This document shows positions 1 to 64,000 of a stretch of 64,000 nucleotides of DNA, one piece after another. The stretch comes from Patescibacteria group bacterium (GTDB lineage Bacteria; Patescibacteriota; Minisyncoccia; Phycocordibacterales; PALSA-1337). Positions within the stretch are counted from its first letter, which is position 1, and every line of letters starts with the position of its first letter. A program made the position numbers and the translations under genes. The stretch is taken from assembly GCA_018971685.1 (NCBI GenBank), contig JAGXAG010000001.1, positions 90,396-154,395 on the forward strand. Direction: 5' to 3'. The notes beneath the pieces were generated by a model. It worked only from the letters and a program-made list of their open reading frames with translations. It did no database searches and was not told the DNA's origin.

Positions 1-4
1 GGTC

Positions 5-538
5 TTGATCGGCATATTCGCTTTGGCGGGACTCATATTCTGGTGGCGGCGCACTTCCACAGGCAAACGGTTCGACCATTTTTTGATATTGAAATTGCCG
101 GTCTTAGGATCTTTGGTCCAGGAAGTAAATGCGGCGCGAACAGCCCGCACGCTCTCGTCGTTGTTGTCGGCTGGCGTGGATGTGGTCGAGTCGATCCAAA
201 TAACCTCGGAAGTGGTGCAAAATGTGCGCTTCCGCGCGGTACTTTCGCGCGCCAAGGACGCGATCAAAAAAGGCGATTTGATGTCGAAGGTCTTCAGCGC
301 CGGAGATAATCTGTATCCGATTTTCTTATCGGAAATGATGAGCGTCGGTGAAGAGACTGGCAAAATAGGGGAGATGCTTCTGGGAGTGGCGAAATATTAC
401 GAGGATGATATTGAGATCAAAACCAAGGACATGTCTACAATCGTCGAGCCTGTTCTCATGGTTATCATCGCCGCCGCGGTCGGCTTTTTCGCGGTTTCGA
501 TGATTTCGCCCATCTACTCGCTCGTGAGCGCGATGTGA
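5..538 (+). CDS. pilC: Type IV pilus/T2SS inner-membrane platform protein PilC/GspF (C-terminal part, 5' truncated)
   Basis: GspF motifs ARTLSSLLSAGV, VGEETGKIGEML, VEPVLMV. Confidence 0.9.
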   Translation: MIGIFALAGLIFWWRRTSTGKRFDHFLILKLPVLGSLVQEVNAARTARTLSSLLSAGVDVVESIQITSEVVQNVRFRAVLSRAKDAIKKGDLMSKVFSAGDNLYPIFLSEMMSVGEETGKIGEMLLGVAKYYEDDIEIKTKDMSTIVEPVLMVIIAAAVGFFAVSMISPIYSLVSAM

Positions 539-622
539 TTCTCGGGCCCCAACCTTATTTTTTCTGTACGGCATCGGAATGCAGGAATACATACGTCCGA
601 CATGTGTTACAATTGATGCAAG

Positions 623-2416
623 ATGTGTGACAATTCTAACAAAGGCTTCACATTGATCGAAATATTGGTCGGTGCGGCGGTATTCGTGGTCATAGCCATC
701 GCGGCCTATAATGCATTCGTGTCATTATCTCAGCTCATAAGGCTCGATCAAGACAGAGTGTTGGCCATCGAATTGGCTGACGAACAGTTCGAGATCGCGC
801 GCAATATGCCATACACCAATGTCGGCGTCGAAGGCAGTATACCGAGCGGCAGTATTCCCCATATCCAAACGCTTGTCCGCGGCGGCGTCACATTCACGGT
901 CACGACCATTGTGAGGAATATCGATTTGCCTTTCGACGGTACCGCCGGAGGCGTGCCCAATGACCTGTCGCCGGCTGACAACAAACTGGTGCAAATAACC
1001 GTGTCCTGCGATACTTGTAATAATTTCCAAAATATTGTTTTGACCGGACAAGTTGCGCCCAAGAACTTGGAAGAGGCGTCGACCAATGGTTCGTTGTTCA
1101 TACGCGTTTTTGATGCCAACGGCCAGCCGGTGCAAAACGCGTCCGTCCATGTGGTCAATGTGGCTACGACTACGACAATTGTTATTGACGATGTTACCGA
1201 CGCCAACGGCATGTTGCAACTTGTAGACATTCCGCCTGGGAACAATGCATACCGGGTTACGGTGACAAAAACCGGCTACTCGACTGATCGCACTTACCCA
1301 CCCAATGATCCCACCAACCCCAATCCTTCGAAACCCGACGCAACCGTCGTCGCACAGCAAGTAACCCAGGTAAGTTTTGCAATAGATAAATTGAGCACTT
1401 TGCATTTTTCGTCGGTAACTCCGACCTGCACCCCGGTGGGTAATTTTGCTTTTAATCTTACCGGTGCAAAGCAGATAGGCCAGAATCTTCCGAAATATTC
1501 CGCAAATCAGACAACGGATGCCGGCGGAACGCTTGATCTGAACAATATGGAATGGGATTCCTATACTGTTACGCCGACAGACTCGACTCATTATTTGACG
1601 GGTGTAAACCCGTTGAATCCCGTAGCGTTGAATCCCGGAAGCTCTCAAAATATACAACTGATCGTTGTTCCGCAGGATTCTAATGCGCTTTTAGTGACAG
1701 TGAAAGATTCTTCGACAGGATTGCCGCTTACCGGCGCGGCGGTCGAACTGGCCGGTCCGGGCGGTTATGACAAGACATTAACGACCGGCCAAGGCTTCTT
1801 GTCGCAAACAGATTGGTCCGGTGGACCTGGCCAAGTCGACTTTACCGATAACACGAAATATTTTGCCGATGACGGTAATGTGGATACTTCGACAACGAGC
1901 GGAGATATCGTATTACGGAATGCCTTCGGACAATATAACCAGAGCGGCATGCTGGAGTCGTCCACTTTCGATACCGGCTCCGCCAGCAACTTCTTTTCGC
2001 TTATTTGGTCTCCTACAGATCAACCGCAGCTAGCCGGTCCGAATGCGGTAAAAATGCAATTTGCAACAAATGCCACCATTACACCGACGACCACATGGTC
2101 ATTTATCGGTCCCGACGGTACCGCAGGCAGTTATTATATCTCGTCAATCTCATCGTTAAATGCCATCCATAATGGCAATGAATATGCGCGTTATCGCGTT
2201 TATCTTTCCACAAATACGGCAACCGTCACTCCCAATGTATCCAATGTTGCCTTTACTTATACCTCGGCGTGCGTGCCATCCGGTCAGGTTATATTCACGG
2301 GACTTGCAACCGGTACTTATACCGTGACTGTTTCGAAATCGGGCTATTCCAATTTTACCGTCGCAGTGTCAGTATCGAACGGCTGGCAGGAAGAGCAGGT
2401 GTTGCTCGGGCCGTAA
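623..2416 (+). CDS. Large prepilin-type minor pilin with carboxypeptidase-regulatory-like and beta-sandwich domains
   Basis: N-terminal KGFTLIEILV class III signal; follows pilC. Confidence 0.85.
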   Translation: MCDNSNKGFTLIEILVGAAVFVVIAIAAYNAFVSLSQLIRLDQDRVLAIELADEQFEIARNMPYTNVGVEGSIPSGSIPHIQTLVRGGVTFTVTTIVRNIDLPFDGTAGGVPNDLSPADNKLVQITVSCDTCNNFQNIVLTGQVAPKNLEEASTNGSLFIRVFDANGQPVQNASVHVVNVATTTTIVIDDVTDANGMLQLVDIPPGNNAYRVTVTKTGYSTDRTYPPNDPTNPNPSKPDATVVAQQVTQVSFAIDKLSTLHFSSVTPTCTPVGNFAFNLTGAKQIGQNLPKYSANQTTDAGGTLDLNNMEWDSYTVTPTDSTHYLTGVNPLNPVALNPGSSQNIQLIVVPQDSNALLVTVKDSSTGLPLTGAAVELAGPGGYDKTLTTGQGFLSQTDWSGGPGQVDFTDNTKYFADDGNVDTSTTSGDIVLRNAFGQYNQSGMLESSTFDTGSASNFFSLIWSPTDQPQLAGPNAVKMQFATNATITPTTTWSFIGPDGTAGSYYISSISSLNAIHNGNEYARYRVYLSTNTATVTPNVSNVAFTYTSACVPSGQVIFTGLATGTYTVTVSKSGYSNFTVAVSVSNGWQEEQVLLGP

Positions 2417-2435
2417 TTAATGCGATAATAATACA

Positions 2436-3038
2436 GTGACTTCTCGCGCCTTCACATTGGTCGAAGTAATAGTCGCCATTTCCATAATGGTTATCGTTAT
2501 GGTCGCCGTGGCCGCTTTTGAATACGATGTGCTCGATTATAATCGCCAATCGCAGGAATCTCTGAATAATATCACCGACGCCGAAAACATATTGAAATTC
2601 ATGATCAAGGAATTGCGCACCATGTCGCCATCGGCTTCCGGATCGTATCCTATATTAAATGCCGCAACCAGTACGATCACTTTCTATTCCGATGTTAATG
2701 GCGACGGCGTGAATGATCAAGTTAGGTATTATTTGGCCTCGACCACGCTGTACCGAGGAGTTACGATCCCTTCGGGTACGCCGCCGGTTTACAATTCCGG
2801 CAATGAAACGATCTCGATCATAGCCAATGATGTGCGCAATTCACCGTCTTTTCCGGTCTTTGAATACTTCGACGGCAATTACGACGGAACCACGGCACCG
2901 CTCTCGTATCCGCTGAATCTGGCAGTCATCAGGTTGGTCAAAGTCAACCTGACTCTGGATACTACACCGGACAGGTCGCCGTTGCCGGTAACTTATACTG
3001 CACAAGCAACCCTGCGAAATTTAAAGGATAATTTGTAG
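2436..3038 (+). CDS. Prepilin-type minor pilin (PilW/GspJ-like)
   Basis: RAFTLVEVIV signal; C-terminal LRN typical of CPR minor pilins. Confidence 0.85.
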   Translation: MTSRAFTLVEVIVAISIMVIVMVAVAAFEYDVLDYNRQSQESLNNITDAENILKFMIKELRTMSPSASGSYPILNAATSTITFYSDVNGDGVNDQVRYYLASTTLYRGVTIPSGTPPVYNSGNETISIIANDVRNSPSFPVFEYFDGNYDGTTAPLSYPLNLAVIRLVKVNLTLDTTPDRSPLPVTYTAQATLRNLKDNL

Positions 3039-3085
3039 AAGACGGTTCGATTTCCAATTGACTTGGTTGATCTAATTTCTAAAAA

Positions 3086-4534
3086 ATGACCAAATTTAAG
3101 TTTTTGATCAAAAACGGTAAATCATGCAAAAACGGAGACATTCTGATCTCTGTGCTAGTTTTTTCTGCGATCGCGATCACGGTAACTATTGCTTTGGTAA
3201 ATTGGGCGGCGACAGTGCTTAAGACCACACGGCTTCTGCAGGTTCGTGAACAGGCGTTCCAAATAGCTGAAGCGGGGATAGATTATTACCGATGGCATTT
3301 GGCGCATGCGCAGTCCGACTATCAAGACGGTACCGGCGTTGCCGGGCCATATGTGCACGATTTCACGGACGCGTCCGGCAATATCATAGGCCAATTCTCG
3401 CTCAACATAACGCCGCCGCCGATCGGTTCAACTATCGTAAAAATAAAATCTACCGGCACGGTCTCGTCGAATCCATCGGTGAAAAGGAGTATTTTGGCGA
3501 CAATGGCCATACCGTCTCTGGCAAAATTCGCGGTAGTAGCCAACGATAACATGCGTTTTGGCGCCGGCACGGAAGTTTTCGGACCGGTACAGTCGAATGG
3601 CGGCATAAGATTTGATGGTCTGGCTCACAACCTCATTTCGAGTTCCGAGACAACATACACCGATCCTGATACAGGGTTAACCGAATTTGGAGTTTATACG
3701 ACTGTTACGCCGCAAGATCCGCAACCGCCGGCGGCCGTGCCTTACCGCCCGGATGTGTTTATGGCGGGCAGACAATTCCCGGTGCCGGCTTTCGACTTTA
3801 CGGGACTGACTGTCGATCTGTCGCAAATCAAGGCGAACGCACAATCGGGTGGCGAATATTTCAGTTCTTCGGGTAAGCAAGGTTATCATATAATCTTGAA
3901 AACCAACGATACTTTTGACTTGTACAAGGTGAAATCTTTACAATCGGCTTCGAGCTGGTGTTCGTATTATGATAACGGCCAGGCGAATTGGGGGACATGG
4001 AGTATCAGCCAGCAGCAATTCGTCGGCAACTATCCGTTCCCGGCGAATGGATTGATATTTGTGGAAGATAATTTGTGGATTGACGGACAAATCAACGGTG
4101 CGCGGCTAACGATCGCCGCCGGCCAATTCCCGGACAATCCGACGACCAGGAGAAGTATTACGGTAAATTCGAATTTGGTTTACACGAATTACGATGGATC
4201 GGACACACTGGCGCTAATAGCGCAAGGAGATGTCAATGTGGGGCTTAACAGCGCGGACACTTTGCGAATCGACGGCGCTTTGGTGGCGCAAAACGGCAGG
4301 GTCGGAAGGTATTACTATTCTTCTTATTGCGGCTCGAATTATAAGCGGACCAGTATTACGACGGATGGGATGATCGCGACAAATCAACGGTATGGTTTCG
4401 CTTACACGGACGGCACTGGTTATCAGACGCGTGATATCATTTATGACAGTAATCTTCTTTACGGTCCGCCGCCGTCGTTTCCGCTGACCTCGGACCAATA
4501 TCAGACGATTTCCTGGCAGGAAGTAAGTCCGTAA
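3086..4534 (+). CDS. PilX-like minor pilin
   Basis: G-xIL hydrophobic N-terminus lacking E5; AFQIAEAGIDY motif. Confidence 0.75.
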   Translation: MTKFKFLIKNGKSCKNGDILISVLVFSAIAITVTIALVNWAATVLKTTRLLQVREQAFQIAEAGIDYYRWHLAHAQSDYQDGTGVAGPYVHDFTDASGNIIGQFSLNITPPPIGSTIVKIKSTGTVSSNPSVKRSILATMAIPSLAKFAVVANDNMRFGAGTEVFGPVQSNGGIRFDGLAHNLISSSETTYTDPDTGLTEFGVYTTVTPQDPQPPAAVPYRPDVFMAGRQFPVPAFDFTGLTVDLSQIKANAQSGGEYFSSSGKQGYHIILKTNDTFDLYKVKSLQSASSWCSYYDNGQANWGTWSISQQQFVGNYPFPANGLIFVEDNLWIDGQINGARLTIAAGQFPDNPTTRRSITVNSNLVYTNYDGSDTLALIAQGDVNVGLNSADTLRIDGALVAQNGRVGRYYYSSYCGSNYKRTSITTDGMIATNQRYGFAYTDGTGYQTRDIIYDSNLLYGPPPSFPLTSDQYQTISWQEVSP

Positions 4535-4616
4535 TCGGACCTTGAATTAGACAGTGGCTGCAATTACTGTTTTGCGCGGGGCGGCGCAGAGGCCGGGACT
4601 GTGGTAATATATCGGC

Positions 4617-5381
4617 ATGAGTAATAGACGATTGGTGGTGGGAAATTGGAAAATGAATCCGGGCACGCTCGCGGAGGCAAAGAAGATTGCGCGGAAAGTG
4701 AAGAGGGCGGCGGCGGGATTGGAAAAGACGGAGGTGGTAATATGCCCGCCGTTTACTTTTGTGGCGGCGGTAAAGCCGAGGCAAAAGTCGAAAAACTTCG
4801 CATTGGGCGCGCAATCGGTGTCGGTGGAAGAAGGAGTCGGGGCGCATACGGGGGAAGTGAGCGCGGCGATGCTCTCGGATATCGGCGCGGAATTTGCGAT
4901 CGTCGGACATTCGGAGCAGAGGAAAAAGGGCGATACGGACGAAATGGTTGCCCAGCGTTTGAAGGCGGCGCTCGACGGCGGCCTGACGCCGATTGTCTGT
5001 GTGGGCGAAACGGTGCGGGACAAGGCGGGCGCTTACATGGAAGGACTGAAAGATCAGATCAAAAACAGTTTGGCCTTGGCGCCGAAGATCGCGGCGAAAA
5101 ACATCATTATCGCCTATGAGCCCGTATGGGCGATCGGCGCGAAAGAGCCGATGGTGGCGGACCAAATCTACGAAACATCGATTTTCGTAAAGAAGGCGTT
5201 TGCAGACATTTTCGGCTCGGCGAACGGCCTAAAAGTGAGAGTGTTATACGGCGGCGCGGTCAACTTCCGGAACGCTTATGAGATCATGACTGCGGGCAAA
5301 GTCGACGGACTCCTGGTGGGACGCGAGAGCGTCAACACGCCCGGATTTATCGAGCTTTTGAAGGCGGTTGATAGGATTTGA
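4617..5381 (+). CDS. tpiA: Triosephosphate isomerase
   Basis: GNWKMN, VGHSE, AYEPVWAIG, LYGG motifs. Confidence 0.97.
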   Translation: MSNRRLVVGNWKMNPGTLAEAKKIARKVKRAAAGLEKTEVVICPPFTFVAAVKPRQKSKNFALGAQSVSVEEGVGAHTGEVSAAMLSDIGAEFAIVGHSEQRKKGDTDEMVAQRLKAALDGGLTPIVCVGETVRDKAGAYMEGLKDQIKNSLALAPKIAAKNIIIAYEPVWAIGAKEPMVADQIYETSIFVKKAFADIFGSANGLKVRVLYGGAVNFRNAYEIMTAGKVDGLLVGRESVNTPGFIELLKAVDRI

Positions 5382-5426
5382 AAAATACGAGTTATCTTGT
5401 TTATAGATTGATTTGCCTTATATACA

Positions 5427-6554
5427 ATGAGATCAATAACTGAAATCGAATATTTCGATGGGGTTAAAATATTGGTGAGAGCGGACTTTAATGTGCCCAT
5501 AAAAAACGGCGCGGTGACTGATGATTTTCGCATAAGGACAGCTTTGCCGACCATTAATTTTCTTTGCGAAAAAGGGGCGAAAGTGATATTGATGAGCCAC
5601 TTAGAAGTCAAAGAAGGCGAAAAAGCAACACTGGCGCCGGTGGCCGAAGTGTTGAAGAAGCTTGGTCGGGAAGTCAAATTCATATCAAACATAAGAGATG
5701 CCAACGAATTCATAGACCATGAATTGGACAACGGCCAATGCGTCCTTTTGGAAAATCTTCGCTTGAATGAAGGCGAGAAGAAAAATGACCGTAAATTCGC
5801 CGAAGAATTGGCTTCGCTGGCCGACATATTCGTTAACGAGGCTTTCTCGGCTTGCCACAGGAAACACGCGTCGATCGTCGGTGTGCCCAAATTCTTGCCA
5901 AGTTATGCCGGTTTTCAGCTGGAAAAAGAAGTCAAGAATCTATCCCAAGCCTTCAACCCAGCGCATCCGTTCATTTTCATTTTGAGCGGCGCCAAATTCG
6001 AGACAAAATTGCCTTTGCTGGAAAAATTCTTGCGGATTGCGGATACGGTTTTTGTCGGCGGCGCGCTGGCTAACGACATATTCAAGGCCAAGGGCTATGA
6101 AACGGGAAGGTCGGTAGTGTCTGATGGAAGCGTTGATTTGTCGAAGTATTTAAGTAATCCGAAATTGACGGTGCCGGTTGATGTTGTTATCGAAAATAAT
6201 GAAATCAAGGCGCCGGATTTATTGGGCAAAGATGAGAAAATAGTCGATGCCGGGCCGGCGACGGTCGAATCGTTGCGCGGAAAAATAAATGCCGCCAAAT
6301 TTATTCTCTGGAACGGGCCGCTGGGGCTCTATGAAGACGGATTCACGGCCGCTACGGCCGGAGTGACGCGAATAGTTGCTGATCATACTTCCGAAAACAA
6401 AAATGTGATGTCGATCGTCGGCGGCGGCGATACGGTCGCGGCCATCGAATCGCTCGGCATTTCCGACAAGTTCACCTTTCTCTCCACCGGCGGCGGCGCG
6501 ATGCTCGATTTCCTCGCCCAAGGCAATTTGCCCGGGATTGAAGCGTTGGGCTGA
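5427..6554 (+). CDS. pgk: Phosphoglycerate kinase
   Basis: RADFNVP, LENLR, WNGPLG, GGGDT, STGGGA motifs. Confidence 0.97.
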   Translation: MRSITEIEYFDGVKILVRADFNVPIKNGAVTDDFRIRTALPTINFLCEKGAKVILMSHLEVKEGEKATLAPVAEVLKKLGREVKFISNIRDANEFIDHELDNGQCVLLENLRLNEGEKKNDRKFAEELASLADIFVNEAFSACHRKHASIVGVPKFLPSYAGFQLEKEVKNLSQAFNPAHPFIFILSGAKFETKLPLLEKFLRIADTVFVGGALANDIFKAKGYETGRSVVSDGSVDLSKYLSNPKLTVPVDVVIENNEIKAPDLLGKDEKIVDAGPATVESLRGKINAAKFILWNGPLGLYEDGFTAATAGVTRIVADHTSENKNVMSIVGGGDTVAAIESLGISDKFTFLSTGGGAMLDFLAQGNLPGIEALG

Positions 6555-6597
6555 TTGATGCACATGTCGGACATGTGCGCGAGGTTTTAGCGGACTT

Positions 6598-6981
6598 TTA
6601 TTGCACCAAAGCGGCAATAATCTTCTTTTTGTTCTCCTCAAAGTCATCTTTGTCACCATCGACTTCAGGGTTCGGAAACACCCAGATATGCGCGTGGGGA
6701 ACTTCATCGCCGACAATGCGGGAAAGAATCCAGTCAGTGCCAAAAGCTTTTTGTTGCGCCCTGGCGATCTTTTGCGCCACGGCGAAATAATCGCCAATGC
6801 CGCCTTTGCCGGTATTGGGCAGATCCCATACCCAGCGGTAATGTTTTTTCGGAATTACCTGCACATGGCCCGGCGCGCGCGGATGAATGTCTAGAAAAGC
6901 GATGAAATCGTCATCTTCGTAAACAATGTGCGCCGGAATTTCTTTATTGGCGATTTTGCAGAAAATGCAATCGGTTGACAT
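6598..6981 (-). CDS. HIT family nucleotide-binding protein
   Basis: DCIFCKI N-terminus; VPHAHIW variant of HxHxH. Confidence 0.9.
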   Translation of the reverse strand: MSTDCIFCKIANKEIPAHIVYEDDDFIAFLDIHPRAPGHVQVIPKKHYRWVWDLPNTGKGGIGDYFAVAQKIARAQQKAFGTDWILSRIVGDEVPHAHIWVFPNPEVDGDKDDFEENKKKIIAALVQ

Positions 6982-6987
6982 GGGTAT

Positions 6988-7045
6988 AGTATATCATGCA
7001 CCGGTCCGACCGGTGTACACCGGTCGGACCGGTGCATGATATACT
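6988..7045. promoter_or_regulatory. Perfect 58-bp palindrome giving an extended -10 (TGATATACT) in both directions for the divergent HIT and recJ genes
   Basis: AGTATATCATGCACCGGTCCGACCGGTGT followed by its exact reverse complement; ATGs lie 6 and 7 nt from each TATACT. Confidence 0.7.
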
Positions 7046-7052
7046 CAAACAC

Positions 7053-8801
7053 ATGAAATATTCGATCAGGCGGCAACTTTCGAATGAAGAATTGACTAAA
7101 TTGGCGACATTTCCGCCTCTGGTGGCACATTTGTTATTTCACAGGGGAATATCAGACGGGAACGCCGCGGAAAAATTCATGGTGCCGGATTACGAACGCG
7201 ATACCCATGATCCGTTATTGCTCCAAGATGCCGGTAAGGCCGCCGCGCGTATCATTCAAGCAATAAAGAATGATGAAAAGACGGTGATATATGCAGACTA
7301 TGATGCCGATGGCATACCCGGCGCCGTTATTTTCGACCAACTGTTCAAGAAAATCGGCTTTAAAAATTATTTCGTCTATATTCCGCATCGCCACGACGAA
7401 GGATTCGGCTTGAACGAAGACGCTGTTCTCGAATTTGCGGAGCAGGGAGTGAAGCTCGCGATCACGATCGACTGCGGCATTACCGACAAAACCGCGCTCG
7501 AGCTCGCCTTCGGCAAAGGTATAGATATCATCGTTACCGATCATCACGAGCAGCCAGAAGCCGGATTGCCGCCGGCCTATGCCGTTGTCGATCCCAAAAG
7601 GAACGATTGTGCGTATCCGGACAAGAACATCTGCGGCGCCGGCGTCGCTTACAAACTCATTCAGGCCGTACTCGGCGTCGACAGTTTCGGCATAAAGAAA
7701 GGGTGGGAAAAGTGGCTGCTAGACATGGTCGGCGTCGCTACGCTCTCGGACATGGTGCCTTTGACCGGTGAAAATCGCGTTTTTTCCCATTATGGCCTGC
7801 AAGTCTTGCGCAAATCGCCGCGCAAAGGCCTGAATGAATTGCTCGGCAAGCTCAGGATCTCGAAAAAACATTTGACCGAAGATGATATCGGCTTTATGAT
7901 CACGCCGCGCATCAATGCCGCCTCGCGCATGGGCGTGCCCATGGACGCATTCAATCTTTTGTCGGCCGAAAATGACATCCTGGCGGCCAAATATGCCGAA
8001 CGCCTGGACGCCGTCAACAACGAGCGGAAAGCGGCGGTTGCGGTACTGGTCAAAGAAGTCAAACGGACGATCAGGGAACGGTATGGTGAGAATATCACCG
8101 CCGTGATCGTGCTCGGCAATCCCGTTTGGCGCCCGTCGCTCCTGGGACTTGCCGCCAACACCTGCGCCGCCGAATTCAACCGACCGGTTTTCCTCTGGGG
8201 CCGCGACGGCGGCAATATTATCAAAGGGTCATGCCGCTCCGAAGGCCGCACCAATGTCGTAGAATTAATGCGCGCCGTACCGGGCGGAGTCTTTTCCCAA
8301 TTTGGCGGGCACAAACATTCGGGCGGCTTCGCGGTATCGAACGATCAAGTATATTTTTTGGAAAAACATTTGAACGAAGCCGACGAAAAAACCAAAAACC
8401 AAAAACCAAAAATAAAGAATTCGGAACAAGAAAGCGGCCTTGGCGAAGAGGATTTCATCGACGCGGAGCTGGCTTTGGGAGCCGTTGATTGGGAATTGTA
8501 CGAAGATATTTCCAAATTGGCGCCGTTCGGGAAGGATAATCCGAAGCCGGTATTTTTATTTAGGAATGTAATGCCGGCCGAGGTCAGACGGTTTGGCAAG
8601 GGCAAAGAGCATATAGGCGTGGATTTTAAGCGCCTCAACGGTTCGCGCTTGTCGGCGATTTCATTCTTCGGCGCCGAAAATGAATGGGCCGGCGAAATAA
8701 AAACAGGAAAACCGATTGACATGATCGCTTCACTGGAAAAATCGATATTTAGGGGAAAAATCGAGCTCAGATTGAGAATATTTGATATTATTTCGTTATG
8801 A
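7053..8801 (+). CDS. recJ: Single-stranded-DNA exonuclease RecJ
   Basis: DYDADG, DCG, DHH, PRINAASR, GGH motifs; ATG 7053 preferred. Confidence 0.95.
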   Translation: MKYSIRRQLSNEELTKLATFPPLVAHLLFHRGISDGNAAEKFMVPDYERDTHDPLLLQDAGKAAARIIQAIKNDEKTVIYADYDADGIPGAVIFDQLFKKIGFKNYFVYIPHRHDEGFGLNEDAVLEFAEQGVKLAITIDCGITDKTALELAFGKGIDIIVTDHHEQPEAGLPPAYAVVDPKRNDCAYPDKNICGAGVAYKLIQAVLGVDSFGIKKGWEKWLLDMVGVATLSDMVPLTGENRVFSHYGLQVLRKSPRKGLNELLGKLRISKKHLTEDDIGFMITPRINAASRMGVPMDAFNLLSAENDILAAKYAERLDAVNNERKAAVAVLVKEVKRTIRERYGENITAVIVLGNPVWRPSLLGLAANTCAAEFNRPVFLWGRDGGNIIKGSCRSEGRTNVVELMRAVPGGVFSQFGGHKHSGGFAVSNDQVYFLEKHLNEADEKTKNQKPKIKNSEQESGLGEEDFIDAELALGAVDWELYEDISKLAPFGKDNPKPVFLFRNVMPAEVRRFGKGKEHIGVDFKRLNGSRLSAISFFGAENEWAGEIKTGKPIDMIASLEKSIFRGKIELRLRIFDIISL

Positions 8802-9286
8802 TTAAAATCTTTACGGATGGCTCGTCTCGAGGCAATCCCGGACCGGGAGGGTGGGGAGCAATAGTGCAGATCGAAAGTGAGAAGTCAAAAATGAAAAATG
8901 GCGGTGCGGCGACGAGAGAGCTGGGAGGGAGGGAAAATTCGACGACGAATAACAGAATGGAGTTAAAAGCGGCAATTGAAGCGCTAAGGTATGTTAAAAC
9001 ATTAAATATCGGCAGCGATGAAACGGTGGAAATCAATTCTGACTCGGAATATGTGGTTAAAGGCATGACGCAATGGATCTATGGTTGGAAAAGGAAAGGA
9101 TGGACAGGCAGCGCCAAGAAGCCGGTGATGAACAGGGACTTGTGGGAAGATCTCGATTTGGCCGCTTCAGGACTGAATGTTAGGTGGAATCATGTGGCCG
9201 GCCATTCCGGACATGCGGAAAATGAAAGATGCGATAAAATCGCCACCGATTTTGCCGACGGCAAGGAAATCGAACTGCAAGAATGA
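8798..9286 (+). CDS. rnhA: Ribonuclease HI
   Basis: TDGSSRGNPGPGGWG, TTNNRMEL, DSEY, HSGHAENERCD. Confidence 0.95.
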   Translation: MIKIFTDGSSRGNPGPGGWGAIVQIESEKSKMKNGGAATRELGGRENSTTNNRMELKAAIEALRYVKTLNIGSDETVEINSDSEYVVKGMTQWIYGWKRKGWTGSAKKPVMNRDLWEDLDLAASGLNVRWNHVAGHSGHAENERCDKIATDFADGKEIELQE

Positions 9287-9406
9287 TTTCCCCGTAACAA
9301 TATGTTCCGTTCCAACAAGTTCCAAATTGAATCGGGGATTTGGAGGTCGCCGTTTTTCATTTCGCGTAACTCCTTGAAAAGGAACACATTGTTGCGGGGA
9401 AATCAT
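9283..9406. repeat. Palindromic element with 26-bp terminal inverted repeats (2 mismatches)
   Basis: ATGATTTCCCCGTAACAATATGTTCC versus GGAACACATTGTTGCGGGGAAATCAT; contains the rnhA stop codon. Confidence 0.75.
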
Positions 9407-9515
9407 GCGTTTATCGGACAATTCGATGTTATCAAAATGTTATCAGTTCGTAATCGGACCGTAATCTCACTCTGATATCGTTGATCGGATCCTGCGTTCG
9501 GGATCCGATCTTTCG

Positions 9516-10946
9516 ATGAGAAAGGGAATCACAATCTTCTGGTCTGTTTTCATTGCCGCGGCGATATTGCGGTTGGCCTTTTCGTTTTATTTAACGCCGC
9601 CCTTCATAGGATCGTGTCTGAAGCGAGAAATTATCGGCACCGGTATCATAACAACCGAGCCGGAACGGAAAGAGAGCGGCCAAATATTGGTAATCAGTAC
9701 CGACTCGATAAAACCGGCAAGCACTTCAACGGAAAATATTTCTTGCGGCGCCGGTTTTCAGATCCGCGCCAAAGCGAAGCTTTATCCGCTGTATTCATAC
9801 GGCGATCGCGTGGAATTCTCCGGGAAATTGTCGCAGCCGATGAATTTTGGGAGCGGCCGCGGCAGAGCGTTCGATTATCGTGGCTATCTGGCCAAAGATG
9901 ACATATTTTACGAGATTAAAAGCGCCAGTGTTAGAAAAATCTCGAATGGCGGCGGCATGGATTCGATCACGATGTTCGTAACTTCCGCGCTCTATAAGGT
10001 CAAAAGATGGTTTGTCGGCAACCTCGAACGCTCTCTCGGCGAACCGCACGCGGCGCTGGCGGCCGGATTGGTGGTGGGCGAAAAGAGCGCGCTCGGCAAA
10101 GATCTCCTAGCCGATTTTCGGACTGTGGGGCTGATACACATAGTCGTATTGTCAGGTTTCAATATCACTGTGGTCGCCGATGCGCTACGAAGATTGTTGT
10201 CGCGCCTGCCGCGGGTCTGGGGTATATTCGCCGGCGCGTTCGGCATTATTCTCTTTGGCGTGATGGTTGGCGGCGGCGCCACGGTCGTGCGTTCTTGCGC
10301 CATGGCGAGTGTGGCACTTTTCGCCAATCTGATAAGACGCGATTACAATGTGCCGCGCGCTCTGGCGTTCGCGGCGCTCTTGATGCTCATACAAAATCCT
10401 ATGATATTGCTACACGATCCGTCGTTCCAGCTGTCGTTCCTGGCGACGCTCGGTCTCATATTGTTGTCCGGTCCGATCGAAAAACGCATACAATTCTTGC
10501 CGGAAGTGTTCGGCATACGCGGCACGGTTGCGGCCACTTTTGCGACCCAGATTTTCGTTTCGCCCTATATTCTCTATATGATGGGCCAGCTTTCGCTGAT
10601 CGGCGTGGTCGTGAATATTCTGGTCTTGCCGCTCATTCCGCTTACGATGCTTGCGGTATTCTTGACCGGCGCGGCCGGCTTCGTCCTATCGCCACTGGGC
10701 CAATTACTGGGCTGGTTCGCGCACCTTCTGCTCTCCTACGAATTGTTCATGGTCGAATATTTCGCGCGCTTGCCTTTCGCGGCTGTCTTCGTACCGGCGT
10801 TTTCTTTCTGGTGGGTGGTAGGATTTTACACGGTATTCACGATCGCATGGTTATTTACGAGAAGAAGTAATCTTTACTGCTTATCAGTCTCTAATGAGAT
10901 TGACGCTGGCGGCCGAGCCGAATTTTCCGCTCTTAGAGAATCTTGA
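9516..10946 (+). CDS. comEC: ComEC/Rec2 competence channel (OB/DUF4131 plus Competence domain, no MBL domain)
   Basis: FDYRGYL, GLIHIVVLSGFN, SFQLSFLAT; multiple TM helices. Confidence 0.9.
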   Translation: MRKGITIFWSVFIAAAILRLAFSFYLTPPFIGSCLKREIIGTGIITTEPERKESGQILVISTDSIKPASTSTENISCGAGFQIRAKAKLYPLYSYGDRVEFSGKLSQPMNFGSGRGRAFDYRGYLAKDDIFYEIKSASVRKISNGGGMDSITMFVTSALYKVKRWFVGNLERSLGEPHAALAAGLVVGEKSALGKDLLADFRTVGLIHIVVLSGFNITVVADALRRLLSRLPRVWGIFAGAFGIILFGVMVGGGATVVRSCAMASVALFANLIRRDYNVPRALAFAALLMLIQNPMILLHDPSFQLSFLATLGLILLSGPIEKRIQFLPEVFGIRGTVAATFATQIFVSPYILYMMGQLSLIGVVVNILVLPLIPLTMLAVFLTGAAGFVLSPLGQLLGWFAHLLLSYELFMVEYFARLPFAAVFVPAFSFWWVVGFYTVFTIAWLFTRRSNLYCLSVSNEIDAGGRAEFSALRES

Positions 10947-11043
10947 AATCCTCGAAGCTGTGTCTGTATTATGATCGTTTTTTGCCGCAAGTCAAGGCCG
11001 ATTTGTTCGGCATTTCATTCAAGGCAAAAAATAAGGCGGGCAA

Positions 11044-11643
11044 TTACTGCGAGGCGCGTTTGAAATTTTCCTCGATTACGCTCCAATTCAGATTGGCGAA
11101 GAAATCCTCGATGTATTGCTTCTTGCCCGACGGCTGATAATCGTAGACATACGAATGTTCCCACATGTCCAGCCCGAGAATAATAGCGCAATCGTTCAGC
11201 TGTCCCAGATGCTGTTCGTCAACCCACGAAACCAAGAGGCGATCGTCTTTGCGGTCGTACCAGAGCATAGCCCAGCCGACACCGCGGGTGAGGGCGACCG
11301 ACTTGAATCCTTCGAGCCAGGCATCGAATGTCGCCCAAGTTTCCTCGATCTTTTTTCTGAGCGGACTGTTTTCGGACAGATGTCCGGCGCCTCCTTCCAG
11401 CGAAGAAAAGTAGGCTTCGTGGTTGCGCATACCGTTGTATTCGAAGCTGAAGCGGCGATTGAGCTCGCCCAGAGCATAAGCGTTGCCTTGCGGGTCTTCT
11501 TTGCCGTATTTGCCGATCATTTCCAATGCGCCGTTGGCGTTCTTGACATAGCCTTGGTAGAGCTTCAAGTGTTCCTCGACGCTCTTGGCCGACATACCCT
11601 TTAATCCGGGGATTTTGAAAGTTTTTGCCGTGAATGTTTGCAT
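11044..11643 (-). CDS. Fe/Mn superoxide dismutase
   Basis: DMWEHSY, NHEAYF, GVGW motifs. Confidence 0.9.
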   Translation of the reverse strand: MQTFTAKTFKIPGLKGMSAKSVEEHLKLYQGYVKNANGALEMIGKYGKEDPQGNAYALGELNRRFSFEYNGMRNHEAYFSSLEGGAGHLSENSPLRKKIEETWATFDAWLEGFKSVALTRGVGWAMLWYDRKDDRLLVSWVDEQHLGQLNDCAIILGLDMWEHSYVYDYQPSGKKQYIEDFFANLNWSVIEENFKRASQ

Positions 11644-11746
11644 TTAATTTTTATTTATTAGGCGGTTAATGTAATCTTATTACGACATCGCCGCGGTTTA
11701 CGCTGCAAATCCTTGAATATGTAGCGCGGCGGTTTGTTTATTCTCT

Positions 11747-12697
11747 ATGAAAATCATATCAAAACAATTCGCGATTGTCGCCGCCGCGATCTTGATAGCA
11801 TCCGGCGTCGGCGCTTATGCCTGGCGCATGGAACATCGGCCGCATGTTCTGGAAATATACGCGTTTTCGCTTGCGAGCGGCCGTTCGTATTTCATCCGTA
11901 CGCCGAACGACAAGCGCATCTTGGTTGACGGCGGCGCCAGTTCGGAAGTGATCCGCAATATCACGGAAATACTGCCTTTTTATTCGCGGCGCATAGATAT
12001 GATCATTACCACGAATTCCGACAGCAAGAATGTCGGCGGCCTGATAGACGCGCTTGGAAGATACAAAGTCGGCGAAGTGATCATCCCAAAATTCACGGCC
12101 GAATCGCTCGGCTTGGCGAGCTCGTCGGATCAGATCTATTCGACTTTTATCGATGCCGTGAATGAATCCGGAGCTCTTGTTAAGGAAGTCTCGGCCGGCG
12201 ATCTGGTTGTTTTTGACGGCGGAAATGTCGGAGATATTACCGCCGGTTATGATATTGACACCGGCAGCGATAAAGACGATCAAGCGATTGCGAGCATTCT
12301 GTTTCCCGTAAGTCCCGACTTGTTCCAGTATTCGAAAACGAGCGCGCCGGAAATAATCATGCGTTTAACTTACGGTAAAAATTCATTCTTTTTCTTGAAT
12401 GACGCTACGGTGAAAATACAAAAAGCGGTTGCTTTCCAAGGTCGGGCCTTGGAAAAAACGAATGTCCTGATCGTGTCTACAAGCGCTTTGCCGGCGAACC
12501 TGGCGGATGAGCTAACCGGCGTGATCAGGCCGGACTATCTGGTCTATTCGAAGAATACAAATGCCAGATCATCGGCATCGGCAAAAAACAAGACCACGGA
12601 TCCGCTCTACTATCTGCTGGATTCCAAAAGATTCAATATAAAAGAAAAGGGAATCGTGCGGATAATTTCCAACGGTTCGGAAGTGTCGATCGAGTGA
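11747..12697 (+). CDS. ComEC-associated metallo-beta-lactamase-fold protein with degenerate metal-binding motifs
   Basis: ILVDGG and PFYSRRID retained; TNSDSKN replaces THxDxDH. Confidence 0.75.
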   Translation: MKIISKQFAIVAAAILIASGVGAYAWRMEHRPHVLEIYAFSLASGRSYFIRTPNDKRILVDGGASSEVIRNITEILPFYSRRIDMIITTNSDSKNVGGLIDALGRYKVGEVIIPKFTAESLGLASSSDQIYSTFIDAVNESGALVKEVSAGDLVVFDGGNVGDITAGYDIDTGSDKDDQAIASILFPVSPDLFQYSKTSAPEIIMRLTYGKNSFFFLNDATVKIQKAVAFQGRALEKTNVLIVSTSALPANLADELTGVIRPDYLVYSKNTNARSSASAKNKTTDPLYYLLDSKRFNIKEKGIVRIISNGSEVSIE

Positions 12698-12700
12698 TCG

Positions 12701-12943
12701 TCAAATAATGCCGGCGTCTCTCAGGGCGCGAAACGCACCTTTCTTTTCTATAGTGCGTAATCCTCTGGTGGAAGTGGTTATGACAACGGTCTTCTTCAAT
12801 TCGGGCACGAATACGCGTTTTTTCTGCAGATTGGGGTAACGGCGTACTTTGCCGCAAGGGTTGAATTGGGTGGCGCGGGTGCGGTTGGAATATCGTCCGC
12901 CGGTTTTCGAGCCGCGTTTGGTTATTTGGCAGATTTTGGCCAT
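12701..12943 (-). CDS. rpmB: 50S ribosomal protein L28
   Basis: MAKICQITK, RRYPNLQ, RGLRTIEKKG. Confidence 0.92.
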   Translation of the reverse strand: MAKICQITKRGSKTGGRYSNRTRATQFNPCGKVRRYPNLQKKRVFVPELKKTVVITTSTRGLRTIEKKGAFRALRDAGII

Positions 12944-12969
12944 GAAAGTTTATAAACAGTATGCTAGCA

Positions 12970-13192
12970 TAAAGAAAGTGTTTTGGAAAGCACGACATTG
13001 TTTTTTGCGAATCTGCGGAACTCGCTTCCTAAATTTCTAGGCAAAAGCTCGCGGGATTGCTCGGCGCTCCGCATACGCTTTGCGCCGTAGCAATTCCGGC
13101 GAGAGCTCGCTTTTGCCAAGAAATTTATGGTCGCTCAGACAGGTCCTCGATTCGCAAAAAACGATGTCGTGCTTTCCAAAACGCTTTCTTTA
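12970..13192. repeat. 223-bp palindromic (MITE/REP-like) element with 44-bp terminal inverted repeats
   Basis: 12970-13013 versus 13149-13192, 2 mismatches; nested inner stems. Confidence 0.85.
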
Positions 13193-13197
13193 ACGCC

Positions 13198-13806
13198 ATG
13201 TTTACCATCATTTCAATCGTAATATTAATAATGTCCGTGATTATTCATGAACTGGCGCATGGATTCACGGCGAACGCGCTTGGCGATCCGACGGCGCGGC
13301 TTTCGGGCAGGCTGACTTTGAATCCGATAGCGCATATCGATCCGGTAGGGTCAATACTGGTGCCGCTGGTGACTTCGCTTTTCGGTTTTACTTTCGGCTG
13401 GGCGAAACCGGTGCCGTACAATCCGTACAACATCAAGAATAAGAGAACCGGCGAATTTCTGATCGCGGCGGCGGGACCGGCTTCGAATTTGTTGATCGCG
13501 ATTATCTTCGGCACTTTCATCCGTTTTGCGACCGCCGGCGCTACGACGATCACGCCTTTCATCGAGATTTCATCCTACATTGTTGTCATCAACATTATTC
13601 TGGCGATTTTCAATCTCATTCCTCTGCCGCCATTGGACGGTTCGAAACTTCTCTTTGCCATCCTTCCGAACCAATACGGCCGCACCCGCATGGTCCTCGA
13701 AGCCTATGCGCCGGTCTTCGTGCTCATTGTTGTCTTTTTCTTGTGGCAAATCGTGGCACCGGTTATTCCGGTCTTATTCAGGTTGTTAACGGGCATAGGG
13801 TTTTGA
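13198..13806 (+). CDS. Site-2 protease family (M50) membrane peptidase
   Basis: HELAH, AAGPASN, FNLIPLPPLDG; start at ATG 13198. Confidence 0.93.
   Translation: MFTIISIVILIMSVIIHELAHGFTANALGDPTARLSGRLTLNPIAHIDPVGSILVPLVTSLFGFTFGWAKPVPYNPYNIKNKRTGEFLIAAAGPASNLLIAIIFGTFIRFATAGATTITPFIEISSYIVVINIILAIFNLIPLPPLDGSKLLFAILPNQYGRTRMVLEAYAPVFVLIVVFFLWQIVAPVIPVLFRLLTGIGF
13709..13806 (+). repeat. Direct repeat, left copy: last 98 bp of the M50 gene
   Basis: Matches 14928-15025 with a 22-bp identical 5' core and 17 mismatches in total. Confidence 0.9.
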
Positions 13807-13875
13807 GCGATAATATAGCCATGGATGATGTCTTTGATGCCCAAGAATGGGACAGAGAGGTAGAGGATCCTTATC

Positions 13876-14085
13876 GTGCCCGATAACGATTATGAAGATT
13901 CGGAGCCGGACCGGATAGTATTGAAGTCAATGGCTAAGCTCATTAGTAATAATTATCCACAAGTGCCGAAAGAGAGTATCATAGGCCATTGCGAAGTGAA
14001 CAAGAATACGACATGTCCGGGAGAACGATTTTTACCGAGCTTAACCGATAAAGGGTGGAAGGAAAAATTACTGTCTCTCATTTGA
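13876..14085 (+). pseudogene. C-terminal fragment of an Amidase_2-type N-acetylmuramoyl-L-alanine amidase
   Basis: IIGHCEV...TTCPG motif; N-terminal domain part absent. Confidence 0.6.
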
Positions 14086-14225
14086 ATACGATTATATGTC
14101 AATCTCCAAACTGAAGAACTACGCAATTTATTCCTCGATCTATTGACCTGATCGCGTGGGGTACGCCGGTTTTCCGGTGCACCATTTATGTTTGTCAAAA
14201 TGTCGTCGCGTGGTATCATTGCGTT

Positions 14226-14612
14226 ATGGATGAAGTCGTAAAATATTGGCTGGAAACGGCCGCTCATGATTATGAGACCATGGAAGCATTGCTAAAGACG
14301 GCCAGATATTCCGACGCCTTATTTTTCGGCCATATCATTCTGGAGAAGGCTTTTAAAGCTCTGATAGTTAAAAGGACAAAAGAACACGCGCCGTATGTGC
14401 ACAACCTATTGCAATTACAAGCTATTTCCGGCATACCGTTGAACGAGGACGACCTCAACTTGTTGGTCGAAGTGAACGATTTTAACATCCGGGCCAGATA
14501 TCCGGAGCAGAAATTGGCGTTTTACAAACAAGCCACCGAGGAATTCACGGGTGGATACATGACGCGAATCACGAATCTGTACAAAAAGCTATGTCAAACG
14601 GTGAAATCGTAA
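14226..14612 (+). CDS. HEPN domain protein (HEPN/MNT toxin-antitoxin pair)
   Basis: YW...A.HD, EKAFKA, HNL, RARYP; overlaps the MNT gene. Confidence 0.88.
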   Translation: MDEVVKYWLETAAHDYETMEALLKTARYSDALFFGHIILEKAFKALIVKRTKEHAPYVHNLLQLQAISGIPLNEDDLNLLVEVNDFNIRARYPEQKLAFYKQATEEFTGGYMTRITNLYKKLCQTVKS

Positions 14613-14905
14613 ACATTGTGAAGAAATACGGAGAAGGCCTGAGGAAAAACGGCATCGATTTCCAGGCGCTCTACCTTTTCGGTTCTTACGCCAAAGGGAA
14701 CAATAAAGATTGGAGCGACATAGATGTGGCGGTAGTGTCGGATTATCTTGACGATAAATACGATGAAGGCAGGTTTCTCCTCTGGAAGCTGACTCGCGCC
14801 GTGGATCTGCGTATAGAGCCGCACGGGTTCGCGCTTTCCGCATGGAACGATCCCAATAACCCGATGGCCCATGAGATAAAGAGCACTGGATTGAAAGTGG
14901 CATAG
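14591..14905 (+). CDS. Minimal nucleotidyltransferase (MNT)
   Basis: YLFGSYAKG...WSDIDVAVVS. Confidence 0.9.
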   Translation: MSNGEIVNIVKKYGEGLRKNGIDFQALYLFGSYAKGNNKDWSDIDVAVVSDYLDDKYDEGRFLLWKLTRAVDLRIEPHGFALSAWNDPNNPMAHEIKSTGLKVA

Positions 14906-14927
14906 TATCAATCCAAAAAAGATCATT

Positions 14928-15025
14928 CGCCGGTCTTCGTGCTCATTGTCGTTTTCTTCTTGTGGCAGATCGTGGCACCGGTTATTCCGTTCGTTTTCAG
15001 GCTGTTTACCGGAACCAGTTTCTAA
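14928..15025 (+). repeat. Direct repeat, right copy: orphan 3' end of the M50 gene
   Basis: Encodes PVFVLIVVFFLWQIVAPVIPFVFRLFTGTSF-stop, collinear with the M50 C-terminus. Confidence 0.9.
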
Positions 15026-15086
15026 TTTCCTTGACTTTTTGATGTTGAAGGCTATATTTAAGCCGAACCCTCAACAAAGGAGCTCG

Positions 15087-15440
15087 ATGAAAAAGAATCT
15101 TGTCGGAGTTGCGGCTGCCGGTACTTTGGTGGCACTGTTTGTCGCGATTTACAACGGTTGGTTTATCATGTCGCTTATATGCGTCACCTTTCAGGTCTCG
15201 TTGTTAATTGCGAAGAGAATGAATGACAACGAACTGCGTTATCGGTCACTCAGACGAGTTAACTCAGCGTACAGAGATCTTTTATCGTTACCAATGAATA
15301 CGGCTTACGATGAAAGGAGAAGACATATTGGCGTGTTTATGGATGAGGTAAGCAATCATCTCGCAAGATGGCCGGATGAAAAACGGTGTGGTTTTGAGAG
15401 GTGCAGATATCTTTTTTGTGAGATGGTGAATGACTGGTGA
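15087..15440 (+). CDS. Hypothetical membrane protein
   Basis: AAGGAG RBS, ATG 15087, two hydrophobic segments. Confidence 0.5.
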   Translation: MKKNLVGVAAAGTLVALFVAIYNGWFIMSLICVTFQVSLLIAKRMNDNELRYRSLRRVNSAYRDLLSLPMNTAYDERRRHIGVFMDEVSNHLARWPDEKRCGFERCRYLFCEMVNDW

Positions 15441-15618
15441 TTTTCGAATCGCAACAGTAAGGCACGGTCTGAATCCGTCGCCTTGCTTTTTTTATTTGAA
15501 ATTGTTAGTGTATCACCACTGCTCCATAAGAGCACTTTATCAGGGCAAGAATGAGTAATCGCGGCACGCAAAACATTCAGGGACTAACGGGGCGGGCGGC
15601 GGTGAAAAAATTCAGACT

Positions 15619-16038
15619 ATGCCGACAATAAACCAACTTACGAAAAGAAACAGAAAGCGTTTCAGCCGGAAGTCAAAATCGGTCGCTTTGACGCGCACAT
15701 TCAATTCCATACAGAACCGCCCCGTTTTCTTCCCGGCGCCATTCAAGAGAGGCGTATGCGTGAAAGTCACCACCAAGACGCCGAAAAAGCCGAACTCTGC
15801 CATCAGAAAGATCGCCCGCGTGCGCTTGACCAACGGCATGGAAGTGACCGCGTATGTTCCTGGAATGGGACACAACTTGCAAGAACACGCCGTGGTTTTA
15901 TTGCGCGGCGGCCGCGTCAAAGATGTCGGCTTGCGTTATTCGATCGTACGCGGCGTGTTGGACTGCGCCGGCGTGGAAGCGAGGAGAAAGGGTAGGAGTC
16001 AGTATGGCAATAAGAGGCCGAAAGCGGCTAAGGCATAG
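15619..16038 (+). CDS. rpsL: 30S ribosomal protein S12
   Basis: [22 protein letters not shown]. Confidence 0.98.
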
Positions 16039-16074
16039 TTGTTATCTTTTCGCGGGAACGGCACAGATAAAAGC

Positions 16075-16545
16075 ATGAGACGCAAAATAAACATCAAAAG
16101 AGAAATCAGCCCCGACGCGGCCTATGACTCCGTGAAGCTTTCGAAGTTCACCAATTACATCATGGAATCCGGCAAAAAGACGATCGCCAGAAGCATCGTG
16201 CGAGACTGCATGGAGCAGATCAAAGAACAAGCCAAAGTCGAGAACCCGATCGAAATCTTTGAAGCCGCCTTGCGCAATACGGCGCCGATGATGGAAGTGC
16301 GCTCCAGGCGCGTCGGCGGTGCGAATTATCAAGTGCCGCGCGAAGTCAGGCCAGAAAGGAGGCAGGCGCTCTCGATGAAATGGATCATCGAAGCCGCGCG
16401 AGGCAAAAAGGGCAAGCCGATCTCGATCAAATTGGCCGATGAAATCATCGCCGCTTCGAAAAATGAAGGCGAAGCGGTCAAAAAGCGCGAGAATGTCCAC
16501 AAGATGGCTGAAGCGAACAAGGCTTTTGCACACTTCGCATGGTAG
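16075..16545 (+). CDS. rpsG: 30S ribosomal protein S7
   Basis: SRRVGGANYQVP, HKMAEANKAFAH. Confidence 0.98.
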   Translation: MRRKINIKREISPDAAYDSVKLSKFTNYIMESGKKTIARSIVRDCMEQIKEQAKVENPIEIFEAALRNTAPMMEVRSRRVGGANYQVPREVRPERRQALSMKWIIEAARGKKGKPISIKLADEIIAASKNEGEAVKKRENVHKMAEANKAFAHFAW

Positions 16546-16613
16546 CATGTTATAATTCGTTCAAGGCTGACGCTTTGCAAGCGTTTTAATTTTTAAGAAA
16601 TTTTAAAATTACA

Positions 16614-18779
16614 ATGAACCGAGACTACCCGTTAGAAAAAGTACGCAATTTCGGAATCATCGCCCATATCGACGCCGGCAAAACTACTACCAGCGAGCGC
16701 ATCTTGTATTACACCGGCATGACGCACAAAATCGGCGAAGTGCACGAAGGCGATACTGTCACCGATTGGATGGAACAGGAACGGGAGCGCGGCATTACCA
16801 TCACTGCCGCCGCCGTGACCTGTTTCTGGAACCCGACTTACATGGCCGGAGCCAAAAACGCCGACGGCGCGCCCGATGTTTCCAAGAAAGTGCGCTTCAA
16901 TATAATCGATACGCCCGGGCACATCGATTTTACCGTAGAGGTCAAAAGATCCCTGCGCGTGCTCGATGGCGCCGTAGTCGTATTTGACGGCGTCGCCGGC
17001 GTCGAACCGCAATCTGAGACGAATTGGCGCTATGCCGACGAAGGCAATGTGCCGCGCCTTTGTTTCATCAATAAGATGGATCGCATGGGAGCATCTTTCG
17101 AATTCTCGTACAAGTCCATTCTCGAAAGATTGAGCAAGAAAGCCGTGCGCTTTCAGATACCCATCGGTTTGGAAGGCGATCACGCCGGAGTCATCGATCT
17201 TATGAAGATGAAAGCTTATTACTTCGAAGGCGAAATGGGCAGTCAAGTCGTCGAGAAGGATATCCCTGCGGAATTGGCCGAAGATGCCAAGAAGTATCGC
17301 GCGGAAATGATCGAAAAGATCGTCGAACACGACGATGCCGCCATGAATGCTTATCTCGAAGGCAAAGAGCCGGCAACGGAAGAGCTCAAGAAGATAACCC
17401 GCAAGGCGGTCATTGAAAACAAAATGTTTCCGGTTTTTACCGGTTCGGCCCTGAAAAACATCGGCGTACAGCTGGTTTTGGACGCGGTCGTCGATTATTT
17501 GCCGTCGCCGTTGGACATTCCTCCGGTTGAAGGCATCAATCCCAACACCGGCGAAGAAGTCGTCCGCCATGCTTCCGACAGCGAACCATTCTGCGCGCTG
17601 GCTTTCAAATTGCAGAACGATCCGTTTGTCGGCGCGCTGACTTTCTTCCGTGTTTATTCCGGGACGATCGAAGCGGGCACCTACATATACAATGCGCGCA
17701 CCGGCAAGAAAGAACGCCTCGGCCGCATTGTCCGACTGCAGGCCGACAAGCGCGAAGAAGTCGCCAAGGTTTTTGCCGGCGAAATTGCGGCGGCGGTGGG
17801 CCTGAAAGACGCGCGCACTTCCGATACTTTTTGCGATGAGAACAACCCGATTACTTTGGAAGCGATCAAATTTATGGACCCGGTCGTTTCGCTTAGGATC
17901 GAGCCCAAGACCAAGGCGGACCAAGAAAAAATGGGCATGGCACTGCGCAAATTGACGATCGAAGATCCGACTTTCCATGTCTCTTCCAACCCTGAAACCG
18001 GTGAAACGATCATTGCCGGCGTGGGCGAGCTTCAGCTAGAGATCATGGTCGATCGTATGAAGCGTGAGTTTGGCGTGGAGGCGAATACCGGCGAACCGCA
18101 AGTGGCTTATCGCGAAACCATCCTGGGCACCGCCGAAGCGGAAAACAAATACATCAAGCAAACCGGCGGCAAGGGCCAGTACGGCCATGTGCGCATCACT
18201 CTGAAACATATGGAACTGTGGCCGGAAGGCGAAAAGATGCCCAAGAACATAAAGCGGTACGACGATTTCGAATTTATAAACTCCATCAAAGGCGGCGTTA
18301 TCCCGAACGAATTCATTCCGGCCGTGGAAAAAGGCGTGCACGAAGCTATGGATCGCGGCATTGTCGCCGGCTACCCGATGGTAAATGTTTCTTGCGAGCT
18401 GACTTTCGGCTCGTATCACGATGTCGATTCGTCCGAGATCGCCTATAAGATAGCGGCCTCGCAAGCTTTCCAGGACGCGGCCAAACGCGCCAAGCCGGTT
18501 ATCTTGGAGCCGATCATGAAGCTTGAAGTGGTTTGTCCGGAAAAATACATCGGCGATGTCAATGGTTCGATCGCTTCCAAGCGCGGCATGATCGAAGGCC
18601 AGAATCCAAAAGGCCAGAACATATCGATCATCGCAAAAGTGCCGCTGGCCGAAATGTTCGGCTACACTACGCAGTTGCGCTCGATGACCTCCGGCCAAGG
18701 CAGTGCCATGATGGAATTCGACCATTACGAGGTGGTGCCGGCGAATGTGGCCGAGGAGATCAAGGAGAAGAGGAAATAA
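16614..18779 (+). CDS. fusA: Elongation factor G
   Basis: [23 protein letters not shown]. Confidence 0.98.
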
Positions 18780-18791
18780 GCCGGTAAAATT

Positions 18792-21698
18792 TTATAGGAA
18801 ATTTGCAATAAACCGTATCAGCTGTGTAAATACGGACATTGTAGCGTTTACTGCAGTGTTTATAAAATCAAGAATTGACTGTCCGGTCGTTGTTACCGAT
18901 GGAGCTTTTGTCGGTATGAGAATGTTCGAATTCAAGCGTCCTATCTCTGCATTGACAAGCGCCAGTGTAGCGTTGTCGAGCGTGCCCGAAGAAGTAATGC
19001 CGGTGGCGGCGTTGTTTTTTTGGAACGCCTTCAAAGCTTTTAGCGTGTTTTCGTCGAATAATCCGGTTTCGTTGCCCAGTGTTCCGGCGCCGGTTTCCGC
19101 AATTGTATATCCCAATTTGTCGAGAACAGTCTGCAATATCCGCACATCGTTGCCGGTATCTCCGAATTTGAGGTTTCTGTTTATCGGAGTCAATATAAAT
19201 TTGATGTTGTTTTGATTATTGATCGGCGGCGGTACATCGTAGTATGGGTTGTTTGTCTTGGTAATATTTGGCACAAGATTGGTTGTCGGGTTTTGCGGCA
19301 CTGTCTGCAGTACCGGAGGATTTTGATCGATAATTGCCGGTGCCGAAACGGCGGCAGTGGTAAAGATTGAGTCGCCTGAAGCCGCGATATTTCCGGAGGC
19401 ATCGGCGGAAATTATTTTGAAATGATATGTGGTGTTGCTGTTTAGGCCGGACAATAATATCTGGTGCGAGGCTGCGAATGCCGATCCCGACCAATAGGTA
19501 TTTCCGTAAACATTGGTTAGTCCGTAATCAATCCTACCGCTTACTGGCGCATCCGTGTTCCAACTTATTGTTGCCGAATAGGGACCGACCGATATCTGTA
19601 TGTTCGATATTGTGATCATTTTTTGCGCGTACGACGATGTGGGCGGGCTTATCGAACCATTGTTTATCGAAGGCGTAGAAACCGTCGCGGCCGGAGAATT
19701 TGAAGGGGAAGGGGAAGGGGAAGGGGAAGCTGTCGGACTCGGAGATGAAGAAGGATAAGGAGGCGGAGAGTTTTGCACGGTTAATACCGGCGGCAAAGGC
19801 AGATCTTGCGGCGTATTTACGGATGGGACAGCCAGCTCATAAGCGCCTATATCGAACCCCGGAGCTCCTCCCGCGTCCGGCCGCTTGTTGCCGATGAAAT
19901 CATCCGGCACTAAACTCAAAGGGGTGCCGTTATCAATAGCCGGACTGCTTGCCGGTACGGAAAATTGGCCGGCATTGGCGTTTGCGAATTGCGGATCGGC
20001 TACGATCGAATGCGCATCGAATCCGCGTTTTTGCCAGTCGGAAAAAGACCAGTTACTGGACCAATCCATTGTTCCGCCGAAGGTAAGCGGTCCCGTTGGT
20101 GAATAAAATATATTGTAATCAGAAGTGTTATTGGTAGAACTGTACGGGGCAGAAACATCCTGGACGATGAATAGCGGCACATGCGAATGGTCAGTTTGGT
20201 AAAATATATTGTTGAGAAAACTGATATTATCTATAGATTGGCGTATCGCTCCGGCATCCAACCCGTGAGCAGTGCCGGCTGAATTGTAAAATACATTGTT
20301 ATACACATCTACATAATGTGACGCCGAGATATAAAGATTGCCGTTCTCAAATATGTTGTTGCGCACGACAATGGGCTGATTCGCGGTACCGGCCGATATC
20401 TCTATCATCAGGTTTATCGGCGCTCCACCGGTTCCGTTGCCGCTAAATGTATTCCGCTCTATCGTATGTCCACCACCCATACTGTCGAACCATATGCCCG
20501 GACAAAGCTTGTTGTTTTCGACAGTATTTTTTTTGATAACCATATTTTCCAGGCCAGGTATCAATTTTATTCCGCCGCAAGCCCATTTTGCAGAAAACAA
20601 CCTATAGTTATTTGCGTTGATCGTGTTGTTATCGTAGATCGTGCCGTTTCCTTCGAGTCCAGAACCCTCGTTGCCGTTATTCGACAATATGGAATTTTTT
20701 ACCGTACAGTTGTCACACATACCGCCCAAACCCGCAAAACCGTTGTATTCCGAATCCAAAGTATCCACCACATTGTTACTGCCGCCAATTACCAGTCCGT
20801 CGTAATTGGAATACCTTACGGATATATCGGATATGTCGACATCATGTTGCGATCCGAGCATTATCCATCGATTTATCCCGACTTCAATCGGTTTGCCATT
20901 TGGGTCAGAACTATCCGGCAGCCAGACGAATAAGCGGCCGTATTGCGAGTTTGACGGGTCACTTTCATAGTAGAAATCTCCGGCGATCATATCATTTTCA
21001 CTGGTTCTAACCGAAACCATGCAAGGTCCTCCGCATTGCGCATCTTGCAAGTGATAGCCGTTCTTTTCCGAGTTAACTTCCTGCAACAGCACGGGCTGGC
21101 CGTAATCAATCGCGACTACCTGGGGCGTAAATTTCAGAAGCTGGTTTCCTGACTGCCAATTGTCGTAAGCGTACTGGTACGGATAATTATTTTGTACGAA
21201 TTTCTGCCAGTCTGTGTACCATATGTTTCCGTCAGACCTGCCGGTGTATTTTTGCCATCCGGAATCCATGCGCGCTGACATATACAGGTACGCCTGTTCG
21301 CCGGGGTACCCTGAAATGCGCGTCGGTTGTCCCGGCGTGCCGCTGATCTGGTCTGTCGCAAGGCTGTTTCCTCCGCTGGTCAAGGCGGCTTCGTCAAATC
21401 GGTATATGCCGCCTCTCAGGTATAGCGTATCGCCACCGTGCAGATATGCCGATTGCGTTGTGTCGAATGCCCTGCCGAAAGTTTTCCACGGCTTGTCTAT
21501 CGTACCGGGGTTGGCGTCGTCTCCTGACGGAGAAACATAGTATGTAGCTGATACTGACGACCCTCCAACTTGCGCCGTTTGCACTTTTGTAATTACTGGC
21601 ACATACGCATGCGACCAATAAAAAACACAACTGATTGAAATCAAAACAGCCAAAGCAACGAGAGCGGATGCATTATAAGATCGTTGGTATCTGTCCAT
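18792..21698 (-). CDS. Large surface protein: right-handed beta-helix, Pro/Ser linker, FN3-like domain and peptidoglycan-binding domain
   Basis: YYVSPSGDD..PGT...PWKT, beta-helix repeats, SPAID/DIGAYE, SPSPSP linker, G.TG.DV..LQ..L. Confidence 0.75.
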   Translation of the reverse strand: MDRYQRSYNASALVALAVLISISCVFYWSHAYVPVITKVQTAQVGGSSVSATYYVSPSGDDANPGTIDKPWKTFGRAFDTTQSAYLHGGDTLYLRGGIYRFDEAALTSGGNSLATDQISGTPGQPTRISGYPGEQAYLYMSARMDSGWQKYTGRSDGNIWYTDWQKFVQNNYPYQYAYDNWQSGNQLLKFTPQVVAIDYGQPVLLQEVNSEKNGYHLQDAQCGGPCMVSVRTSENDMIAGDFYYESDPSNSQYGRLFVWLPDSSDPNGKPIEVGINRWIMLGSQHDVDISDISVRYSNYDGLVIGGSNNVVDTLDSEYNGFAGLGGMCDNCTVKNSILSNNGNEGSGLEGNGTIYDNNTINANNYRLFSAKWACGGIKLIPGLENMVIKKNTVENNKLCPGIWFDSMGGGHTIERNTFSGNGTGGAPINLMIEISAGTANQPIVVRNNIFENGNLYISASHYVDVYNNVFYNSAGTAHGLDAGAIRQSIDNISFLNNIFYQTDHSHVPLFIVQDVSAPYSSTNNTSDYNIFYSPTGPLTFGGTMDWSSNWSFSDWQKRGFDAHSIVADPQFANANAGQFSVPASSPAIDNGTPLSLVPDDFIGNKRPDAGGAPGFDIGAYELAVPSVNTPQDLPLPPVLTVQNSPPPYPSSSPSPTASPSPSPSPSNSPAATVSTPSINNGSISPPTSSYAQKMITISNIQISVGPYSATISWNTDAPVSGRIDYGLTNVYGNTYWSGSAFAASHQILLSGLNSNTTYHFKIISADASGNIAASGDSIFTTAAVSAPAIIDQNPPVLQTVPQNPTTNLVPNITKTNNPYYDVPPPINNQNNIKFILTPINRNLKFGDTGNDVRILQTVLDKLGYTIAETGAGTLGNETGLFDENTLKALKAFQKNNAATGITSSGTLDNATLALVNAEIGRLNSNILIPTKAPSVTTTGQSILDFINTAVNATMSVFTQLIRFIANFL

Positions 21699-21744
21699 GA
21701 TCAAGATGTTCCCTCGAGCAAAGTTTACCACAGTTTCTCTGTCT

Positions 21745-23184
21745 TTACCGCCAGTTTGAGAACCACATTCTTTGATTTAGCGCCAGATCGGAAAGCGGCG
21801 TGCCATATGTGAGGGGGCTGAAATATAAGAACGCGGCAAACGCCGATGAGATTATCACGACAATCGCAACCTTTTTAATCTTTGGCCCGAACGAATCAAG
21901 GAAAAAAGCTATTGCAAACACGCTGAATGCGAGCGCGGCTTCATAGTGATACAGAAACATGACGCGTCCTATAAGGACAAACGGCAAAAAATTTGCCAAG
22001 AATCCGACGACTATAAAGGATAGGCGTCGCCAGTCATCATCCGAAAAAGCCGAAGACCGGCGGCTTGCAGTCATCCACAGCCAATAAAGGATTAATCCCA
22101 GTGTAACGGCGCCGCCGGACCAATAAATGACCGGGTTGCCCAGATAATATATGTAAGAGTGTGGAGTTGACGGATCGCCGGAATTATTACCTTCCCAATA
22201 ATATATTGGCCGCGCCATGGTCGGCCAGGTATACCATTTGCTGGAATATGGATGAGTCGCGTTCATTGTTGCGTTGGCCTCGTACATTTCCTTGTTCAAT
22301 TCCAGGAATTTGCCGAATAAACCGAGCGGCTTTATGTTCGAATCGCCCGCATATTGATTGCCGGCCAATGTCTTTTGGAAAGAGGGGGTCATGAAAGCGT
22401 CACCTTGCCCGGAATGGGGCAGGAGGGCGAAATGGATTGCGAAACCGGCGGCATATATCGCCAAGCCAACCGAAAGATATAACGCCGCCTTCAAAAAAGC
22501 TCCTTTCAAAGCGCGCCGGATCCCGACTATCGTCGTTGCGGCCGTCCATAATTCCGTAAGCAGTATCAGTCCCAGGAATGAAAGGCCGGTCCATTTCATG
22601 TTGAATGCCAAAGCCGCCGTGATCGCCGACGCGACCAGATAAGCGATTTTCAAGCGGCCGCGGCTTTGACGATGCGAAAGGTAGAGCCAAAGAGATGAAA
22701 AGCCGAAAAGTAGCAGCATGCTGTCGAGTGAAATCATTCGCGATTGGACCAGAAGCGAATTTTCAAAGACGATCAAAAGTCCGGCCAGGAATGAAACGCC
22801 GCGCGAAAACTTCAGGCGAAGCGTGAGTAAAAATACGACCAAAGGCAATAAAGTTCCGGCGAGCGTCGGCAGGAACCGGTACCAGAGATATAATTTGTTC
22901 GAATAAGCGTCGCCGATTTTGGAATAGTCGGTTCCGTCGGAACTTATGCCCGACAAATGCCCGAAGCCGCTTATGATGAGTTTGCCCAAAGGCGGATGCT
23001 GGTCGAAATAATAATCGCCGGTAATGTAATCCGAGGCAAATCTGCCGAAATAGACTTCGTCGAAAACGGTCTGCGCCGGATAGCCGAAATAGGCGAAATG
23101 GGTAAGCGCGCTTAAAGCAAACAAAATCAGCAAACAATTTTTTGATTTATGATGAAATTTCATGAGATAAGAGTATTTTCCCAT
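21745..23184 (-). CDS. Protein O-mannosyltransferase (PMT/GT39 family)
   Basis: VFDEVYFG, FDQHPPLGK, HPYSSKWYTWP, RVMFLYHY. Confidence 0.9.
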   Translation of the reverse strand: MGKYSYLMKFHHKSKNCLLILFALSALTHFAYFGYPAQTVFDEVYFGRFASDYITGDYYFDQHPPLGKLIISGFGHLSGISSDGTDYSKIGDAYSNKLYLWYRFLPTLAGTLLPLVVFLLTLRLKFSRGVSFLAGLLIVFENSLLVQSRMISLDSMLLLFGFSSLWLYLSHRQSRGRLKIAYLVASAITAALAFNMKWTGLSFLGLILLTELWTAATTIVGIRRALKGAFLKAALYLSVGLAIYAAGFAIHFALLPHSGQGDAFMTPSFQKTLAGNQYAGDSNIKPLGLFGKFLELNKEMYEANATMNATHPYSSKWYTWPTMARPIYYWEGNNSGDPSTPHSYIYYLGNPVIYWSGGAVTLGLILYWLWMTASRRSSAFSDDDWRRLSFIVVGFLANFLPFVLIGRVMFLYHYEAALAFSVFAIAFFLDSFGPKIKKVAIVVIISSAFAAFLYFSPLTYGTPLSDLALNQRMWFSNWR

Positions 23185-23221
23185 GTTACGACCATAAATC
23201 AATTGTTGTTATAATTACTGT

Positions 23222-23956
23222 ATGCGCATATCGATAGTAATTCCAGTATTTAACGAACGGCATCGCATAGGCGTCACATTGCAAAAAATAGCCAGTTATT
23301 TTTCTTCCAGGCCGGATTTTAATCACGAAATAATTGTAGTTAATGACGGCTCTTGCGACGATACGGCGTCGATTGTCGATGGAATTTCTAAGACGGTGGC
23401 TAATATTTCGTTGATAAATCTGGGTAAAAACATGGGCAAAGGCGCCGCGGTAAAAGCCGGTATGCTTGCGGCAAAAGGTGAATACAAGTTTTTTATGGAT
23501 GCCGACGGCTCTACAGCCATAGAAGAAATTGAAAAATTATTGCCGTTTGTTTTTCAAGGTTTCCGAATAGTTATCGGTTCGCGCGGTGTGGCCGGGGCGA
23601 CGATAAAGAAAAACCAACCATGCGTGCGGTTGGTTCTCGGCAGAATTTTTCGCGCGATCGTCAATGCGATCTTGCCGGTTGGAGTAGTCGATTCACAGAA
23701 CGGTTTTAAGCTTTTTGCCGCCGAGACGGCAAACATTCTTTTCCGGAAGTTAAATACTACGGGATGGGCTTTTGATGTGGAGATATTGGCTTTGGCGCGC
23801 ATATCCGGATTCAGAGTAAAAGAAGTGCCCGTGATATGGACAAACGACGACGATAGTAAAGTTACGCTAAAAGGCATGGTAAACATGTTAGTTGAGCTGT
23901 TTCTTATCAGACGCAGTGTTGTAAAGATCAAATCCGCCAACAATAAGAGCCATTGA
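23222..23956 (+). CDS. GT2 polyprenol-phosphate glycosyltransferase (DPM/ALG5-like)
   Basis: IPVFNE, DGSCD, GKGAAV, DADGS, DSQNGFK, WAFDVE. Confidence 0.9.
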   Translation: MRISIVIPVFNERHRIGVTLQKIASYFSSRPDFNHEIIVVNDGSCDDTASIVDGISKTVANISLINLGKNMGKGAAVKAGMLAAKGEYKFFMDADGSTAIEEIEKLLPFVFQGFRIVIGSRGVAGATIKKNQPCVRLVLGRIFRAIVNAILPVGVVDSQNGFKLFAAETANILFRKLNTTGWAFDVEILALARISGFRVKEVPVIWTNDDDSKVTLKGMVNMLVELFLIRRSVVKIKSANNKSH

Positions 23957-23980
23957 CAGCGGTTTCATCCGTGCTAACAT
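23953..23980 (+). promoter_or_regulatory. Putative sigma70 promoter for tuf
   Basis: TTGACA-16-TAACAT. Confidence 0.55.
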
Positions 23981-24107
23981 GGTGTCATAGCGCAAACTCT
24001 GCGTTTTATTTGTCAATTATCAGGTCAGTTAATTAATAACAAATATTAAAAATAAAATATGAAAACTTTTTTATCTTTTGTATTTTATTTTTCATATAAA
24101 CAATAAC

Positions 24108-25295
24108 ATGGCAGCAGAATTCAATCGTTCGAAGCCCCATGTCAATGTCGGCACAATCGGCCACATTGACCACGGCAAGTCCACTTTGACCGCCGCCATC
24201 TTGGCGGTGCAGGCCAAGAAGGGCATGGCCAAAGAAAAGGCCTATGCCGATATTACCAAAGGCGGCACTGTCCGTGATGCCACCAAGACCGTCACGATCT
24301 CGCTTTCGCATGTCGAATACGAAACGCCCAACCGCCACTATGCGCACATCGACGCGCCCGGACACGCTGACTACATCAAAAACATGATCACCGGCGCCGC
24401 CCAAATGGACGGAGCCATACTGGTCGTGTCCGCGACCGACGGCGTCATGCCTCAGACGCGCGAGCACATACTGCTCGCCCGCCAAGTAGGCGTGCCGAAA
24501 GTGCTTGTTTTCCTCAACAAATGCGATATGGTCCCGGAGAAGGACCTTATCGATCTGGTCGAAGAAGAAGTTCGCGAGCTCTTGACGAAATATCAATTCG
24601 ACGGCAAAAACGCACCGGTTATCCGCGGTTCGGCCCTGAAAGCCCTCGAAGGCGACGCGGCTTGGACGGTGAAGATCGACGAGCTTATGAACGCCCTCGA
24701 CACTTTCATCCCGGAACCTGTCCGCGAAGTCGATAAGCCGTTCCTGATGCCGATCGAAGACATTTTCTCGATCGAAGGGCGCGGCACGGTCGTAACCGGC
24801 CGTATCGAGCGCGGCAAAGTCACAGTCGGCGATGAAATTGAGATTGTCGGATTCAAAGACACCAGCAAGACGACCGTTACCGGCATTGAAATGTTCAACA
24901 AGTCGCTTAAAGAAGGCATTGCGGGCGATAATGCCGGCGTACTCCTGCGCGGCACCGCCAAAGACGATGTCTCGCGCGGCCAAGTTTTGGCCAAGCCGGG
25001 ATCCGTCAAGCCGCACACCGAATTTGAAGCGGAAGTTTATATCCTGAAAAAGGAAGAGGGCGGCCGTCATACGCCGTTCTTCACCGGCTATAAGCCGCAA
25101 TTCTATATCCGCACCACCGATGTTACCGGCGAAGTAACTCTGCCTGAGAAGGTTGAAATGGTCATGCCGGGCGACACGGTCTCATTCAAGGTCAAACTGG
25201 TCGCGCCGGTCGCCTTGGAAAATCAGATGCGTTTTGCCATCCGCGAAGGAGGCAAGACCGTGGGCTCGGGTGTCGTCACCAAGGTTGTCGCGTAA
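24108..25295 (+). CDS. tuf: Elongation factor Tu
   Basis: [35 protein letters not shown]. Confidence 0.98.
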
Positions 25296-25393
25296 ATTTT
25301 CATCCAAAAGGCTTCCGTCGTTCACGCGCTCGATGCTACTCGTCGGGCGGTGTAACGGCGGGAGTTTTTGGAATCGAAAAACCATATTTAACC

Positions 25394-25921
25394 ATGAATG
25401 AACCAGGCAAAAATTCAACACGCAGAGAAAGTCCTCGAACAAGGACTAGGTTTTCCGCTTTCTCATTCAGTCTCTTAGCTGGCGACAGGTATTCAAGAGT
25501 CGTTGCCGAAGTGGATCGCATCAAATACGGATCGATTAAGGATGAAGTTACAGACGGAGCAGTTTTGTCTAAAGTTTTACTTGATAAAGGCTCCAAACCA
25601 ATTCCTGTGGTGTTCAACAGGTACAATTTTAAAAAGATTCTCTGGCACCACGGTTATTTCAGGTCAATCAATATTGTCGTCACGGCCAATGAATTTGAAG
25701 AAGGCGTTTACATTAAAGGCGTTGACGGCAGGCCAGACAAAATTAATCTTATTAAGAATACTGACGGCGGCTGCTATATTATTGGAGCGAATCGGTTCAA
25801 TGGTTACGGAGTAGTCACTTTTTTCGAACAGTGTGAACCGAGCCAGAAACAGCAATACCTCGCCAGTATGCGCAAGCGAGGTACACCTTTACAGGTCCTG
25901 GAGGGCGGCGGGTCCTCATAA
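25394..25921 (+). CDS. Hypothetical protein, possibly a BECR/PBECR-like ribonuclease
   Basis: KILWHH helix, beta-meander and VVTFF terminal strand recall the barnase/EndoU/colicin/RelE fold; family call is inference. Confidence 0.45.
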   Translation: MNEPGKNSTRRESPRTRTRFSAFSFSLLAGDRYSRVVAEVDRIKYGSIKDEVTDGAVLSKVLLDKGSKPIPVVFNRYNFKKILWHHGYFRSINIVVTANEFEEGVYIKGVDGRPDKINLIKNTDGGCYIIGANRFNGYGVVTFFEQCEPSQKQQYLASMRKRGTPLQVLEGGGSS

Positions 25922-25986
25922 CATCTAATCCCTCTGATATCGGAGGAAATCGTGTGCCAGCGAGCCTTCCTGGCGTCAGGGCTGAT
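25892..25986 (-). ncRNA. Putative antisense tRNA-shaped (cloverleaf) RNA
   Basis: Four stems in tRNA order and spacing downstream of TTGACA-17-TACACT. Confidence 0.5.
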
Positions 25987-25992
25987 GATTAA

Positions 25993-26043
25993 AGTGTATT
26001 CCCGGAACGGGCAGTTGTCAAGCGAATCGGGATCTGCTAGTAT
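25993..26043. promoter_or_regulatory. Back-to-back sigma70 promoters sharing TTGTCAA
   Basis: Minus strand TTGACA(26021-26016)-17-TACACT(25998-25993); plus strand TTGTCA-17-TAGTAT toward rpsJ. Confidence 0.6.
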
Positions 26044-26072
26044 CTATTATGTTTTCATAAATATCAAAAATC

Positions 26073-26444
26073 ATGCCGACAACAAAACCGACAGTTAAGC
26101 GCGCGCCGAGAGCAAAGAAGGTCAAGGAACCGGGCGAGGTGCCGCATCTGAGGATCCGGGTAAGGGCGTACGAGCACAAAATCCTTGACGCGTCTTTGAA
26201 GCAGATTATGGACACCGCCGCGCGTTATGATGCTGAAGTGCACGGTCCGGTGCCGTTGCCGACGGAAATAAAGAAATACACCGTCAACCGCTCGTCATTC
26301 ATAGACAAAAACGCCCGCGAACAATTCGAAATGAGGGTTCATAAGAGGCTGATCGATATTATCAGCCCCGGACCGAAGGTAATCGAAGCTTTGCAAAATC
26401 TGAATTTGCCGTCCGGAGTCAATATCGATGTAAAAATGATATAA
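26073..26444 (+). CDS. rpsJ: 30S ribosomal protein S10
   Basis: GPVPLPT, REQFEMRVHKRLIDI. Confidence 0.98.
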   Translation: MPTTKPTVKRAPRAKKVKEPGEVPHLRIRVRAYEHKILDASLKQIMDTAARYDAEVHGPVPLPTEIKKYTVNRSSFIDKNAREQFEMRVHKRLIDIISPGPKVIEALQNLNLPSGVNIDVKMI

Positions 26445-26475
26445 TTTCCGACGAAAGATGCGATCAAAAACAGCC

Positions 26476-27105
26476 ATGAAATTTATCCTTGGAAGAAAAT
26501 TGAATATGTCGCAAATCTACGATGAGAAAGGTGCGGCCACTCCCGTGACTTTGATCGCGGCGAAGGATAATGTCGTCACTCAATTGAGAACCAAAGAAAA
26601 AGACGGCTATGAAGCGGTGCAAGTCGGCGAAGGTTCCAGGAATGCCAGAAAGATAAACAAAGCGCAGAAAGGCCATTTTGGCGAAATGGGAAATTTCACG
26701 GCGCTGGCCGAATTCCGGACTGATGCATCCGCCAAGGGAAAGTCAGATAAATCGCCGCTCAATGTCGGCGACAAAGTGGCGGTTTCCCAATTCAAAGCCG
26801 GCGATGAAGTTATGATTAGCGCGATCTCAAAAGGCAAAGGTTTCCAGGGTGTTGTCAAACGCCATGGTTTCGGCGGCGGTCCGCGTTCTCACGGCCAGAA
26901 GCATAGCGAGCGAGAACCGGGCTCGATTGGCGGCGGCTTGCGCACCAGGGTGCCGGTCGGCACCAGGATGGCCGGCAGGATGGGAGGAGATCGCGTGACT
27001 GTCAAAAATTTGAAAATCGCGCACATTGATGCCGAAGAGGGCATTGTCTATATAACGGGCGCGATTCCCGGCAAGCGCGGTACTTTGGTTGAGATAGTCG
27101 GATGA
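26476..27105 (+). CDS. rplC: 50S ribosomal protein L3
   Basis: DGYEAVQ, SKGKGFQGVVKRHGF, MAGRMG. Confidence 0.98.
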   Translation: MKFILGRKLNMSQIYDEKGAATPVTLIAAKDNVVTQLRTKEKDGYEAVQVGEGSRNARKINKAQKGHFGEMGNFTALAEFRTDASAKGKSDKSPLNVGDKVAVSQFKAGDEVMISAISKGKGFQGVVKRHGFGGGPRSHGQKHSEREPGSIGGGLRTRVPVGTRMAGRMGGDRVTVKNLKIAHIDAEEGIVYITGAIPGKRGTLVEIVG

Positions 27106-27135
27106 TTACCGAGGCTAGGTATCGGTAACGGCCGC

Positions 27136-27164
27136 TTGACCGCGAAATAAGCCTCTGTTAGTAT
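27136..27164 (+). promoter_or_regulatory. Putative internal sigma70 promoter upstream of rplD
   Basis: TTGACC-17-TAGTAT with extended TG. Confidence 0.55.
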
Positions 27165-27196
27165 GTCCACACTGCTCACGGGAGCGTTTTTCTTTC

Positions 27197-27856
27197 ATGG
27201 AAGCAAAAGTATACAATCAACAGGGCAAAGAAACGGGGAAAGTTACAATCCCAAAAGGCGTTTTTGATTTGCCATGGAATGCCGACCTGGTGCACGAAGT
27301 CGTGCGTTTGATGAATTCAAATTCACGGACCAACATAGCGCATACAAAAACCAGAGGCGAAGTCCGCGGCGGCGGCAAAAAACCGTGGCAACAGAAAGGT
27401 ACCGGCCGTGCCAGGCATGGTTCGACCAGGTCGCCCATCTGGGTCGGCGGCGGCGTGCATGGCCCGAGAAATGAGAAGAATTTCGAACGCAAAATCAATA
27501 AGAAAGCTCGCGCCAAAGCGCTGCTCACCGTCCTTTCCAGAAAGTGGAACGAAGGCGAGATCATTTTCGTCGATGCCGTGAATATGTCCGAGCCGAAGGC
27601 AAAAGAAGCCAAGAACATATTGACGGGATTGTCGAAAATCAAAGGATGCGAAAAGTTGGCGACTAAGCCGAAGAACGCCGCTATCATTGCCTTGAATGGA
27701 AAATTCGCGGCGGCCGAAAAAAGCTTCAGGAATTTCGGCAATGTGTCGGTCGAGGAATTCAGGAATTTAAACCCGGTGTCGGTGTTGAACCACAAGTATT
27801 TGATCATCAGCCAGCCGGAGCCGTCATTAAAAACACTTTCGGAGAAAATTAATTAG
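27197..27856 (+). CDS. rplD: 50S ribosomal protein L4
   Basis: GGGKKPWQQKGTGRARHGS. Confidence 0.98.
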   Translation: MEAKVYNQQGKETGKVTIPKGVFDLPWNADLVHEVVRLMNSNSRTNIAHTKTRGEVRGGGKKPWQQKGTGRARHGSTRSPIWVGGGVHGPRNEKNFERKINKKARAKALLTVLSRKWNEGEIIFVDAVNMSEPKAKEAKNILTGLSKIKGCEKLATKPKNAAIIALNGKFAAAEKSFRNFGNVSVEEFRNLNPVSVLNHKYLIISQPEPSLKTLSEKIN

Positions 27857-27868
27857 AAACAAACCGCC

Positions 27869-28345
27869 ATGCCGCTTTTCGGATTTAGAACCCATAAGAA
27901 GTACGACAAAGATTTTTCGCAAGAGAAGCAGGTTAAAGCCGCGCCCGATAAGATCGAGAAGAAGACAAAACCGCGCAAAGAAACAATCAAAGCCGAAAAA
28001 TTGCCTGCGCCGAAAGTCGCTGTGGCCAAAACCAAGATTTCGGCGGCAGCGATCGTTCCGGGGGCTCATTCAAGTTCGGCCGAGGCAATAATCCGCCCGC
28101 GTATAACGGAAAAATCCGGCCTGTTGAGCCAAAACGGCGCTTATACATTCCAGGTGACAGAAAGCGCCAATAAGCAGACAATCACCAAAGCGATCGTCGA
28201 TCTGTACAAAATCAGGCCCGTCAAAGTTGCGGTTATGAACATTCCGGCAAAATCGGTTTTCGTCCGGGGCAAGATCGGCCGCGTGCCGGGAATGAAGAAA
28301 GCGGTCGTGACTTTGAAAAAAGGCGACAAAATCGACTTTGTTTAA
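27869..28345 (+). CDS. rplW: 50S ribosomal protein L23 with a Lys-rich N-terminal extension
   Basis: IIRPRITEKS, YTF, KKAVVTL; operon position. Confidence 0.93.
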   Translation: MPLFGFRTHKKYDKDFSQEKQVKAAPDKIEKKTKPRKETIKAEKLPAPKVAVAKTKISAAAIVPGAHSSSAEAIIRPRITEKSGLLSQNGAYTFQVTESANKQTITKAIVDLYKIRPVKVAVMNIPAKSVFVRGKIGRVPGMKKAVVTLKKGDKIDFV

Positions 28346-28369
28346 TTATAATCAAGCTTTAAAAGTCCA

Positions 28370-28393
28370 GATCCCCGCTTTTGCGGGGATGAC
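28370..28393. repeat. REP-like hairpin (dRS3-like type)
   Basis: GATCCCCGCTTTTGCGGGGATGAC; related copies at 61144-61209. Confidence 0.6.
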
Positions 28394-28402
28394 AAGAAAA
28401 TC

Positions 28403-29257
28403 ATGAAATCATACCGCCCCACAACTCCATCGCGCAGACATATGACGGTTTTGCCATTCAAGCAGTATTTGACGGCTTCGGAACCGCATAAGCCGCTGAC
28501 CAGAGGTTTCAAAAGGGACATGGGCCGCAACAGCCACGGCCGTATCACCGTGCGCCACAAGGGCGGCGGACACAAGAAACTGTATCGCATCGTCGATTTC
28601 CTTTATGACAAGAAGAATATTCCGGCCAAAGTCATGACCGTGGAATATGATCCGTTTCGGACCGGTTATATCGGCCTGGTTGCTTATAAGGACGGCGAAA
28701 AGCGTTATACGCTTTTGCCCAAGACGATGAAAACCGGCGATTCGTTCATGGTATCGGAAAATGCGGCCATAGAGACGGGCAATAGGTTGCCGCTAAAAAG
28801 TATTCCGGTGGGTACCTTCATCTTTAATATCGAAGTCAGGCCCGGTGGCGGCGCGAAACTGGTCCGTTCGGCCGGTTCATTCGCCCAAGTGATCGCCAAT
28901 GACGCCGGTTATACTCATATCAAGATGCCTTCTACGGAAGTTCGCAAAATTCATGAAAACGCTTGGGCGTCGGTAGGCGCCGTATCGAACGAAGAAAATC
29001 ATTTGGTGCATATTGGCAAAGCCGGCCGCACCCGCTGGCTGGGTATCCGCCCGACGGTGCGTGGCTCGGTTATGAACCCGGTTGATCATCCTTACGGCGG
29101 CGGCGAACAGAGGACGGGACGCGGTCTGCGCCGGTTAAAGACGATGTGGGGCAAACCGGCCGGCAAAGGCCAGAAGACGCGCACGCCGAAGAAATATTCC
29201 AATGTTTTTATCGTTTCGCGCCGCCAAGTCGGCAAGAAGAAGTCCGCGGCCGAATAA
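28403..29257 (+). CDS. rplB: 50S ribosomal protein L2
   Basis: GRITVRHKGGG, EYDP, RPTVRGSVMNPVDHP. Confidence 0.98.
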   Translation: MKSYRPTTPSRRHMTVLPFKQYLTASEPHKPLTRGFKRDMGRNSHGRITVRHKGGGHKKLYRIVDFLYDKKNIPAKVMTVEYDPFRTGYIGLVAYKDGEKRYTLLPKTMKTGDSFMVSENAAIETGNRLPLKSIPVGTFIFNIEVRPGGGAKLVRSAGSFAQVIANDAGYTHIKMPSTEVRKIHENAWASVGAVSNEENHLVHIGKAGRTRWLGIRPTVRGSVMNPVDHPYGGGEQRTGRGLRRLKTMWGKPAGKGQKTRTPKKYSNVFIVSRRQVGKKKSAAE

Positions 29258-29474
29258 TTTTATCTCACCTCGCTATTTTCCCTGAATGTTTGGCCTTTTC
29301 GTCAAAGCAACCAAGAAAGTCATTGAGACGATAACTCTGTATATTGTCGGGTATTATTGACGGCTGTAGATAACGGCATTTGCTTTTCAGGTGGGGGGGG
29401 CGTACTATTAACGCCAGGAATAAAGGGCCAACATCGTAAGGCTCTATTAATAAACTGTAAGTCTATTATTTATC

Positions 29475-31031
29475 ATGAAGAAATCTTTATTTTCATTCGT
29501 TGTTCCATTGGCAGCGGTTTTTGCGTTTGCGGTAACCGTATTCATCCCGGCACCGGCAAGTGCGCAGACCACGCCGATTTGTCCTGCCGGTTACACTTGT
29601 ACGCCCATTAATCCTCAACCCATGAATTGTCCGGCGGGGTATATTTGCACGCCGACAAGCCTGCCTGCGCAAACATATTGCCATACTTTCAATACCAATT
29701 TAGGCATTGGCAGTTCTGGCGACGAAGTAGCCGCTTTGGTAAAAGTTTTGGGTATGGACGGTGAAGCGTTGGGTGTCGGCGGTTACTATAATCAATTTAA
29801 CGAAAATGTCGCATCAGCAGTCTCGTCATTCCAAGAGAAATACTCTTCAGACATTCTTACTCCAGTCGGCTTAACTTATGGCACCGGTTATGTCGGCGCG
29901 TCGACTCGGGCGAAATTGAATCAGTTATATGGATGCGTGACGACCAGCAATCAGAGTTCGCATGTAATATCATATCTTCAAGCGGCGGCCGAAGACAAAA
30001 ATATTATGCATGCCGGAGAACAAACCTGGATTTATGGATCGGGACTTTCTAGCGCTCAATATATAATGATAAACGGTCAAAGTGTGCCGATGTTACACTC
30101 TAGCGATACCTCGGTCTCGTTTTATGCGCCTTCATCGTTGCAAAATGGCACCGCTTCCATTTATGTCGGAGATCAAACTCTTTGGACAAGTAACTCAATT
30201 ACCGTTCAAACTGTAGCAAACGCCGCGAATTCTTCTTGTGCCTCCGGCCAAACATGGAACGGCACGGCGTGCGTAACAACGCAACCTTCAATCACCGTCT
30301 TGAGCCCGAATGGGGGACAGGTTTTCAATTCAGGAGGAACACTTACGGTAAATTGGAGTGCAAACAACATACCTGCGGCAGATTATTATCTATTCGTCTA
30401 CCTAAAGACCAAGCCGGATCAGATACTGGGCGGAACCGTATCCAATACCTATATTCCGCTTATGTTTAGAATCCGAAATGGAACAATGTTGACTTCGTCG
30501 TATACTACCAACATCACTTCGCCAGATACAAAAGGTGGCGGTGTAAGTCCCGGAGCGTATTATATTGAAGTTGATGCCGCTGATGAAAATGGCAATGTAT
30601 ACGCATCCGGAACAAGTAACGGAACCATTACCATTACTCCCCCAACTCCAGTGTCCGCAGTATCGCCCTCGATCACTTCGATTACCCCGACATCCGGCGT
30701 AGCGGGCGGCAAGGTACAGGTGACGCTTTACGGAACGGGTTTCATTCAGGGTACGCAAGTGTCATTCACAGGTCCGGTCGGTCCGTCGGCGACGAATACG
30801 CAAGTGCCGGCGTCGTCGATTTCCGCCGATGGAACCAGCCTGACTGTGGCTATGCCGACAACACTGACACCGGGCACTTACAATGTAAGAGTGATAAATA
30901 CTAACGGCATGAGCGCCAGAGCGGTATTCACGGTGACGCAATCGCCCAGCACGCAAACTTCCAGCATAATGGACGCACTCAGGGCGTATTGTAATAGCGG
31001 AGGCCAGTATTGCGACAGTTCGTGGAGGTAA
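29475..31031 (+). CDS. Secreted protein with CPxGYxC repeats, a peptidoglycan-binding domain and IPT/TIG-like domains
   Basis: Signal peptide; CPAGYTC and CPAGYIC; TGYVGASTRAKLN; SPNGG; PSITSITP. Confidence 0.75.
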   Translation: MKKSLFSFVVPLAAVFAFAVTVFIPAPASAQTTPICPAGYTCTPINPQPMNCPAGYICTPTSLPAQTYCHTFNTNLGIGSSGDEVAALVKVLGMDGEALGVGGYYNQFNENVASAVSSFQEKYSSDILTPVGLTYGTGYVGASTRAKLNQLYGCVTTSNQSSHVISYLQAAAEDKNIMHAGEQTWIYGSGLSSAQYIMINGQSVPMLHSSDTSVSFYAPSSLQNGTASIYVGDQTLWTSNSITVQTVANAANSSCASGQTWNGTACVTTQPSITVLSPNGGQVFNSGGTLTVNWSANNIPAADYYLFVYLKTKPDQILGGTVSNTYIPLMFRIRNGTMLTSSYTTNITSPDTKGGGVSPGAYYIEVDAADENGNVYASGTSNGTITITPPTPVSAVSPSITSITPTSGVAGGKVQVTLYGTGFIQGTQVSFTGPVGPSATNTQVPASSISADGTSLTVAMPTTLTPGTYNVRVINTNGMSARAVFTVTQSPSTQTSSIMDALRAYCNSGGQYCDSSWR

Positions 31032-31043
31032 AGTAATCGCGGT

Positions 31044-31078
31044 AAAACCACCACGAGGTCCGACCTCGTGGTGGTTTT
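31044..31078 (+). terminator. Hairpin terminator with a GGTCCGACC core
   Basis: AAAACCACCACGAGGT-CCG-ACCTCGTGGTGGTTTT. Confidence 0.7.
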
Positions 31079-31216
31079 TATGTTGACAAATAAGGTGTTT
31101 GCACATTTTGTACCCAAAGGTGCGAAAAAACGGTAAAAAACGCACCTTAAGGTACGAAATATGCTAATTTTAAGAAAAAATTTATAGAATAATTGAATTG
31201 ATGCTATAATCAACGC

Positions 31217-32737
31217 ATGAAAATATTCAAGCGTTTTCGGTTGAGAACTTATGTAATCGCTGGAATAATAATTCTGGTAATCGTATTCATAGCCGTGGCA
31301 AGCCGCGGATCCTCGGTATCGAACATAGAGTCCGCCGCCGTGACCAGGGGCAATATCGTCGAGCAAGTGAGCGTAACAGGCAAAGTGTCGCCGATCGACA
31401 AAGCCGACCTCGCTTTCGAGAAAAGCGGCGTAATTTCCAAAATCTTTGTGAAAGTCGGCGACAGCGTCAAGGCCGGCGACAAAATCGCGGCGCTGGACAG
31501 CGCCGGCGATCTCGCCAATCTGCAGTCGGCGCAAGCCAAACTCGACGATATGACCAGGACTTTGCGTCCCGAAGAATTGAGCGCCGAGCAGGCTAAAGTT
31601 GACTCGGCGAAAACTGCGCTGGATAACGCCAAAACCGACGCCTTGAACGCCGCGCGCGACGGATATGTCGAGACGGAAGGCGCAGTGGTAAATTATGCCG
31701 ACGCGTTCTTTACCAACCCACAAAGCGCCAATCCGACCATAAAAGTGACGACGCAGTCGCAGACTCAGGAAAATAGCATCGACGCCGAGCGCGTGGCCGT
31801 CACGGACGAATTGGCGGCGTGGCAAGCGGATTTGGCCGCGGCGACTTCGACGGATCGGGCCGCGTATTATCTATCGCGCGCGCACGGCCACCTTTCGATG
31901 ATCAAGAATTTCATGAACGATCTTTCCGGCATCGCGAACTATTTGAGCCCGGGCAATTCCGGGCTGGTGCAATCGGCAATCGATGCATATGTCGGCGCCA
32001 TGAATTCGGCGCAATCGGCGCTGAATCAGGCGATTTCCTCGGTAACAACGGCGGAAGCGGAACTGCAAAACGCTTCCGCGGCATACGACGAGGCGCGCAG
32101 CAATTTCATCCTGAAAAACGCCGGTTCTTCGCCGGAAGCGATCGCGGCACAGCAAGCTTCGGTGGCGTATTACCAGTCCGCTCTGGATAACGATGTCCTG
32201 GTTTCGCCGATCGACGGATTGGTTACGCGCGTCGATCCGAGCGATGGTGAATTTGTCTCGGCCGGGCAATCGGCGTTCTCGGTGCAGAGTTACGGCGATT
32301 ACAAGGTGGAAGCTTATGTGCCGGAAGCGGACATCGCCAAAGTGGCCTTGAATAATACCGCGGCGATCACGCTCGACGCTTACGGTCCGGATGTCAACTT
32401 TCCGGCGGTAGTTACCGCCATTGATCCGGCCGAAACGGTTCTGGAAGGCGTGCCCACTTACAAAGTCACCATGCATTTTACCCAAAAAGACGATCGCGTC
32501 CGCTCGGGCATGACGGCCAATACGGAAATCTTGACTCACGAACACGACAATGTGCTTACGATCCCCACGCGCGCCGTGGTCGACAATAGCGGCCAGAAAT
32601 CCGTGCGCGTCCTCGACGCCGACGGCAAAACTTACCGATCGGTGCCGGTCGTCGCCGGTCTGAAAGGGTCGGACGGCATGACGGAGATTATTTCGGGGCT
32701 TACGGAAGGGCAAAAGGTGGTGACTTATGTGAAGTAA
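31217..32737 (+). CDS. Efflux periplasmic adaptor (MacA/HlyD-like)
   Basis: V.VGDSVKAG lipoyl-like motif, coiled coil, SPIDG, E.ISGL.EG. Confidence 0.9.
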   Translation: MKIFKRFRLRTYVIAGIIILVIVFIAVASRGSSVSNIESAAVTRGNIVEQVSVTGKVSPIDKADLAFEKSGVISKIFVKVGDSVKAGDKIAALDSAGDLANLQSAQAKLDDMTRTLRPEELSAEQAKVDSAKTALDNAKTDALNAARDGYVETEGAVVNYADAFFTNPQSANPTIKVTTQSQTQENSIDAERVAVTDELAAWQADLAAATSTDRAAYYLSRAHGHLSMIKNFMNDLSGIANYLSPGNSGLVQSAIDAYVGAMNSAQSALNQAISSVTTAEAELQNASAAYDEARSNFILKNAGSSPEAIAAQQASVAYYQSALDNDVLVSPIDGLVTRVDPSDGEFVSAGQSAFSVQSYGDYKVEAYVPEADIAKVALNNTAAITLDAYGPDVNFPAVVTAIDPAETVLEGVPTYKVTMHFTQKDDRVRSGMTANTEILTHEHDNVLTIPTRAVVDNSGQKSVRVLDADGKTYRSVPVVAGLKGSDGMTEIISGLTEGQKVVTYVK

Positions 32738-32770
32738 TGGATGACTTGTTTGCGTGCCTGGTGTAAATGC

Positions 32771-33862
32771 ATGAAAGATTTATTCACGCGGTCAAAATCG
32801 AATCCGATCTTGAAACCCAATCCGGATAACGGCTGGGAGTCATTGAAAGTTTATAATCCCGGTGCCATTTTCCATGAAGGCAAATATCATCTCTTTTACC
32901 GCGCGGTCGGCAAAAGCGAGGATGCTCACTCCGCCATAGGCTATGCGACTTCCGTTGACGGCGAACATTTCGATCGATATCCAAAGCCGATACTTGACCG
33001 TGAAGAAGGCAACCCCCTTGAACTCCGCGGCTTGGAAGATCCCAGAATCACGAAAATCGGAGACACATTTTATATGGCATATGCGGCATATGATGGTAAG
33101 TTACCCAGACTTTGCACTGCAGAGTCAAAAGATTTGGCAATCTGGCATAAACAGGGGATTGCGTTTAAAAATTTTGACTTTATAAGTACCGATGGCAGAT
33201 TTTGGGGATTAAAAGGAGAAGGCAAATTTAGAGTGAACGCGGCGACGAAAAAGCAAAAAAATAACTGGAGCAAATCAGGCGCTATCTTTCCAGAAAAGAT
33301 TAACAATAAATACTGGATGATTTTTAATGATCCTACGATTTGGATAGCGAATTCGGACGATGCTATAAATTGGAACCTTGCCGTCAAAGAACCGTTGATT
33401 TACTCACGAACCAGTACTGATTTATTTGACAATTTGTATGTCGAAGTCGGTCCGCCGCCGATTAAAACCAATAGAGGGTGGTTTGTTATGTATCATGGGA
33501 TTAATGAATTACATCAGTATCAATTGGGATTTGTGCTTTTAGAACTTAATAATCCGTTGAAAGTCATCTATCGTTCCAGTGGACCTATATTCGGACCAAG
33601 AGAAGAATATGAACTTGGTGGCATGGTCGATATTGTACCAGGCGTTATGGATTTGATTTGGGAAGGTGATGAACGAAAAATCAAGCTACATCTGAAAGAA
33701 GCGGAGGCGAAAGGTTTCATGCCGCAGGTCGCATTTGTTCCGGCGGCCGTGCTAGTCGATGGTAATCTGCGCTTATTCTACGGCGCCGGCGATCAATACA
33801 TCTGCACCGCAACCGCACGAATCGACGATATTCTAGCGACGATTGATTCGGTTCAGGCTTGA
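32771..33862 (+). CDS. Five-bladed beta-propeller glycosidase/phosphorylase (GH130-like)
   Basis: VYNPGA, GLEDPRI, GPPPIKT..GW...YHG, YGAGD. Confidence 0.8.
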   Translation: MKDLFTRSKSNPILKPNPDNGWESLKVYNPGAIFHEGKYHLFYRAVGKSEDAHSAIGYATSVDGEHFDRYPKPILDREEGNPLELRGLEDPRITKIGDTFYMAYAAYDGKLPRLCTAESKDLAIWHKQGIAFKNFDFISTDGRFWGLKGEGKFRVNAATKKQKNNWSKSGAIFPEKINNKYWMIFNDPTIWIANSDDAINWNLAVKEPLIYSRTSTDLFDNLYVEVGPPPIKTNRGWFVMYHGINELHQYQLGFVLLELNNPLKVIYRSSGPIFGPREEYELGGMVDIVPGVMDLIWEGDERKIKLHLKEAEAKGFMPQVAFVPAAVLVDGNLRLFYGAGDQYICTATARIDDILATIDSVQA

Positions 33863-33893
33863 CTACTAAGCACATGGCGATATAATTGTGGTT

Positions 33894-34103
33894 ATGAGTA
33901 AAATAACCATATCAAAAACCGAATATTCAAACCTAAAGAAACAGTCGAAAGCTTATAGAGTTGTCATGGCCAGATTATTCGAGTTGTTGATAAAAGATCC
34001 CGTCAAATCAGTCGTAGACGATTTTCGTAAAATCGGCCTGTATTCTGACGGATTCCTGTCCGATCTGGAAGCGGGATTGCGCAAATCTTCCTACGGTGGT
34101 TAA
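33894..34103 (+). CDS. Small putative antitoxin
   Basis: Short gene directly upstream of a RelE-like toxin; TATAAT 7 nt upstream. Confidence 0.6.
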   Translation: MSKITISKTEYSNLKKQSKAYRVVMARLFELLIKDPVKSVVDDFRKIGLYSDGFLSDLEAGLRKSSYGG

Positions 34104-34111
34104 TCAACGGC

Positions 34112-34363
34112 ATGAAAATTGAACCTCTTCGGAGAGATCTTCTTGAATATTTGAACAGCCACAAGCTTGCCTCCAAATGGAAGAAGTCCGCAAGATTATT
34201 TGAGACTAATGTGCGCCATCCGTCACTTCATGTGGAATTGCTGGAGCCGAAATGGCACGGCATTTATTCTTTCAGGATTGATAAAAAATATCGCGCCCTG
34301 TTTTTCATAGTAGACGGAGCTTCTGCGGAAGTATTTCAGATTACCAATCATTACAAGAAATAA
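34112..34363 (+). CDS. RelE/HigB/YoeB-like toxin
   Basis: HPSL..E.L, IYSFRIDKKYRALF, NHY. Confidence 0.8.
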   Translation: MKIEPLRRDLLEYLNSHKLASKWKKSARLFETNVRHPSLHVELLEPKWHGIYSFRIDKKYRALFFIVDGASAEVFQITNHYKK

Positions 34364-34406
34364 AATCGATGAAGACGGGCAATAAATTCAAGGGACTGAA
34401 AACAAA

Positions 34407-35126
34407 ATGGATATTATCGTAGCAAAAGACTTGCGAAAGTCATACAAGGATGGTGAGGCCGAGACGGTCGCTTTGGACGGCGTTTCATTCACGGTGAGGA
34501 AAGGGGAGTTCATGGCGATCATGGGGCCGTCGGGGAGCGGCAAGTCGACACTGTTGCATGTTTTGGGATTACTCGACGAGCCGACGAGCGGGCACTACGG
34601 CTTCAACGGCAAGGATACTTCCGAATATTCGCGTGACGAGTTGGCGGATCTGCGCAATCGGGAAGTTGGCTTCGTTTTCCAGGCGTTCAATCTGCTACCC
34701 AGGACTTCGGTGCTCGAGAATGTCAAACTGCCGCTTTATTATTCAGGCATCGATGAGAGCGAATGGGAAAATCTCGCCAAAAAAGCGGTTGAAGATGTCG
34801 GGCTCGGGCAGCGCATGTATCACGAACAGGCCGAACTTTCCGGCGGCGAAAAACAGAGAGTCGCCATTGCGCGGGCGCTCGTCACCGACCCGGAAGTGAT
34901 ATTTGCCGACGAGCCGACCGGCAACCTCGATTCCAAATCGGGCAAGAATGTCATGTCGATCATTCAGCACCTGAATGAAGAGCACGGCAAAACAATCGTC
35001 CTTATCACCCACGAAACTTCCACGGCCGAACATTCCGAGCGCATTATCCGGCTTCTGGACGGGAAAATTGAGAGCGATGAGAAGGTCGCAAAACGCTTGA
35101 CGGCGGATGATGAGTTTGTGAAATGA
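34407..35126 (+). CDS. ABC transporter ATP-binding protein (MacB/LolD-like)
   Basis: [30 protein letters not shown]. Confidence 0.95.
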
Positions 35127-35197
35127 AGCGCAGGTGCCTGTTTTGTCGATCACGGTGAGCCAGTCAAATTGATTCAAGTAAAACCGAAAATTTCCAA

Positions 35198-36436
35198 ATG
35201 ACTTACAAACATATATTCAATACGGCGATCAGAGGACTGTCGACCAACCGGTCGCGCTCTTTCCTGACGATTTTCGGCATAGTGATCGGCATCACGGCGA
35301 TCATGCTGGTGGTGTCTTTGGGCGCGGGCGCGCAGGATCTGATACTCGGCCAGGTGCAGGGTCTGGGCACGAATACCATAGCCGTTATTCCCGGCAGGGA
35401 ACCGACCGGACCGTCCGATGTGACCGCCCTATACAGCGACTCGCTCAAGGACAAGGACATAACCGCGCTCACCAATAAAGGCAATGTGCCGTATTTGAAA
35501 AGCATCATGCCCGTGGTCTTCGGCGCCGGCGCTTCGTCTTACGGTTCCAATACCTATCAAGTGACCATATTCGGCGGCACCGATCTCGTCGCCGAAGTAT
35601 TCGATCTGCATCCGTCCGAAGGCCAGTTTTTTGACGCCAGCGACGTGCCGTCCCGTTCAAATGTGGCGGTCATCGGTTCCGATGTCGTCGATCACTTGTT
35701 CGACGGGCAAGATCCTGTAGGGCAAAATATCAAAGTAAAGAGCCGGAACCTGCGCGTGGTGGGCGTATTGCCCAAGTCCGGCGGCGGCACTCTCTTCAAT
35801 TTCGATTCTATGGTCATAATGCCGTATACTACGGCGCAGGATTACATTCTGGGTCAGAAATATTTCAGCCGCATAATCATACAAACCGAGACGGATGCGG
35901 AAGTGGCGGTTACGGCCGAGGACATCAAGCTCACCCTACGGGATTCTCACGGGATCACCGATCCGACCAAGGACGACTTTACGGTCCAAACACAGCAGGA
36001 TCTGGCCAACAGGCTGGGAACGATCACTTCGGCGCTCACCTGGTTCCTGGTGGCGGTGGCATCAATCGCGCTTTTTGTCGGCGGCGTCGGCATCATGAAT
36101 ATCATGCTGGTGGCGGTGACGGAACGCACGCGGGAGATCGGCCTTCGGAAAGCGCTGGGCGCGACGGATCGCGATATTCTGTCGCAATTCTTGCTGGAAG
36201 CGGTCTTGCTCACGGCGATCGGCGGAGCGATCGGGATATTCTTGGGGACGGTGTTAGCGTTCGTGATCTCGGTCGGCCTTTCGAAAGGCCTGGGCGTGAA
36301 CTGGCAGTATGTTTTCCCTTGGGGCGGCGCGCTCTTGGGTTTCGGCGTGTCGGCGCTCGTCGGTCTTGTTTTCGGCGGCTATCCGGCCAGCCAAGCGAGC
36401 AAAAAGAGTCCGATCGAGGCGTTACGGTATGAGTGA
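35198..36436 (+). CDS. ABC transporter permease (MacB/FtsX family)
   Basis: GGVGIMNIML.AVTERTREIG, PIEALRYE. Confidence 0.95.
   Translation: MTYKHIFNTAIRGLSTNRSRSFLTIFGIVIGITAIMLVVSLGAGAQDLILGQVQGLGTNTIAVIPGREPTGPSDVTALYSDSLKDKDITALTNKGNVPYLKSIMPVVFGAGASSYGSNTYQVTIFGGTDLVAEVFDLHPSEGQFFDASDVPSRSNVAVIGSDVVDHLFDGQDPVGQNIKVKSRNLRVVGVLPKSGGGTLFNFDSMVIMPYTTAQDYILGQKYFSRIIIQTETDAEVAVTAEDIKLTLRDSHGITDPTKDDFTVQTQQDLANRLGTITSALTWFLVAVASIALFVGGVGIMNIMLVAVTERTREIGLRKALGATDRDILSQFLLEAVLLTAIGGAIGIFLGTVLAFVISVGLSKGLGVNWQYVFPWGGALLGFGVSALVGLVFGGYPASQASKKSPIEALRYE
36373..36436 (+). repeat. Direct repeat, left copy (attL-like): 3' end of the permease gene
   Basis: 64 bp matching 42333-42396; first 45 bp identical, 4 synonymous mismatches. 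Confidence 0.95.
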
Positions 36437-36552
36437 GGCATTGTTCCAAGTTTTCTCTTTCATATAAAATAATAACGGCGATCTTAAAGACGCTTAAATT
36501 ATCCACAGGTAAATCTTAAATTCGGCGTTGTTTTTTTGTTATAATTTGATTC

Positions 36553-38457
36553 ATGAAGAGAGCGATTGTCATGATTTCTTTCGGTTCGGTATTGATTCTT
36601 ACCCCGTTTTTTGAGGTTATGGCGGCTGGGTATGGAGATACCGGTTGGGGGATAACGGCTACGGTTACCAATGCATGGCAAAGCGTAGTATGTACGGTGG
36701 GATCGTGGATGTCGATAGCCCCGGCGTATTGCGGTTATGAAGAGAAAGCGGCCAACAAACCGACAGTACCAAAGACACCGTCATTAAACACCGTCATTTC
36801 CCGTGATTCAATCGGCTCAAGGCAAATCGCCGAACCGGTTCAAACATCACGGTTTTTGTCACCGACGGTGCCGTCTGTATCAGGTAAGGCCGATATCCAA
36901 TCGATAGTGAACGAAGCCGTAGCTGTGGCTTTATCTAAACTCCAGATCCCCGCCAACCAATCGCCAAGTCCCGCCGATATCACCGGTCGCGCATCGACTT
37001 CCCCAACCAATTATGCCAATACTATTCCACCGGACATATACCGTTTTGTTTCCGATCAGGCCTCATCGAACGGTTACAGTGCAGGTCAAGCCGTATCGAA
37101 CAGTGCATCGGCCATAACCTCCGCATATACTTCCGCCATATCAGACGCCGTTACCGGCGGGCTTACCGCCTTCGATGGTTCGACTCTGCATGCGGGTACA
37201 AGCACCTTAGGCCAACTTACGGCAGGATCAACCACACTCTCAAGCCTAAATGTATCCGGAAATGCTGCCGTAACAGGCGCTCTCACTGTCGGTTCTCTGG
37301 TTTCGGGCGGTCAGACCATAGGAGGTAACTTCGGTGTTAGTGGCACGACCACCCTAGCTACTACAACGGTTAGCAATCTATCGGCTTCAACTATGAGTAT
37401 TGGTTCATTGAGCGGTATACTATATGGGAACAATGGGATTGTCGGGACTACCAGTTTGTCCAGTCTCACTTCAAACATTATATCCACACAAGGCAATACT
37501 ATAACTTCAAATATAAACGGTGTACAGGCTAGCGCCTTATTGCCGTATGCGTCGGCTTCGAGCGACGGTTAGGTTTCCACCACCACCCAGTCATTTTCCG
37601 GTAACAAGAATTTCTCAGGATCATTGACGGCAGGTTCGACCACACTATCATCGCTGTCAGTCACAGGTTCGACATCTTTGGCGTCGCTTGCAGTCAGCGG
37701 CGTTACGGCATTGTCAGGTCCTCTTACGGTCTCTCTCGGTAGCCTGTCCGGGTCTGATACTTATTATGATATGAGTAAAATAGCAAATTACAATCAAATG
37801 TCCATAAGCTCCGGACAGATACAACTGTCTCTGGCGTGGACTTGTGGAAGTCACACTCTGGTAGGCCCAGACGGTTTGACCTATGGTACTGTCGTCGGGG
37901 CTGACGGCAACTGCTGGCTGGACAGGAACCTAGGCGCTACGGAAGTAGCCACAGCCTACAACGATGCCAATGCATATGGTTACTACTATCAATGGGGACG
38001 CGGTATGGATGGCCACCAGATATCTACCAGTTTGACCACAAATACTCTATCCTCCACTGACCAGCCGGGCAACAGCAATTTCATATTGGCGCCAAGCTCT
38101 CCTTATGACTGGCGTAGTCCGCAGAATAACAATCTATGGCAAGGAGCGTCGGGAGTAAACAATCCTTGTCCGAATGGATTCCGCTTGCCGACTAACCAGG
38201 AATGGTCGAACCTGGTATCGGCGGCGGGAATTACCGATTACTCAACAGCTTTCAGTTCCTCATTGAAACTAACACTAGCCGGCGACCGCGACTACTCCTC
38301 CGGTAGTCTCAGCCCTCAGGGAGGTTTCGGTCTCTACTGGTCGAGCTCAGTCTCCGGTGCGAATGCTTTCTCCCTGTACTTCAGCTCTTCCGGGGTTAGC
38401 CCTTCGTACTCGTACTACCGGGCCTACGGCTTCTCGGTTCGTTGTATAAAGAATTGA
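36553..38457 (+). CDS. DGR target protein (Ser/Thr-rich stalk plus C-terminal CLec/FISUMP-like variable domain), interrupted by an in-frame TAG at 37570-37572
   Basis: ORFs 36553-37572 and 37624-38457 share one frame; CWLDRNLGA, YYQWGR, NPCPNGFRLPT, YWSSS, GFSVRCIK. Confidence 0.85.
38276..38451 (+). repeat. DGR variable repeat (VR)
   Basis: 176 bp ungapped match to 39001-39176; 19 of 20 mismatches opposite TR adenines. Confidence 0.97.
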
Positions 38458-38486
38458 CAATTTATCAATTTGACAATTAAAAAATT

Positions 38487-39209
38487 ATGGCGCTCTACTA
38501 CACATTGCCGATATACAAATCTAGTTACAAACTTGCTTTCTTGTTGTTCGATGCCTCTACCCATTTTGCCAGAGAGTATAAATATACTGTTGGTCAGCAA
38601 TTGAAAGACGAAGCGATGAAATTGGTTAAAAATGTGTATAGAGCCAATAAAGCTATTGATAAAAATTGTGCCATAAATGAGGCGAGAGAAAATGCGGAAA
38701 TGATACGGCTGATGGTCCGTCTGATGAAGGATTTCAATCAGCTTAGCCTGAAAAAATTCCTGGAAATCAATCTGTGCATAGAAGATGTGTCCAAGCAACT
38801 CACTTCTTGGGGAAAGAGCTTTAGGACAAAATTATCAATACCGCCTGAATCGTCTGTAGCCAGAGCCCAGACGAGCGTGCGGAGCAAATTCAATGGCCCC
38901 CTTGCCTCATCAGGCAAGGAATATCGTCCGGATCACGGATGTGTTTCGCCGTCCCGTACTCATGGGGAAGGTGCGACAAATACAGAGGCCATAATCACAG
39001 TAGCCGGCTACCGCGACAACTCCTCCGGTAGTCTCAACAATCAGGGAGGTAACGGTAACTACTGGTCGAGCTCAGTCTCCGGTACGAATGCTTTCAACCT
39101 GAACTTCAACTCTTCCGGGGTTAACCCTTCGAACACGAACAACCGGGCCAACGGCTTCTCGGTTCGTTGTATAAAGCATTTGCAAATAGCGTATGAAAAA
39201 GTCAATTAA
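38487..39209 (+). CDS. avd: Avd-like four-helix-bundle accessory protein; ORF continues in frame through TR
   Basis: LPIYK..Y, F.REYKYTVG..LK, SKQLTSW; no stop until 39209. Confidence 0.85.
   Translation: MALYYTLPIYKSSYKLAFLLFDASTHFAREYKYTVGQQLKDEAMKLVKNVYRANKAIDKNCAINEARENAEMIRLMVRLMKDFNQLSLKKFLEINLCIEDVSKQLTSWGKSFRTKLSIPPESSVARAQTSVRSKFNGPLASSGKEYRPDHGCVSPSRTHGEGATNTEAIITVAGYRDNSSGSLNNQGGNGNYWSSSVSGTNAFNLNFNSSGVNPSNTNNRANGFSVRCIKHLQIAYEKVN
39001..39176 (+). repeat. DGR template repeat (TR)
   Basis: Copy of VR containing 14 AAY codons, located between the Avd domain and RT. Confidence 0.97.
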
Positions 39210-40377
39210 CGACAACCCGCAACTACTTTTGAACTTGTTCAAGGCATATTATGATGCCCGTAGGCACAAGGGTTTGTCTGCCAATGTTCTGGCTTTTTCG
39301 GCTGATTATGAGAGCAAATTATTCAAACTCTATGAAGATATTCTAGATCGAAGATATGTCATAGGGCCAAGCGTATGCTTCATCGTCAATCGGCCGGTAA
39401 AGCGAGAAATATTCGCCGCCGACTTTCGCGACAGGGTTGTTCATCATCTAATATTCAATTATCTCAATCCTATAGTTGAGAGAGATTTTATAAAGGATAG
39501 TTATAGTTGCAGATTGGGGAAAGGCACTTCTTATGGCGTGCGCAGAGTTAATCATTTTCTGCATTCTTGCTCAGAGAACTATACTCACGAGTGTTGGATC
39601 ATGAAACTGGATATACGAGGTTACTTTATGTCTATGAATAAAGATATTCTATACGGCAAGGTAAAAGAAGTCGTCGATAAGGCGAGAAATATATCTTTTG
39701 ACAAGGAACTCCTCATGTATCTGGTGAATAAAGTTGTATACCACGATCCTGTCACTAATTGTCGTATAAAAGGCGACAGATCAGACTGGGTGGGATTGCC
39801 AAAATCAAAAAGTTTGTTTTTCGCCGAAAAGAACCGAGGATTTCCTATAGGGAATCTCACTAGTCAACTATTCGGGAATATATACATGAATAGGTTCGAC
39901 CATATAATAAAGGAAGATCACAATTTTAAGCATTATGGCCGATATGTTGATGATATGATCTTCGTGCATAAAGACAAGGGGACATTGGCGTCCACGATCC
40001 CGATCGTAAAAAAGTATCTTTTTGAAGAACTTGGGTTGGAATTACATACCAAAAAGATATATTTACAGCCGTCTGCTGTCGGTGTTAGCTTTTTGGGGGC
40101 TTACATAAAGCGATGGTGCCAATATGTCGGAAAAAAGACCAAGACTAATTGTTATACTAGAATCAGTAGGTGGAATTCAGAAGTTAATAAAAACAGCTAC
40201 GACAAGTTTTTATCTTCGATGAATTCATATCTTGGATTTATGAGCCAATACGATACTTATAGGCTTCGCCAGAAAGTCATGTCAAAATTAAGCCGCCAGA
40301 TTGTATCGAAACTGATCATTTCCAAAGATTTTTCTTCGATAAAAATAAATTCTGCAGCGAATACATTACGAACATGA
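39193..40377 (+). CDS. DGR reverse transcriptase
   Basis: FRDRVVHH, KLDIRGYF, GFPIGNLTSQ, RYVDD, SFLG; 394 aa, no endonuclease domain. Confidence 0.96.
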   Translation: MKKSINDNPQLLLNLFKAYYDARRHKGLSANVLAFSADYESKLFKLYEDILDRRYVIGPSVCFIVNRPVKREIFAADFRDRVVHHLIFNYLNPIVERDFIKDSYSCRLGKGTSYGVRRVNHFLHSCSENYTHECWIMKLDIRGYFMSMNKDILYGKVKEVVDKARNISFDKELLMYLVNKVVYHDPVTNCRIKGDRSDWVGLPKSKSLFFAEKNRGFPIGNLTSQLFGNIYMNRFDHIIKEDHNFKHYGRYVDDMIFVHKDKGTLASTIPIVKKYLFEELGLELHTKKIYLQPSAVGVSFLGAYIKRWCQYVGKKTKTNCYTRISRWNSEVNKNSYDKFLSSMNSYLGFMSQYDTYRLRQKVMSKLSRQIVSKLIISKDFSSIKINSAANTLRT

Positions 40378-42326
40378 GAAACAAGCCATCAACAATTCGA
40401 GCGATTGTCACGACGGTTATTATACCAGCAATAGGATTTGCAATACTTTTAGGTATGACGCCAGCCATGGTTATGGCTTCCGCGACCTACTTTTCTTCCG
40501 GTACTGTCAGCTCGACTAACTTACTATCAGGCAGCACAGCATCGTCCATAAACGACTTCTATTACAACTTGTCATCTCTTCCGGGCAACTCAAGTGTTAC
40601 GGTCCAATTCAGCCAAGACGGAACAAATTGGTATTCGGCCGCCGGTACGCTCAACGCTTCCACGAGTATTTCTACCATCGGCGGGGCTACGATCGATCTG
40701 TCAGCTTTGCACTGGTCCGGTTCGTCTTTCTACTATAAGTTTACTTTCTATGCCACTACCGATCAAACCGGCACGCCGGTCATAAACGGAGTCAGAGTCG
40801 ATTATTCGACATCCGGTTCGAATGGCGGCATATTCGCCATAAATAACGGCGGCCACATAGCGGTGGGTACGACTTCTGCCCTGTCGACTCTCGACATAGC
40901 GGGCGGTACAGCCATAGGGACTTATGCCGGCACCGCCGCCGCTCCCAATAACAGTTTGATATTGAGCGGTTTTTTGGGCGTGGGTACTTCTACTCCATCC
41001 AGCAAACTTACCGTGGCGGGAGACGGTTATCTATCCGGCAATCTGACGGTCAACGGCTCGCTCAGCGTGGCTGGTTCTCTATTCCAGATCAACTCTAACG
41101 GAACTTTTACGGCGTCGAGCACGCAAGCTTCGGCGGCTACATCCACCGTATACGGCAATCTCAATGTTACCGGCAACCTGCACGGCCAGACTATTACTTC
41201 GGGCGATCTTGTATTCGCGAACGCTTTCCGGTTCACTGAAGCGCGGCTCGACGGTTCACCACAAGGTATTTTGCTCAAGAATCAGTATGGTTCGACAACT
41301 TTGTCTGTAGATGAGAACGGCAATCTAACCGTTTTGGGCGACATATGTTCCAATGGGAATGTTTCATGTTGGGGCAGATCCATAGTCGATCTGAACAGCG
41401 GCCTAGCTTCTCTGGCTTCATCTACCATGCTTGATATATCCGCCAATGCCGCTTCTACTACGAGGTCGATGTCCGAACTATCTTCAGATATCGACAAGAT
41501 CGACTGGTCTTTGAATCGTGTGTCTTCGAGGTTAGATGCACTGGCTTCATCCAGTCTGACTATGTCCGCTCTGGCCTCGGCCACCGATGCCATGGCCTCT
41601 TCGGCCGGATCGATCTTGGCTTCTTCGACATCGTTCATCCAGAGCGTATCCCAAGCCGTTAACAGCGCCATCCAGTCCACAGGTCAATGGCTTGCGAACC
41701 AAATAACGGTTGCCAAGGGTATCTTTACCGAGCTTACAGCCGGCAAGGCTGACATTCAGACGGCCAATATTCAAACGCTCTGTATCGGCCAGACTTGCGT
41801 GTCAGAGAGCCAATTCAAGGCGATGTTGGCGCACGAGAATGTGACGCCGGTCCAACCATCCCCGATGTCGGCGCAGAGCAGTTCGACGAACATTACGACT
41901 GATACTGCGACAGCTCCCGCTGCCACGACCGCTTCTACGACAATGCCTGCGGCTGTGTCGGCAGGTACCTCTATAATTGCAACTTCATCCACTGACCGGG
42001 CAGATCAGACAGCGACCACTTCTGTAGGCGTTGTTCCCGCGGCTTCTACGACATCAGCCACGATCATGGTTTCGGAAGCTTCCGGAACATCGACTGCCGC
42101 CGCGGTATCAGAGACTTCAACCACTTCAACGGCAACGGTTTATACAACTCTGCCGATCATGAGTTCGACCACTACGGTATCTGCCCCGGTTGAACCGGCG
42201 GCATCGTCCGTTTCCGAATCGTCGACCACGGCGGTCGACCGTGTTTCCGCGGCTCCCACACCAATCACAGATATGACTACCACCGGCACCGCTCCTGCGC
42301 AGGCGTCAACTTCAGCGGCCCACTAA
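40374..42326 (+). CDS. Secreted fibre-like Ser/Thr-rich protein, translationally coupled to RT
   Basis: ATGA overlap with the RT stop; signal-like N-terminus; GVGTSTP..KL.V.G repeats; LCIGQTCV; S/T/A-rich tail. Confidence 0.8.
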   Translation: MRNKPSTIRAIVTTVIIPAIGFAILLGMTPAMVMASATYFSSGTVSSTNLLSGSTASSINDFYYNLSSLPGNSSVTVQFSQDGTNWYSAAGTLNASTSISTIGGATIDLSALHWSGSSFYYKFTFYATTDQTGTPVINGVRVDYSTSGSNGGIFAINNGGHIAVGTTSALSTLDIAGGTAIGTYAGTAAAPNNSLILSGFLGVGTSTPSSKLTVAGDGYLSGNLTVNGSLSVAGSLFQINSNGTFTASSTQASAATSTVYGNLNVTGNLHGQTITSGDLVFANAFRFTEARLDGSPQGILLKNQYGSTTLSVDENGNLTVLGDICSNGNVSCWGRSIVDLNSGLASLASSTMLDISANAASTTRSMSELSSDIDKIDWSLNRVSSRLDALASSSLTMSALASATDAMASSAGSILASSTSFIQSVSQAVNSAIQSTGQWLANQITVAKGIFTELTAGKADIQTANIQTLCIGQTCVSESQFKAMLAHENVTPVQPSPMSAQSSSTNITTDTATAPAATTASTTMPAAVSAGTSIIATSSTDRADQTATTSVGVVPAASTTSATIMVSEASGTSTAAAVSETSTTSTATVYTTLPIMSSTTTVSAPVEPAASSVSESSTTAVDRVSAAPTPITDMTTTGTAPAQASTSAAH

Positions 42327-42332
42327 GAGTGG

Positions 42333-42396
42333 CGGCGGCTATCCGGCCAGCCAAGCGAGCAAAAAGAGTCCGATCGAAGCCCTCCGGTATGAGTGA
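42333..42396 (+). repeat. Direct repeat, right copy (attR-like): orphan permease 3' end
   Basis: Encodes GGYPASQASKKSPIEALRYE-stop, identical to the permease C-terminus. Confidence 0.95.
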
Positions 42397-42682
42397 TTGA
42401 AATTTCGCGCGATGTCAGCCGATAAACCATTCGTGGGCCGGCACGATCTCTATTTTTGCGCCATCGAGTTCAATAACCTCTTTCCAGAAATTTATTATGT
42501 CTCTTATTTTTTCGTCGTTTTTTGTGGTCATGTTTAAGTCAAGTATATGTTACTAAATACTATAAAATAAGTCAAGTATACATGACTTATTTGTAAATCT
42601 CTCAAGAAATCCAAGTATTAAGCCATTTTTTGTCATTTTTTTATCGCAATTAATTAACAGTGACTATTATTGTGCGCATCAA

Positions 42683-43504
42683 TCAGTTCACCGAAGGCAA
42701 TACGATCTTGAAAGTCGACCCTTTGCCGGCGCCGGGAGAAGAGACCTCGATCCGGCCGCGGTGGCGGCGGACGATGGAATCGGCCAAATAGAGGCCGACG
42801 CCGAAACCTTCGGTATCAGCCGATACGGCGTTTTTGCCGCGGAAGAATTTCGAAAACAGGCGGGGGAATTCTTCCGGAGAAATGCCGATGCCTTGGTCCG
42901 AGACAGTGATGGCCGCTTTTGCGCCAATTTTGGAAACATCGACGCGCACACTTTTGCCGGGCGGAGAGTAAAGGCGGGCATTGTCAAAAAGGACCTGCAG
43001 GGCGAATTCCACGCGCGCCTTATCGACTTTGACATAAATCGGTTCGCGGTCGCATTCGACGGAAAAGAAAATATTTTTTTCATGAAAAGAATCTTTCGCC
43101 AAACCGGCGACGCGGCGCGTGAGTTCGCAGAGGTCGGTCTTTTCGAACAAATAAGCCGCCCGGGCCAGGCCGTCTGAGTCGGCCAGTTCGACAAGCGTAC
43201 CGGTCAGATCTATCAATTGGCGATTTGCTTTCGCGATCTGGCCCAAGCTCTCCAGTTTGTACGGATCCTGTTCCGCGGAGGCCATGCTCTCGATGAGCCA
43301 TTTGACCTGCGAAAGCGGTGTCTGGAATTTGTGGGCGATGATGGTGATAAACTCCTCTTTTAAGTCCTCATTTTTCCTCGAGGAGAGATTTAGCATGTAA
43401 ACAAGAAGAAAAATGAGCGCAATCGCCGCGACGAATAACACCATGACCAATGTCGAATGGTCGGCTATATAGCTTTCGATGGACAAGACCGCTTCGGCGC
43501 TCAT
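42683..43504 (-). CDS. Orphan membrane-anchored histidine kinase
   Basis: AHKFQTPL H-box, DNA..Y, DQGIGI, G.GVGL; start MSAEAV 6 nt after TATAAT. Confidence 0.88.
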   Translation of the reverse strand: MSAEAVLSIESYIADHSTLVMVLFVAAIALIFLLVYMLNLSSRKNEDLKEEFITIIAHKFQTPLSQVKWLIESMASAEQDPYKLESLGQIAKANRQLIDLTGTLVELADSDGLARAAYLFEKTDLCELTRRVAGLAKDSFHEKNIFFSVECDREPIYVKVDKARVEFALQVLFDNARLYSPPGKSVRVDVSKIGAKAAITVSDQGIGISPEEFPRLFSKFFRGKNAVSADTEGFGVGLYLADSIVRRHRGRIEVSSPGAGKGSTFKIVLPSVN

Positions 43505-43527
43505 ATTTTCATTATACAGCAATGTCC

Positions 43528-43556
43528 TTGACCGGAAAACGGCGCTCTGTTAATAT
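43528..43556 (+). promoter_or_regulatory. Putative sigma70 promoter for the rpsS segment
   Basis: TTGACC-17-TAATAT with extended TG. Confidence 0.6.
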
Positions 43557-43595
43557 GTTTTCAAGCTCCGCAACGGGCTTATTTATTTCAAAAGG

Positions 43596-43940
43596 ATGTC
43601 GCGATCACTCAAAAAAGGTCCATTCGTGGACGAAAATCTCCTAAAGAAAATCGCCGGCAAGAAACCGGGCTCTTTGGGCGTGATCAAGACTTGGGCGCGC
43701 CGCTCGCAGATATCGCCGGAAATGGTCGGTTTTACCTTCGGCGTGCATAATGGCAAAAATCACATAGATGTGTTCGTCACCGAGGATATGGTAGGACACC
43801 GCCTCGGTGAATTCGCTCTTACCAGAAAATTCACGCGCCACGGCGGCAAAATGCAAAAGGAGATCGAAGCCAAGGCCAAAGAAGCCGAAGTGGCGGCAGC
43901 CAAGTCGGCGAAAGAAGCGGCAACGGCGGCGGCCAAATAA
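43596..43940 (+). CDS. rpsS: 30S ribosomal protein S19
   Basis: [18 protein letters not shown]. Confidence 0.98.
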
Positions 43941-43961
43941 ATCCGGCGTTATCGTATCACC

Positions 43962-44339
43962 ATGATCACCGCATCCCTCAAAAACTACCGAATATCGCCG
44001 CGAAAGATGCGCATTGTCGCAGATATGATCCGTGGCAAGAATGTGAGCCAGGCCAAGCTCATTTTGCAGAATGCGGCCAAAAAAGCCAAGCATCCTCTGA
44101 GCGACTTGGTCGACTCGGCGATGGCGAATGCCAAGCATAATTTCAAGGTTGACGCCGACCTGCTCATAGTCAAGGAAATCCGCGTCGACCGGGGCATTGT
44201 CATGAAGAGATTCCGGCCGGTATCGAGAGGTTCGGCGCACCCGATAAAAAAGAAAACCAGCCATGTCAGTATCACGCTGGCGCCGATGGCACCGTCGAAA
44301 AGCCAAAAAATCGAAAAGCCGAAAAGCAAACACCCTTAA
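43962..44339 (+). CDS. rplV: 50S ribosomal protein L22
   Basis: RISPRKMR.VAD.IRG, KKTSH. Confidence 0.97.
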   Translation: MITASLKNYRISPRKMRIVADMIRGKNVSQAKLILQNAAKKAKHPLSDLVDSAMANAKHNFKVDADLLIVKEIRVDRGIVMKRFRPVSRGSAHPIKKKTSHVSITLAPMAPSKSQKIEKPKSKHP

Positions 44340-44345
44340 ACTCCC

Positions 44346-45017
44346 ATGTCACACACCGTACATCCATATTCGCACAGGCTAGGGATCATCCGCGACTGGA
44401 AGAGCCGCTGGTTTTCGATGCACAAAAATTACCGCACGGCGCTCAAAACCGACATCATCATCCGTGAATTCTTGCAGGAAGAATTGCGGCCGTATTTCTT
44501 GGGCGGAGTTGAAATAGAAAGAACCAGAAAAGCGCTGCGCGTGCTGGTCAAAACTTCAAGGCCCGGCATGATCATCGGCAAATCGGGCGACGGAGCCGCC
44601 AAATTGCGCGCCAAGGTTTTGTCGCTTTTGCGCAAAAACAAGATCGATTTGGGGACGCAAGAATTCAAGCTCGACATAGAAGAAATACGAAATCCGGAAT
44701 CAAATGCGGCGATAGCGGCCATGATGATAGCCGAATCGCTGGAAAAACGCTTGCCGTTCCGGCGCGTAATGAAGCAATCGCTGGAAAAAATCATAGCGAA
44801 CAAAGATGTAAAAGGCGTGCGCATATACCTGGGCGGCCGCTTGGGCGGCGCGGAAATCGCGCGTTCTGAAGATATGAAGAAGGGTCGCGTGCCGTTGCAA
44901 ACCTTGCGCGCGGACATCGACTTTGCCCGCGAGAAAGCGCACATGGCATACGGGGACATCGGCATAAAAGTGTGGATTTACAAGGGAGAAGTGTTTAAAA
45001 AAGACCAAAATAAATAG
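44346..45017 (+). CDS. rpsC: 30S ribosomal protein S3
   Basis: RPGMIIG, GRLGGAEIAR, VPLQTLRADID. Confidence 0.98.
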   Translation: MSHTVHPYSHRLGIIRDWKSRWFSMHKNYRTALKTDIIIREFLQEELRPYFLGGVEIERTRKALRVLVKTSRPGMIIGKSGDGAAKLRAKVLSLLRKNKIDLGTQEFKLDIEEIRNPESNAAIAAMMIAESLEKRLPFRRVMKQSLEKIIANKDVKGVRIYLGGRLGGAEIARSEDMKKGRVPLQTLRADIDFAREKAHMAYGDIGIKVWIYKGEVFKKDQNK

Positions 45018-45019
45018 CC

Positions 45020-45445
45020 ATGTTATTCCCCAAGAAAGTCAAACACCGCAAGTGGTTCACGAAGCGCAAGCATCCGCTGAAAGAGGCGGCGCATCCGGAG
45101 ACGCGCGGCATCAAACTGTCGTTCGGGTCTTTCGGCTTGAAAGCGTCGGAATACGGCCGGGTCACTTCTAATCAGATCGAAGCGGCCAGAAAGGCGGCGA
45201 TGCATAGAGCGGGCAAGACCGGCAAAGTCTGGATCCGCGTCTTTCCGGACCATCCTTTTACTCAGAAGCCGGCCGAGGTCAAAATGGGCAAAGGCAAGGG
45301 CGATCCGGTCGGATTTATCGCGGAAGTCAAGCCGGGACGGATCATTTTCGAAATTGACGGCGTGGAATCGGCCGATGCGACCGAAGCGATGAGAAAAGCG
45401 GGCACGAAACTGCCGATCAAGACCAGGTTCGTGAGCCGAGCGTGA
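45020..45445 (+). CDS. rplP: 50S ribosomal protein L16
   Basis: QIEAAR, WIRVFPD, MGKGKG. Confidence 0.98.
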
Positions 45446-45466
45446 TTTTTTGCCACAATTAACATC

Positions 45467-45658
45467 ATGAAGACCAAAGAAATAACAAACAGGACGGCTG
45501 CCGATCTGGCGAAAATGCTCGCGGAGAAGCGGGAAGCTTTGCGCGTATTCCGGTTCGGCGGAGCGGGAGCGAAAACAAAAAATGTCAAGGAGGGTGCGGC
45601 GATCAGAAAGGATATCGCCAGGATTTTGACGGTTATTAACGGGAAAAACACAGGTTAA
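45467..45658 (+). CDS. rpmC: 50S ribosomal protein L29
   Basis: RKDIARILT; operon position. Confidence 0.93.
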
Positions 45659-45735
45659 CTTTATTTTTAAGCAATACCGGCAACACAACGCCGGATTTGT
45701 AAAAATGTCTGAATTAATGTAATATCGAGAATCAC

Positions 45736-45990
45736 ATGCCAACCGCAGAAACAACCGAAAATGAGATCAGGCGCCAAACATTCACCGGCGTCGTAACTTC
45801 CGACAAGATGAAAGATACGGCGGTTGTGACGATATCCAGATATGTGAAGCATCCGAAATACCATAAGTACCAAATGAAGAAGACCAAATTGCTGGCGCAC
45901 GATCCGGGCAACACCAAGAAAATCGGAGACAAGGCGACGGTGGAGGCGTGCCGGCCGATGTCTAAGAGAAAAGCCTTCAAGATAATATGA
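45736..45990 (+). CDS. rpsQ: 30S ribosomal protein S17
   Basis: GVVTSDKMKDT, HPKY, RPMSK.K. Confidence 0.97.
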   Translation: MPTAETTENEIRRQTFTGVVTSDKMKDTAVVTISRYVKHPKYHKYQMKKTKLLAHDPGNTKKIGDKATVEACRPMSKRKAFKII

Positions 45991-46358
45991 TACAACCGCG
46001 CACAATCGTAAATATCGCTGACAATTCCGGCGCCAAGATCGGACGCATATTCAAGGTGCTGGGTGCGACGAGGAAGAGATATGCCGAAATCGGCGACATC
46101 GTTGTTTTGTCGGTACAAAAGGCCGAGCCGCGCAAGACGGTCAAAAAGAAAGATGTTTTGCAAGCAGTCGTGGTCAGGCAATCTAAGCCGACGAGGAGAA
46201 AGGACGGTTCGTATGTCCGCTTTGACGAGAATGCGGTCGTGGTGCTGGAGAAGGGCAAGAAGGAGCCCTTGGCGGGACGCATTTTCGGGCCGATACCCAG
46301 AGAAATCGCGGATAAAGGATTCAAAACGATCGCGTCGAAAGCGGCGGAAATAGTTTAA
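45987..46358 (+). CDS. rplN: 50S ribosomal protein L14
   Basis: ADNSGAK, RFDENA, RIFGP. Confidence 0.98.
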   Translation: MIQPRTIVNIADNSGAKIGRIFKVLGATRKRYAEIGDIVVLSVQKAEPRKTVKKKDVLQAVVVRQSKPTRRKDGSYVRFDENAVVVLEKGKKEPLAGRIFGPIPREIADKGFKTIASKAAEIV

Positions 46359-46362
46359 TACC

Positions 46363-46581
46363 ATGCATATCAAAAAAGGCGACACAGTCAAAATACTTTC
46401 CGGCGATGACAAAGGCAAAACCGCCAAGGTCGCCAAGGCCTTTCCAAAAGAAGGAAGGATTTTGATCGAAGGCGTGAATACGGTGAAGAAGCACGAGAGA
46501 TCGAGACAGCAAGACGGCAAAGGACAAGTGGTGGAGAAAGCAATGCCGATACGGGCTTCAAAGGTTTCAAAGGTTGGTTAA
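46363..46581 (+). CDS. rplX: 50S ribosomal protein L24 (short form)
   Basis: KKGDTV.I.SG.DKGK, EGVN..KKH. Confidence 0.95.
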   Translation: MHIKKGDTVKILSGDDKGKTAKVAKAFPKEGRILIEGVNTVKKHERSRQQDGKGQVVEKAMPIRASKVSKVG

Positions 46582-46587
46582 AATCAA

Positions 46588-47130
46588 ATGGCATACAAAA
46601 CCACGCAAGAATTGAATAAGGATTCATTCAAGGCTTTGAAGGAAAAGCTTGCTTTGAAAAATCCGATGCAGGCGCCGAAGCTGGTGAAGGTGGCGGTTTC
46701 GAGCGGCTTCGGTTCCACCAAGGATCAGAAAAAAATCGGACTTATCGCGGACAGGCTGGCGAAGATCACGGGCCAAAAGCCGGCGACGCGCGCGGCGAAA
46801 AAGGCGATCGCGACCTTCAAGACCAGGACCGGCGATCCGTTGGCGTATCAAGTCACTTTGCGAGGCAAACAGATGCATGAATTCTTGGACCGGCTGATCC
46901 ACATCGCTCTGCCGCGCACCAAAGATTTCCGCGGCCTGCCGAGGACGGCGATCGACGCGATGGGCAATTATACTATCGGCGTGAAAGAGCACACTATTTT
47001 CCCGGAGACGGCGGATGAAGATCTGAAAGATGTCTTCGGCCTGGGGATCACGATCGTCACGACTTCGCGCGACAAAAAGGCGACTGAGGCGTTCCTGGAG
47101 CATTTGGGATTGCCGCTGAAAAGGGAGTAA
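46588..47130 (+). CDS. rplE: 50S ribosomal protein L5
   Basis: ITGQKP, VTLRG, LPRTKDFRG, GNYTIG. Confidence 0.98.
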   Translation: MAYKTTQELNKDSFKALKEKLALKNPMQAPKLVKVAVSSGFGSTKDQKKIGLIADRLAKITGQKPATRAAKKAIATFKTRTGDPLAYQVTLRGKQMHEFLDRLIHIALPRTKDFRGLPRTAIDAMGNYTIGVKEHTIFPETADEDLKDVFGLGITIVTTSRDKKATEAFLEHLGLPLKRE

Positions 47131-47209
47131 AATCGCGCTTCGTTGCCGACTTTTATGGTGTAAGAAATGTCTTTGCGGAATTTGCGCCTGACACTATAAT
47201 AGAGGAACG

Positions 47210-49198
47210 ATGACGCAAAAGGAGGCATTGGAAATATTGAAGACCGGCGCGAATGTTTTCTTGACAGGCGCGGCCGGAAGCGGCAAGACGCACATCCTGC
47301 GGGAATATTTGGCGTGTTTGAAAGAGCGTAAAATCCCGGTCGGAGTGACGGCTTCGACCGGCATTGCCGCCACGCATATGGGCGGAGTCACCATACATTC
47401 ATGGTCCGGAATAGGAGTCAAAGACCAATTGAGTGATTGGGACATAGACGAAATATCGCAGCGGGAAAAATTATCGGCCAGAATAAACGCCGCCAAAGTA
47501 CTGGTGATCGACGAAATCTCGATGCTGCACCACTATCAGCTGGACATGGTGAACCGCGTGCTCAAGTCTGTGCGCAATTCGCCGGAGCCGTTCGGCGGAT
47601 TGCAGGCGGTCGTCTGCGGGGACTTCTTCCAACTGCCGCCGGTCTCGCGCCGGCCGAGATCGTTCGACGCGGACGGGATGCTCTTTATCGACGACGATTA
47701 TGATGCGGACGGCAAAGCCAGGTTCGCGTACCATTCGCGGGCGTGGCGGGAGGCGGAGTTTGCGGTGTGCTATTTGGAGGAAAATTACAGGCAAAGCGAC
47801 GAACAATATTTGCAGGTGTTGAACGCGATCAGGAATTCCGCGGTCACCGATGAAATCGTTGAAATCTTGAAGAGTCGATTCAAGGCGGCAATTCCGCCGT
47901 CTGCTCTGCCAAATAAAGCGGTTGCCGAAGCGTCCCGCGGCACAAGTTTTTTGAGTTCCGCGACTCCGCCGCGAAGCAATCCGTCGCCGCGTTTCCCAAC
48001 CGACAAGTCCGTGTATGTCCGAGAGGGCTTGTCGGTTGCGGAAACGCCGACGGTTGCGAGCGGCATTCGCGGAACTCAAAAAACTTGTGCCGCGGGACGC
48101 GAATCTGTTACCAGATTGTATTCTCATAACGCCAATGTCGACGCGGAGAACGAGCGGGAGCTGGCGAAATTGAAAACGCCTTTGCAAAAATACGAAATGA
48201 CCGGGCGCGGCAAGAGACATTTGGTCGAAGCGCTCAAGAAGAGCTGTCTGGCGCCGGAAGTGTTGAAATTGAAAGATGGCGCCAAAGTGATGTTCGTGAA
48301 GAATAATTTCGAAAAAGGATTCGTGAACGGCACTACCGGGATCGTGAAGAAATGCACGCCGTTCGAAATCGTGGTGGCGACCGATAAAGGGCATGTGCGG
48401 GTCGAAACGGAGTCGTGGCACATCGAAGACAACGGCAAAATCCTGGCGGAAATCGAGCAGTACCCTCTGCGGCTGGCTTGGGCGATAACGATACACAAAA
48501 GCCAAGGCATGTCGCTGGATGCGGCGGAAATCGATCTGTCTCAGTCGTTCGAAAAAGGCATGGGCTATGTGGCGCTTTCCAGGGTGAAAACTTTGGATGG
48601 TCTATCGCTTTCCGGCCTGAATAAAACCGCGCTTGAGATACACGGAGAGGCGTTGGAGTACGACAAATCATTCAGGGAACAATCGGACAGAGCGGCGGCG
48701 GAATTGGCGGTTATGCCGGAAGAGGAATTGAAGAGAAGGCAAACAGGATTCTTGGGGCCGGAGCCGGCGCGCACAAATATGACCAGAAAATCCCACGCCT
48801 CGCGAAGCGAGGTACCCCCTTTTTCAAAGGGGGATTTCGCGCGGCGAGACCAGGAAACTGGTTCTGCGAATGGGTCCAGAGAACCGAAAATACCGACGAC
48901 GGAACGAACAAGGCGATTATTGGATGCCGGAATGACGGTGGGAGAAGCGGCGGCGGCCAGGGGGTTGAAGGCGGAGACTATCATCAACCATATCGGACTG
49001 ATCAAGCGCGCGGATGATTCTTGGGACATTTCGAGGTTCAGATCAATCATACCGGCCGACAGACTGGAGAAGATCATTGAAGCGTTCAACGGATCGAAAC
49101 CGGGCGCGGACGGCTTGCCGCCGCTCACTCCGGTAAAACAAAGATTGGGCGCGGGGTATTCGTATGAGGAGATAAAAATCGCGAGGCTGTTCCTGTGA
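47210..49198 (+). CDS. PIF1/RecD-like helicase with C-terminal HTH, carrying two in-frame palindromic inserts
   Basis: GAAGSGKT, ASTGIAA, DEISM, GDFFQLPP, AITIHKSQG, YVALSR. Confidence 0.92.
   Translation: MTQKEALEILKTGANVFLTGAAGSGKTHILREYLACLKERKIPVGVTASTGIAATHMGGVTIHSWSGIGVKDQLSDWDIDEISQREKLSARINAAKVLVIDEISMLHHYQLDMVNRVLKSVRNSPEPFGGLQAVVCGDFFQLPPVSRRPRSFDADGMLFIDDDYDADGKARFAYHSRAWREAEFAVCYLEENYRQSDEQYLQVLNAIRNSAVTDEIVEILKSRFKAAIPPSALPNKAVAEASRGTSFLSSATPPRSNPSPRFPTDKSVYVREGLSVAETPTVASGIRGTQKTCAAGRESVTRLYSHNANVDAENERELAKLKTPLQKYEMTGRGKRHLVEALKKSCLAPEVLKLKDGAKVMFVKNNFEKGFVNGTTGIVKKCTPFEIVVATDKGHVRVETESWHIEDNGKILAEIEQYPLRLAWAITIHKSQGMSLDAAEIDLSQSFEKGMGYVALSRVKTLDGLSLSGLNKTALEIHGEALEYDKSFREQSDRAAAELAVMPEEELKRRQTGFLGPEPARTNMTRKSHASRSEVPPFSKGDFARRDQETGSANGSREPKIPTTERTRRLLDAGMTVGEAAAARGLKAETIINHIGLIKRADDSWDISRFRSIIPADRLEKIIEAFNGSKPGADGLPPLTPVKQRLGAGYSYEEIKIARLFL
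47930..48100. repeat. 171-bp palindromic element inserted in frame in the helicase gene
   Basis: Perfect 34-bp terminal inverted repeats; GAA on both flanks. Confidence 0.88.
48788..48837. repeat. Short double-hairpin REP-like element inside the helicase gene
   Basis: CCTCGC-GAA-GCGAGG followed by CCCCCTTT-TTC-AAAGGGGG. Confidence 0.6.
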
Positions 49199-49246
49199 GA
49201 GCAACTTTTTTATCAAAGGCGAAGTAATATATGTATTATAAAGGTA

Positions 49247-49843
49247 ATGACAAAAACAAACATGGCAAACAAAAATAAAGAAATATTGAAGATCGCAATA
49301 ATTATAGGTAGCACCAGGCCGGGCAGATTTGGCGACAAGCCGGCCAAGTGGATATACGAAGAGGCGAAAAGAACGGACGGGGTAGAGGCGGAATTGCTGG
49401 ATTTGCGGGATTATCCGATGCCTTTTTACGCCGAAGACCATTCGTTCAGCATGAATCCGGCGGTTTCCGACCAAACGGCGGAGAAATGGCAGGCGAAAAT
49501 CGGCGCGGCGGACGCTTTTGTCATCGTCACGCCGGAATACAACCACGGCCCCTCGGCAGTCTTGAAGAACGCGCTCGACTATGCGTACCGCGAATGGAAC
49601 GACAAGCCGGTTGCTTTCGTCGCTTATGGCAGTGTGGGCGGCGCCCGCGCGGTGGAACAATTGCGGCTGGTCGCGATCGAACTGCAAATGGCGCCGATCC
49701 GAAACGCGGTGCACATTCCGGCGCCGTGGTTCTTGGTTGACGGCAAAGGCGATCTGAAGCCGAATGCCCTGGATCCATTCAAGGACGCGGCAAAAAATAT
49801 GCTGGAACAACTGGTAAGATGGGGGAGGGTGATGAAAAGATAG
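49247..49843 (+). CDS. NAD(P)H-dependent FMN reductase
   Basis: GSTRPGR, TPEYNHG..AVLKNALD, GGARA. Confidence 0.93.
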   Translation: MTKTNMANKNKEILKIAIIIGSTRPGRFGDKPAKWIYEEAKRTDGVEAELLDLRDYPMPFYAEDHSFSMNPAVSDQTAEKWQAKIGAADAFVIVTPEYNHGPSAVLKNALDYAYREWNDKPVAFVAYGSVGGARAVEQLRLVAIELQMAPIRNAVHIPAPWFLVDGKGDLKPNALDPFKDAAKNMLEQLVRWGRVMKR

Positions 49844-49858
49844 ATTCAGAGCTAGATA

Positions 49859-50214
49859 AAGGGTGGGTACAAATTGTACATACCCTTAGCATAAACACTG
49901 CAGGAGGGACGCTGAAAGTGCTTTGTGCCAATACCGAGGGCATATTCCGCATCATTCAATCTATTCCATCGCCCAAGGCTGAGCCGTTCAAACGCTGGCT
50001 GGCGAGGGTTGGCTACGAGCGCATTCAGGAGATTGAAGACCCGGAGCTGGCCACCAAGCGCACCCGCGCCCTTTATAAAGCCAAGGGCTATGATGATGCC
50101 TGGATCGAGAAGCGCATGCGCGGTATTGCCGTTCGCGAAAAATTGACCGATGAGTGGCAGAAACGGGGGATTAGACTCTCAGGATTCGCGACCTATTGTC
50201 GTAAATTCAGTTGA
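49859..50214 (+). pseudogene. Internal fragment of a Bro-N/antirepressor-family gene
   Basis: RIIQSIPSPKAEPFKRWLA.VG.ERI.EIEDPEL; both ends missing. Confidence 0.75.
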
Positions 50215-50277
50215 GTCCGCAATCCACAAGGAATTGCGGTGTGCAGATTTTATTTTCGGTATCTACACAGTTGACCG

Positions 50278-50508
50278 TTAGGTTTTGATAAAACCCTGAA
50301 AATCTTCGGCTGGAACGGCGCCCCATCCTCTGGGAACATTGTCGACGATGCTCACAGCGATAATGGAACTCTTTCCCAGCTTTCCAATTTCCGTTCGGAC
50401 CTTCTCAACAAAAGCGTCGGCTTCTTCGGTACCCTTGAGAGGACCGTAAAAGCTTCGACTCGTGCTAGAAGTTCCGACACCAGTTAGGATAAGTGCGTAC
50501 TTTTCCAT
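50278..50508 (-). CDS. Hypothetical protein
   Basis: ATG start 1 nt after the stop of the upstream ORF. Confidence 0.5.
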   Translation of the reverse strand: MEKYALILTGVGTSSTSRSFYGPLKGTEEADAFVEKVRTEIGKLGKSSIIAVSIVDNVPRGWGAVPAEDFQGFIKT

Positions 50509-50509
50509 G

Positions 50510-51676
50510 TTAACAAACTTCGCTAAGCGCTCCCTTGGGTAACGACCCCTGTGGCAACCTGTCCTTGCGAACTATGCACGGTCTTACCTGCACGATTTTC
50601 GGTGCGGACGGATTGTCTCCTGTGCCAGGCGCTCGCCGCCAGTGACCTCGACGGAAGTGTGCCGATATTTCGACCAGTGTTGAACGCGCACTTGAAGAAA
50701 TCACTCTGAGAGCTTCTTTCTCATCAGTTGATAACTTGTGACAGAAATCAACCGAGCAAACGAGCGCTTCCTTTGTGATAACAGTCGCGTCTTTGGTCGG
50801 ATTCGGCACTCTCTGCCAATCACTTGCATGGCTTGACTCCGAGGGCAGGGTTTTGAGATATAGGCATAAGCCCACGACAAGACGCTTAATCATTTCGAAC
50901 TCAGCGTGCTCATCGAAGTTTTCGATGCGTGTCTCGTTTGTGACCTTGTCGAAATACTCGATACCATCACTCTGCTCCTCCGTAACTTTCCCGAATGTGT
51001 ACGGGATGTACGAAACGGCGGCGAATGTATCGGCTTTCTGGTCACTTGCCTTGGCGAGTAGTTCACTCGCAGTACCCCAACGGCGTTTACTGATCGCTTC
51101 CCGAATCCGCTGACGCACATACGGGGAGATTGCAGGAATTTCGCAGTAGCCTGGCGCAAATGCACGAATGCACATGGTATCTTCCTTGCACGCAATCCCC
51201 GTCTCTCGCGAGAATAGGATGCAGTCAAGTTGATGTCCACGAGAATCGCGGATCGGCGTCTCCAGGGTGATAGCGAATGAATCGAATGGCCAAGGCACCT
51301 CATCCCAACAAATGTCAGAAAGAGAAGTGGCCATCAGAATGTGGGCGAGATCGGACGACAGATGGAACACTCGCCGGGAATACTTGGTCCAAGCAGTCAG
51401 ACTGCAGGGTAAGAATTCCAGAAAGTGACCGGCTGTCGCCACGGCCTTGCGGACCTCGTCAACTCCGACATACTTGCTGTAGTCAAACTCTTCCGAGTGG
51501 CATTTGAGCAAGTACTTGCGGAAATTGAAGGCGTTAACCAGAGGACCTTGTTCGGGTAGAACAAGGTCGGGATGTTGACCGCTTGCCCTGCTTAGGATTG
51601 ACTCCGTTTGCAGGTGAAAGCAGTAGTTTTCCCAACGGCGCAGAGCGCCTTCGAGGTGCAGAATGTTCGTTTTCAT
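50510..51676 (-). CDS. Hypothetical protein with a C-terminal HFRRGHWR motif
   Basis: 388-aa ORF; motif is reminiscent of phage-associated proteins of unknown function. Confidence 0.7.
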   Translation of the reverse strand: MKTNILHLEGALRRWENYCFHLQTESILSRASGQHPDLVLPEQGPLVNAFNFRKYLLKCHSEEFDYSKYVGVDEVRKAVATAGHFLEFLPCSLTAWTKYSRRVFHLSSDLAHILMATSLSDICWDEVPWPFDSFAITLETPIRDSRGHQLDCILFSRETGIACKEDTMCIRAFAPGYCEIPAISPYVRQRIREAISKRRWGTASELLAKASDQKADTFAAVSYIPYTFGKVTEEQSDGIEYFDKVTNETRIENFDEHAEFEMIKRLVVGLCLYLKTLPSESSHASDWQRVPNPTKDATVITKEALVCSVDFCHKLSTDEKEALRVISSSARSTLVEISAHFRRGHWRRAPGTGDNPSAPKIVQVRPCIVRKDRLPQGSLPKGALSEVC

Positions 51677-51939
51677 GCTGTTTCAATGTTCTGTTCAGTG
51701 ACTTCCGAAAATTTACCTCTTGTAAGTATAGCATACTACGACATAAAAATCAAGAGCTGTCTAACAAGCTGCGGAATTATACAAGGAATTATAGAGATGG
51801 GAAAATAAATCCGGAAAATGACTGAAGCAGAACATTTTCGGCGGGTTTGGTGTAGAATATTCGCATGAATGACGAAAATGGCGAAAAAATTGATGAAAGT
51901 ATTCAGAGCGCGCCTGATAAGATGAAAAATAAATAAACT

Positions 51940-52154
51940 ATGAAAAAGAAGCATATACAAAAGAATGTGGTGATATTCTAATGGACAGAGAATTGGATGC
52001 CAATTCAGTATGTGCAAATTTTGCACATACTGCCGAGGACGGAAAAACATACCAAGTCAGATTTTATAATCTCGATGTTATCTTGTCTGTCGGGTACAGA
52101 ACCAATTCAGTACGGGCAGTAGAATTTAGGAAATGGACAATGTCCGATTACTGA
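51940..52154 (+). pseudogene. RhuM/virulence-protein family remnant
   Basis: AEDGKTYQVRFYNLDVILSVGYRTNS.RA.EFRKW then stop; separate short N-terminal piece upstream. Confidence 0.75.
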
Positions 52155-52200
52155 AGTCCGACCTCAGTAATCCAAAAGAAAAACGATTAACTAACCGCTA

Positions 52201-52230
52201 TTGACGAAAACCCCCAAGGTTTGCTAGTAT
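52201..52230 (+). promoter_or_regulatory. Putative sigma70 promoter for the rpsN segment
   Basis: TTGACG-18-TAGTAT with extended TG. Confidence 0.55.
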
Positions 52231-52347
52231 CAAAATACCTCAAAAAGGCAGTTTGCGAGGAAATGATTGGAAGCAGGCCGCGCGGCGGGAACGAAAAGCC
52301 GGCGGGGAGCTAACCAATCAAATTTTAATTGAGGAAATAAACAATTC

Positions 52348-52533
52348 ATGGCAACAAGCGCGATGATAGCCAGATCGGCCAAGAAGCCGAAATTCAAATC
52401 CAGAGTCGTCCGGCGCTGTTTTCGTTGCGGCCGCAAGCGCGCATATATGAGGGATTTCGACATGTGCAGGATCTGCTTCAGGGAATTCGCCAATGAAGGC
52501 ATGATTCCCGGCATCAAAAAATCGTCATGGTAA
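52348..52533 (+). CDS. rpsN: 30S ribosomal protein S14 (Zn-binding, type Z)
   Basis: RCFRCGR, MCRICFRE, GIKKSSW. Confidence 0.97.
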   Translation: MATSAMIARSAKKPKFKSRVVRRCFRCGRKRAYMRDFDMCRICFREFANEGMIPGIKKSSW

Positions 52534-52913
52534 CAGACCCAGTATCGGATTTGATCATAAGAATCAAGAACGGCAGCGATGCCGGACTTGGTGTTGTGGC
52601 CGTGACCAAATCAAAATTGATTGAAAATATCGCGCACGCGCTCAAAAAGGCCGGCTTCGTTTCTTCGGTTGAAAAAGGCAAGAATGACCGAGAATTGGCG
52701 CTCGGCATCATCTACTTCGATGGTGCGCCGCGGATACACGGAGTCGAACGGATCTCGAAGCCGTCGCGCAGAATATACCAAAAATCGCGCGACATCAGGG
52801 GATACAAGAGCGGATTCGGCAATGTGATATTGTCCACGCCAAAGGGAATATTTACGGATGTCGAGGCGCGGAAGATGAAAGTTGGAGGAGAGGTGTTGTT
52901 TCGAATTTGGTGA
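52527..52913 (+). CDS. rpsH: 30S ribosomal protein S8
   Basis: TDPVSD..IRIKN, RISKP, STPKG, GGEVL. Confidence 0.97.
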   Translation: MVTDPVSDLIIRIKNGSDAGLGVVAVTKSKLIENIAHALKKAGFVSSVEKGKNDRELALGIIYFDGAPRIHGVERISKPSRRIYQKSRDIRGYKSGFGNVILSTPKGIFTDVEARKMKVGGEVLFRIW

Positions 52914-52939
52914 AGTTAAAGAAATTATAATTTATCAAA

Positions 52940-53473
52940 ATGGCCCGCAACGCTAAAAAACCGATAATCCTGCCGCCGAAGACCGAAGCTTCTTTTTCGG
53001 GCGGCGTGATGGCGGTCAAGGGGCCGCTTGGTGAATTGAGAATGCCCTTTAAGGAAGGCGTGAAAATAACGATCGCCGACGGCAAAATATTGTTCGAGCC
53101 GGCGGCGGATACGATCCGGGTCCGGGAATTGTGGGGCAGTTATGCGGCGCATACCAGGAATATGATCGCCGGCGTAAACAAGCCGTATGAGAAAAAGCTG
53201 GCTATCGAAGGCATCGGTTACAAGGCCGATGTCAAAGGCAATGAGTTGGTTTTGTCGGTCGGATTTTCGCATCAAGTGAATCTGCCTATACCGGCCGGAG
53301 TCAAAGTAGTGTCGGACAAAAACGGCATTGCCGTAAGCGGCATCGATAAGGAAAAGGTCGGGCAATTCGCGGCGGTAATAAGGGCGACGAAAAAGCCGGA
53401 ACCGTATCTGGGAAAAGGGATCAGGTATGCCGATGAGATTATCAGGAGAAAACAGGGCAAGAAGGCGGCATAA
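52940..53473 (+). CDS. rplF: 50S ribosomal protein L6
   Basis: VKGPLGEL, GFSH, PEPYLGKGIRY. Confidence 0.97.
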   Translation: MARNAKKPIILPPKTEASFSGGVMAVKGPLGELRMPFKEGVKITIADGKILFEPAADTIRVRELWGSYAAHTRNMIAGVNKPYEKKLAIEGIGYKADVKGNELVLSVGFSHQVNLPIPAGVKVVSDKNGIAVSGIDKEKVGQFAAVIRATKKPEPYLGKGIRYADEIIRRKQGKKAA

Positions 53474-53491
53474 TATACAGACTATACGAAT

Positions 53492-53845
53492 ATGAAAAAC
53501 GCATTACAGATAAAAAATCAAAAATTCGAAAGGCGCCGCAAGAGAATCAGGGCGAAAATTTCGGGCACGAAGGAAAGGCCGAGATTGTCGATTTTCAAAT
53601 CGCATAAATATGTTTATGTACAGCTCGTCGATGACGACAATGGTTGTACGCTCGCCGCATTTAATTCAAGGAAAGTAAAGGGCAAAACGCCGGCGGAAAG
53701 AGCCAAAGAAGTCGGGTTGGGGCTTGCCAAGGAAGCATTGGCGGTTAAGATAAAAAGAGCGGTATTCGACAAAGGCGGATATCTCTATGCCGGCAAGATC
53801 AAATTGGTGGCGGAAGGGGCGAGAGAGGGAGGGCTTGAATTTTAG
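53492..53845 (+). CDS. rplR: 50S ribosomal protein L18
   Basis: GTKERPRLS, FDKGGYLYAG, AREGGLEF. Confidence 0.97.
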   Translation: MKNALQIKNQKFERRRKRIRAKISGTKERPRLSIFKSHKYVYVQLVDDDNGCTLAAFNSRKVKGKTPAERAKEVGLGLAKEALAVKIKRAVFDKGGYLYAGKIKLVAEGAREGGLEF

Positions 53846-53857
53846 GCAAAAAACAAA

Positions 53858-54598
53858 ATGAAAGACGACGAAATAAAAATCGAAAATGAACAGGAAGCCG
53901 CAATCGAGGCGGTCGACTCAACAGAGCCGGTCGAATCGGTGGAGCCGACGGAACCAGTCGAAACGGCAGAATCTGCGCCGGAAACGGTAATCGCGCCTGC
54001 CGCGCCGAGAGGCAAAGTTACGATGGGCAAAAGGATGCGCGATACGGCCAGAAAGGGCGGCCGCGGCGCGCGTGCAAACGGCGGAGACAGGATGGGCAGA
54101 GAACGGGGCCGCGGCGGCGAAAACAGGGAGAGGATCAAGCCGGAATTCGACGCCAAGATGATCGACATCAGGCGCGTGGCGCGCGTGGTTGCCGGCGGTC
54201 GCAGATACAACTTCAGCGTAGCGGTGGTCGCGGGAGACGGCAAGGGGCGCGTGGGGGTGGGTTTGGGCAAAGGCGCGGACACGGCGCTCGCCGTCGAGAA
54301 GGCGACGCGTGAAGCCAAGAAACATCTAATAAAGGTCCCGCTCTCGCCGCAAATGACGATACCTCACGCTGTCGAAGCGAAATATTCGAGCGGGCGCATC
54401 ATGTTGTTCCCGGCGCGCGGCAGCGGCGTGGTCGCCGGCAGTTCGGCGCGCACGGTCATCGAAATGGCCGGCATCAAGGATATTTGCGCCAAAATAATGT
54501 CTGGTTCGAAAAATAAGGTCAACATCGCGAAAGCGACAGTCGAAGCGTTGAATAGCCTGATCAAAATGCCAAGGACTATGATAATGCCGAAAAAGTAA
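53858..54598 (+). CDS. rpsE: 30S ribosomal protein S5 with a long acidic then basic N-terminal extension
   Basis: RRVARVVAGGRR, GRVGVG.GK. Confidence 0.96.
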   Translation: MKDDEIKIENEQEAAIEAVDSTEPVESVEPTEPVETAESAPETVIAPAAPRGKVTMGKRMRDTARKGGRGARANGGDRMGRERGRGGENRERIKPEFDAKMIDIRRVARVVAGGRRYNFSVAVVAGDGKGRVGVGLGKGADTALAVEKATREAKKHLIKVPLSPQMTIPHAVEAKYSSGRIMLFPARGSGVVAGSSARTVIEMAGIKDICAKIMSGSKNKVNIAKATVEALNSLIKMPRTMIMPKK

Positions 54599-54633
54599 AT
54601 TCTGGTTTACTCGACATGTTTAATTTATAAAAA

Positions 54634-55098
54634 ATGCAAACTCACCAACTAAAACGCAATCATCCGAACCGCAAGCGTATGATCGTGGCGCGCGGCGGCC
54701 ATCGCGGCAAGACATCGGGCCGCGGCGGCAAAGGACAGACAGCTCGCGCCGGCAACAAGCGCCGGCCGGAATGGCGCGATATCATAAAGAGATTGCCGAA
54801 ATTGCGCGGCCGCGGCGTCAATTCGCATAAATCGATCCAAACAAAGCCGGTGATTGTAAATCTGAACGCGATTGAAGAAATATTCGCCAATGGCGATAAA
54901 GTTACGCCGGCGATCCTGATGGAAAACGGCGTGATCGCGACGGTTTCCGGCAAAGTTCAGGCAGTCAAAATATTGGGCGGCGGGGAATTGACCAAAGGAA
55001 TTAAAGTAAGCGGATGCAAAGTGTCAGAAGCGGCCAAATCCAAGATCGAAAAAGCGGGCGGGTCGATAGAAATAATAAAAAGCAAAGTAGCAAGTTAA
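54634..55098 (+). CDS. rplO: 50S ribosomal protein L15
   Basis: GKTSGRGGKGQTAR, RLPKLRG, KIEKAGG. Confidence 0.97.
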   Translation: MQTHQLKRNHPNRKRMIVARGGHRGKTSGRGGKGQTARAGNKRRPEWRDIIKRLPKLRGRGVNSHKSIQTKPVIVNLNAIEEIFANGDKVTPAILMENGVIATVSGKVQAVKILGGGELTKGIKVSGCKVSEAAKSKIEKAGGSIEIIKSKVAS

Positions 55099-55119
55099 TC
55101 TGTGGTCAGTTGGCGGCAT

Positions 55120-56400
55120 ATGCAAGATTTTTCTCAAAAATTTATGAATGCCCTGAAAGATCCGACTCTGAGAAAGCGTATCGGTTTTACGATAATTGCG
55201 CTTGTTCTCTTCAGGGTATTGGCGGCTATTCCGATTCCCGGTGTCGATGCGGCTAACTTGGCGAAACTGCTGTCGTCGAGCCAATTGTTCGGATTTTTCA
55301 GTATTTTCTCCGGCAGCGGCCTTTCGAACTTGTCGATCGTCATGTTGGGCGTAGGCCCGTTCATCACGGCTTCGATCGTCATCCAATTGCTTACAATGAT
55401 GCTGCCTCGATGGAAAGCGCTGATGCACGAAGAGGGCGAGGCCGGCCGCATGAAATTGTCTCAGTATTCGCGTCTGCTCTCGGTGCCGCTGGCTCTCATC
55501 TCGGCGGTCGGCTTTATCGAGCTTTTGCAGTCGCAAGGCGTATTGCCGCATCTGGGTATCGCGTCATTGATTTTCAATGCGGTGGTTATCACCGCCGGAT
55601 CGACCTTGTTGATGTGGATTGGCGAATTGATTTCGGAATTTGGCGTTGGCAATGGAGTGTCGCTCATTATTTTTGCCGGTATAATTTCGCGTCTGCCGAC
55701 CGACTCTATGCAGGCTTATACAAGGCTTTCCGGCGACATGTCGCTTTTGCCGGTATACCTCATAATCCTGGCGGTTTCGGTGGTGATCGTGGCGGGAGTG
55801 GTGTATGTGACGGAGGCGGAACGGTCGGTGCCGATAACTTATGCCAAGCAAGTGCGCGGCAACAAAGTCTACGGCGGCGCGGCGACATATCTGCCGTTGC
55901 GCCTGAACCAGGCCGGCGTTATCCCGATAATCTTCGCGCTTTCGATCATAATTTTCCCGAGAATAATAGCCGGCGCGCTTTCAAAGGTGTCGAATGACAC
56001 TATCGCGAGCTTTGCCGTGTGGGTTTCGGGCGTTTTCAACAACCAGTGGGTATACGGCACGCTGTATTTCATCCTGGTGGTGGCTTTCACTTATTTCTAC
56101 ACGGCGGTTACTTTTGACCCCAAGATGATCTCCGAAAATCTCCAGCGTTCGGGCGCGTTCGTTCCGGGAGTCAGGCCGGGCGAGCACACGGAACACCATC
56201 TGGCGAACATTGTCACACGCATCACGCTGGTCGGCGCGCTATTCCTGGGCATCGTGGCGGTCTTGCCGTTCATCATCCAGGCTTTCACTCAAGGAGACCA
56301 GTCGGTCGCTATCGGCGGCACGGCATTACTCATCGTGGTTTCGGTGGTTATCGATCTCCTGAAGAAGATAGAGGCGCAAGTGGCGATGCGGGAGTATTGA
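55120..56400 (+). CDS. secY: Preprotein translocase SecY
   Basis: LGVGPFITASI, GVGNGVSLIIF, GVIPIIFA, PGVRPG, GGTALLIVV. Confidence 0.98.
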   Translation: MQDFSQKFMNALKDPTLRKRIGFTIIALVLFRVLAAIPIPGVDAANLAKLLSSSQLFGFFSIFSGSGLSNLSIVMLGVGPFITASIVIQLLTMMLPRWKALMHEEGEAGRMKLSQYSRLLSVPLALISAVGFIELLQSQGVLPHLGIASLIFNAVVITAGSTLLMWIGELISEFGVGNGVSLIIFAGIISRLPTDSMQAYTRLSGDMSLLPVYLIILAVSVVIVAGVVYVTEAERSVPITYAKQVRGNKVYGGAATYLPLRLNQAGVIPIIFALSIIIFPRIIAGALSKVSNDTIASFAVWVSGVFNNQWVYGTLYFILVVAFTYFYTAVTFDPKMISENLQRSGAFVPGVRPGEHTEHHLANIVTRITLVGALFLGIVAVLPFIIQAFTQGDQSVAIGGTALLIVVSVVIDLLKKIEAQVAMREY

Positions 56401-56424
56401 CTGTATAATCAGGCGGTAAGCCAA

Positions 56425-57018
56425 ATGAAACCGCAAACTTTCATATTTATCGGCAGGTCGGGCTGCGGCAAAGGCACGCAAGCGGCGCTTTTAGATAAAG
56501 CCTTGAAGAAGCAAACGCCGAAAATGCCGATTGTGCATCTCGAAACCGGCAAATTATTCCGCGATTTCATTCAAGGCAAAAATTATACGCATGAATTGTC
56601 GAAGAAAATTTATGAAAACGGCGGACTGCAACCGGAATTTTTGACGGTGCATCTGTGGTCGGATTTCTTCGCCGAGAATATGAAAGTTGACGCCAACTTG
56701 ATCATCGACGGCACGCCGCGAAAATTGGCCGAAGCTCGAATATTGCATACGGCTTTCGAGTTTTACGGGCGCGGACGGCCGAAGGTGATTTTATTGAATG
56801 TGTCGCGGAAATGGTCGGAAGATAGGATGCTCGAGCGCCATCGCGCCGACGACAACAAGCGCGATATCAAAGCGCGGCTGGATTGGTTCGACACGGAAGT
56901 GGCGCCGACGGTCGAATTCTTCAGGAACAATTCGTTTTATGAATTTTTCGACATTGACGGCGAGCGGGCGATCGAAGCGATTCACAGCGATATTGTGAAA
57001 ACGCTGGATTTGAGGTAA
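56425..57018 (+). CDS. adk: Adenylate kinase family nucleoside monophosphate kinase
   Basis: GRSGCGKGTQA, DGTPR, RADD; position after secY. Confidence 0.88.
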   Translation: MKPQTFIFIGRSGCGKGTQAALLDKALKKQTPKMPIVHLETGKLFRDFIQGKNYTHELSKKIYENGGLQPEFLTVHLWSDFFAENMKVDANLIIDGTPRKLAEARILHTAFEFYGRGRPKVILLNVSRKWSEDRMLERHRADDNKRDIKARLDWFDTEVAPTVEFFRNNSFYEFFDIDGERAIEAIHSDIVKTLDLR

Positions 57019-57024
57019 TTTGAG

Positions 57025-57792
57025 ATGATAACCATCAAAACAAAAGAAGAAATTTCGATCCTGCGCGAAGGAGGCAGGCGGCACGCTGATATATTGAGAA
57101 AATTGGCGGCTATGGTAAAGCCCGGCATAAGCGCCGCGGAATTGAACGACGAGGCGGAAAGATTGATCGCGGAAGGCGGCGACAAGGCGGCGTTCATGAA
57201 TTATCGGCCGAAAGGAGCGAAACGGCCGTATCCGGCCGCTCTGTGCGTGTCGGTGAACGATGAGGTGGTTCACGGCATACCGAACGAATGCGATAAAATC
57301 TTGAAGGAGGGCGACATCGTGAGCATTGACTTGGGTTTGACGCACGAAGGACTGATAACCGATGCGGCGGTGACTGTGCCGGTCGGGCAAATATCGCCGG
57401 CATTGGAACAGCTTTTGCGCGTGACCAAAGAGGCGCTTATGGCCGGCATCAAGGCGGCCAAAGGCGGCAAGAAAACCGGCGATATCGGCGCGGTGGTCGA
57501 ACGGACGGCGGTGCCTTACGGATACGGCATCGTGGAAATATTGGCGGGACACGGGGTCGGCTATGAAGTGCATGAAATGCCGTATGTGCCGAATTTCGGC
57601 GAGCGCGGTTCCGGCGATGTTTTAAAGCCGGGAATGGTAATCGCGATCGAACCGATGTTCAATCTGGGCGGCAAGCGCGTGGTTTTGTCGGACGATGATT
57701 ATACTTACAAGACGGCCGACGGCAGTCCGAGCGCGCATTTCGAACATACGGTGCTTATTACGAAAGGGAATGCGGAGATTTTGACAATGTGA
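57025..57792 (+). CDS. map: Methionine aminopeptidase type I
   Basis: SVNDEVVHGIP, GHGVG, AIEPM, SAHFEHT. Confidence 0.97.
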   Translation: MITIKTKEEISILREGGRRHADILRKLAAMVKPGISAAELNDEAERLIAEGGDKAAFMNYRPKGAKRPYPAALCVSVNDEVVHGIPNECDKILKEGDIVSIDLGLTHEGLITDAAVTVPVGQISPALEQLLRVTKEALMAGIKAAKGGKKTGDIGAVVERTAVPYGYGIVEILAGHGVGYEVHEMPYVPNFGERGSGDVLKPGMVIAIEPMFNLGGKRVVLSDDDYTYKTADGSPSAHFEHTVLITKGNAEILTM

Positions 57793-57938
57793 CCGCACCC
57801 GAAGCAAGCGCCGCATTTCCAAGCCGTCAAGACTCGCTCCGTTACAAAGTCCGAGCGAAGATGATATATGAGCGAAGCGATTATACTGCGCTCAAACAGG
57901 TTGCCGGCTTGGAAATACGGCGCTTGCTTCGGGTGCGG
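57793..57938. repeat. 146-bp palindromic element with 38-bp terminal inverted repeats
   Basis: 2 mismatches between arms; core ACTCGCT...CGCTCAAACAG shared with the 12970 element. Confidence 0.85.
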
Positions 57939-57982
57939 CCGAACTCTATAATAGACGCATTACAATTCAAGAAATAAAATCA

Positions 57983-58591
57983 ATGAACACGCACCCAAAG
58001 CACGAGCGCACACTCATCATCGTCAAACCGGATGGCATTCAGAGAGGACTGATCGGCGAAATCATCAACAGGTATGAACGCGTAGGGTTGAAATTGACGG
58101 CGTTAAAAATGATGATACCGACGGCCGAAATGGTGGAAAAACACTATACGCTCGATCCGGAATGGCGTATGAAAACCGGATTGAAATCCATTAAAGGCTA
58201 TACCGACAAAGGCTTGAAACCGCCACACGCCGATCCGTTGAAAGTTACGGAAATTGTATTGGAAAAGTTGAAAGAATATTTGACGAGCGGGCCGGTTATC
58301 GCCATGGTCTGGCAAGGCGCACATGCGGCAGAGATCGTGCGCAAACTGATCGGCGGTACTGAGCCGCGTTCGTCAGATGTCGGCACCATTCGCGGCGATT
58401 TTGTGTTGGATTCTTATGCCATGAGCGACAGCGACGGCCGCGCGGTCAGAAATCTGGTCCACGCTTCCGGTTCAGCCAAAGAAGCCGAAGATGAAATCGC
58501 CCACTGGTTCAAAAAAGAAGAAATATTCGACTACAAACTGCTGGTTGAGCAGATTATTTACGAAAAGGATCTTGACGGTATCCTAGAGTGA
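57983..58591 (+). CDS. ndk: Nucleoside diphosphate kinase
   Basis: ERTLIIVKPD, SGPV, GTIRGDF, NLVHAS. Confidence 0.96.
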   Translation: MNTHPKHERTLIIVKPDGIQRGLIGEIINRYERVGLKLTALKMMIPTAEMVEKHYTLDPEWRMKTGLKSIKGYTDKGLKPPHADPLKVTEIVLEKLKEYLTSGPVIAMVWQGAHAAEIVRKLIGGTEPRSSDVGTIRGDFVLDSYAMSDSDGRAVRNLVHASGSAKEAEDEIAHWFKKEEIFDYKLLVEQIIYEKDLDGILE

Positions 58592-58716
58592 TTTGCCGAT
58601 ATTATTCGGCGTGTGATGGGCCGAGTAATATTTACCGGTCTTGCCGTGATGTCAAACATCGTGTCGGAACTTATTTTTTGCTTGCGTTTCATTCAAGGAG
58701 TACTAAAATTAAATCA

Positions 58717-58858
58717 GGTTGCGGGAGTATAAACCCTATACCAACATATTCGGGAGGCCAATGAATGATTCGCGAGGATCGTTCTGATTCGTAGGCGCTT
58801 AGGCGCTCTATGTGAGGCAACCCACCTGTAGTAAACAGGTTATGGTACTCTCGCAATC
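58717..58858 (+). ncRNA. Rod-shaped ncRNA candidate (6S-like)
   Basis: 14-bp closing stem 58717-58730/58845-58858 with further inner stems; promoter upstream and terminator downstream. Confidence 0.5.
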
Positions 58859-58860
58859 GA

Positions 58861-58890
58861 CAAAAAATACCCAGCGGGTATTTTTTGTTT
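58861..58890 (+). terminator. Intrinsic terminator (bidirectional type)
   Basis: CAAAAAATACCC-AGC-GGGTATTTTTTG. Confidence 0.8.
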
Positions 58891-58922
58891 GTAGGTTTCC
58901 GTGATATCATATTAAACAAGCC

Positions 58923-59315
58923 ATGAAACAAATACGGATATATTCAATCTCGATTTTTATTTTGTGCGCGGTAATGATCGTACATTATTTAGGAATACAC
59001 GGAATGTATGCCAAATATCAACTTTACGATATTATTCCGCATTTGCTGGCGGGATTGGGCGCCGGATTATTTCTTTCAGGTTTTATTGCGGAAAGATCGG
59101 CATCATTCGGCAAGCGCCAAGGATTTATGGTCGTGGCGGCCGTTTTTGCCGTCGCCTTTTGCTGGGAAATATTCGAAATATACACCAATACGGCCGGATA
59201 TGTCTTGTTCACGCCGCAATATTATGCTGATACAGTCAAAGACATAACAATGGGCGTGCTCGGGAGCATAATCGCTGTTTTGGCGGCCAAGAAAATTTTC
59301 GAAGATGAAAGATAG
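58923..59315 (+). CDS. Small multi-pass membrane protein (DUF2238/VanZ-like)
   Basis: YDIIPHLLAG, WEIFE, DTVKD...G. Confidence 0.7.
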   Translation: MKQIRIYSISIFILCAVMIVHYLGIHGMYAKYQLYDIIPHLLAGLGAGLFLSGFIAERSASFGKRQGFMVVAAVFAVAFCWEIFEIYTNTAGYVLFTPQYYADTVKDITMGVLGSIIAVLAAKKIFEDER

Positions 59316-60690
59316 TCGGCGATTGACATTTTGTTCAGGCGCAGGCACGGTTACCGGCGCAAATTTTTTGCTGGAAGTTTTGAACGGCAAAAAGTTGTTG
59401 GTTGATTGCGGTTTGATCCAAGGTGAACGGTTTGCCGATGAAATAAACCGGCAGAAATTTATCTACGAACCGGCGGCGATAGATGCGCTCTTGGTGACCC
59501 ACGCGCATTTGGACCATGTCGGACGGATACCGAAGTTGGCCAAAGAAGGGTTCAAGGGGCCGATCTATTCGACGCCGCAGACGATGGAGTTGGCGCAGTT
59601 GGTATTGGATGATGCGGTTGGAATATTGGCAAATGAAGCGCGCGATGCCGGCCGCGAACCGCTGTATGGCGAGAAGGAAGTCTCGGCGGTTTGGAATATT
59701 TGGCATACGATAAATTATCACGAGCTTGCAGAAATCGTGCCGGGCGTTTCCGTGTTTTTGAAAGACGCCGGGCACATTTTGGGCTCGGCGATGGTTGAAT
59801 TTACCGTTACTTCCGCCAAATCTGACGGGGATGCGATGAAAATCCTTTTCACCGGCGATCTCGGCAATTCGCCGGCGCCACTTTTGAGAGATACCGAATC
59901 TGTCGGCGATGTTGATTATCTGGTCATGGAGAGTACTTACGGTGACCGCAATCACGAGCCGAAAGAAGAACGCTCGGCCAAATTCGAAACGATCATCAAC
60001 GAAGCCGTGAATCGGGGCGGCACGCTGGTTGTTCCGACTTTTTCGATCGACCGCACGCAGGTATTGCTTTACGAACTGAACAATCTGGTAGAGCAAGGGA
60101 AGATCAGGCCGGTTCCGATATTCTTGGACTCGCCCATGGCGATTGCCGCCACGAAGATTTACAGATCCAACGAAGCGTTATTCAATGACGAAGCGAAAGG
60201 GCAAATCGCCCGCGGCGACGATATCTTCGCGTTTCCGAAATTAGAATTTACTGTCGCTTCACGGGATTCGCGGGAGATAGAGAAACAGTCCGGCCCGAAG
60301 ATTATTCTGGCCGGATCGGGCATGTCGGTCGGCGGCAGGGTAATAGGCCACGAGGTTCACTATCTTCCGGATCCGAAAAGCACTATCCTATTGGTCGGTT
60401 ATCAGTCGACAGGTTCGCTCGGACGAGAATTGGCGGAAGGCGCGAAGAAAGTCCGCATTCACGGAGAAGATGTTCGCGTCAGGGCCCGCATCGAAACCCT
60501 TTACGGTTATTCGGCGCACAAAGACAGCGATCATTTGCTCGAATTTGTCGCGACGGCGTCTGATCGGCTGAAAAAGGTTTTTGTCGTTATGGGCGAACCG
60601 AAAGCGTCGATGTATTTGGCGCAGAGAATTAACGGGGAGTTAAAGGCGGAAGCGATGGCGCCGGAAGTCGGGACGGTTTTCGATCTATGA
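59305..60690 (+). CDS. MBL-fold beta-CASP ribonuclease
   Basis: THAHLDHVG, AGHILGS, TGD, ESTYG, SAH. Confidence 0.93.
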   Translation: MKDSRRLTFCSGAGTVTGANFLLEVLNGKKLLVDCGLIQGERFADEINRQKFIYEPAAIDALLVTHAHLDHVGRIPKLAKEGFKGPIYSTPQTMELAQLVLDDAVGILANEARDAGREPLYGEKEVSAVWNIWHTINYHELAEIVPGVSVFLKDAGHILGSAMVEFTVTSAKSDGDAMKILFTGDLGNSPAPLLRDTESVGDVDYLVMESTYGDRNHEPKEERSAKFETIINEAVNRGGTLVVPTFSIDRTQVLLYELNNLVEQGKIRPVPIFLDSPMAIAATKIYRSNEALFNDEAKGQIARGDDIFAFPKLEFTVASRDSREIEKQSGPKIILAGSGMSVGGRVIGHEVHYLPDPKSTILLVGYQSTGSLGRELAEGAKKVRIHGEDVRVRARIETLYGYSAHKDSDHLLEFVATASDRLKKVFVVMGEPKASMYLAQRINGELKAEAMAPEVGTVFDL

Positions 60691-60779
60691 AAATGGCCCC
60701 AGAGGCGGATCAGATCGTATGCGGCAGAGTCCCTACAACCTAACCCTCCATAACCTCCGGGGCGAAAGGCGAATGTTTA

Positions 60780-61124
60780 TTATTTTACCTCCTTAACCAC
60801 CCTTTTGAAAGCGTCGGAGTTGAACTCGGCCAGATGCGCCAATGATTTTCGGTCGAGGGCGATATTCTTTTTCTTGGCGGCGCCGATGAACTTGCTATAG
60901 GAGAGGCCGAGCGGGCGGAGGGCGGCGTTTATCTTGACATTCCACAATCGTCGGAAATCGCCCTTTTTGTCGCGGCGATGGGCGAAAGCGTAAGCGCCGG
61001 CGTGGGCGAGCGCTTCGTTCGCGGCCCTTTCGGTCTTTGACCGGCGGAAACGGAAACCTTTGGCTTGCTTCAGTACGGATCGGCGATTCTTCAGAGCGTG
61101 GACTGCTTTTTTGACTCGGGACAT
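60780..61124 (-). CDS. rplT: 50S ribosomal protein L20
   Basis: MSRVK, FRRLW..KINAA, LDRKSLA. Confidence 0.97.
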   Translation of the reverse strand: MSRVKKAVHALKNRRSVLKQAKGFRFRRSKTERAANEALAHAGAYAFAHRRDKKGDFRRLWNVKINAALRPLGLSYSKFIGAAKKKNIALDRKSLAHLAEFNSDAFKRVVKEVK

Positions 61125-61143
61125 TTTAGTTATTATTTCGTGC

Positions 61144-61209
61144 TGTCACCACCGCTAATGCGGGGGTCCAGGATTCGGTCCCGGTTTCCCGCTTTCGCGG
61201 GAATGGCAT
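61144..61209. repeat. Inverted pair of degenerate REP-like hairpins
   Basis: GTCACCACCGCTAATGCGGGGGTCCA and TTCCCGCTTTCGCGGGAATGGCA; resemble the 28370 hairpin. Confidence 0.55.
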
Positions 61210-61226
61210 CGCACGGTGTTATTCTG

Positions 61227-61415
61227 TTAAGTGGTTGCTAAAAAACGGCTTTTAATCTTATTATCCATATTCAACATACGCATTCTGTGTTTATTGCCGC
61301 TTACCTTGGTCTTCTCTTTTGCATTGAAATGGTTTTGTCCGGCTTTGCGCGACAAAATTTTGCCCGTACGGGTTATTTTCAAGCGTTTGTTGAATGATTT
61401 GTGGGTTTTGATCAT
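61227..61415 (-). CDS. rpmI: 50S ribosomal protein L35
   Basis: KTHKS..KR.KIT.TGK, NHFNAK. Confidence 0.93.
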   Translation of the reverse strand: MIKTHKSFNKRLKITRTGKILSRKAGQNHFNAKEKTKVSGNKHRMRMLNMDNKIKSRFLATT

Positions 61416-61469
61416 TTTTTCGTTATCAGGGTTTTCCGTTTTCGCGGAAAGGCATCCTCTATAATTACA

Positions 61470-61976
61470 TTATTTTCTTTCAACCATCACCGTTACGCCC
61501 TTAGGCCCTTTCATCGGTTCCTGTGATACCTTGTATTCGACCGTGATGAGCTTCATGATCCTTTCGAGGCGGCCTTTCAGGAAACTGAAGTCCATATATT
61601 TGGATCGGCCGATCAGGTATAGATCTATTTTGACGCGATCACCGTCGGCGAGCCATCCGGAGACTTTCTTGGCTTTCAATTCGAGATCATGTTCGCCGGT
61701 GCCGATCTTGATCTGAATTGTCCGCAGTTCGCTGGTGCGCGCGCGGGTCTTGGACTCCTTGTCTTTCTTTTTCTCGTCGTAAAGGTACTTGCCGTAATCC
61801 GTTATTTTGGCGACAGGCGGGTTGGCGTTGGGGGAGATCTCTATGAGGTCGAGGCCTCTTTCCTTGGCCTCCGTCAATGCCTTACCCGTAGCCATCACGC
61901 CCAAATTCTCGCCTTCGGCGGTTATGACGCGCAATTCCGGCGCCTTGATTTGATGGTTTATGCGTGCTTTTGCCAC
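61470..61976 (-). CDS. infC: Translation initiation factor IF-3 (non-ATG start, GTG 61976 or ATC 61982)
   Basis: RINHQI, LDLIEI.P.A.PPVAKI.DYGK.LY. Confidence 0.95.
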   Translation of the reverse strand: MAKARINHQIKAPELRVITAEGENLGVMATGKALTEAKERGLDLIEISPNANPPVAKITDYGKYLYDEKKKDKESKTRARTSELRTIQIKIGTGEHDLELKAKKVSGWLADGDRVKIDLYLIGRSKYMDFSFLKGRLERIMKLITVEYKVSQEPMKGPKGVTVMVERK

Positions 61977-62092
61977 GAGGATTACTGTGTATTTATAGCA
62001 TAGGCGGTACTTTGCCACAATATTGACAAATATCTATTATTGTGGCGAGACTACAACCTCTGTAAAAACAGTTATGACTGAACAACAGATAC

Positions 62093-62269
62093 CCATTTTT
62101 GGGCTGGAAGCACTTTATAAGTCATAGGATTCTGAGAACTTCAACGAAAAACAGGATGTTCAAGAAATTGGCCGAAAACCCGAAAGAAGCTACGCTCGCG
62201 TCATATCTCGGAATGTTGTCGCACGGCAACGCTTATAAGTTGACCAAACGATTCCCGGCGGCGGTCTGA
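62093..62269 (+). pseudogene. C-terminal remnant of a second DGR-type reverse transcriptase
   Basis: PFLGWKHF..HRILRTSTK.RM...SYLGMLSHGNAYKL aligns with SFLG...SYLGFMSQYDTYRL of the intact RT. Confidence 0.7.
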
Positions 62270-62280
62270 GCAGAATAACA

Positions 62281-63360
62281 CTACAACAACTTCCTCACGA
62301 ACTTGATCAAAAACTCGGGAATTTTCTCAATGAAGAATCGCCGGCGCCACTGGGGCAAGGTCACTTCGCGGCATGACGCAAGGTCTTGAATGAGTTGCTG
62401 TGCTACCGCGCGGGCAAATTCAGGGTCGAAAGAAACAAGATTGGCCTCGAAATTGTAGAGGAGGCTGATGCGGTCCCAATTCATGGAGCCGACCGAAGCC
62501 CATTCATAGTCGACGGCAATCGTCTTGCCGTGCATCATGGCGCCCTGATAGAGGAAAATCCGCGCGCCCGATTCCATCAGGGTATTGAAATACGAACGCG
62601 CTCCCAAGTCCACGGCGTAATAGTCAGACTTTTCCGGCAAAACGATCCGCACATCCACGCCCGCCTCGGCCGCTTTCTTCAAGAGGCGGATCAGCCGGTG
62701 CGTCGGCACGAAGTATGGCGTCGTCAAGTATATATGTTTGCGCGCTTGGCGGATCGCCTGAACCATGGCCGAGTAAACATGGCGGCGGCCCGGCGAAGGA
62801 TAATTGGTGAGGTACCTGAAATCGGCGCCACGATAATGAAGTTTCTTAGCCAAAGGTCTTGAATGCAATGCCCGGTCCCACATGCGGTCGAAAGCGTTCT
62901 CCATTTGCCTGGCGACAGCCCCTTCGACGCGGACATTGGCGTCGCGCCAATCTTTCGTGTGGTCGGAAACGCATATGCTTCCCGTATAGCCGACTTTGCC
63001 GTCGATGGCCAGGGTGCGGCGGTGATTGCGCAGGAACCACGAGCGCAAGCTGGGCAACTTGAAATAGCCCGGGATCAAAGTGCGCCAAAAAAGCAGTTTG
63101 ATACCTTTGGTTTTCAATTCCGCGGCTATGCTTGATCCCCACAAGGTGAAACTGCCGGCGGCATCCCAGAGAAAACGGACTTCTATCCCATGCGCCGCGC
63201 GTTCAGCGCAAACATCGAGCAGTTTCTTGCCAAAATCGTCGTTGACGAAGATGAATTGTTCGAGGGCGATGCTCTTCTCGGCTTTGGCGCAGTCGGCGAG
63301 CATAGCTTCCCAGGCCTCTTCGTTTCGGGAATATAGGGTCCATTTGGTTTCTTGGGACAT
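62281..63360 (-). CDS. Cardiolipin synthase-like phospholipase D
   Basis: Two HKD-type motifs (RNHRRTLAID, degenerate; HGKTIAVD) and GSMN. Confidence 0.88.
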   Translation of the reverse strand: MSQETKWTLYSRNEEAWEAMLADCAKAEKSIALEQFIFVNDDFGKKLLDVCAERAAHGIEVRFLWDAAGSFTLWGSSIAAELKTKGIKLLFWRTLIPGYFKLPSLRSWFLRNHRRTLAIDGKVGYTGSICVSDHTKDWRDANVRVEGAVARQMENAFDRMWDRALHSRPLAKKLHYRGADFRYLTNYPSPGRRHVYSAMVQAIRQARKHIYLTTPYFVPTHRLIRLLKKAAEAGVDVRIVLPEKSDYYAVDLGARSYFNTLMESGARIFLYQGAMMHGKTIAVDYEWASVGSMNWDRISLLYNFEANLVSFDPEFARAVAQQLIQDLASCREVTLPQWRRRFFIEKIPEFLIKFVRKLL

Positions 63361-63406
63361 GGGGATATTATAGCGGAAATATCGTTTTTGGCGTACGATA
63401 TGTTGG

Positions 63407-63853
63407 ATGACTACCCTGATCGACCACAGAAAGTCAAGGTTCGATTATGAAATCGTCGACACATTCGAGGCCGGCGTCGAACTGCTGGGCCTTGAAGTGA
63501 AATCGCTAAAGAATAAAGCCGGCTCGCTGGACGGTTCTTATGTCATCGTGCGGGGCGGGGAAGCTTACGCGATCAATGTTTTCATACCGCCATATCAGGA
63601 AAAGAATACCCCGGCCGGCTATGATCCGCGCCGCAACCGCCGATTGATATTGACCAAGAATGAGATCAAAAAATTGGCGGCGGTCGACGACGGTAAAAAC
63701 TTGACAATCGTGCCAATTTCCGTGTATACTAAGGGCGATCGAGTCAAAGTCGGCATTGCGATCGTAAGAAGCAAGAAAAAAGTCGACAAGAGGGAAACGA
63801 TCAAAAAACGCGAAGCGGACAGAGATATCGAAAGGGAAATGAAAGGTCGTTGA
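63407..63853 (+). CDS. smpB: SsrA-binding protein
   Basis: EAGVEL.G.EVKS, R.RRLIL, DKRETIK. Confidence 0.96.
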   Translation: MTTLIDHRKSRFDYEIVDTFEAGVELLGLEVKSLKNKAGSLDGSYVIVRGGEAYAINVFIPPYQEKNTPAGYDPRRNRRLILTKNEIKKLAAVDDGKNLTIVPISVYTKGDRVKVGIAIVRSKKKVDKRETIKKREADRDIEREMKGR

Positions 63854-63868
63854 CATAAAATAACATAA

Positions 63869-64000
63869 GGGGATGACAGGCATAGACAATCGCCGGTTTT
63901 CGTTCGTGCGGCGGAAGCAGTATCGACTTCCAAATCCGATGCAAACCCATAAATGCCAAAACCGTTTCTCCGTATTTCGGAGTGAATGATTTCGCATTCG
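63869..64000 (+). ncRNA. ssrA: tmRNA (5' part; runs off the window)
   Basis: GGGGATGACAGGCATAGAC 5' end right after smpB; ATAAAT-GCC resume signal at 63955; tag AKTVSPYFGVNDFAF... Confidence 0.9.

Follow-up and report, generated by a model that had tools for sequence, protein, structure and literature searches.

A permease gene tail duplicated around a DGR cassette in a Patescibacteria genome is most likely a scar of integrase-free gene acquisition

The end of an ABC permease gene is duplicated on either side of a DGR cassette in a Patescibacteria genome. Because related species carry the same tail on both sides of unrelated cargo, it is most likely a scar of integrase-free gene acquisition and not a special DGR vehicle. 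The window analysed here is a 64,000-nucleotide stretch of this genome. Within it, positions 36373–36436 and 42333–42396 form a 64-bp direct repeat on the plus strand, 5960 bp from start to start, which confirms the duplication described in the initial annotation. The copies agree at 60 of 64 positions, the first 45 bases exactly, and both encode GGYPASQASKKSPIEALRYE-stop; the four mismatches, at −18, −15, −14 and −12 when counted back from the final base of the stop, affect three codons and are all synonymous. The next-best matches in the genome are so weak (E = 0.1 for the left copy; E = 0.002 for the right, to the paralogous permease on C14) that the repeat lies far beyond chance. Sequence comparison identifies the left copy as the working permease 3′ end. 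The right copy, which begins 6 nt past the stop of a 650-aa gene (40374–42326), is an orphan tail without permease homology upstream.

The permease itself (35198–36436, plus strand; 412 aa) is an intact MacB/FtsX-type protein (Pfam MacB_PCD, FtsX), the last gene of a MacAB-like operon between rplB and rpsS. Beyond the right copy, a histidine kinase gene (42683–43522, minus strand; Pfam HisKA/HATPase_c) converges on it. Permease and convergent kinase adjoin directly in 5 of 55 other-species loci of the family (G049, G016, G013, G047 and G163), which we took as empty-site relatives; no conspecific empty-site allele was found in metagenome contigs or in contigs of sequencing runs. The DNA past either repeat copy showed no informative similarity to the relatives' post-permease DNA. 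The host is an ultra-small bacterium, and the cassette measures about six kilobases.

The 5896-bp insert opens with an AT-rich leader (36437–36552, plus strand), in which a TATAAT-like hexamer was spotted by eye and which shows no similarity to the ends of other tail-duplicated inserts. There follows, all on the plus strand, a DGR with RT, Avd, TR, VR and adenine-specific differences. Its target gene comprises a 5′ open reading frame (36553–37572; 339 aa, Ser/Thr-rich, hydrophobic N-terminus) and a 3′ part in the same frame (37573–38457) with a Pfam Fib_succ_major domain and the variable repeat (VR, 38272–38460). An in-frame TAG at 37570–37572, missed in the initial annotation, splits the gene, whose homologue in G075 is continuous (766 aa). 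The accessory protein Avd (38487–38852; Pfam bAvd, phrog_3206) is followed by the template repeat (TR, 38997–39185) and a 394-aa reverse transcriptase (39193–40377; Pfam RVT_1, phrog_1423). The avd frame stays open through TR, to 39209, and the avd–TR spacer (38843–38999) gives a sub-threshold Rfam RT-7 match (44 bits against a gathering score of 116.8; E = 4.6e-8). Nineteen of the 24 VR–TR mismatches fall at TR adenines and the other five at the two ends; no VR variants appeared among the matches listed from contigs at about 11–17x, which drop rare variants. The last gene, 40374–42326, is an ORF for a Ser/Thr-rich protein without a Pfam family and also comes after the RT in related cassettes of G075 and G163. 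In its order of target–VR, avd, TR and RT and its adenine-specific differences the element resembles the avd–TR–RT core of architecture B1 (Wu 2018, PMC5758913); it differs in its split target and in the conserved extra gene past the RT. In line with the earlier observation that the island lacks an integrase or transposase, Pfam and PHROGs scans of its five proteins gave neither of these and no phage structural family: Pfam returned Fib_succ_major, bAvd, RVT_1 or nothing, and PHROGs only Avd and RT. No other mobile-element gene was found in the insert by either scan, its RT being that of the DGR.

We considered whether the repeat could be a misassembly or a strain chimera. Contigs of the sequencing runs, which may be the assembly's own source, break at the 45-bp core, making it impossible to phase the two copies from them. 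However, all four junction types (permease–core, core–island, island–core and core–downstream) are present on these contigs, and island depth is close to that of the flanks (ratio 0.63–1.10 over four runs from at most 3 samples, possibly the assembly's source), a depth that is neutral as to an empty-site subpopulation or a replicating circle. No other letters occur at the four differing positions among the matches listed, and the assembly's contig ends overlap by about 149 nt, an apparent word length longer than the repeat. Since the same structure also occurs in independent genomes, we regard an assembly artefact as extremely improbable. Run X7 has a hole at 36403–36536, which carries no weight.

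The synonymous-only differences between the copies show that they derive from two functional alleles. The alternatives are that the right copy arose by local duplication followed by drift, or that it is what is left of another, once full-length permease, as might be suggested by the second MacAB operon downstream in some relatives (L049, L050 and L064). Substitutions falling at random would be synonymous in only 21% of cases, and under duplication and drift the pattern in this genome (G000) and G173 has p of about 8e-5. The genome's paralogous permease has another C-terminal peptide, YYPARRASRLNPIEALRYE, and no similarity to a permease is seen in the frame upstream of the right copy, which disposes of the remnant. 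Although the copies in G096, identical apart from the stop codon, would suit a local duplication, we consider these explanations largely refuted and very improbable. Codon use in the right copy is weakly (about 4-fold) more host-like. The right copy would then be the displaced host tail, and the left copy a mosaic of host sequence to about −19 and a donor allele after it.

We compared the locus with its counterparts in related genomes. The permease tail is duplicated in 2 of 55 family orthologue loci, around purD in G096 and around a 571-aa protein without a Pfam match in G173. In G096 the copies match at 56 of 57 nt, and in G173 at 50 of 57, where all seven differing codons, the stop included, are synonymous. 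Each pair matches its own host and not this genome, and none of the three inserts (G000, G096 and G173) contains an integrase or recombinase. Two further orphan permease tails were found at L091 and L205; a partial match at L069 (G034) is a distant permease fragment (33%). The window holds a second case, an M50 peptidase tail duplicated around a HEPN–nucleotidyltransferase pair. Among 164 genomes only this one and G155 have two matches to the M50 tail, the second in G155 not being located in the 6 kb examined. An identical 5′ part giving way to a diverged 3′ part is seen in G000, in G096 and in the M50 case. Searches for the exact 44-nt core in metagenome contigs returned no match, and the orphan-tail pattern was found only in this genome when 400 genomes of the order and 400 of the class were searched, in draws that overlap and hold few members of this family, with a pattern that misses shorter or changed tails.

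The initial annotation saw in the duplication a route for DGR mobility, and here the comparison divides: the scar recurs in related genomes, but this cassette stands at the permease in none of the 55 loci. Cassettes of the same kind lie at other loci in two relatives; these closest cassettes, with RTs 61–66% identical, show no flanking repeat, although one is cut by a contig end. A DGR-specific route is not supported, as purD and other cargo lie within the same kind of scar and the same cassette occurs elsewhere without the repeat. We found no donor whose permease is followed directly by the DGR, and no RT relatives were confirmed in viral contigs. G021 and G017 carry unrelated DGR-like modules after this permease, around which no permease-tail remnants were found.

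The exact identity of the first 45 bases bears on how the insert arrived. In the mechanism first proposed, a filled donor released a preformed circle with a relative's tail and the DGR by looping out; this circle recombined in the 45-bp core, and the DGR regularly excises and reintegrates. The topology of the product fits, the same model has been put forward for rhs C-terminal displacement (PMC2935791), and the 45 identical bases would permit clean deletion leaving an intact permease. However, a plain single crossover keeps every donor–host difference, and genus-level orthologues differ from this genome at 6 or more of the first 44 bases (10.7 on average); exchange with a circle from a relative therefore does not yield 45 identical bases without gene conversion or a different joint. 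The required combination, 45 bp of donor–host identity beside 4 differences in 19, is without parallel: none of 1176 orthologue pairs has 0 differences in the first 44 bases plus at least 3 in the rest. No relative filled with this cassette at the permease was found (55 loci), the closest cassettes sit elsewhere, as described above, and the DGR's target gene is interrupted. We consider regular circle-borne mobility improbable, and host sequence up to a crossover followed by donor sequence would fit better. What stands of the earlier proposal is that a second allele's tail restored the permease and displaced the old one downstream without an integrase, consistent with the synonymous differences, the codon use, the 5 permease–kinase loci among 55 and the lack of a paralogue remnant; recombination of a relative's tail in a shared 45-bp core is not supported.

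Gene 3′ ends replaced by integrating elements are well known, and the repeats could be attL and attR of an element family that targets the permease Gly-Tyr-Pro codons and carries a replacement tail, its integrase acting in trans or deleted. The duplicated, synonymously recoded tail at both island ends resembles such elements and their integrase-less derivatives. The junctions lie at 64, 57, 58, about 63 and about 45 nt from the stop, the first four clustering closely. Among the loci retrieved, orphan tails occur at 3 of 108 permease ends but at none of the 1650 ends of other ORFs (Fisher p about 2e-4, with kin that are not independent). Census entries that were VR/TR pairs, intergenic repeats of low complexity or additional copies within complete genes were discarded. 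The search for trans-acting recombinases suggested by the initial annotation gave 8 large serine and 2 tyrosine recombinase matches in this genome, yet one tyrosine and one serine recombinase belong to their own island, bounded by a 75-bp repeat at tRNA-Lys. Across 151 loci, recombinase matches (queries being the genome's 10 recombinases plus family scans, by which distant enzymes could be missed) occurred in only 4, each of them 5 kb or more away from the end of the permease and none with a duplicated tail. Neither the element nor any related element at the same site had an integrase by Pfam, PHROGs, viral contigs or the 151 loci, and a degenerate tail pattern had no match in viral contigs. 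Unlike known integrative elements, the six inserts compared had no conserved arms beside the core, sharing only 11–16-nt chance matches at their ends. Among 102 permease genes, DNA identity rises from 0.578 to 0.727 between the penultimate and the last 60 nt, a step that coincides with the Tyr codon where orphan tails begin, so that the junction position, at the start of the conserved block, can be explained without an enzyme. We consider site-specific integration unlikely. The idea of a small element at the junction that carries a guide or forms a hairpin was also considered and rejected; the longest target complement within 200 nt of the junctions was 5–7 nt here and at most 10 nt in any case.

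Our preferred reading, which we consider probable, is homology-anchored, integrase-free insertion that leaves a long stretch of the target duplicated, by host recombination at a conserved gene end. DNA from another lineage, with its own permease 3′ end and then the DGR cassette, would have entered the cell, presumably by natural competence, where the last ~20 permease codons, being conserved, let it pair with the recipient. One end would be joined by homologous crossover in this block, near −19, giving a left copy that is host and then donor; the other, just past the last cargo gene, would be joined without extended homology to the host ~64 bp before the stop. The permease would remain intact, with the host's old tail now downstream. 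The intermediate may have been linear or an ad hoc end-joined circle, the latter followed by gene conversion over the first 45 bp. Any cargo behind a donor's permease could be captured in this way, the DGR being a passenger. We infer the uptake route, the order of the joints and which copy is old. RecA and the DNA-uptake genes DprA and ComEC are present, the permease tail supplies a homologous anchor at one end, and the recurrence around other cargo, the absence of common insert ends, the synonymous-only pattern, the identity step and the allele polarity all favour this reading. Against it, the junctions at 64, 57 and 58 nt lie closer together than one would readily expect of an illegitimate joint, a block of equal conservation at about −400 to −340 never serves as a junction, and a site-specific enzyme would give the same preference for permease ends. 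No divergent donor is visible in G096, neither a conspecific empty site nor a donor was found, and the codon-usage support for the older copy is weak.

Insertion with long target duplication was reportedly described by Nobusato in 2000. Furuta, Abe and Kobayashi (2010, PMC2853133) delimited a class with inserts below 20 kb, direct repeats above 30 bp (44–47 bp in their Table 2) and no other mobile element; in many cases a stop codon lies within the repeats and the gene survives whole, the hosts being mostly species with natural competence and the mechanism unresolved. Our 64-bp repeat spanning a stop, 5896-bp insert, intact gene and lack of a mobile-element gene are of this published kind. However, that class was defined for restriction–modification genes and ascribed to their DNA cutting, whereas the cargo here ranges from a DGR and purD to a HEPN pair and unknown genes, and we therefore file the scar as a variant and not a member. 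Recurrence at one gene tail, clustered junctions and copies that are two synonymous alleles set it further apart. C-terminal displacement at rhs loci (Jackson 2009, PMC2935791) and T6SS effectors (Kirchberger 2017, PMC5361080), for which a circle or homology-facilitated illegitimate recombination (HFIR) was proposed, is similar in that a conserved gene part anchors incoming DNA and the old 3′ end moves downstream without an integrase; there the C-terminus changes and arrays build up, whereas here the protein is unchanged and the gain is downstream cargo. In E. coli conjugation, a single crossover of trimmed, recircularised donor DNA gave duplications of 109–950 bp, with partial target duplications in 56 of 60 clones (PMC3240628). 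A RecA-type anchor at one end and a non-homologous joint at the other are common to both, but that work concerns E. coli and not Patescibacteria, and classical HFIR, which expects 3–10 bp of microhomology at the other joint, usually leaves deletions where we see a duplication.

By what means the streamlined Patescibacteria acquire genes, and their many DGRs spread, is an open question. A survey (PMC12455944) names competence, conjugation and transduction as likely routes, in a main text that makes no mention of integrase, recombinase or direct repeat. There is a small chance that Patescibacteria possess an undescribed, integron-like mode of gene capture, in which an activity encoded by the host or acting in trans (an end-joining step tied to competence, or a recombinase that has escaped recognition) inserts unrelated genes at one set codon within conserved gene tails, for instance the permease Gly-Tyr-Pro. 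If so, the gene would always be regenerated, and DGRs, metabolic genes and defence pairs would be moved without a cargo-borne mobility gene. The scar is no demonstration of a mobility system specific to DGRs, and the target of this DGR is interrupted. Its recurrence around three unrelated cargos, with junctions no more than 7 bp apart and an allele polarity that can be read, offers a concrete substrate for probing integrase-free capture.

The last 64 bp of the MacB/FtsX-type ABC permease gene (35198..36436), at 36373-36436, recur at 42333-42396, offset by 5960 bp, with 60 of 64 positions identical. The first 45 bp match exactly and the four mismatches sit in three codons, all synonymous, which confirms the duplicated tail described in the initial annotation; the chance of three changed codons all falling within the last 6 of 20 is 0.018. 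The left copy, which is the working 3′ end of the gene, had no other match better than E = 0.1 in the 750,657-bp genome. The stretch was found in seven runs of two studies, all possible sources of the assembly, and we compared the contigs of four. All four repeat/island junctions were present on contigs of these runs, with island depth 0.63-1.10 of that of the flanks; misassembly is an unlikely cause of the repeat. Contigs end at the 45-bp core, so that filled and empty alleles are indistinguishable.

Between the copies lies a diversity-generating retroelement (DGR) in the order target with variable repeat (VR), avd, template repeat (TR) and reverse transcriptase (RT), followed by a gene for a 650-aa protein. 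The five insert proteins were scanned against Pfam and PHROGs without any match to an integrase, a transposase or a phage structural family, and the island is integrase-free, as first described. TR and VR differ at 24 positions, 19 of them TR adenines. The target gene is a single reading frame interrupted by an in-frame TAG at 37570-37572, which cuts the N-terminal portion off from the VR domain; TAG is used as an ordinary stop in this genome, ending 90 of 445 long ORFs, and the homologue in family genome G075 is continuous. GC3 is low in RT and avd (0.42 and 0.46) compared with 0.61-0.71 in permease, ATPase, kinase and ribosomal genes, and is also low in two further neighbour genes (0.44 and 0.48). 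The avd frame (38487-39209) continues without a stop across the spacer and TR, giving 240 aa, and so does its counterpart in G075 (236 aa) and in G163 (239 aa); the avd-TR spacer matches Rfam RT-7 weakly. A second TR/VR-like pair (117 bp, 87%) lies at G000:C3:56266-56872 in this genome, where an RT query found no full RT.

The nearest RTs in 164 family genomes are those of G075 (66%) and G163 (61%). Both cassettes retain target-avd-TR-RT and the next gene at loci other than the permease, in a surface-protein cluster in G163 and after lysS in G075, and no flanking direct repeat was seen around either, G075 being cut by contig ends. Behind this permease, G021 (L058) and G017 (L060) carry DGR-like modules that are unrelated (RT about 30% identical), the G021 module being set directly between the permease and the kinase gene; no tail copy was detectable at either. 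Since the cassette occurs elsewhere with no such repeat seen and unrelated modules occupy the permease site, the locus is a general insertion hotspot, with the DGR one cargo among several.

Among the matches listed for the 164 genomes searched, with 25 weaker ones set aside, at least 60 other family genomes have an orthologous permease end. We fetched 55 loci, excluding five near contig ends; 49 had at least 2 kb downstream. The empty arrangement, with a convergent histidine kinase within about 65 bp of the permease, occurs in 5 of the 55, all in other species, the closest at 87% protein identity. The tail is duplicated in two: around purD in G096 (57 nt, copies differing in the last stop base alone) and, in another genus, around a 571-aa gene without a Pfam match in G173 (57-58 nt, seven differing codons, all synonymous). 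A route specific to DGR mobility, as initially proposed, is thus not borne out: the tail also brackets unrelated cargo. A genome-collection scan (at least 120 loci, 80 with flanks) recovered, among the matches listed, the G096 locus and one new case, L091, whose tail is shorter (about 45 nt) and more diverged, with two amino-acid changes. Scanning metagenomes for tails that lack the Phe codon upstream yielded a single contig, L205, which does not include the left copy. The orphan pattern was not detected in 400 order-level and 400 class-level genomes and is therefore rare outside the family. Orphan 3′ duplicates followed 3 of 108 permease ends versus 0 of 1650 other ORF ends (151 loci, 1.98 Mb), a count in which kin are not independent and many other ORFs are ribosomal operon genes. 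Gene content downstream of the permease varies widely between relatives. In the window, about 14 kb (29258-43595) splits the S10 ribosomal cluster between rplB and rpsS and holds a surface protein, a MacAB-like exporter, a glycosidase, a RelE-like pair, the island and the kinase.

The window contains a second integrase-free insert, in which the 3′ end (about 99 nt) of an M50 peptidase gene is duplicated 1219 bp downstream (13057-13806 and about 14925-15025) around a HEPN-nucleotidyltransferase pair, just before rpsL. Its copies show 18 differences, in 9 synonymous and 6 non-synonymous codons, with divergence increasing toward the 3′ end. At L101 (1639-3941), the first 50 bp of an ABC ATPase gene recur (88%) 1.5 kb upstream, starting a 353-aa gene, possibly a 5′-end version of the same scar. 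Elsewhere in this genome, islands beside tRNA-Lys (G000:C11:17544-27092, containing serine and tyrosine recombinases) and tRNA-Arg (G000:C5:9152-21275, no recombinase match inside) are bounded by 71-75-bp direct repeats touching the tRNA 3′ end. A palindromic element of about 170 bp (47930-48100) lies in frame within a helicase-like ORF (47210-49198); similar palindromes are numerous across the genome.

Random substitutions in the tail would be synonymous in 21% of cases, and under duplication with later drift the pairs of G000 and G173 have a probability of about 8e-5. We conclude that the two tails derive from two working alleles, as had been supposed. The proposed single crossover with a relative's preformed circle in the 45-bp core fared less well, as it would retain every donor-host difference, whereas no orthologue has fewer than 6 differences (mean 10.7) from this genome within the first 44 bases. 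Only 1 of 1176 genus-level pairs was identical over these bases, and none also had at least three differences in the rest. G000, G096 and the M50 pair show identity followed by divergence; G173 and L091 do not. The left copy would be host up to the crossover and donor beyond it, and the right copy all host; crossover followed by conversion could alternatively give this polarity. Right-copy codons are about 4-fold likelier under host codon usage, a slight hint that this copy may be the old host tail.

The junctions, at 64, 57, 58 and about 63 nt, coincide with a step in DNA conservation at a Tyr codon (0.727 versus 0.578, 102 genes). The insert ends share no common sequence and contain no guide-like complement of the target, and the genome encodes RecA, DprA and ComEC. 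We consider homology-anchored capture by host recombination the probable mechanism. The leading alternative, a trans-acting site-specific system, would fit the tight junctions, the preference for permease ends and the genome's 8 serine and 2 tyrosine recombinase matches, but no recombinase-bearing element was found at the permease site, recombinase matches occur in 4 of 151 loci, all at least 5 kb away, and the tail pattern was found in no viral contig; we regard it as unlikely. That a dedicated capture activity exists seems quite improbable.

Insertion with long target duplication, as outlined by Furuta 2010 (PMC2853133), involves repeats of more than 30 bp, often across the stop codon, without mobile genes and mostly in competent species, with restriction-modification cargo; the permease-tail scars carry non-restriction cargo. 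The circle-plus-crossover displacement that Jackson 2009 (PMC2935791) proposes for rhs tips is essentially the model of the initial annotation, whose interpretation is partly supported, and Kirchberger 2017 (PMC5361080) ascribes displaced effector ends to homology-facilitated illegitimate recombination. Deletions are described as the normal outcome of that process, but a trimmed, recircularised donor had left duplications of 109-950 bp in 56 of 60 clones (PMC3240628); transformation can also create duplications between sister chromatids (PMC3784515). Natural competence is reported in Saccharibacteria (PMC10633639, PMC10187176). Wu 2018 (PMC5758913) documents horizontal DGR transfer and states that no conclusion can be drawn on a phage association of CPR DGRs. 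Our search, which missed most subscription papers, found no published account of such a scar, either from Patescibacteria or associated with a DGR. The scar belongs near a known kind of insertion; what is new is the non-restriction cargo, the recurrence at one conserved gene end and the readable allele polarity.

Follow-up and report, generated by a model that had tools for sequence, protein, structure and literature searches.

A diversity-generating retroelement with a predicted leader-first template RNA and a stop-interrupted target gene in a Patescibacteria genome

We analysed a window of 64,000 nucleotides of contig JAGXAG010000001.1 from a Patescibacteria group bacterium and found in it an element which, judged by its sequence, is a real diversity-generating retroelement (DGR), with adenine-specific differences between a template repeat (TR) and a variable repeat (VR), an Avd protein and a bRT-like reverse transcriptase (RT). 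We consider it fairly probable that this DGR rewrote adenines of a VR that encodes the tip of a putative surface protein, that the target is now cut by a stop codon, and that the template RNA is a leader-first rearrangement of the BPP-1 RNA, predicted to be copied from a strand that lies before the template. The DGR itself, the Tyr/Ser bias of its VR and the broken target are ordinary.

Results

The TR (39001–39176, plus strand; 14 AAY codons, 43 adenines) and the VR (38276–38451, plus strand) align without a gap over 176 bp at an offset of 725, exactly as the initial annotation had claimed, and its count of 20 mismatches (11 A>T, 4 A>G, 4 A>C and T39009/G38284) is equally exact. The same holds for its codon tally: 13 of the 14 AAY codons are changed, to Tyr (six), Ser (four), Pro, Phe and Leu, both ACG codons are altered, and adenines elsewhere are unchanged. 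The probability that all 19 mismatches within 39010–39176 would hit the 42 TR adenines there by chance is 9e-14. Divergence between the repeats begins at 39177/38452, and IMH and IMH* differ at this 3′ boundary, as in DGRs. The proposed search for further VRs matching the TR returned none in the 750,657-base assembly, and in an adenine-wildcard scan of the assembly TR and VR matched at 125/125, the next best site at 63. No VR variant was seen in contigs, which drop rare variants, from four of the seven listed sequencing runs, each of the seven being marked as a possible source of the assembly.

The predominance of Tyr and Ser had been taken as a sign of selection for a binding surface; it does not show selection, because the whole family shares the bias and part of it comes from the enzyme itself. 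Tyr (113/452) and Ser (71/452) are the two commonest AAY products in 28 relatives, and the available part of PMC12875486 reports that, without selection, BPP-1 bRT converts AAC above all to Tyr (14%), Ser (12%) and Asp (10%), no more than 8 residues being reached at a frequency of at least 1%. The earlier figure of about 15^14 variants is thus an upper limit. Selection on VR residues may still have acted, given the Tyr excess and the lack of Ile in relatives, whose AAC codons have become Tyr in 75/250 cases, above the 14% of unselected bRT, and Ile in 0/250. The weak hairpin AATTGA-7-TCAATT noted 3′ of the VR does have its two arms, yet its folding is no better than that of shuffled sequences (z −0.2 and −0.4), and it is probably better read as three copies of an 8-nt tandem repeat (38454–38477, plus strand) common to relatives. 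A GC-rich hairpin after the VR is absent here, though present in several relatives; with a frequency of 34% of DGRs in the sections of PMC5758913 consulted, such a hairpin is not defining.

The adjacent Avd and RT with LTSQ/YVDD motifs were found as the initial annotation described them. The avd ORF (38487–39209, plus strand; 240 aa) encodes an Avd domain at about 38487–38840 (PF22296, 52 bits against a cut-off of 40; pI 9.5), then stays open through a leader RNA and the TR, where its reading frame is that of the VR, and overlaps the RT start by 17 nt. The RT (39193–40377, plus strand; 394 aa, 38% GC) is intact, matches PF00078 and shows GNLTSQ and YVDD in its translation; its best solved relative is BPP-1 bRT (E 6.5e-27; the next RTs at 4.8e-6 or weaker), and its close relatives adjoin TR/VR pairs. 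The quick RT tree and the Avd+RT tree had weak backbones and contained no non-DGR outgroups. A promoter and terminator scan gave results near chance. The term "complete" fits the intact machinery and not the target, which is stopped 235 codons before the VR, and "BPP-1-type" is right for the mutation pattern and wrong for the RNA layout.

The element lies in an island of 5,960 bp (C11:126832-132791) whose boundaries are marked by a duplicated 3′ end of a permease gene. The two copies form a 64-bp direct repeat, of which the left one (36373–36436, plus strand) is the 3′ end and stop of a MacB/FtsX-type ABC permease gene (35198–36436), and the right copy (42333–42396, plus strand) is, on weak codon-usage evidence, probably the host's original permease 3′ end; the copies are identical over 45 bp and then show four synonymous differences. 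The island ORFs are the target, avd, the RT and one Ser/Thr-rich gene (40374–42326, plus strand). This gene overlaps the RT stop and encodes a 650-aa, probably secreted protein without a Pfam match, whose N-terminal domain has no named structural match and, among the 20 related loci sequenced far enough to tell, follows the RT in 10 (11/21 including the window). The direct repeats restore the permease 3′ end, the island is absent at this site in genomes G013 and G016, and GC3 is 0.42–0.46 in avd and rt versus 0.64–0.71 in host genes. Contigs of four runs break at the 64-bp repeat. In three of the runs the depths were about the same, and in the other the island stood at 13.7 versus 17.8–20.5; contig depth cannot show excision.

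It is quite conceivable, if not the reading we favour, that the repeat owes nothing to site-specific integration and arose when DNA of a related strain was taken up with the aid of homology, or that it is what remains of a tandem permease. No recombinase match lies inside the island, which is thus without an integrase, the genome carries a ComEC-type competence gene, and the slot after the permease varies between genomes and includes unrelated DGRs without a duplicate (G017, G077). On the other hand, the duplicated ends in G000 and in G091, where two copies of the same permease end enclose another gene, start no more than about 6 nt from each other, as a fixed crossover site would give; perfect identity over 45 and 56 bp speaks against an old paralogue, and G000 has two tyrosine-recombinase and eight serine-recombinase matches elsewhere.

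Between the Avd domain and the TR lies a structured, RT-7-like leader RNA (38841–38999, plus strand), which matches positions 1–191 of the RF03028 model with 44.2 bits (E 4.6e-8). It is predicted to fold into a 5′ hairpin (38841–38882), a single-stranded pairing strand and a three-stem multiloop closed by 38893–38898 paired to 38987–38992. Compensatory change was found at 22 of its 39 pairs, the window's closing helix contains two compensatory G-C pairs, and the leader's folding has a z of −3.5. Because 44.2 bits lie below the gathering score of 116.8, which none of 14 related loci reached, we regard the leader as a relative of RT-7 and not as a member; it shares the secondary structure of RT-7 and its position beside an RT. 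A true RT-7 member (locus L143, 160.9 bits) is located on a viral contig, in a DGR whose avd and TR flank it, and shows the same leader-TR pairing, 8/8. The strict leader motif was found on 0 viral contigs and an RT-7-derived pattern on four, three of them by chance. Model R1 matches 26 of the 40 other collected loci and, weakly, one of 23 host-genus loci with distant RTs. The TR ends 16 nt before the RT, which therefore leaves no room for a BPP-1-type spacer, and no RT-10-type match occurs within 36300–42800. An upstream or permuted DGR RNA is not described in the literature listings and main-text passages searched, nor is an Avd-RT fusion; the same is true of the accessible portions of 10.1101/2024.11.15.621889, 10.64898/2026.09.22.753630, PMC10053308 and PMC8867640.

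The avd ORF meets no stop before the TR, and in 8 of 40 non-redundant relatives a single ORF runs from avd into the RT. There is a substantial possibility, which we rate somewhat below the contrary, that this open frame is accidental, the TR being stop-free by descent, the leader being kept as RNA, and the extended Avd or Avd-RT chain being unimportant. In agreement with this, the avd-TR frame is lost in 24/40 loci by a stop after Avd, loci in which avd stops conserve the linker "peptide" just as well, the fused loci have an in-frame TTG or GTG before the RT, and the TR is not translated according to the part of Wu et al. available to us (PMC5758913). Furthermore, 32% of column-resampled leaders have a frame free of stops, P is ~0.07 from the two fused clades alone, and the window's RT groups, in weak-backbone trees, with a locus whose avd stops. 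Against an accident, the frame that enters the leader stays open to the TR in 16/22 loci versus 3/17 otherwise (Fisher p 0.001, the loci being kin and not independent), and leader lengths are 152, 155, 158 and 167 in open loci, with 14 of 23 stop loci out of register. The Avd-TR-RT single ORFs also form two separate clades with 99% support, and Avd and RT domains occur in one chain in 12 of 55 longer homologues. Three of the 58 motif loci have no avd, and locus L099, with a frameshifted avd, was left out of the alignments and the tree.

The single strand of the leader (38884–38891, plus strand), a candidate primer strand, pairs to the TR 3′ end, where its partner is the IMH*-equivalent strand at the TR/VR homology boundary (39176–39183, plus strand); the helix comprises 8–9 bp, and A38892 is a candidate branch point. 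In a scan of all leader-versus-TR column pairs this was the top-ranked stem. Across 39 non-redundant loci, which are kin and were partly picked by a motif containing the pairing strand, 98.2% of cells pair and two of the seven pairs change on both sides (in four and two loci). When three helices were tested jointly, 0 of 500 shuffles reached the paired fraction and slid controls gave 25–44%. In distant loci, with RTs 45–56% identical, 125 of 144 cells pair versus 100.6 after shuffling (0/20,000); here anchors were picked blind to complementarity and yielded 16 distinct pairs from 21 of 26 loci, the five loci without an anchor being left out and two mis-anchored rows kept. The compensatory changes in two sets of loci thus support a long-range helix. 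In the window itself, one pair of this helix that 38 of 39 loci conserve is mismatched, and an A-C mismatch occurs in the helix of most loci. The base after the helix is A in 37/40 loci; with this base, an RT nearest to bRT and a TR as template, retron identity was rejected.

The helix may be a clamp and not a primer, because its upstream:downstream topology is also that of the BPP-1 stop duplex. We therefore weighed an ordinary DGR with BPP-1-like downstream priming, in which the leader would do no more than clamp the template and bind protein, while the short post-TR stretch or a part of the rt coding sequence would supply the primer, and we judge it unlikely. BPP-1 does prime from Sp, downstream of the TR, its upstream:downstream duplex is a stop duplex and not a primer in the published material consulted, and downstream elements are predicted in 207 of 278 Avd-bearing DGRs in the portion of bioRxiv 2023.10.23.563531 at hand. 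However, conservation falls off directly 3′ of the 8-nt pairing strand, and the first RT match begins 14–39 nt after the TR in 30 of 39 loci. In addition, the partner strand begins at the TR/VR boundary, the expected place for the template half of a primer duplex, and a separate helix closes just before the TR, where a stop duplex is expected. Priming from the upstream strand is consequently the reading that we prefer.

The 5′ part of the target gene (36553–37572, plus strand; 339 aa) has a hydrophobic N-terminus, which appears signal-like, and a Ser/Thr-rich stalk; it has no Pfam match and aligns in one piece to the intact 766-aa target of locus L028. It ends at an in-frame TAG (37570–37572, plus strand) upstream of the VR, within a repeat motif that is unbroken in a homologue, and because this codon splits the target into 339 + 294 codons, 36553–38457 is not a single ORF. 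The 3′ part (37573–38457, plus strand; 294 codons) contains a Fib_succ_major C-type-lectin-like domain (PF09603, 40.2 bits against a cut-off of 33.9) with the VR in frame at its end, and the C-terminus SVRC.K is common to 13 homologues. Structure prediction of the target reached a pLDDT of 31 from the single sequence and 47.5 with 14 sequences; the latter, low-confidence model matched nothing by Foldseek at E 0.001, and its best Z was 4.7, the highest-ranking, weak matches including TvpA, Mtd and C-type lectin domains. An HMM search against the PDB likewise returned nothing. The TAG is present in the island contig of all four sequencing runs examined, with 0 differences. Recoding of TAG was rejected: it is a normal stop, ending 62 of 339 long ORFs here, and no TAG-reading (suppressor) tRNA was found among 46 tRNAs. 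With the nonsense change there is likely no full-length target to be exported, and the element is probably still able to mutate the VR, without a displayed product; TTG 37624 or ATG 37771 could possibly serve as restart of the 3′ part, which would have no export signal. That the target still functions, through readthrough of the TAG or as two proteins, or that the stop represents an off-state which can be reversed, or an artefact of the consensus, is improbable: both halves keep open frames, the remaining parts are intact, the two in-frame start codons are present and the runs examined may be the assembly's own source, but the TAG is an ordinary stop with no matching suppressor tRNA, five homologous targets (L019, L022, L023, L028, L029) have no stop at that point, and it lies outside the VR, out of the reach of retrohoming.

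Discussion

From its sequence and covariation, the order of the RNA parts is predicted to match a circular permutation of the BPP-1 RNA. In the mechanism that we propose, one transcript would carry avd, leader, TR and rt, the 5′ hairpin of the leader would bind Avd, and the multiloop would bind the RT. As template:primer duplex we propose the long-range helix, with a nucleotide at or beside A38892 priming via its 2′-OH, like SpA56 in BPP-1, so that the topology would be retron-like, with primer 5′ and template 3′. The helix that closes 9 nt before the TR would stop the enzyme, and the cDNA would then replace the VR. The avd frame through the TR may couple RT translation to Avd, and the cassette probably came in as an island of 5,960 bp when recombination took place in the 3′ end of the permease gene, an enzyme being supplied in trans.

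Relatives of this DGR are found, by record labels, in CPR, Bacteroidota and other phyla. More speculatively, and with a chance that we put just short of even, a broad clade of Avd-bearing DGRs with RT-7-like leaders (CPR, Bacteroidota, a viral contig) may use a circularly permuted RNA with upstream, retron-like priming, a CPR sub-lineage may translate its TR, and two clades may do so as a single Avd-linker-TR-RT polypeptide. Such a chain, if true, would break both the arrangement of one RT to five Avd and the rule that the TR is not translated. How DGRs prime is known from a single phage, and predicted downstream RNA parts are lacking in 71/278 Avd-bearing DGRs, about a quarter, in the text of bioRxiv 2023.10.23.563531 consulted; for DGRs without them, a covarying leader paired to the TR 3′ end provides a model testable at the level of single bases, and it would give the orphan Rfam motif RT-7 a role. 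A template at the 3′ end and the natural single-chain Avd-RT genes of relatives could, if both work as predicted, simplify DGR mutagenesis tools.

Among known systems, retron ncRNA (msr-msd) shares a 5′ scaffold, a 3′ template, complementary ends and predicted 2′-OH priming, as far as the available part of PMC8632793 goes. In contrast to retrons, the RT is bRT-like, the template is a protein-coding repeat and not an msd hairpin, and most loci have A instead of G as the candidate branch base. The Rfam RT-7 RNA (RF03028; Weinberg et al. 2017) gives a full-length model match, with hairpin, single strand and multiloop in common; in the accessible main text of that study only RT-10 was assigned to DGRs, and many RT motifs were speculated to be retron parts. 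The C-terminal Fib_succ_major VR domain is shared with Fib_succ_major/CLec2 DGRs (category 'd', Wu et al. 2018; Legionella DGR). DGRs are enriched in CPR according to the part of PMC8144416 seen, and 90% of that survey's CPR set are TR-(avd)-RT with avd reversed, unlike the avd-TR-RT order here. With the BPP-1 DGR (mtd-avd-TR-Sp-brt; PDB 8ub7 series; architecture B1, Wu et al. 2018) the element shares the gene order target-avd-TR-RT, adenine-specific changes at AAY codons and Avd, and bRT is its best PDB match. It also apparently shares the order of parts described for Sp in the available pages of bioRxiv 2023.10.23.563531, namely hairpin, pairing strand, short link, stop-helix strand, stem-loop, unpaired As and further stems. 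Whereas BPP-1 is described there with a 140-nt structured spacer 3′ of the TR, preceded on the 5′ side of the TR by 20 nt of avd, the structured part here, about 160 nt long, is 5′ of the TR, and the distance from TR to RT is 16 nt; there is no GC-rich post-VR hairpin, the avd frame runs through the TR, and the target is chromosomal and interrupted.

Identity of the element and its mutation pattern

The template repeat (TR, 39001-39176) and the variable repeat (VR, 38276-38451) align without gaps, and 19 of the 20 mismatches fall at TR adenines, exactly as the initial annotation had described; the changes affect 13 of the 14 AAY codons and both ACG codons. The probability of this adenine-only mismatch pattern arising by chance is 9e-14, and chance is therefore excluded. 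A profile search of the window placed Avd above the Pfam cut-off, and the reverse transcriptase (RT) is an intact DGR enzyme whose closest solved structure is the BPP-1 bRT. No second VR was detected in a scan of the 750,657-base assembly. We conclude that the element is a genuine DGR with an ordinary mutation pattern; it corresponds to layout B1 with a category 'd' target in the scheme of Wu et al., as given in the available text (PMC5758913).

The bias towards Tyr and Ser had been read as a sign of selection, but is expected anyway because relatives and the unselected BPP-1 bRT yield mainly these residues. Among 28 relatives with a TR/VR pair, AAY codons became Tyr in 113 and Ser in 71 of 452 cases, and the accessible part of PMC12875486 reports that unselected BPP-1 bRT converts AAC to Tyr (14%), Ser (12%) and Asp (10%), with only eight residues made at 1% or more. 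AAC codons in relatives gave Tyr in 75 of 250 cases and Ile in none; this Tyr excess and Ile absence leave room for selection or another enzyme bias, though a single VR cannot demonstrate selection. What had been proposed as a hairpin after VR is an 8-nt unit in three copies. The unit also occurs in relatives, and several of these have in addition a true GC-rich hairpin, which is absent from the window locus.

A leader RNA with a predicted fold and long-range helix

Between the Avd domain and TR lies a leader (38841-38999) with a stable predicted fold (z -3.5), which matches the whole Rfam RT-7 model (RF03028) with a score under the gathering threshold. A leader-derived motif retrieved 43 metagenome loci, which with 14 earlier loci and the window gave 58 loci, 55 of them with avd and TR; removal of near-duplicates left 40, of which 39 were aligned, a locus with a frameshifted avd (L099) being dropped. 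In this alignment, compensatory changes occur at 22 of the 39 predicted leader pairs. A leader strand left unpaired in the fold (38884-38891) is complementary to 39176-39183, which starts at the TR/VR boundary, and this predicted stem ranked first among all leader-versus-TR column pairs scanned. The helix is 98.2% paired in the 39 aligned loci, which are kin and not independent, with changes on both sides at two of seven pairs. The strands also covary in more distant loci from several phyla, where 125 of 144 cells were paired versus 100.6 after shuffling of partners (anchors in 21 of 26 loci gave 16 distinct pairs, two mis-anchored). On a viral contig, a true RT-7 member is located between avd and TR and shows the same pairing. 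A second helix, 100% paired, starts one base after 38884-38891 and closes 9 nt before TR; in the window's own copy, two of its G-C pairs are compensatory.

Retrons are primed from upstream, according to the portion of PMC8632793 available, and if the long-range helix were a template:primer duplex, similar upstream priming would follow. The helix could also be a clamp.

The avd reading frame through the template

In the window, the avd ORF extends across the leader and TR as far as an overlap with the RT start. Among the 40 loci, the avd frame ends after reading TR in eight, is fused into RT in eight and stops earlier in 24. This open frame might not be maintained for translation: the fused clades alone give a P of about 0.07, a leader without stops arises in 32% of resamplings, the open frame is often lost among relatives, the window RT clusters with that of a locus in which avd stops, and TR is untranslated according to the available text of Wu et al. 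(PMC5758913). Against this, the avd frame entering the leader is open in 16 of 22 loci, compared with 3 of 17 other loci, the loci with avd, TR and RT in a single ORF fall into two clades (99% support), and among 55 longer homologues, 12 combine an Avd and an RT domain in the same chain. On balance, we lean towards translation through the leader and TR being maintained.

Two single-chain Avd and RT proteins (P0006, P0013) reach ~800 aa, compared with 620-660 aa for the fusions, and are possibly another fusion type. Identical RT proteins occur at loci L023 and L024, in Patescibacteria- and Gastranaerophilales-labelled bins, through recent transfer or mis-binning.

The interrupted target and the downstream gene

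One in-frame TAG (37570-37572) divides the target gene into a 5' part of 339 aa with a hydrophobic N-terminus and a 3' part of 294 codons containing VR. With TAG read as X, the target aligns in a single piece to the intact 766-aa target of a related locus (L028, 39%), and the TAG lies inside a repeat motif that is unbroken in the homologue P0059. The island, the cassette bracketed by a permease gene end, was recovered as a single, identical contig from all 4 sequencing runs compared, out of 7 listed, all 7 being possible sources of the assembly. TAG is an ordinary stop in this genome, and a tRNA scan of it revealed no suppressor tRNA. The DGR therefore probably displays no product in this population. 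The VR domain belongs to Fib_succ_major (Pfam); its structure was predicted with low confidence (pLDDT 47.5) and gave only weak matches, for the most part C-type lectin folds, among them TvpA and Mtd.

The gene after RT (40374-42326) begins with a signal-like sequence and has a conserved N-domain, also found at L019, L022, L023, L029 and L080, and the later part of its product is similar to the C-terminal region of a giant protein (2,187 aa) encoded on contig C4. At L019, a 186-bp repeat is common to the target and the downstream gene. Giant surface-protein genes may be divided by the cassette into a front part tipped by VR and a back half with a new start. In another genome, a frameshifted homologue of the target VR domain (L016 3625-4231, G001:C4) lies amid a long surface-protein gene cluster; the 14 kb examined around it contained no RT match.

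The island and its insertion site

A 64-bp repeat of the 3' end of a MacB/FtsX-type ABC permease gene flanks 5,960 bp, and in two other genomes (G013, G016) the permease directly adjoins the kinase gene. GC3 is low in avd and rt. RT matches occur in 55 of the 92 other genomes of the genus; among the matches listed, one RT is of the window's subfamily (66%) and the others reach at most 46%. The permease 3' end is also duplicated in G091 (L147, C1 ~29250-30970), with 56 bp identical from almost the same base, enclosing a different gene (435 aa), which by its N-terminal motif we take to resemble purD; no integrase was found between these duplicated ends. In G017 and G077, unrelated DGRs lie downstream of the permease without a duplicated permease end. 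No recombinase was found inside the island; elsewhere the genome has ten recombinase matches, along with a competence gene. We slightly favour integration in trans at a fixed site over homology-assisted uptake.

Unrelated TR-(avd)-RT DGRs adjoin the same efflux operon at L017 3980-6617, L148 and L149 (G017, G077 and G063), which suggests that a variable slot lies beside the ribosomal protein cluster. Eight large serine recombinase matches are spread over C1, C3, C5, C11 and C12 of the window's 750-kb genome. Just beyond the right repeat, a minus-strand ORF of 38 codons (42416-42532) has an end that presumably resembles the C-terminus of CPR serine recombinases. A pair of 71-aa and 83-aa genes (33888-34363) is inserted in the efflux operon with a glycoside phosphorylase, the 83-aa gene weakly matching a RelE/HigB-type toxin-antitoxin toxin.

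Comparison with known DGR RNAs

As described in the available portions of bioRxiv 2023.10.23.563531 and PMC6182149, BPP-1 has a 140-nt spacer 3' of TR, which begins with an Avd-binding stem-loop and a primer strand pairing with the TR 3' end, continues with a strand that pairs just 5' of TR and stops the enzyme, and ends with a stem-loop, unpaired adenines and RT-binding parts. In contrast, only 16 nt separate TR from the RT start in the window. Judged by sequence and predicted fold, the leader parts are in the order of the BPP-1 spacer placed before TR, i.e., a circular permutation. The main text of Weinberg et al., as far as available, assigns RT-10 alone to DGRs. Our search, to which subscription papers (e.g., Paul et al. 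2017) were external, found no published upstream or permuted DGR RNA or Avd-RT fusion, and the window DGR is a good example of a leader-first RNA architecture without description in the literature searched. By the position of its spacer, the window RNA is set apart from BPP-1, yet it has the BPP-1 RNA shape; by its score it is set apart from RT-7, yet it has the RT-7 shape.
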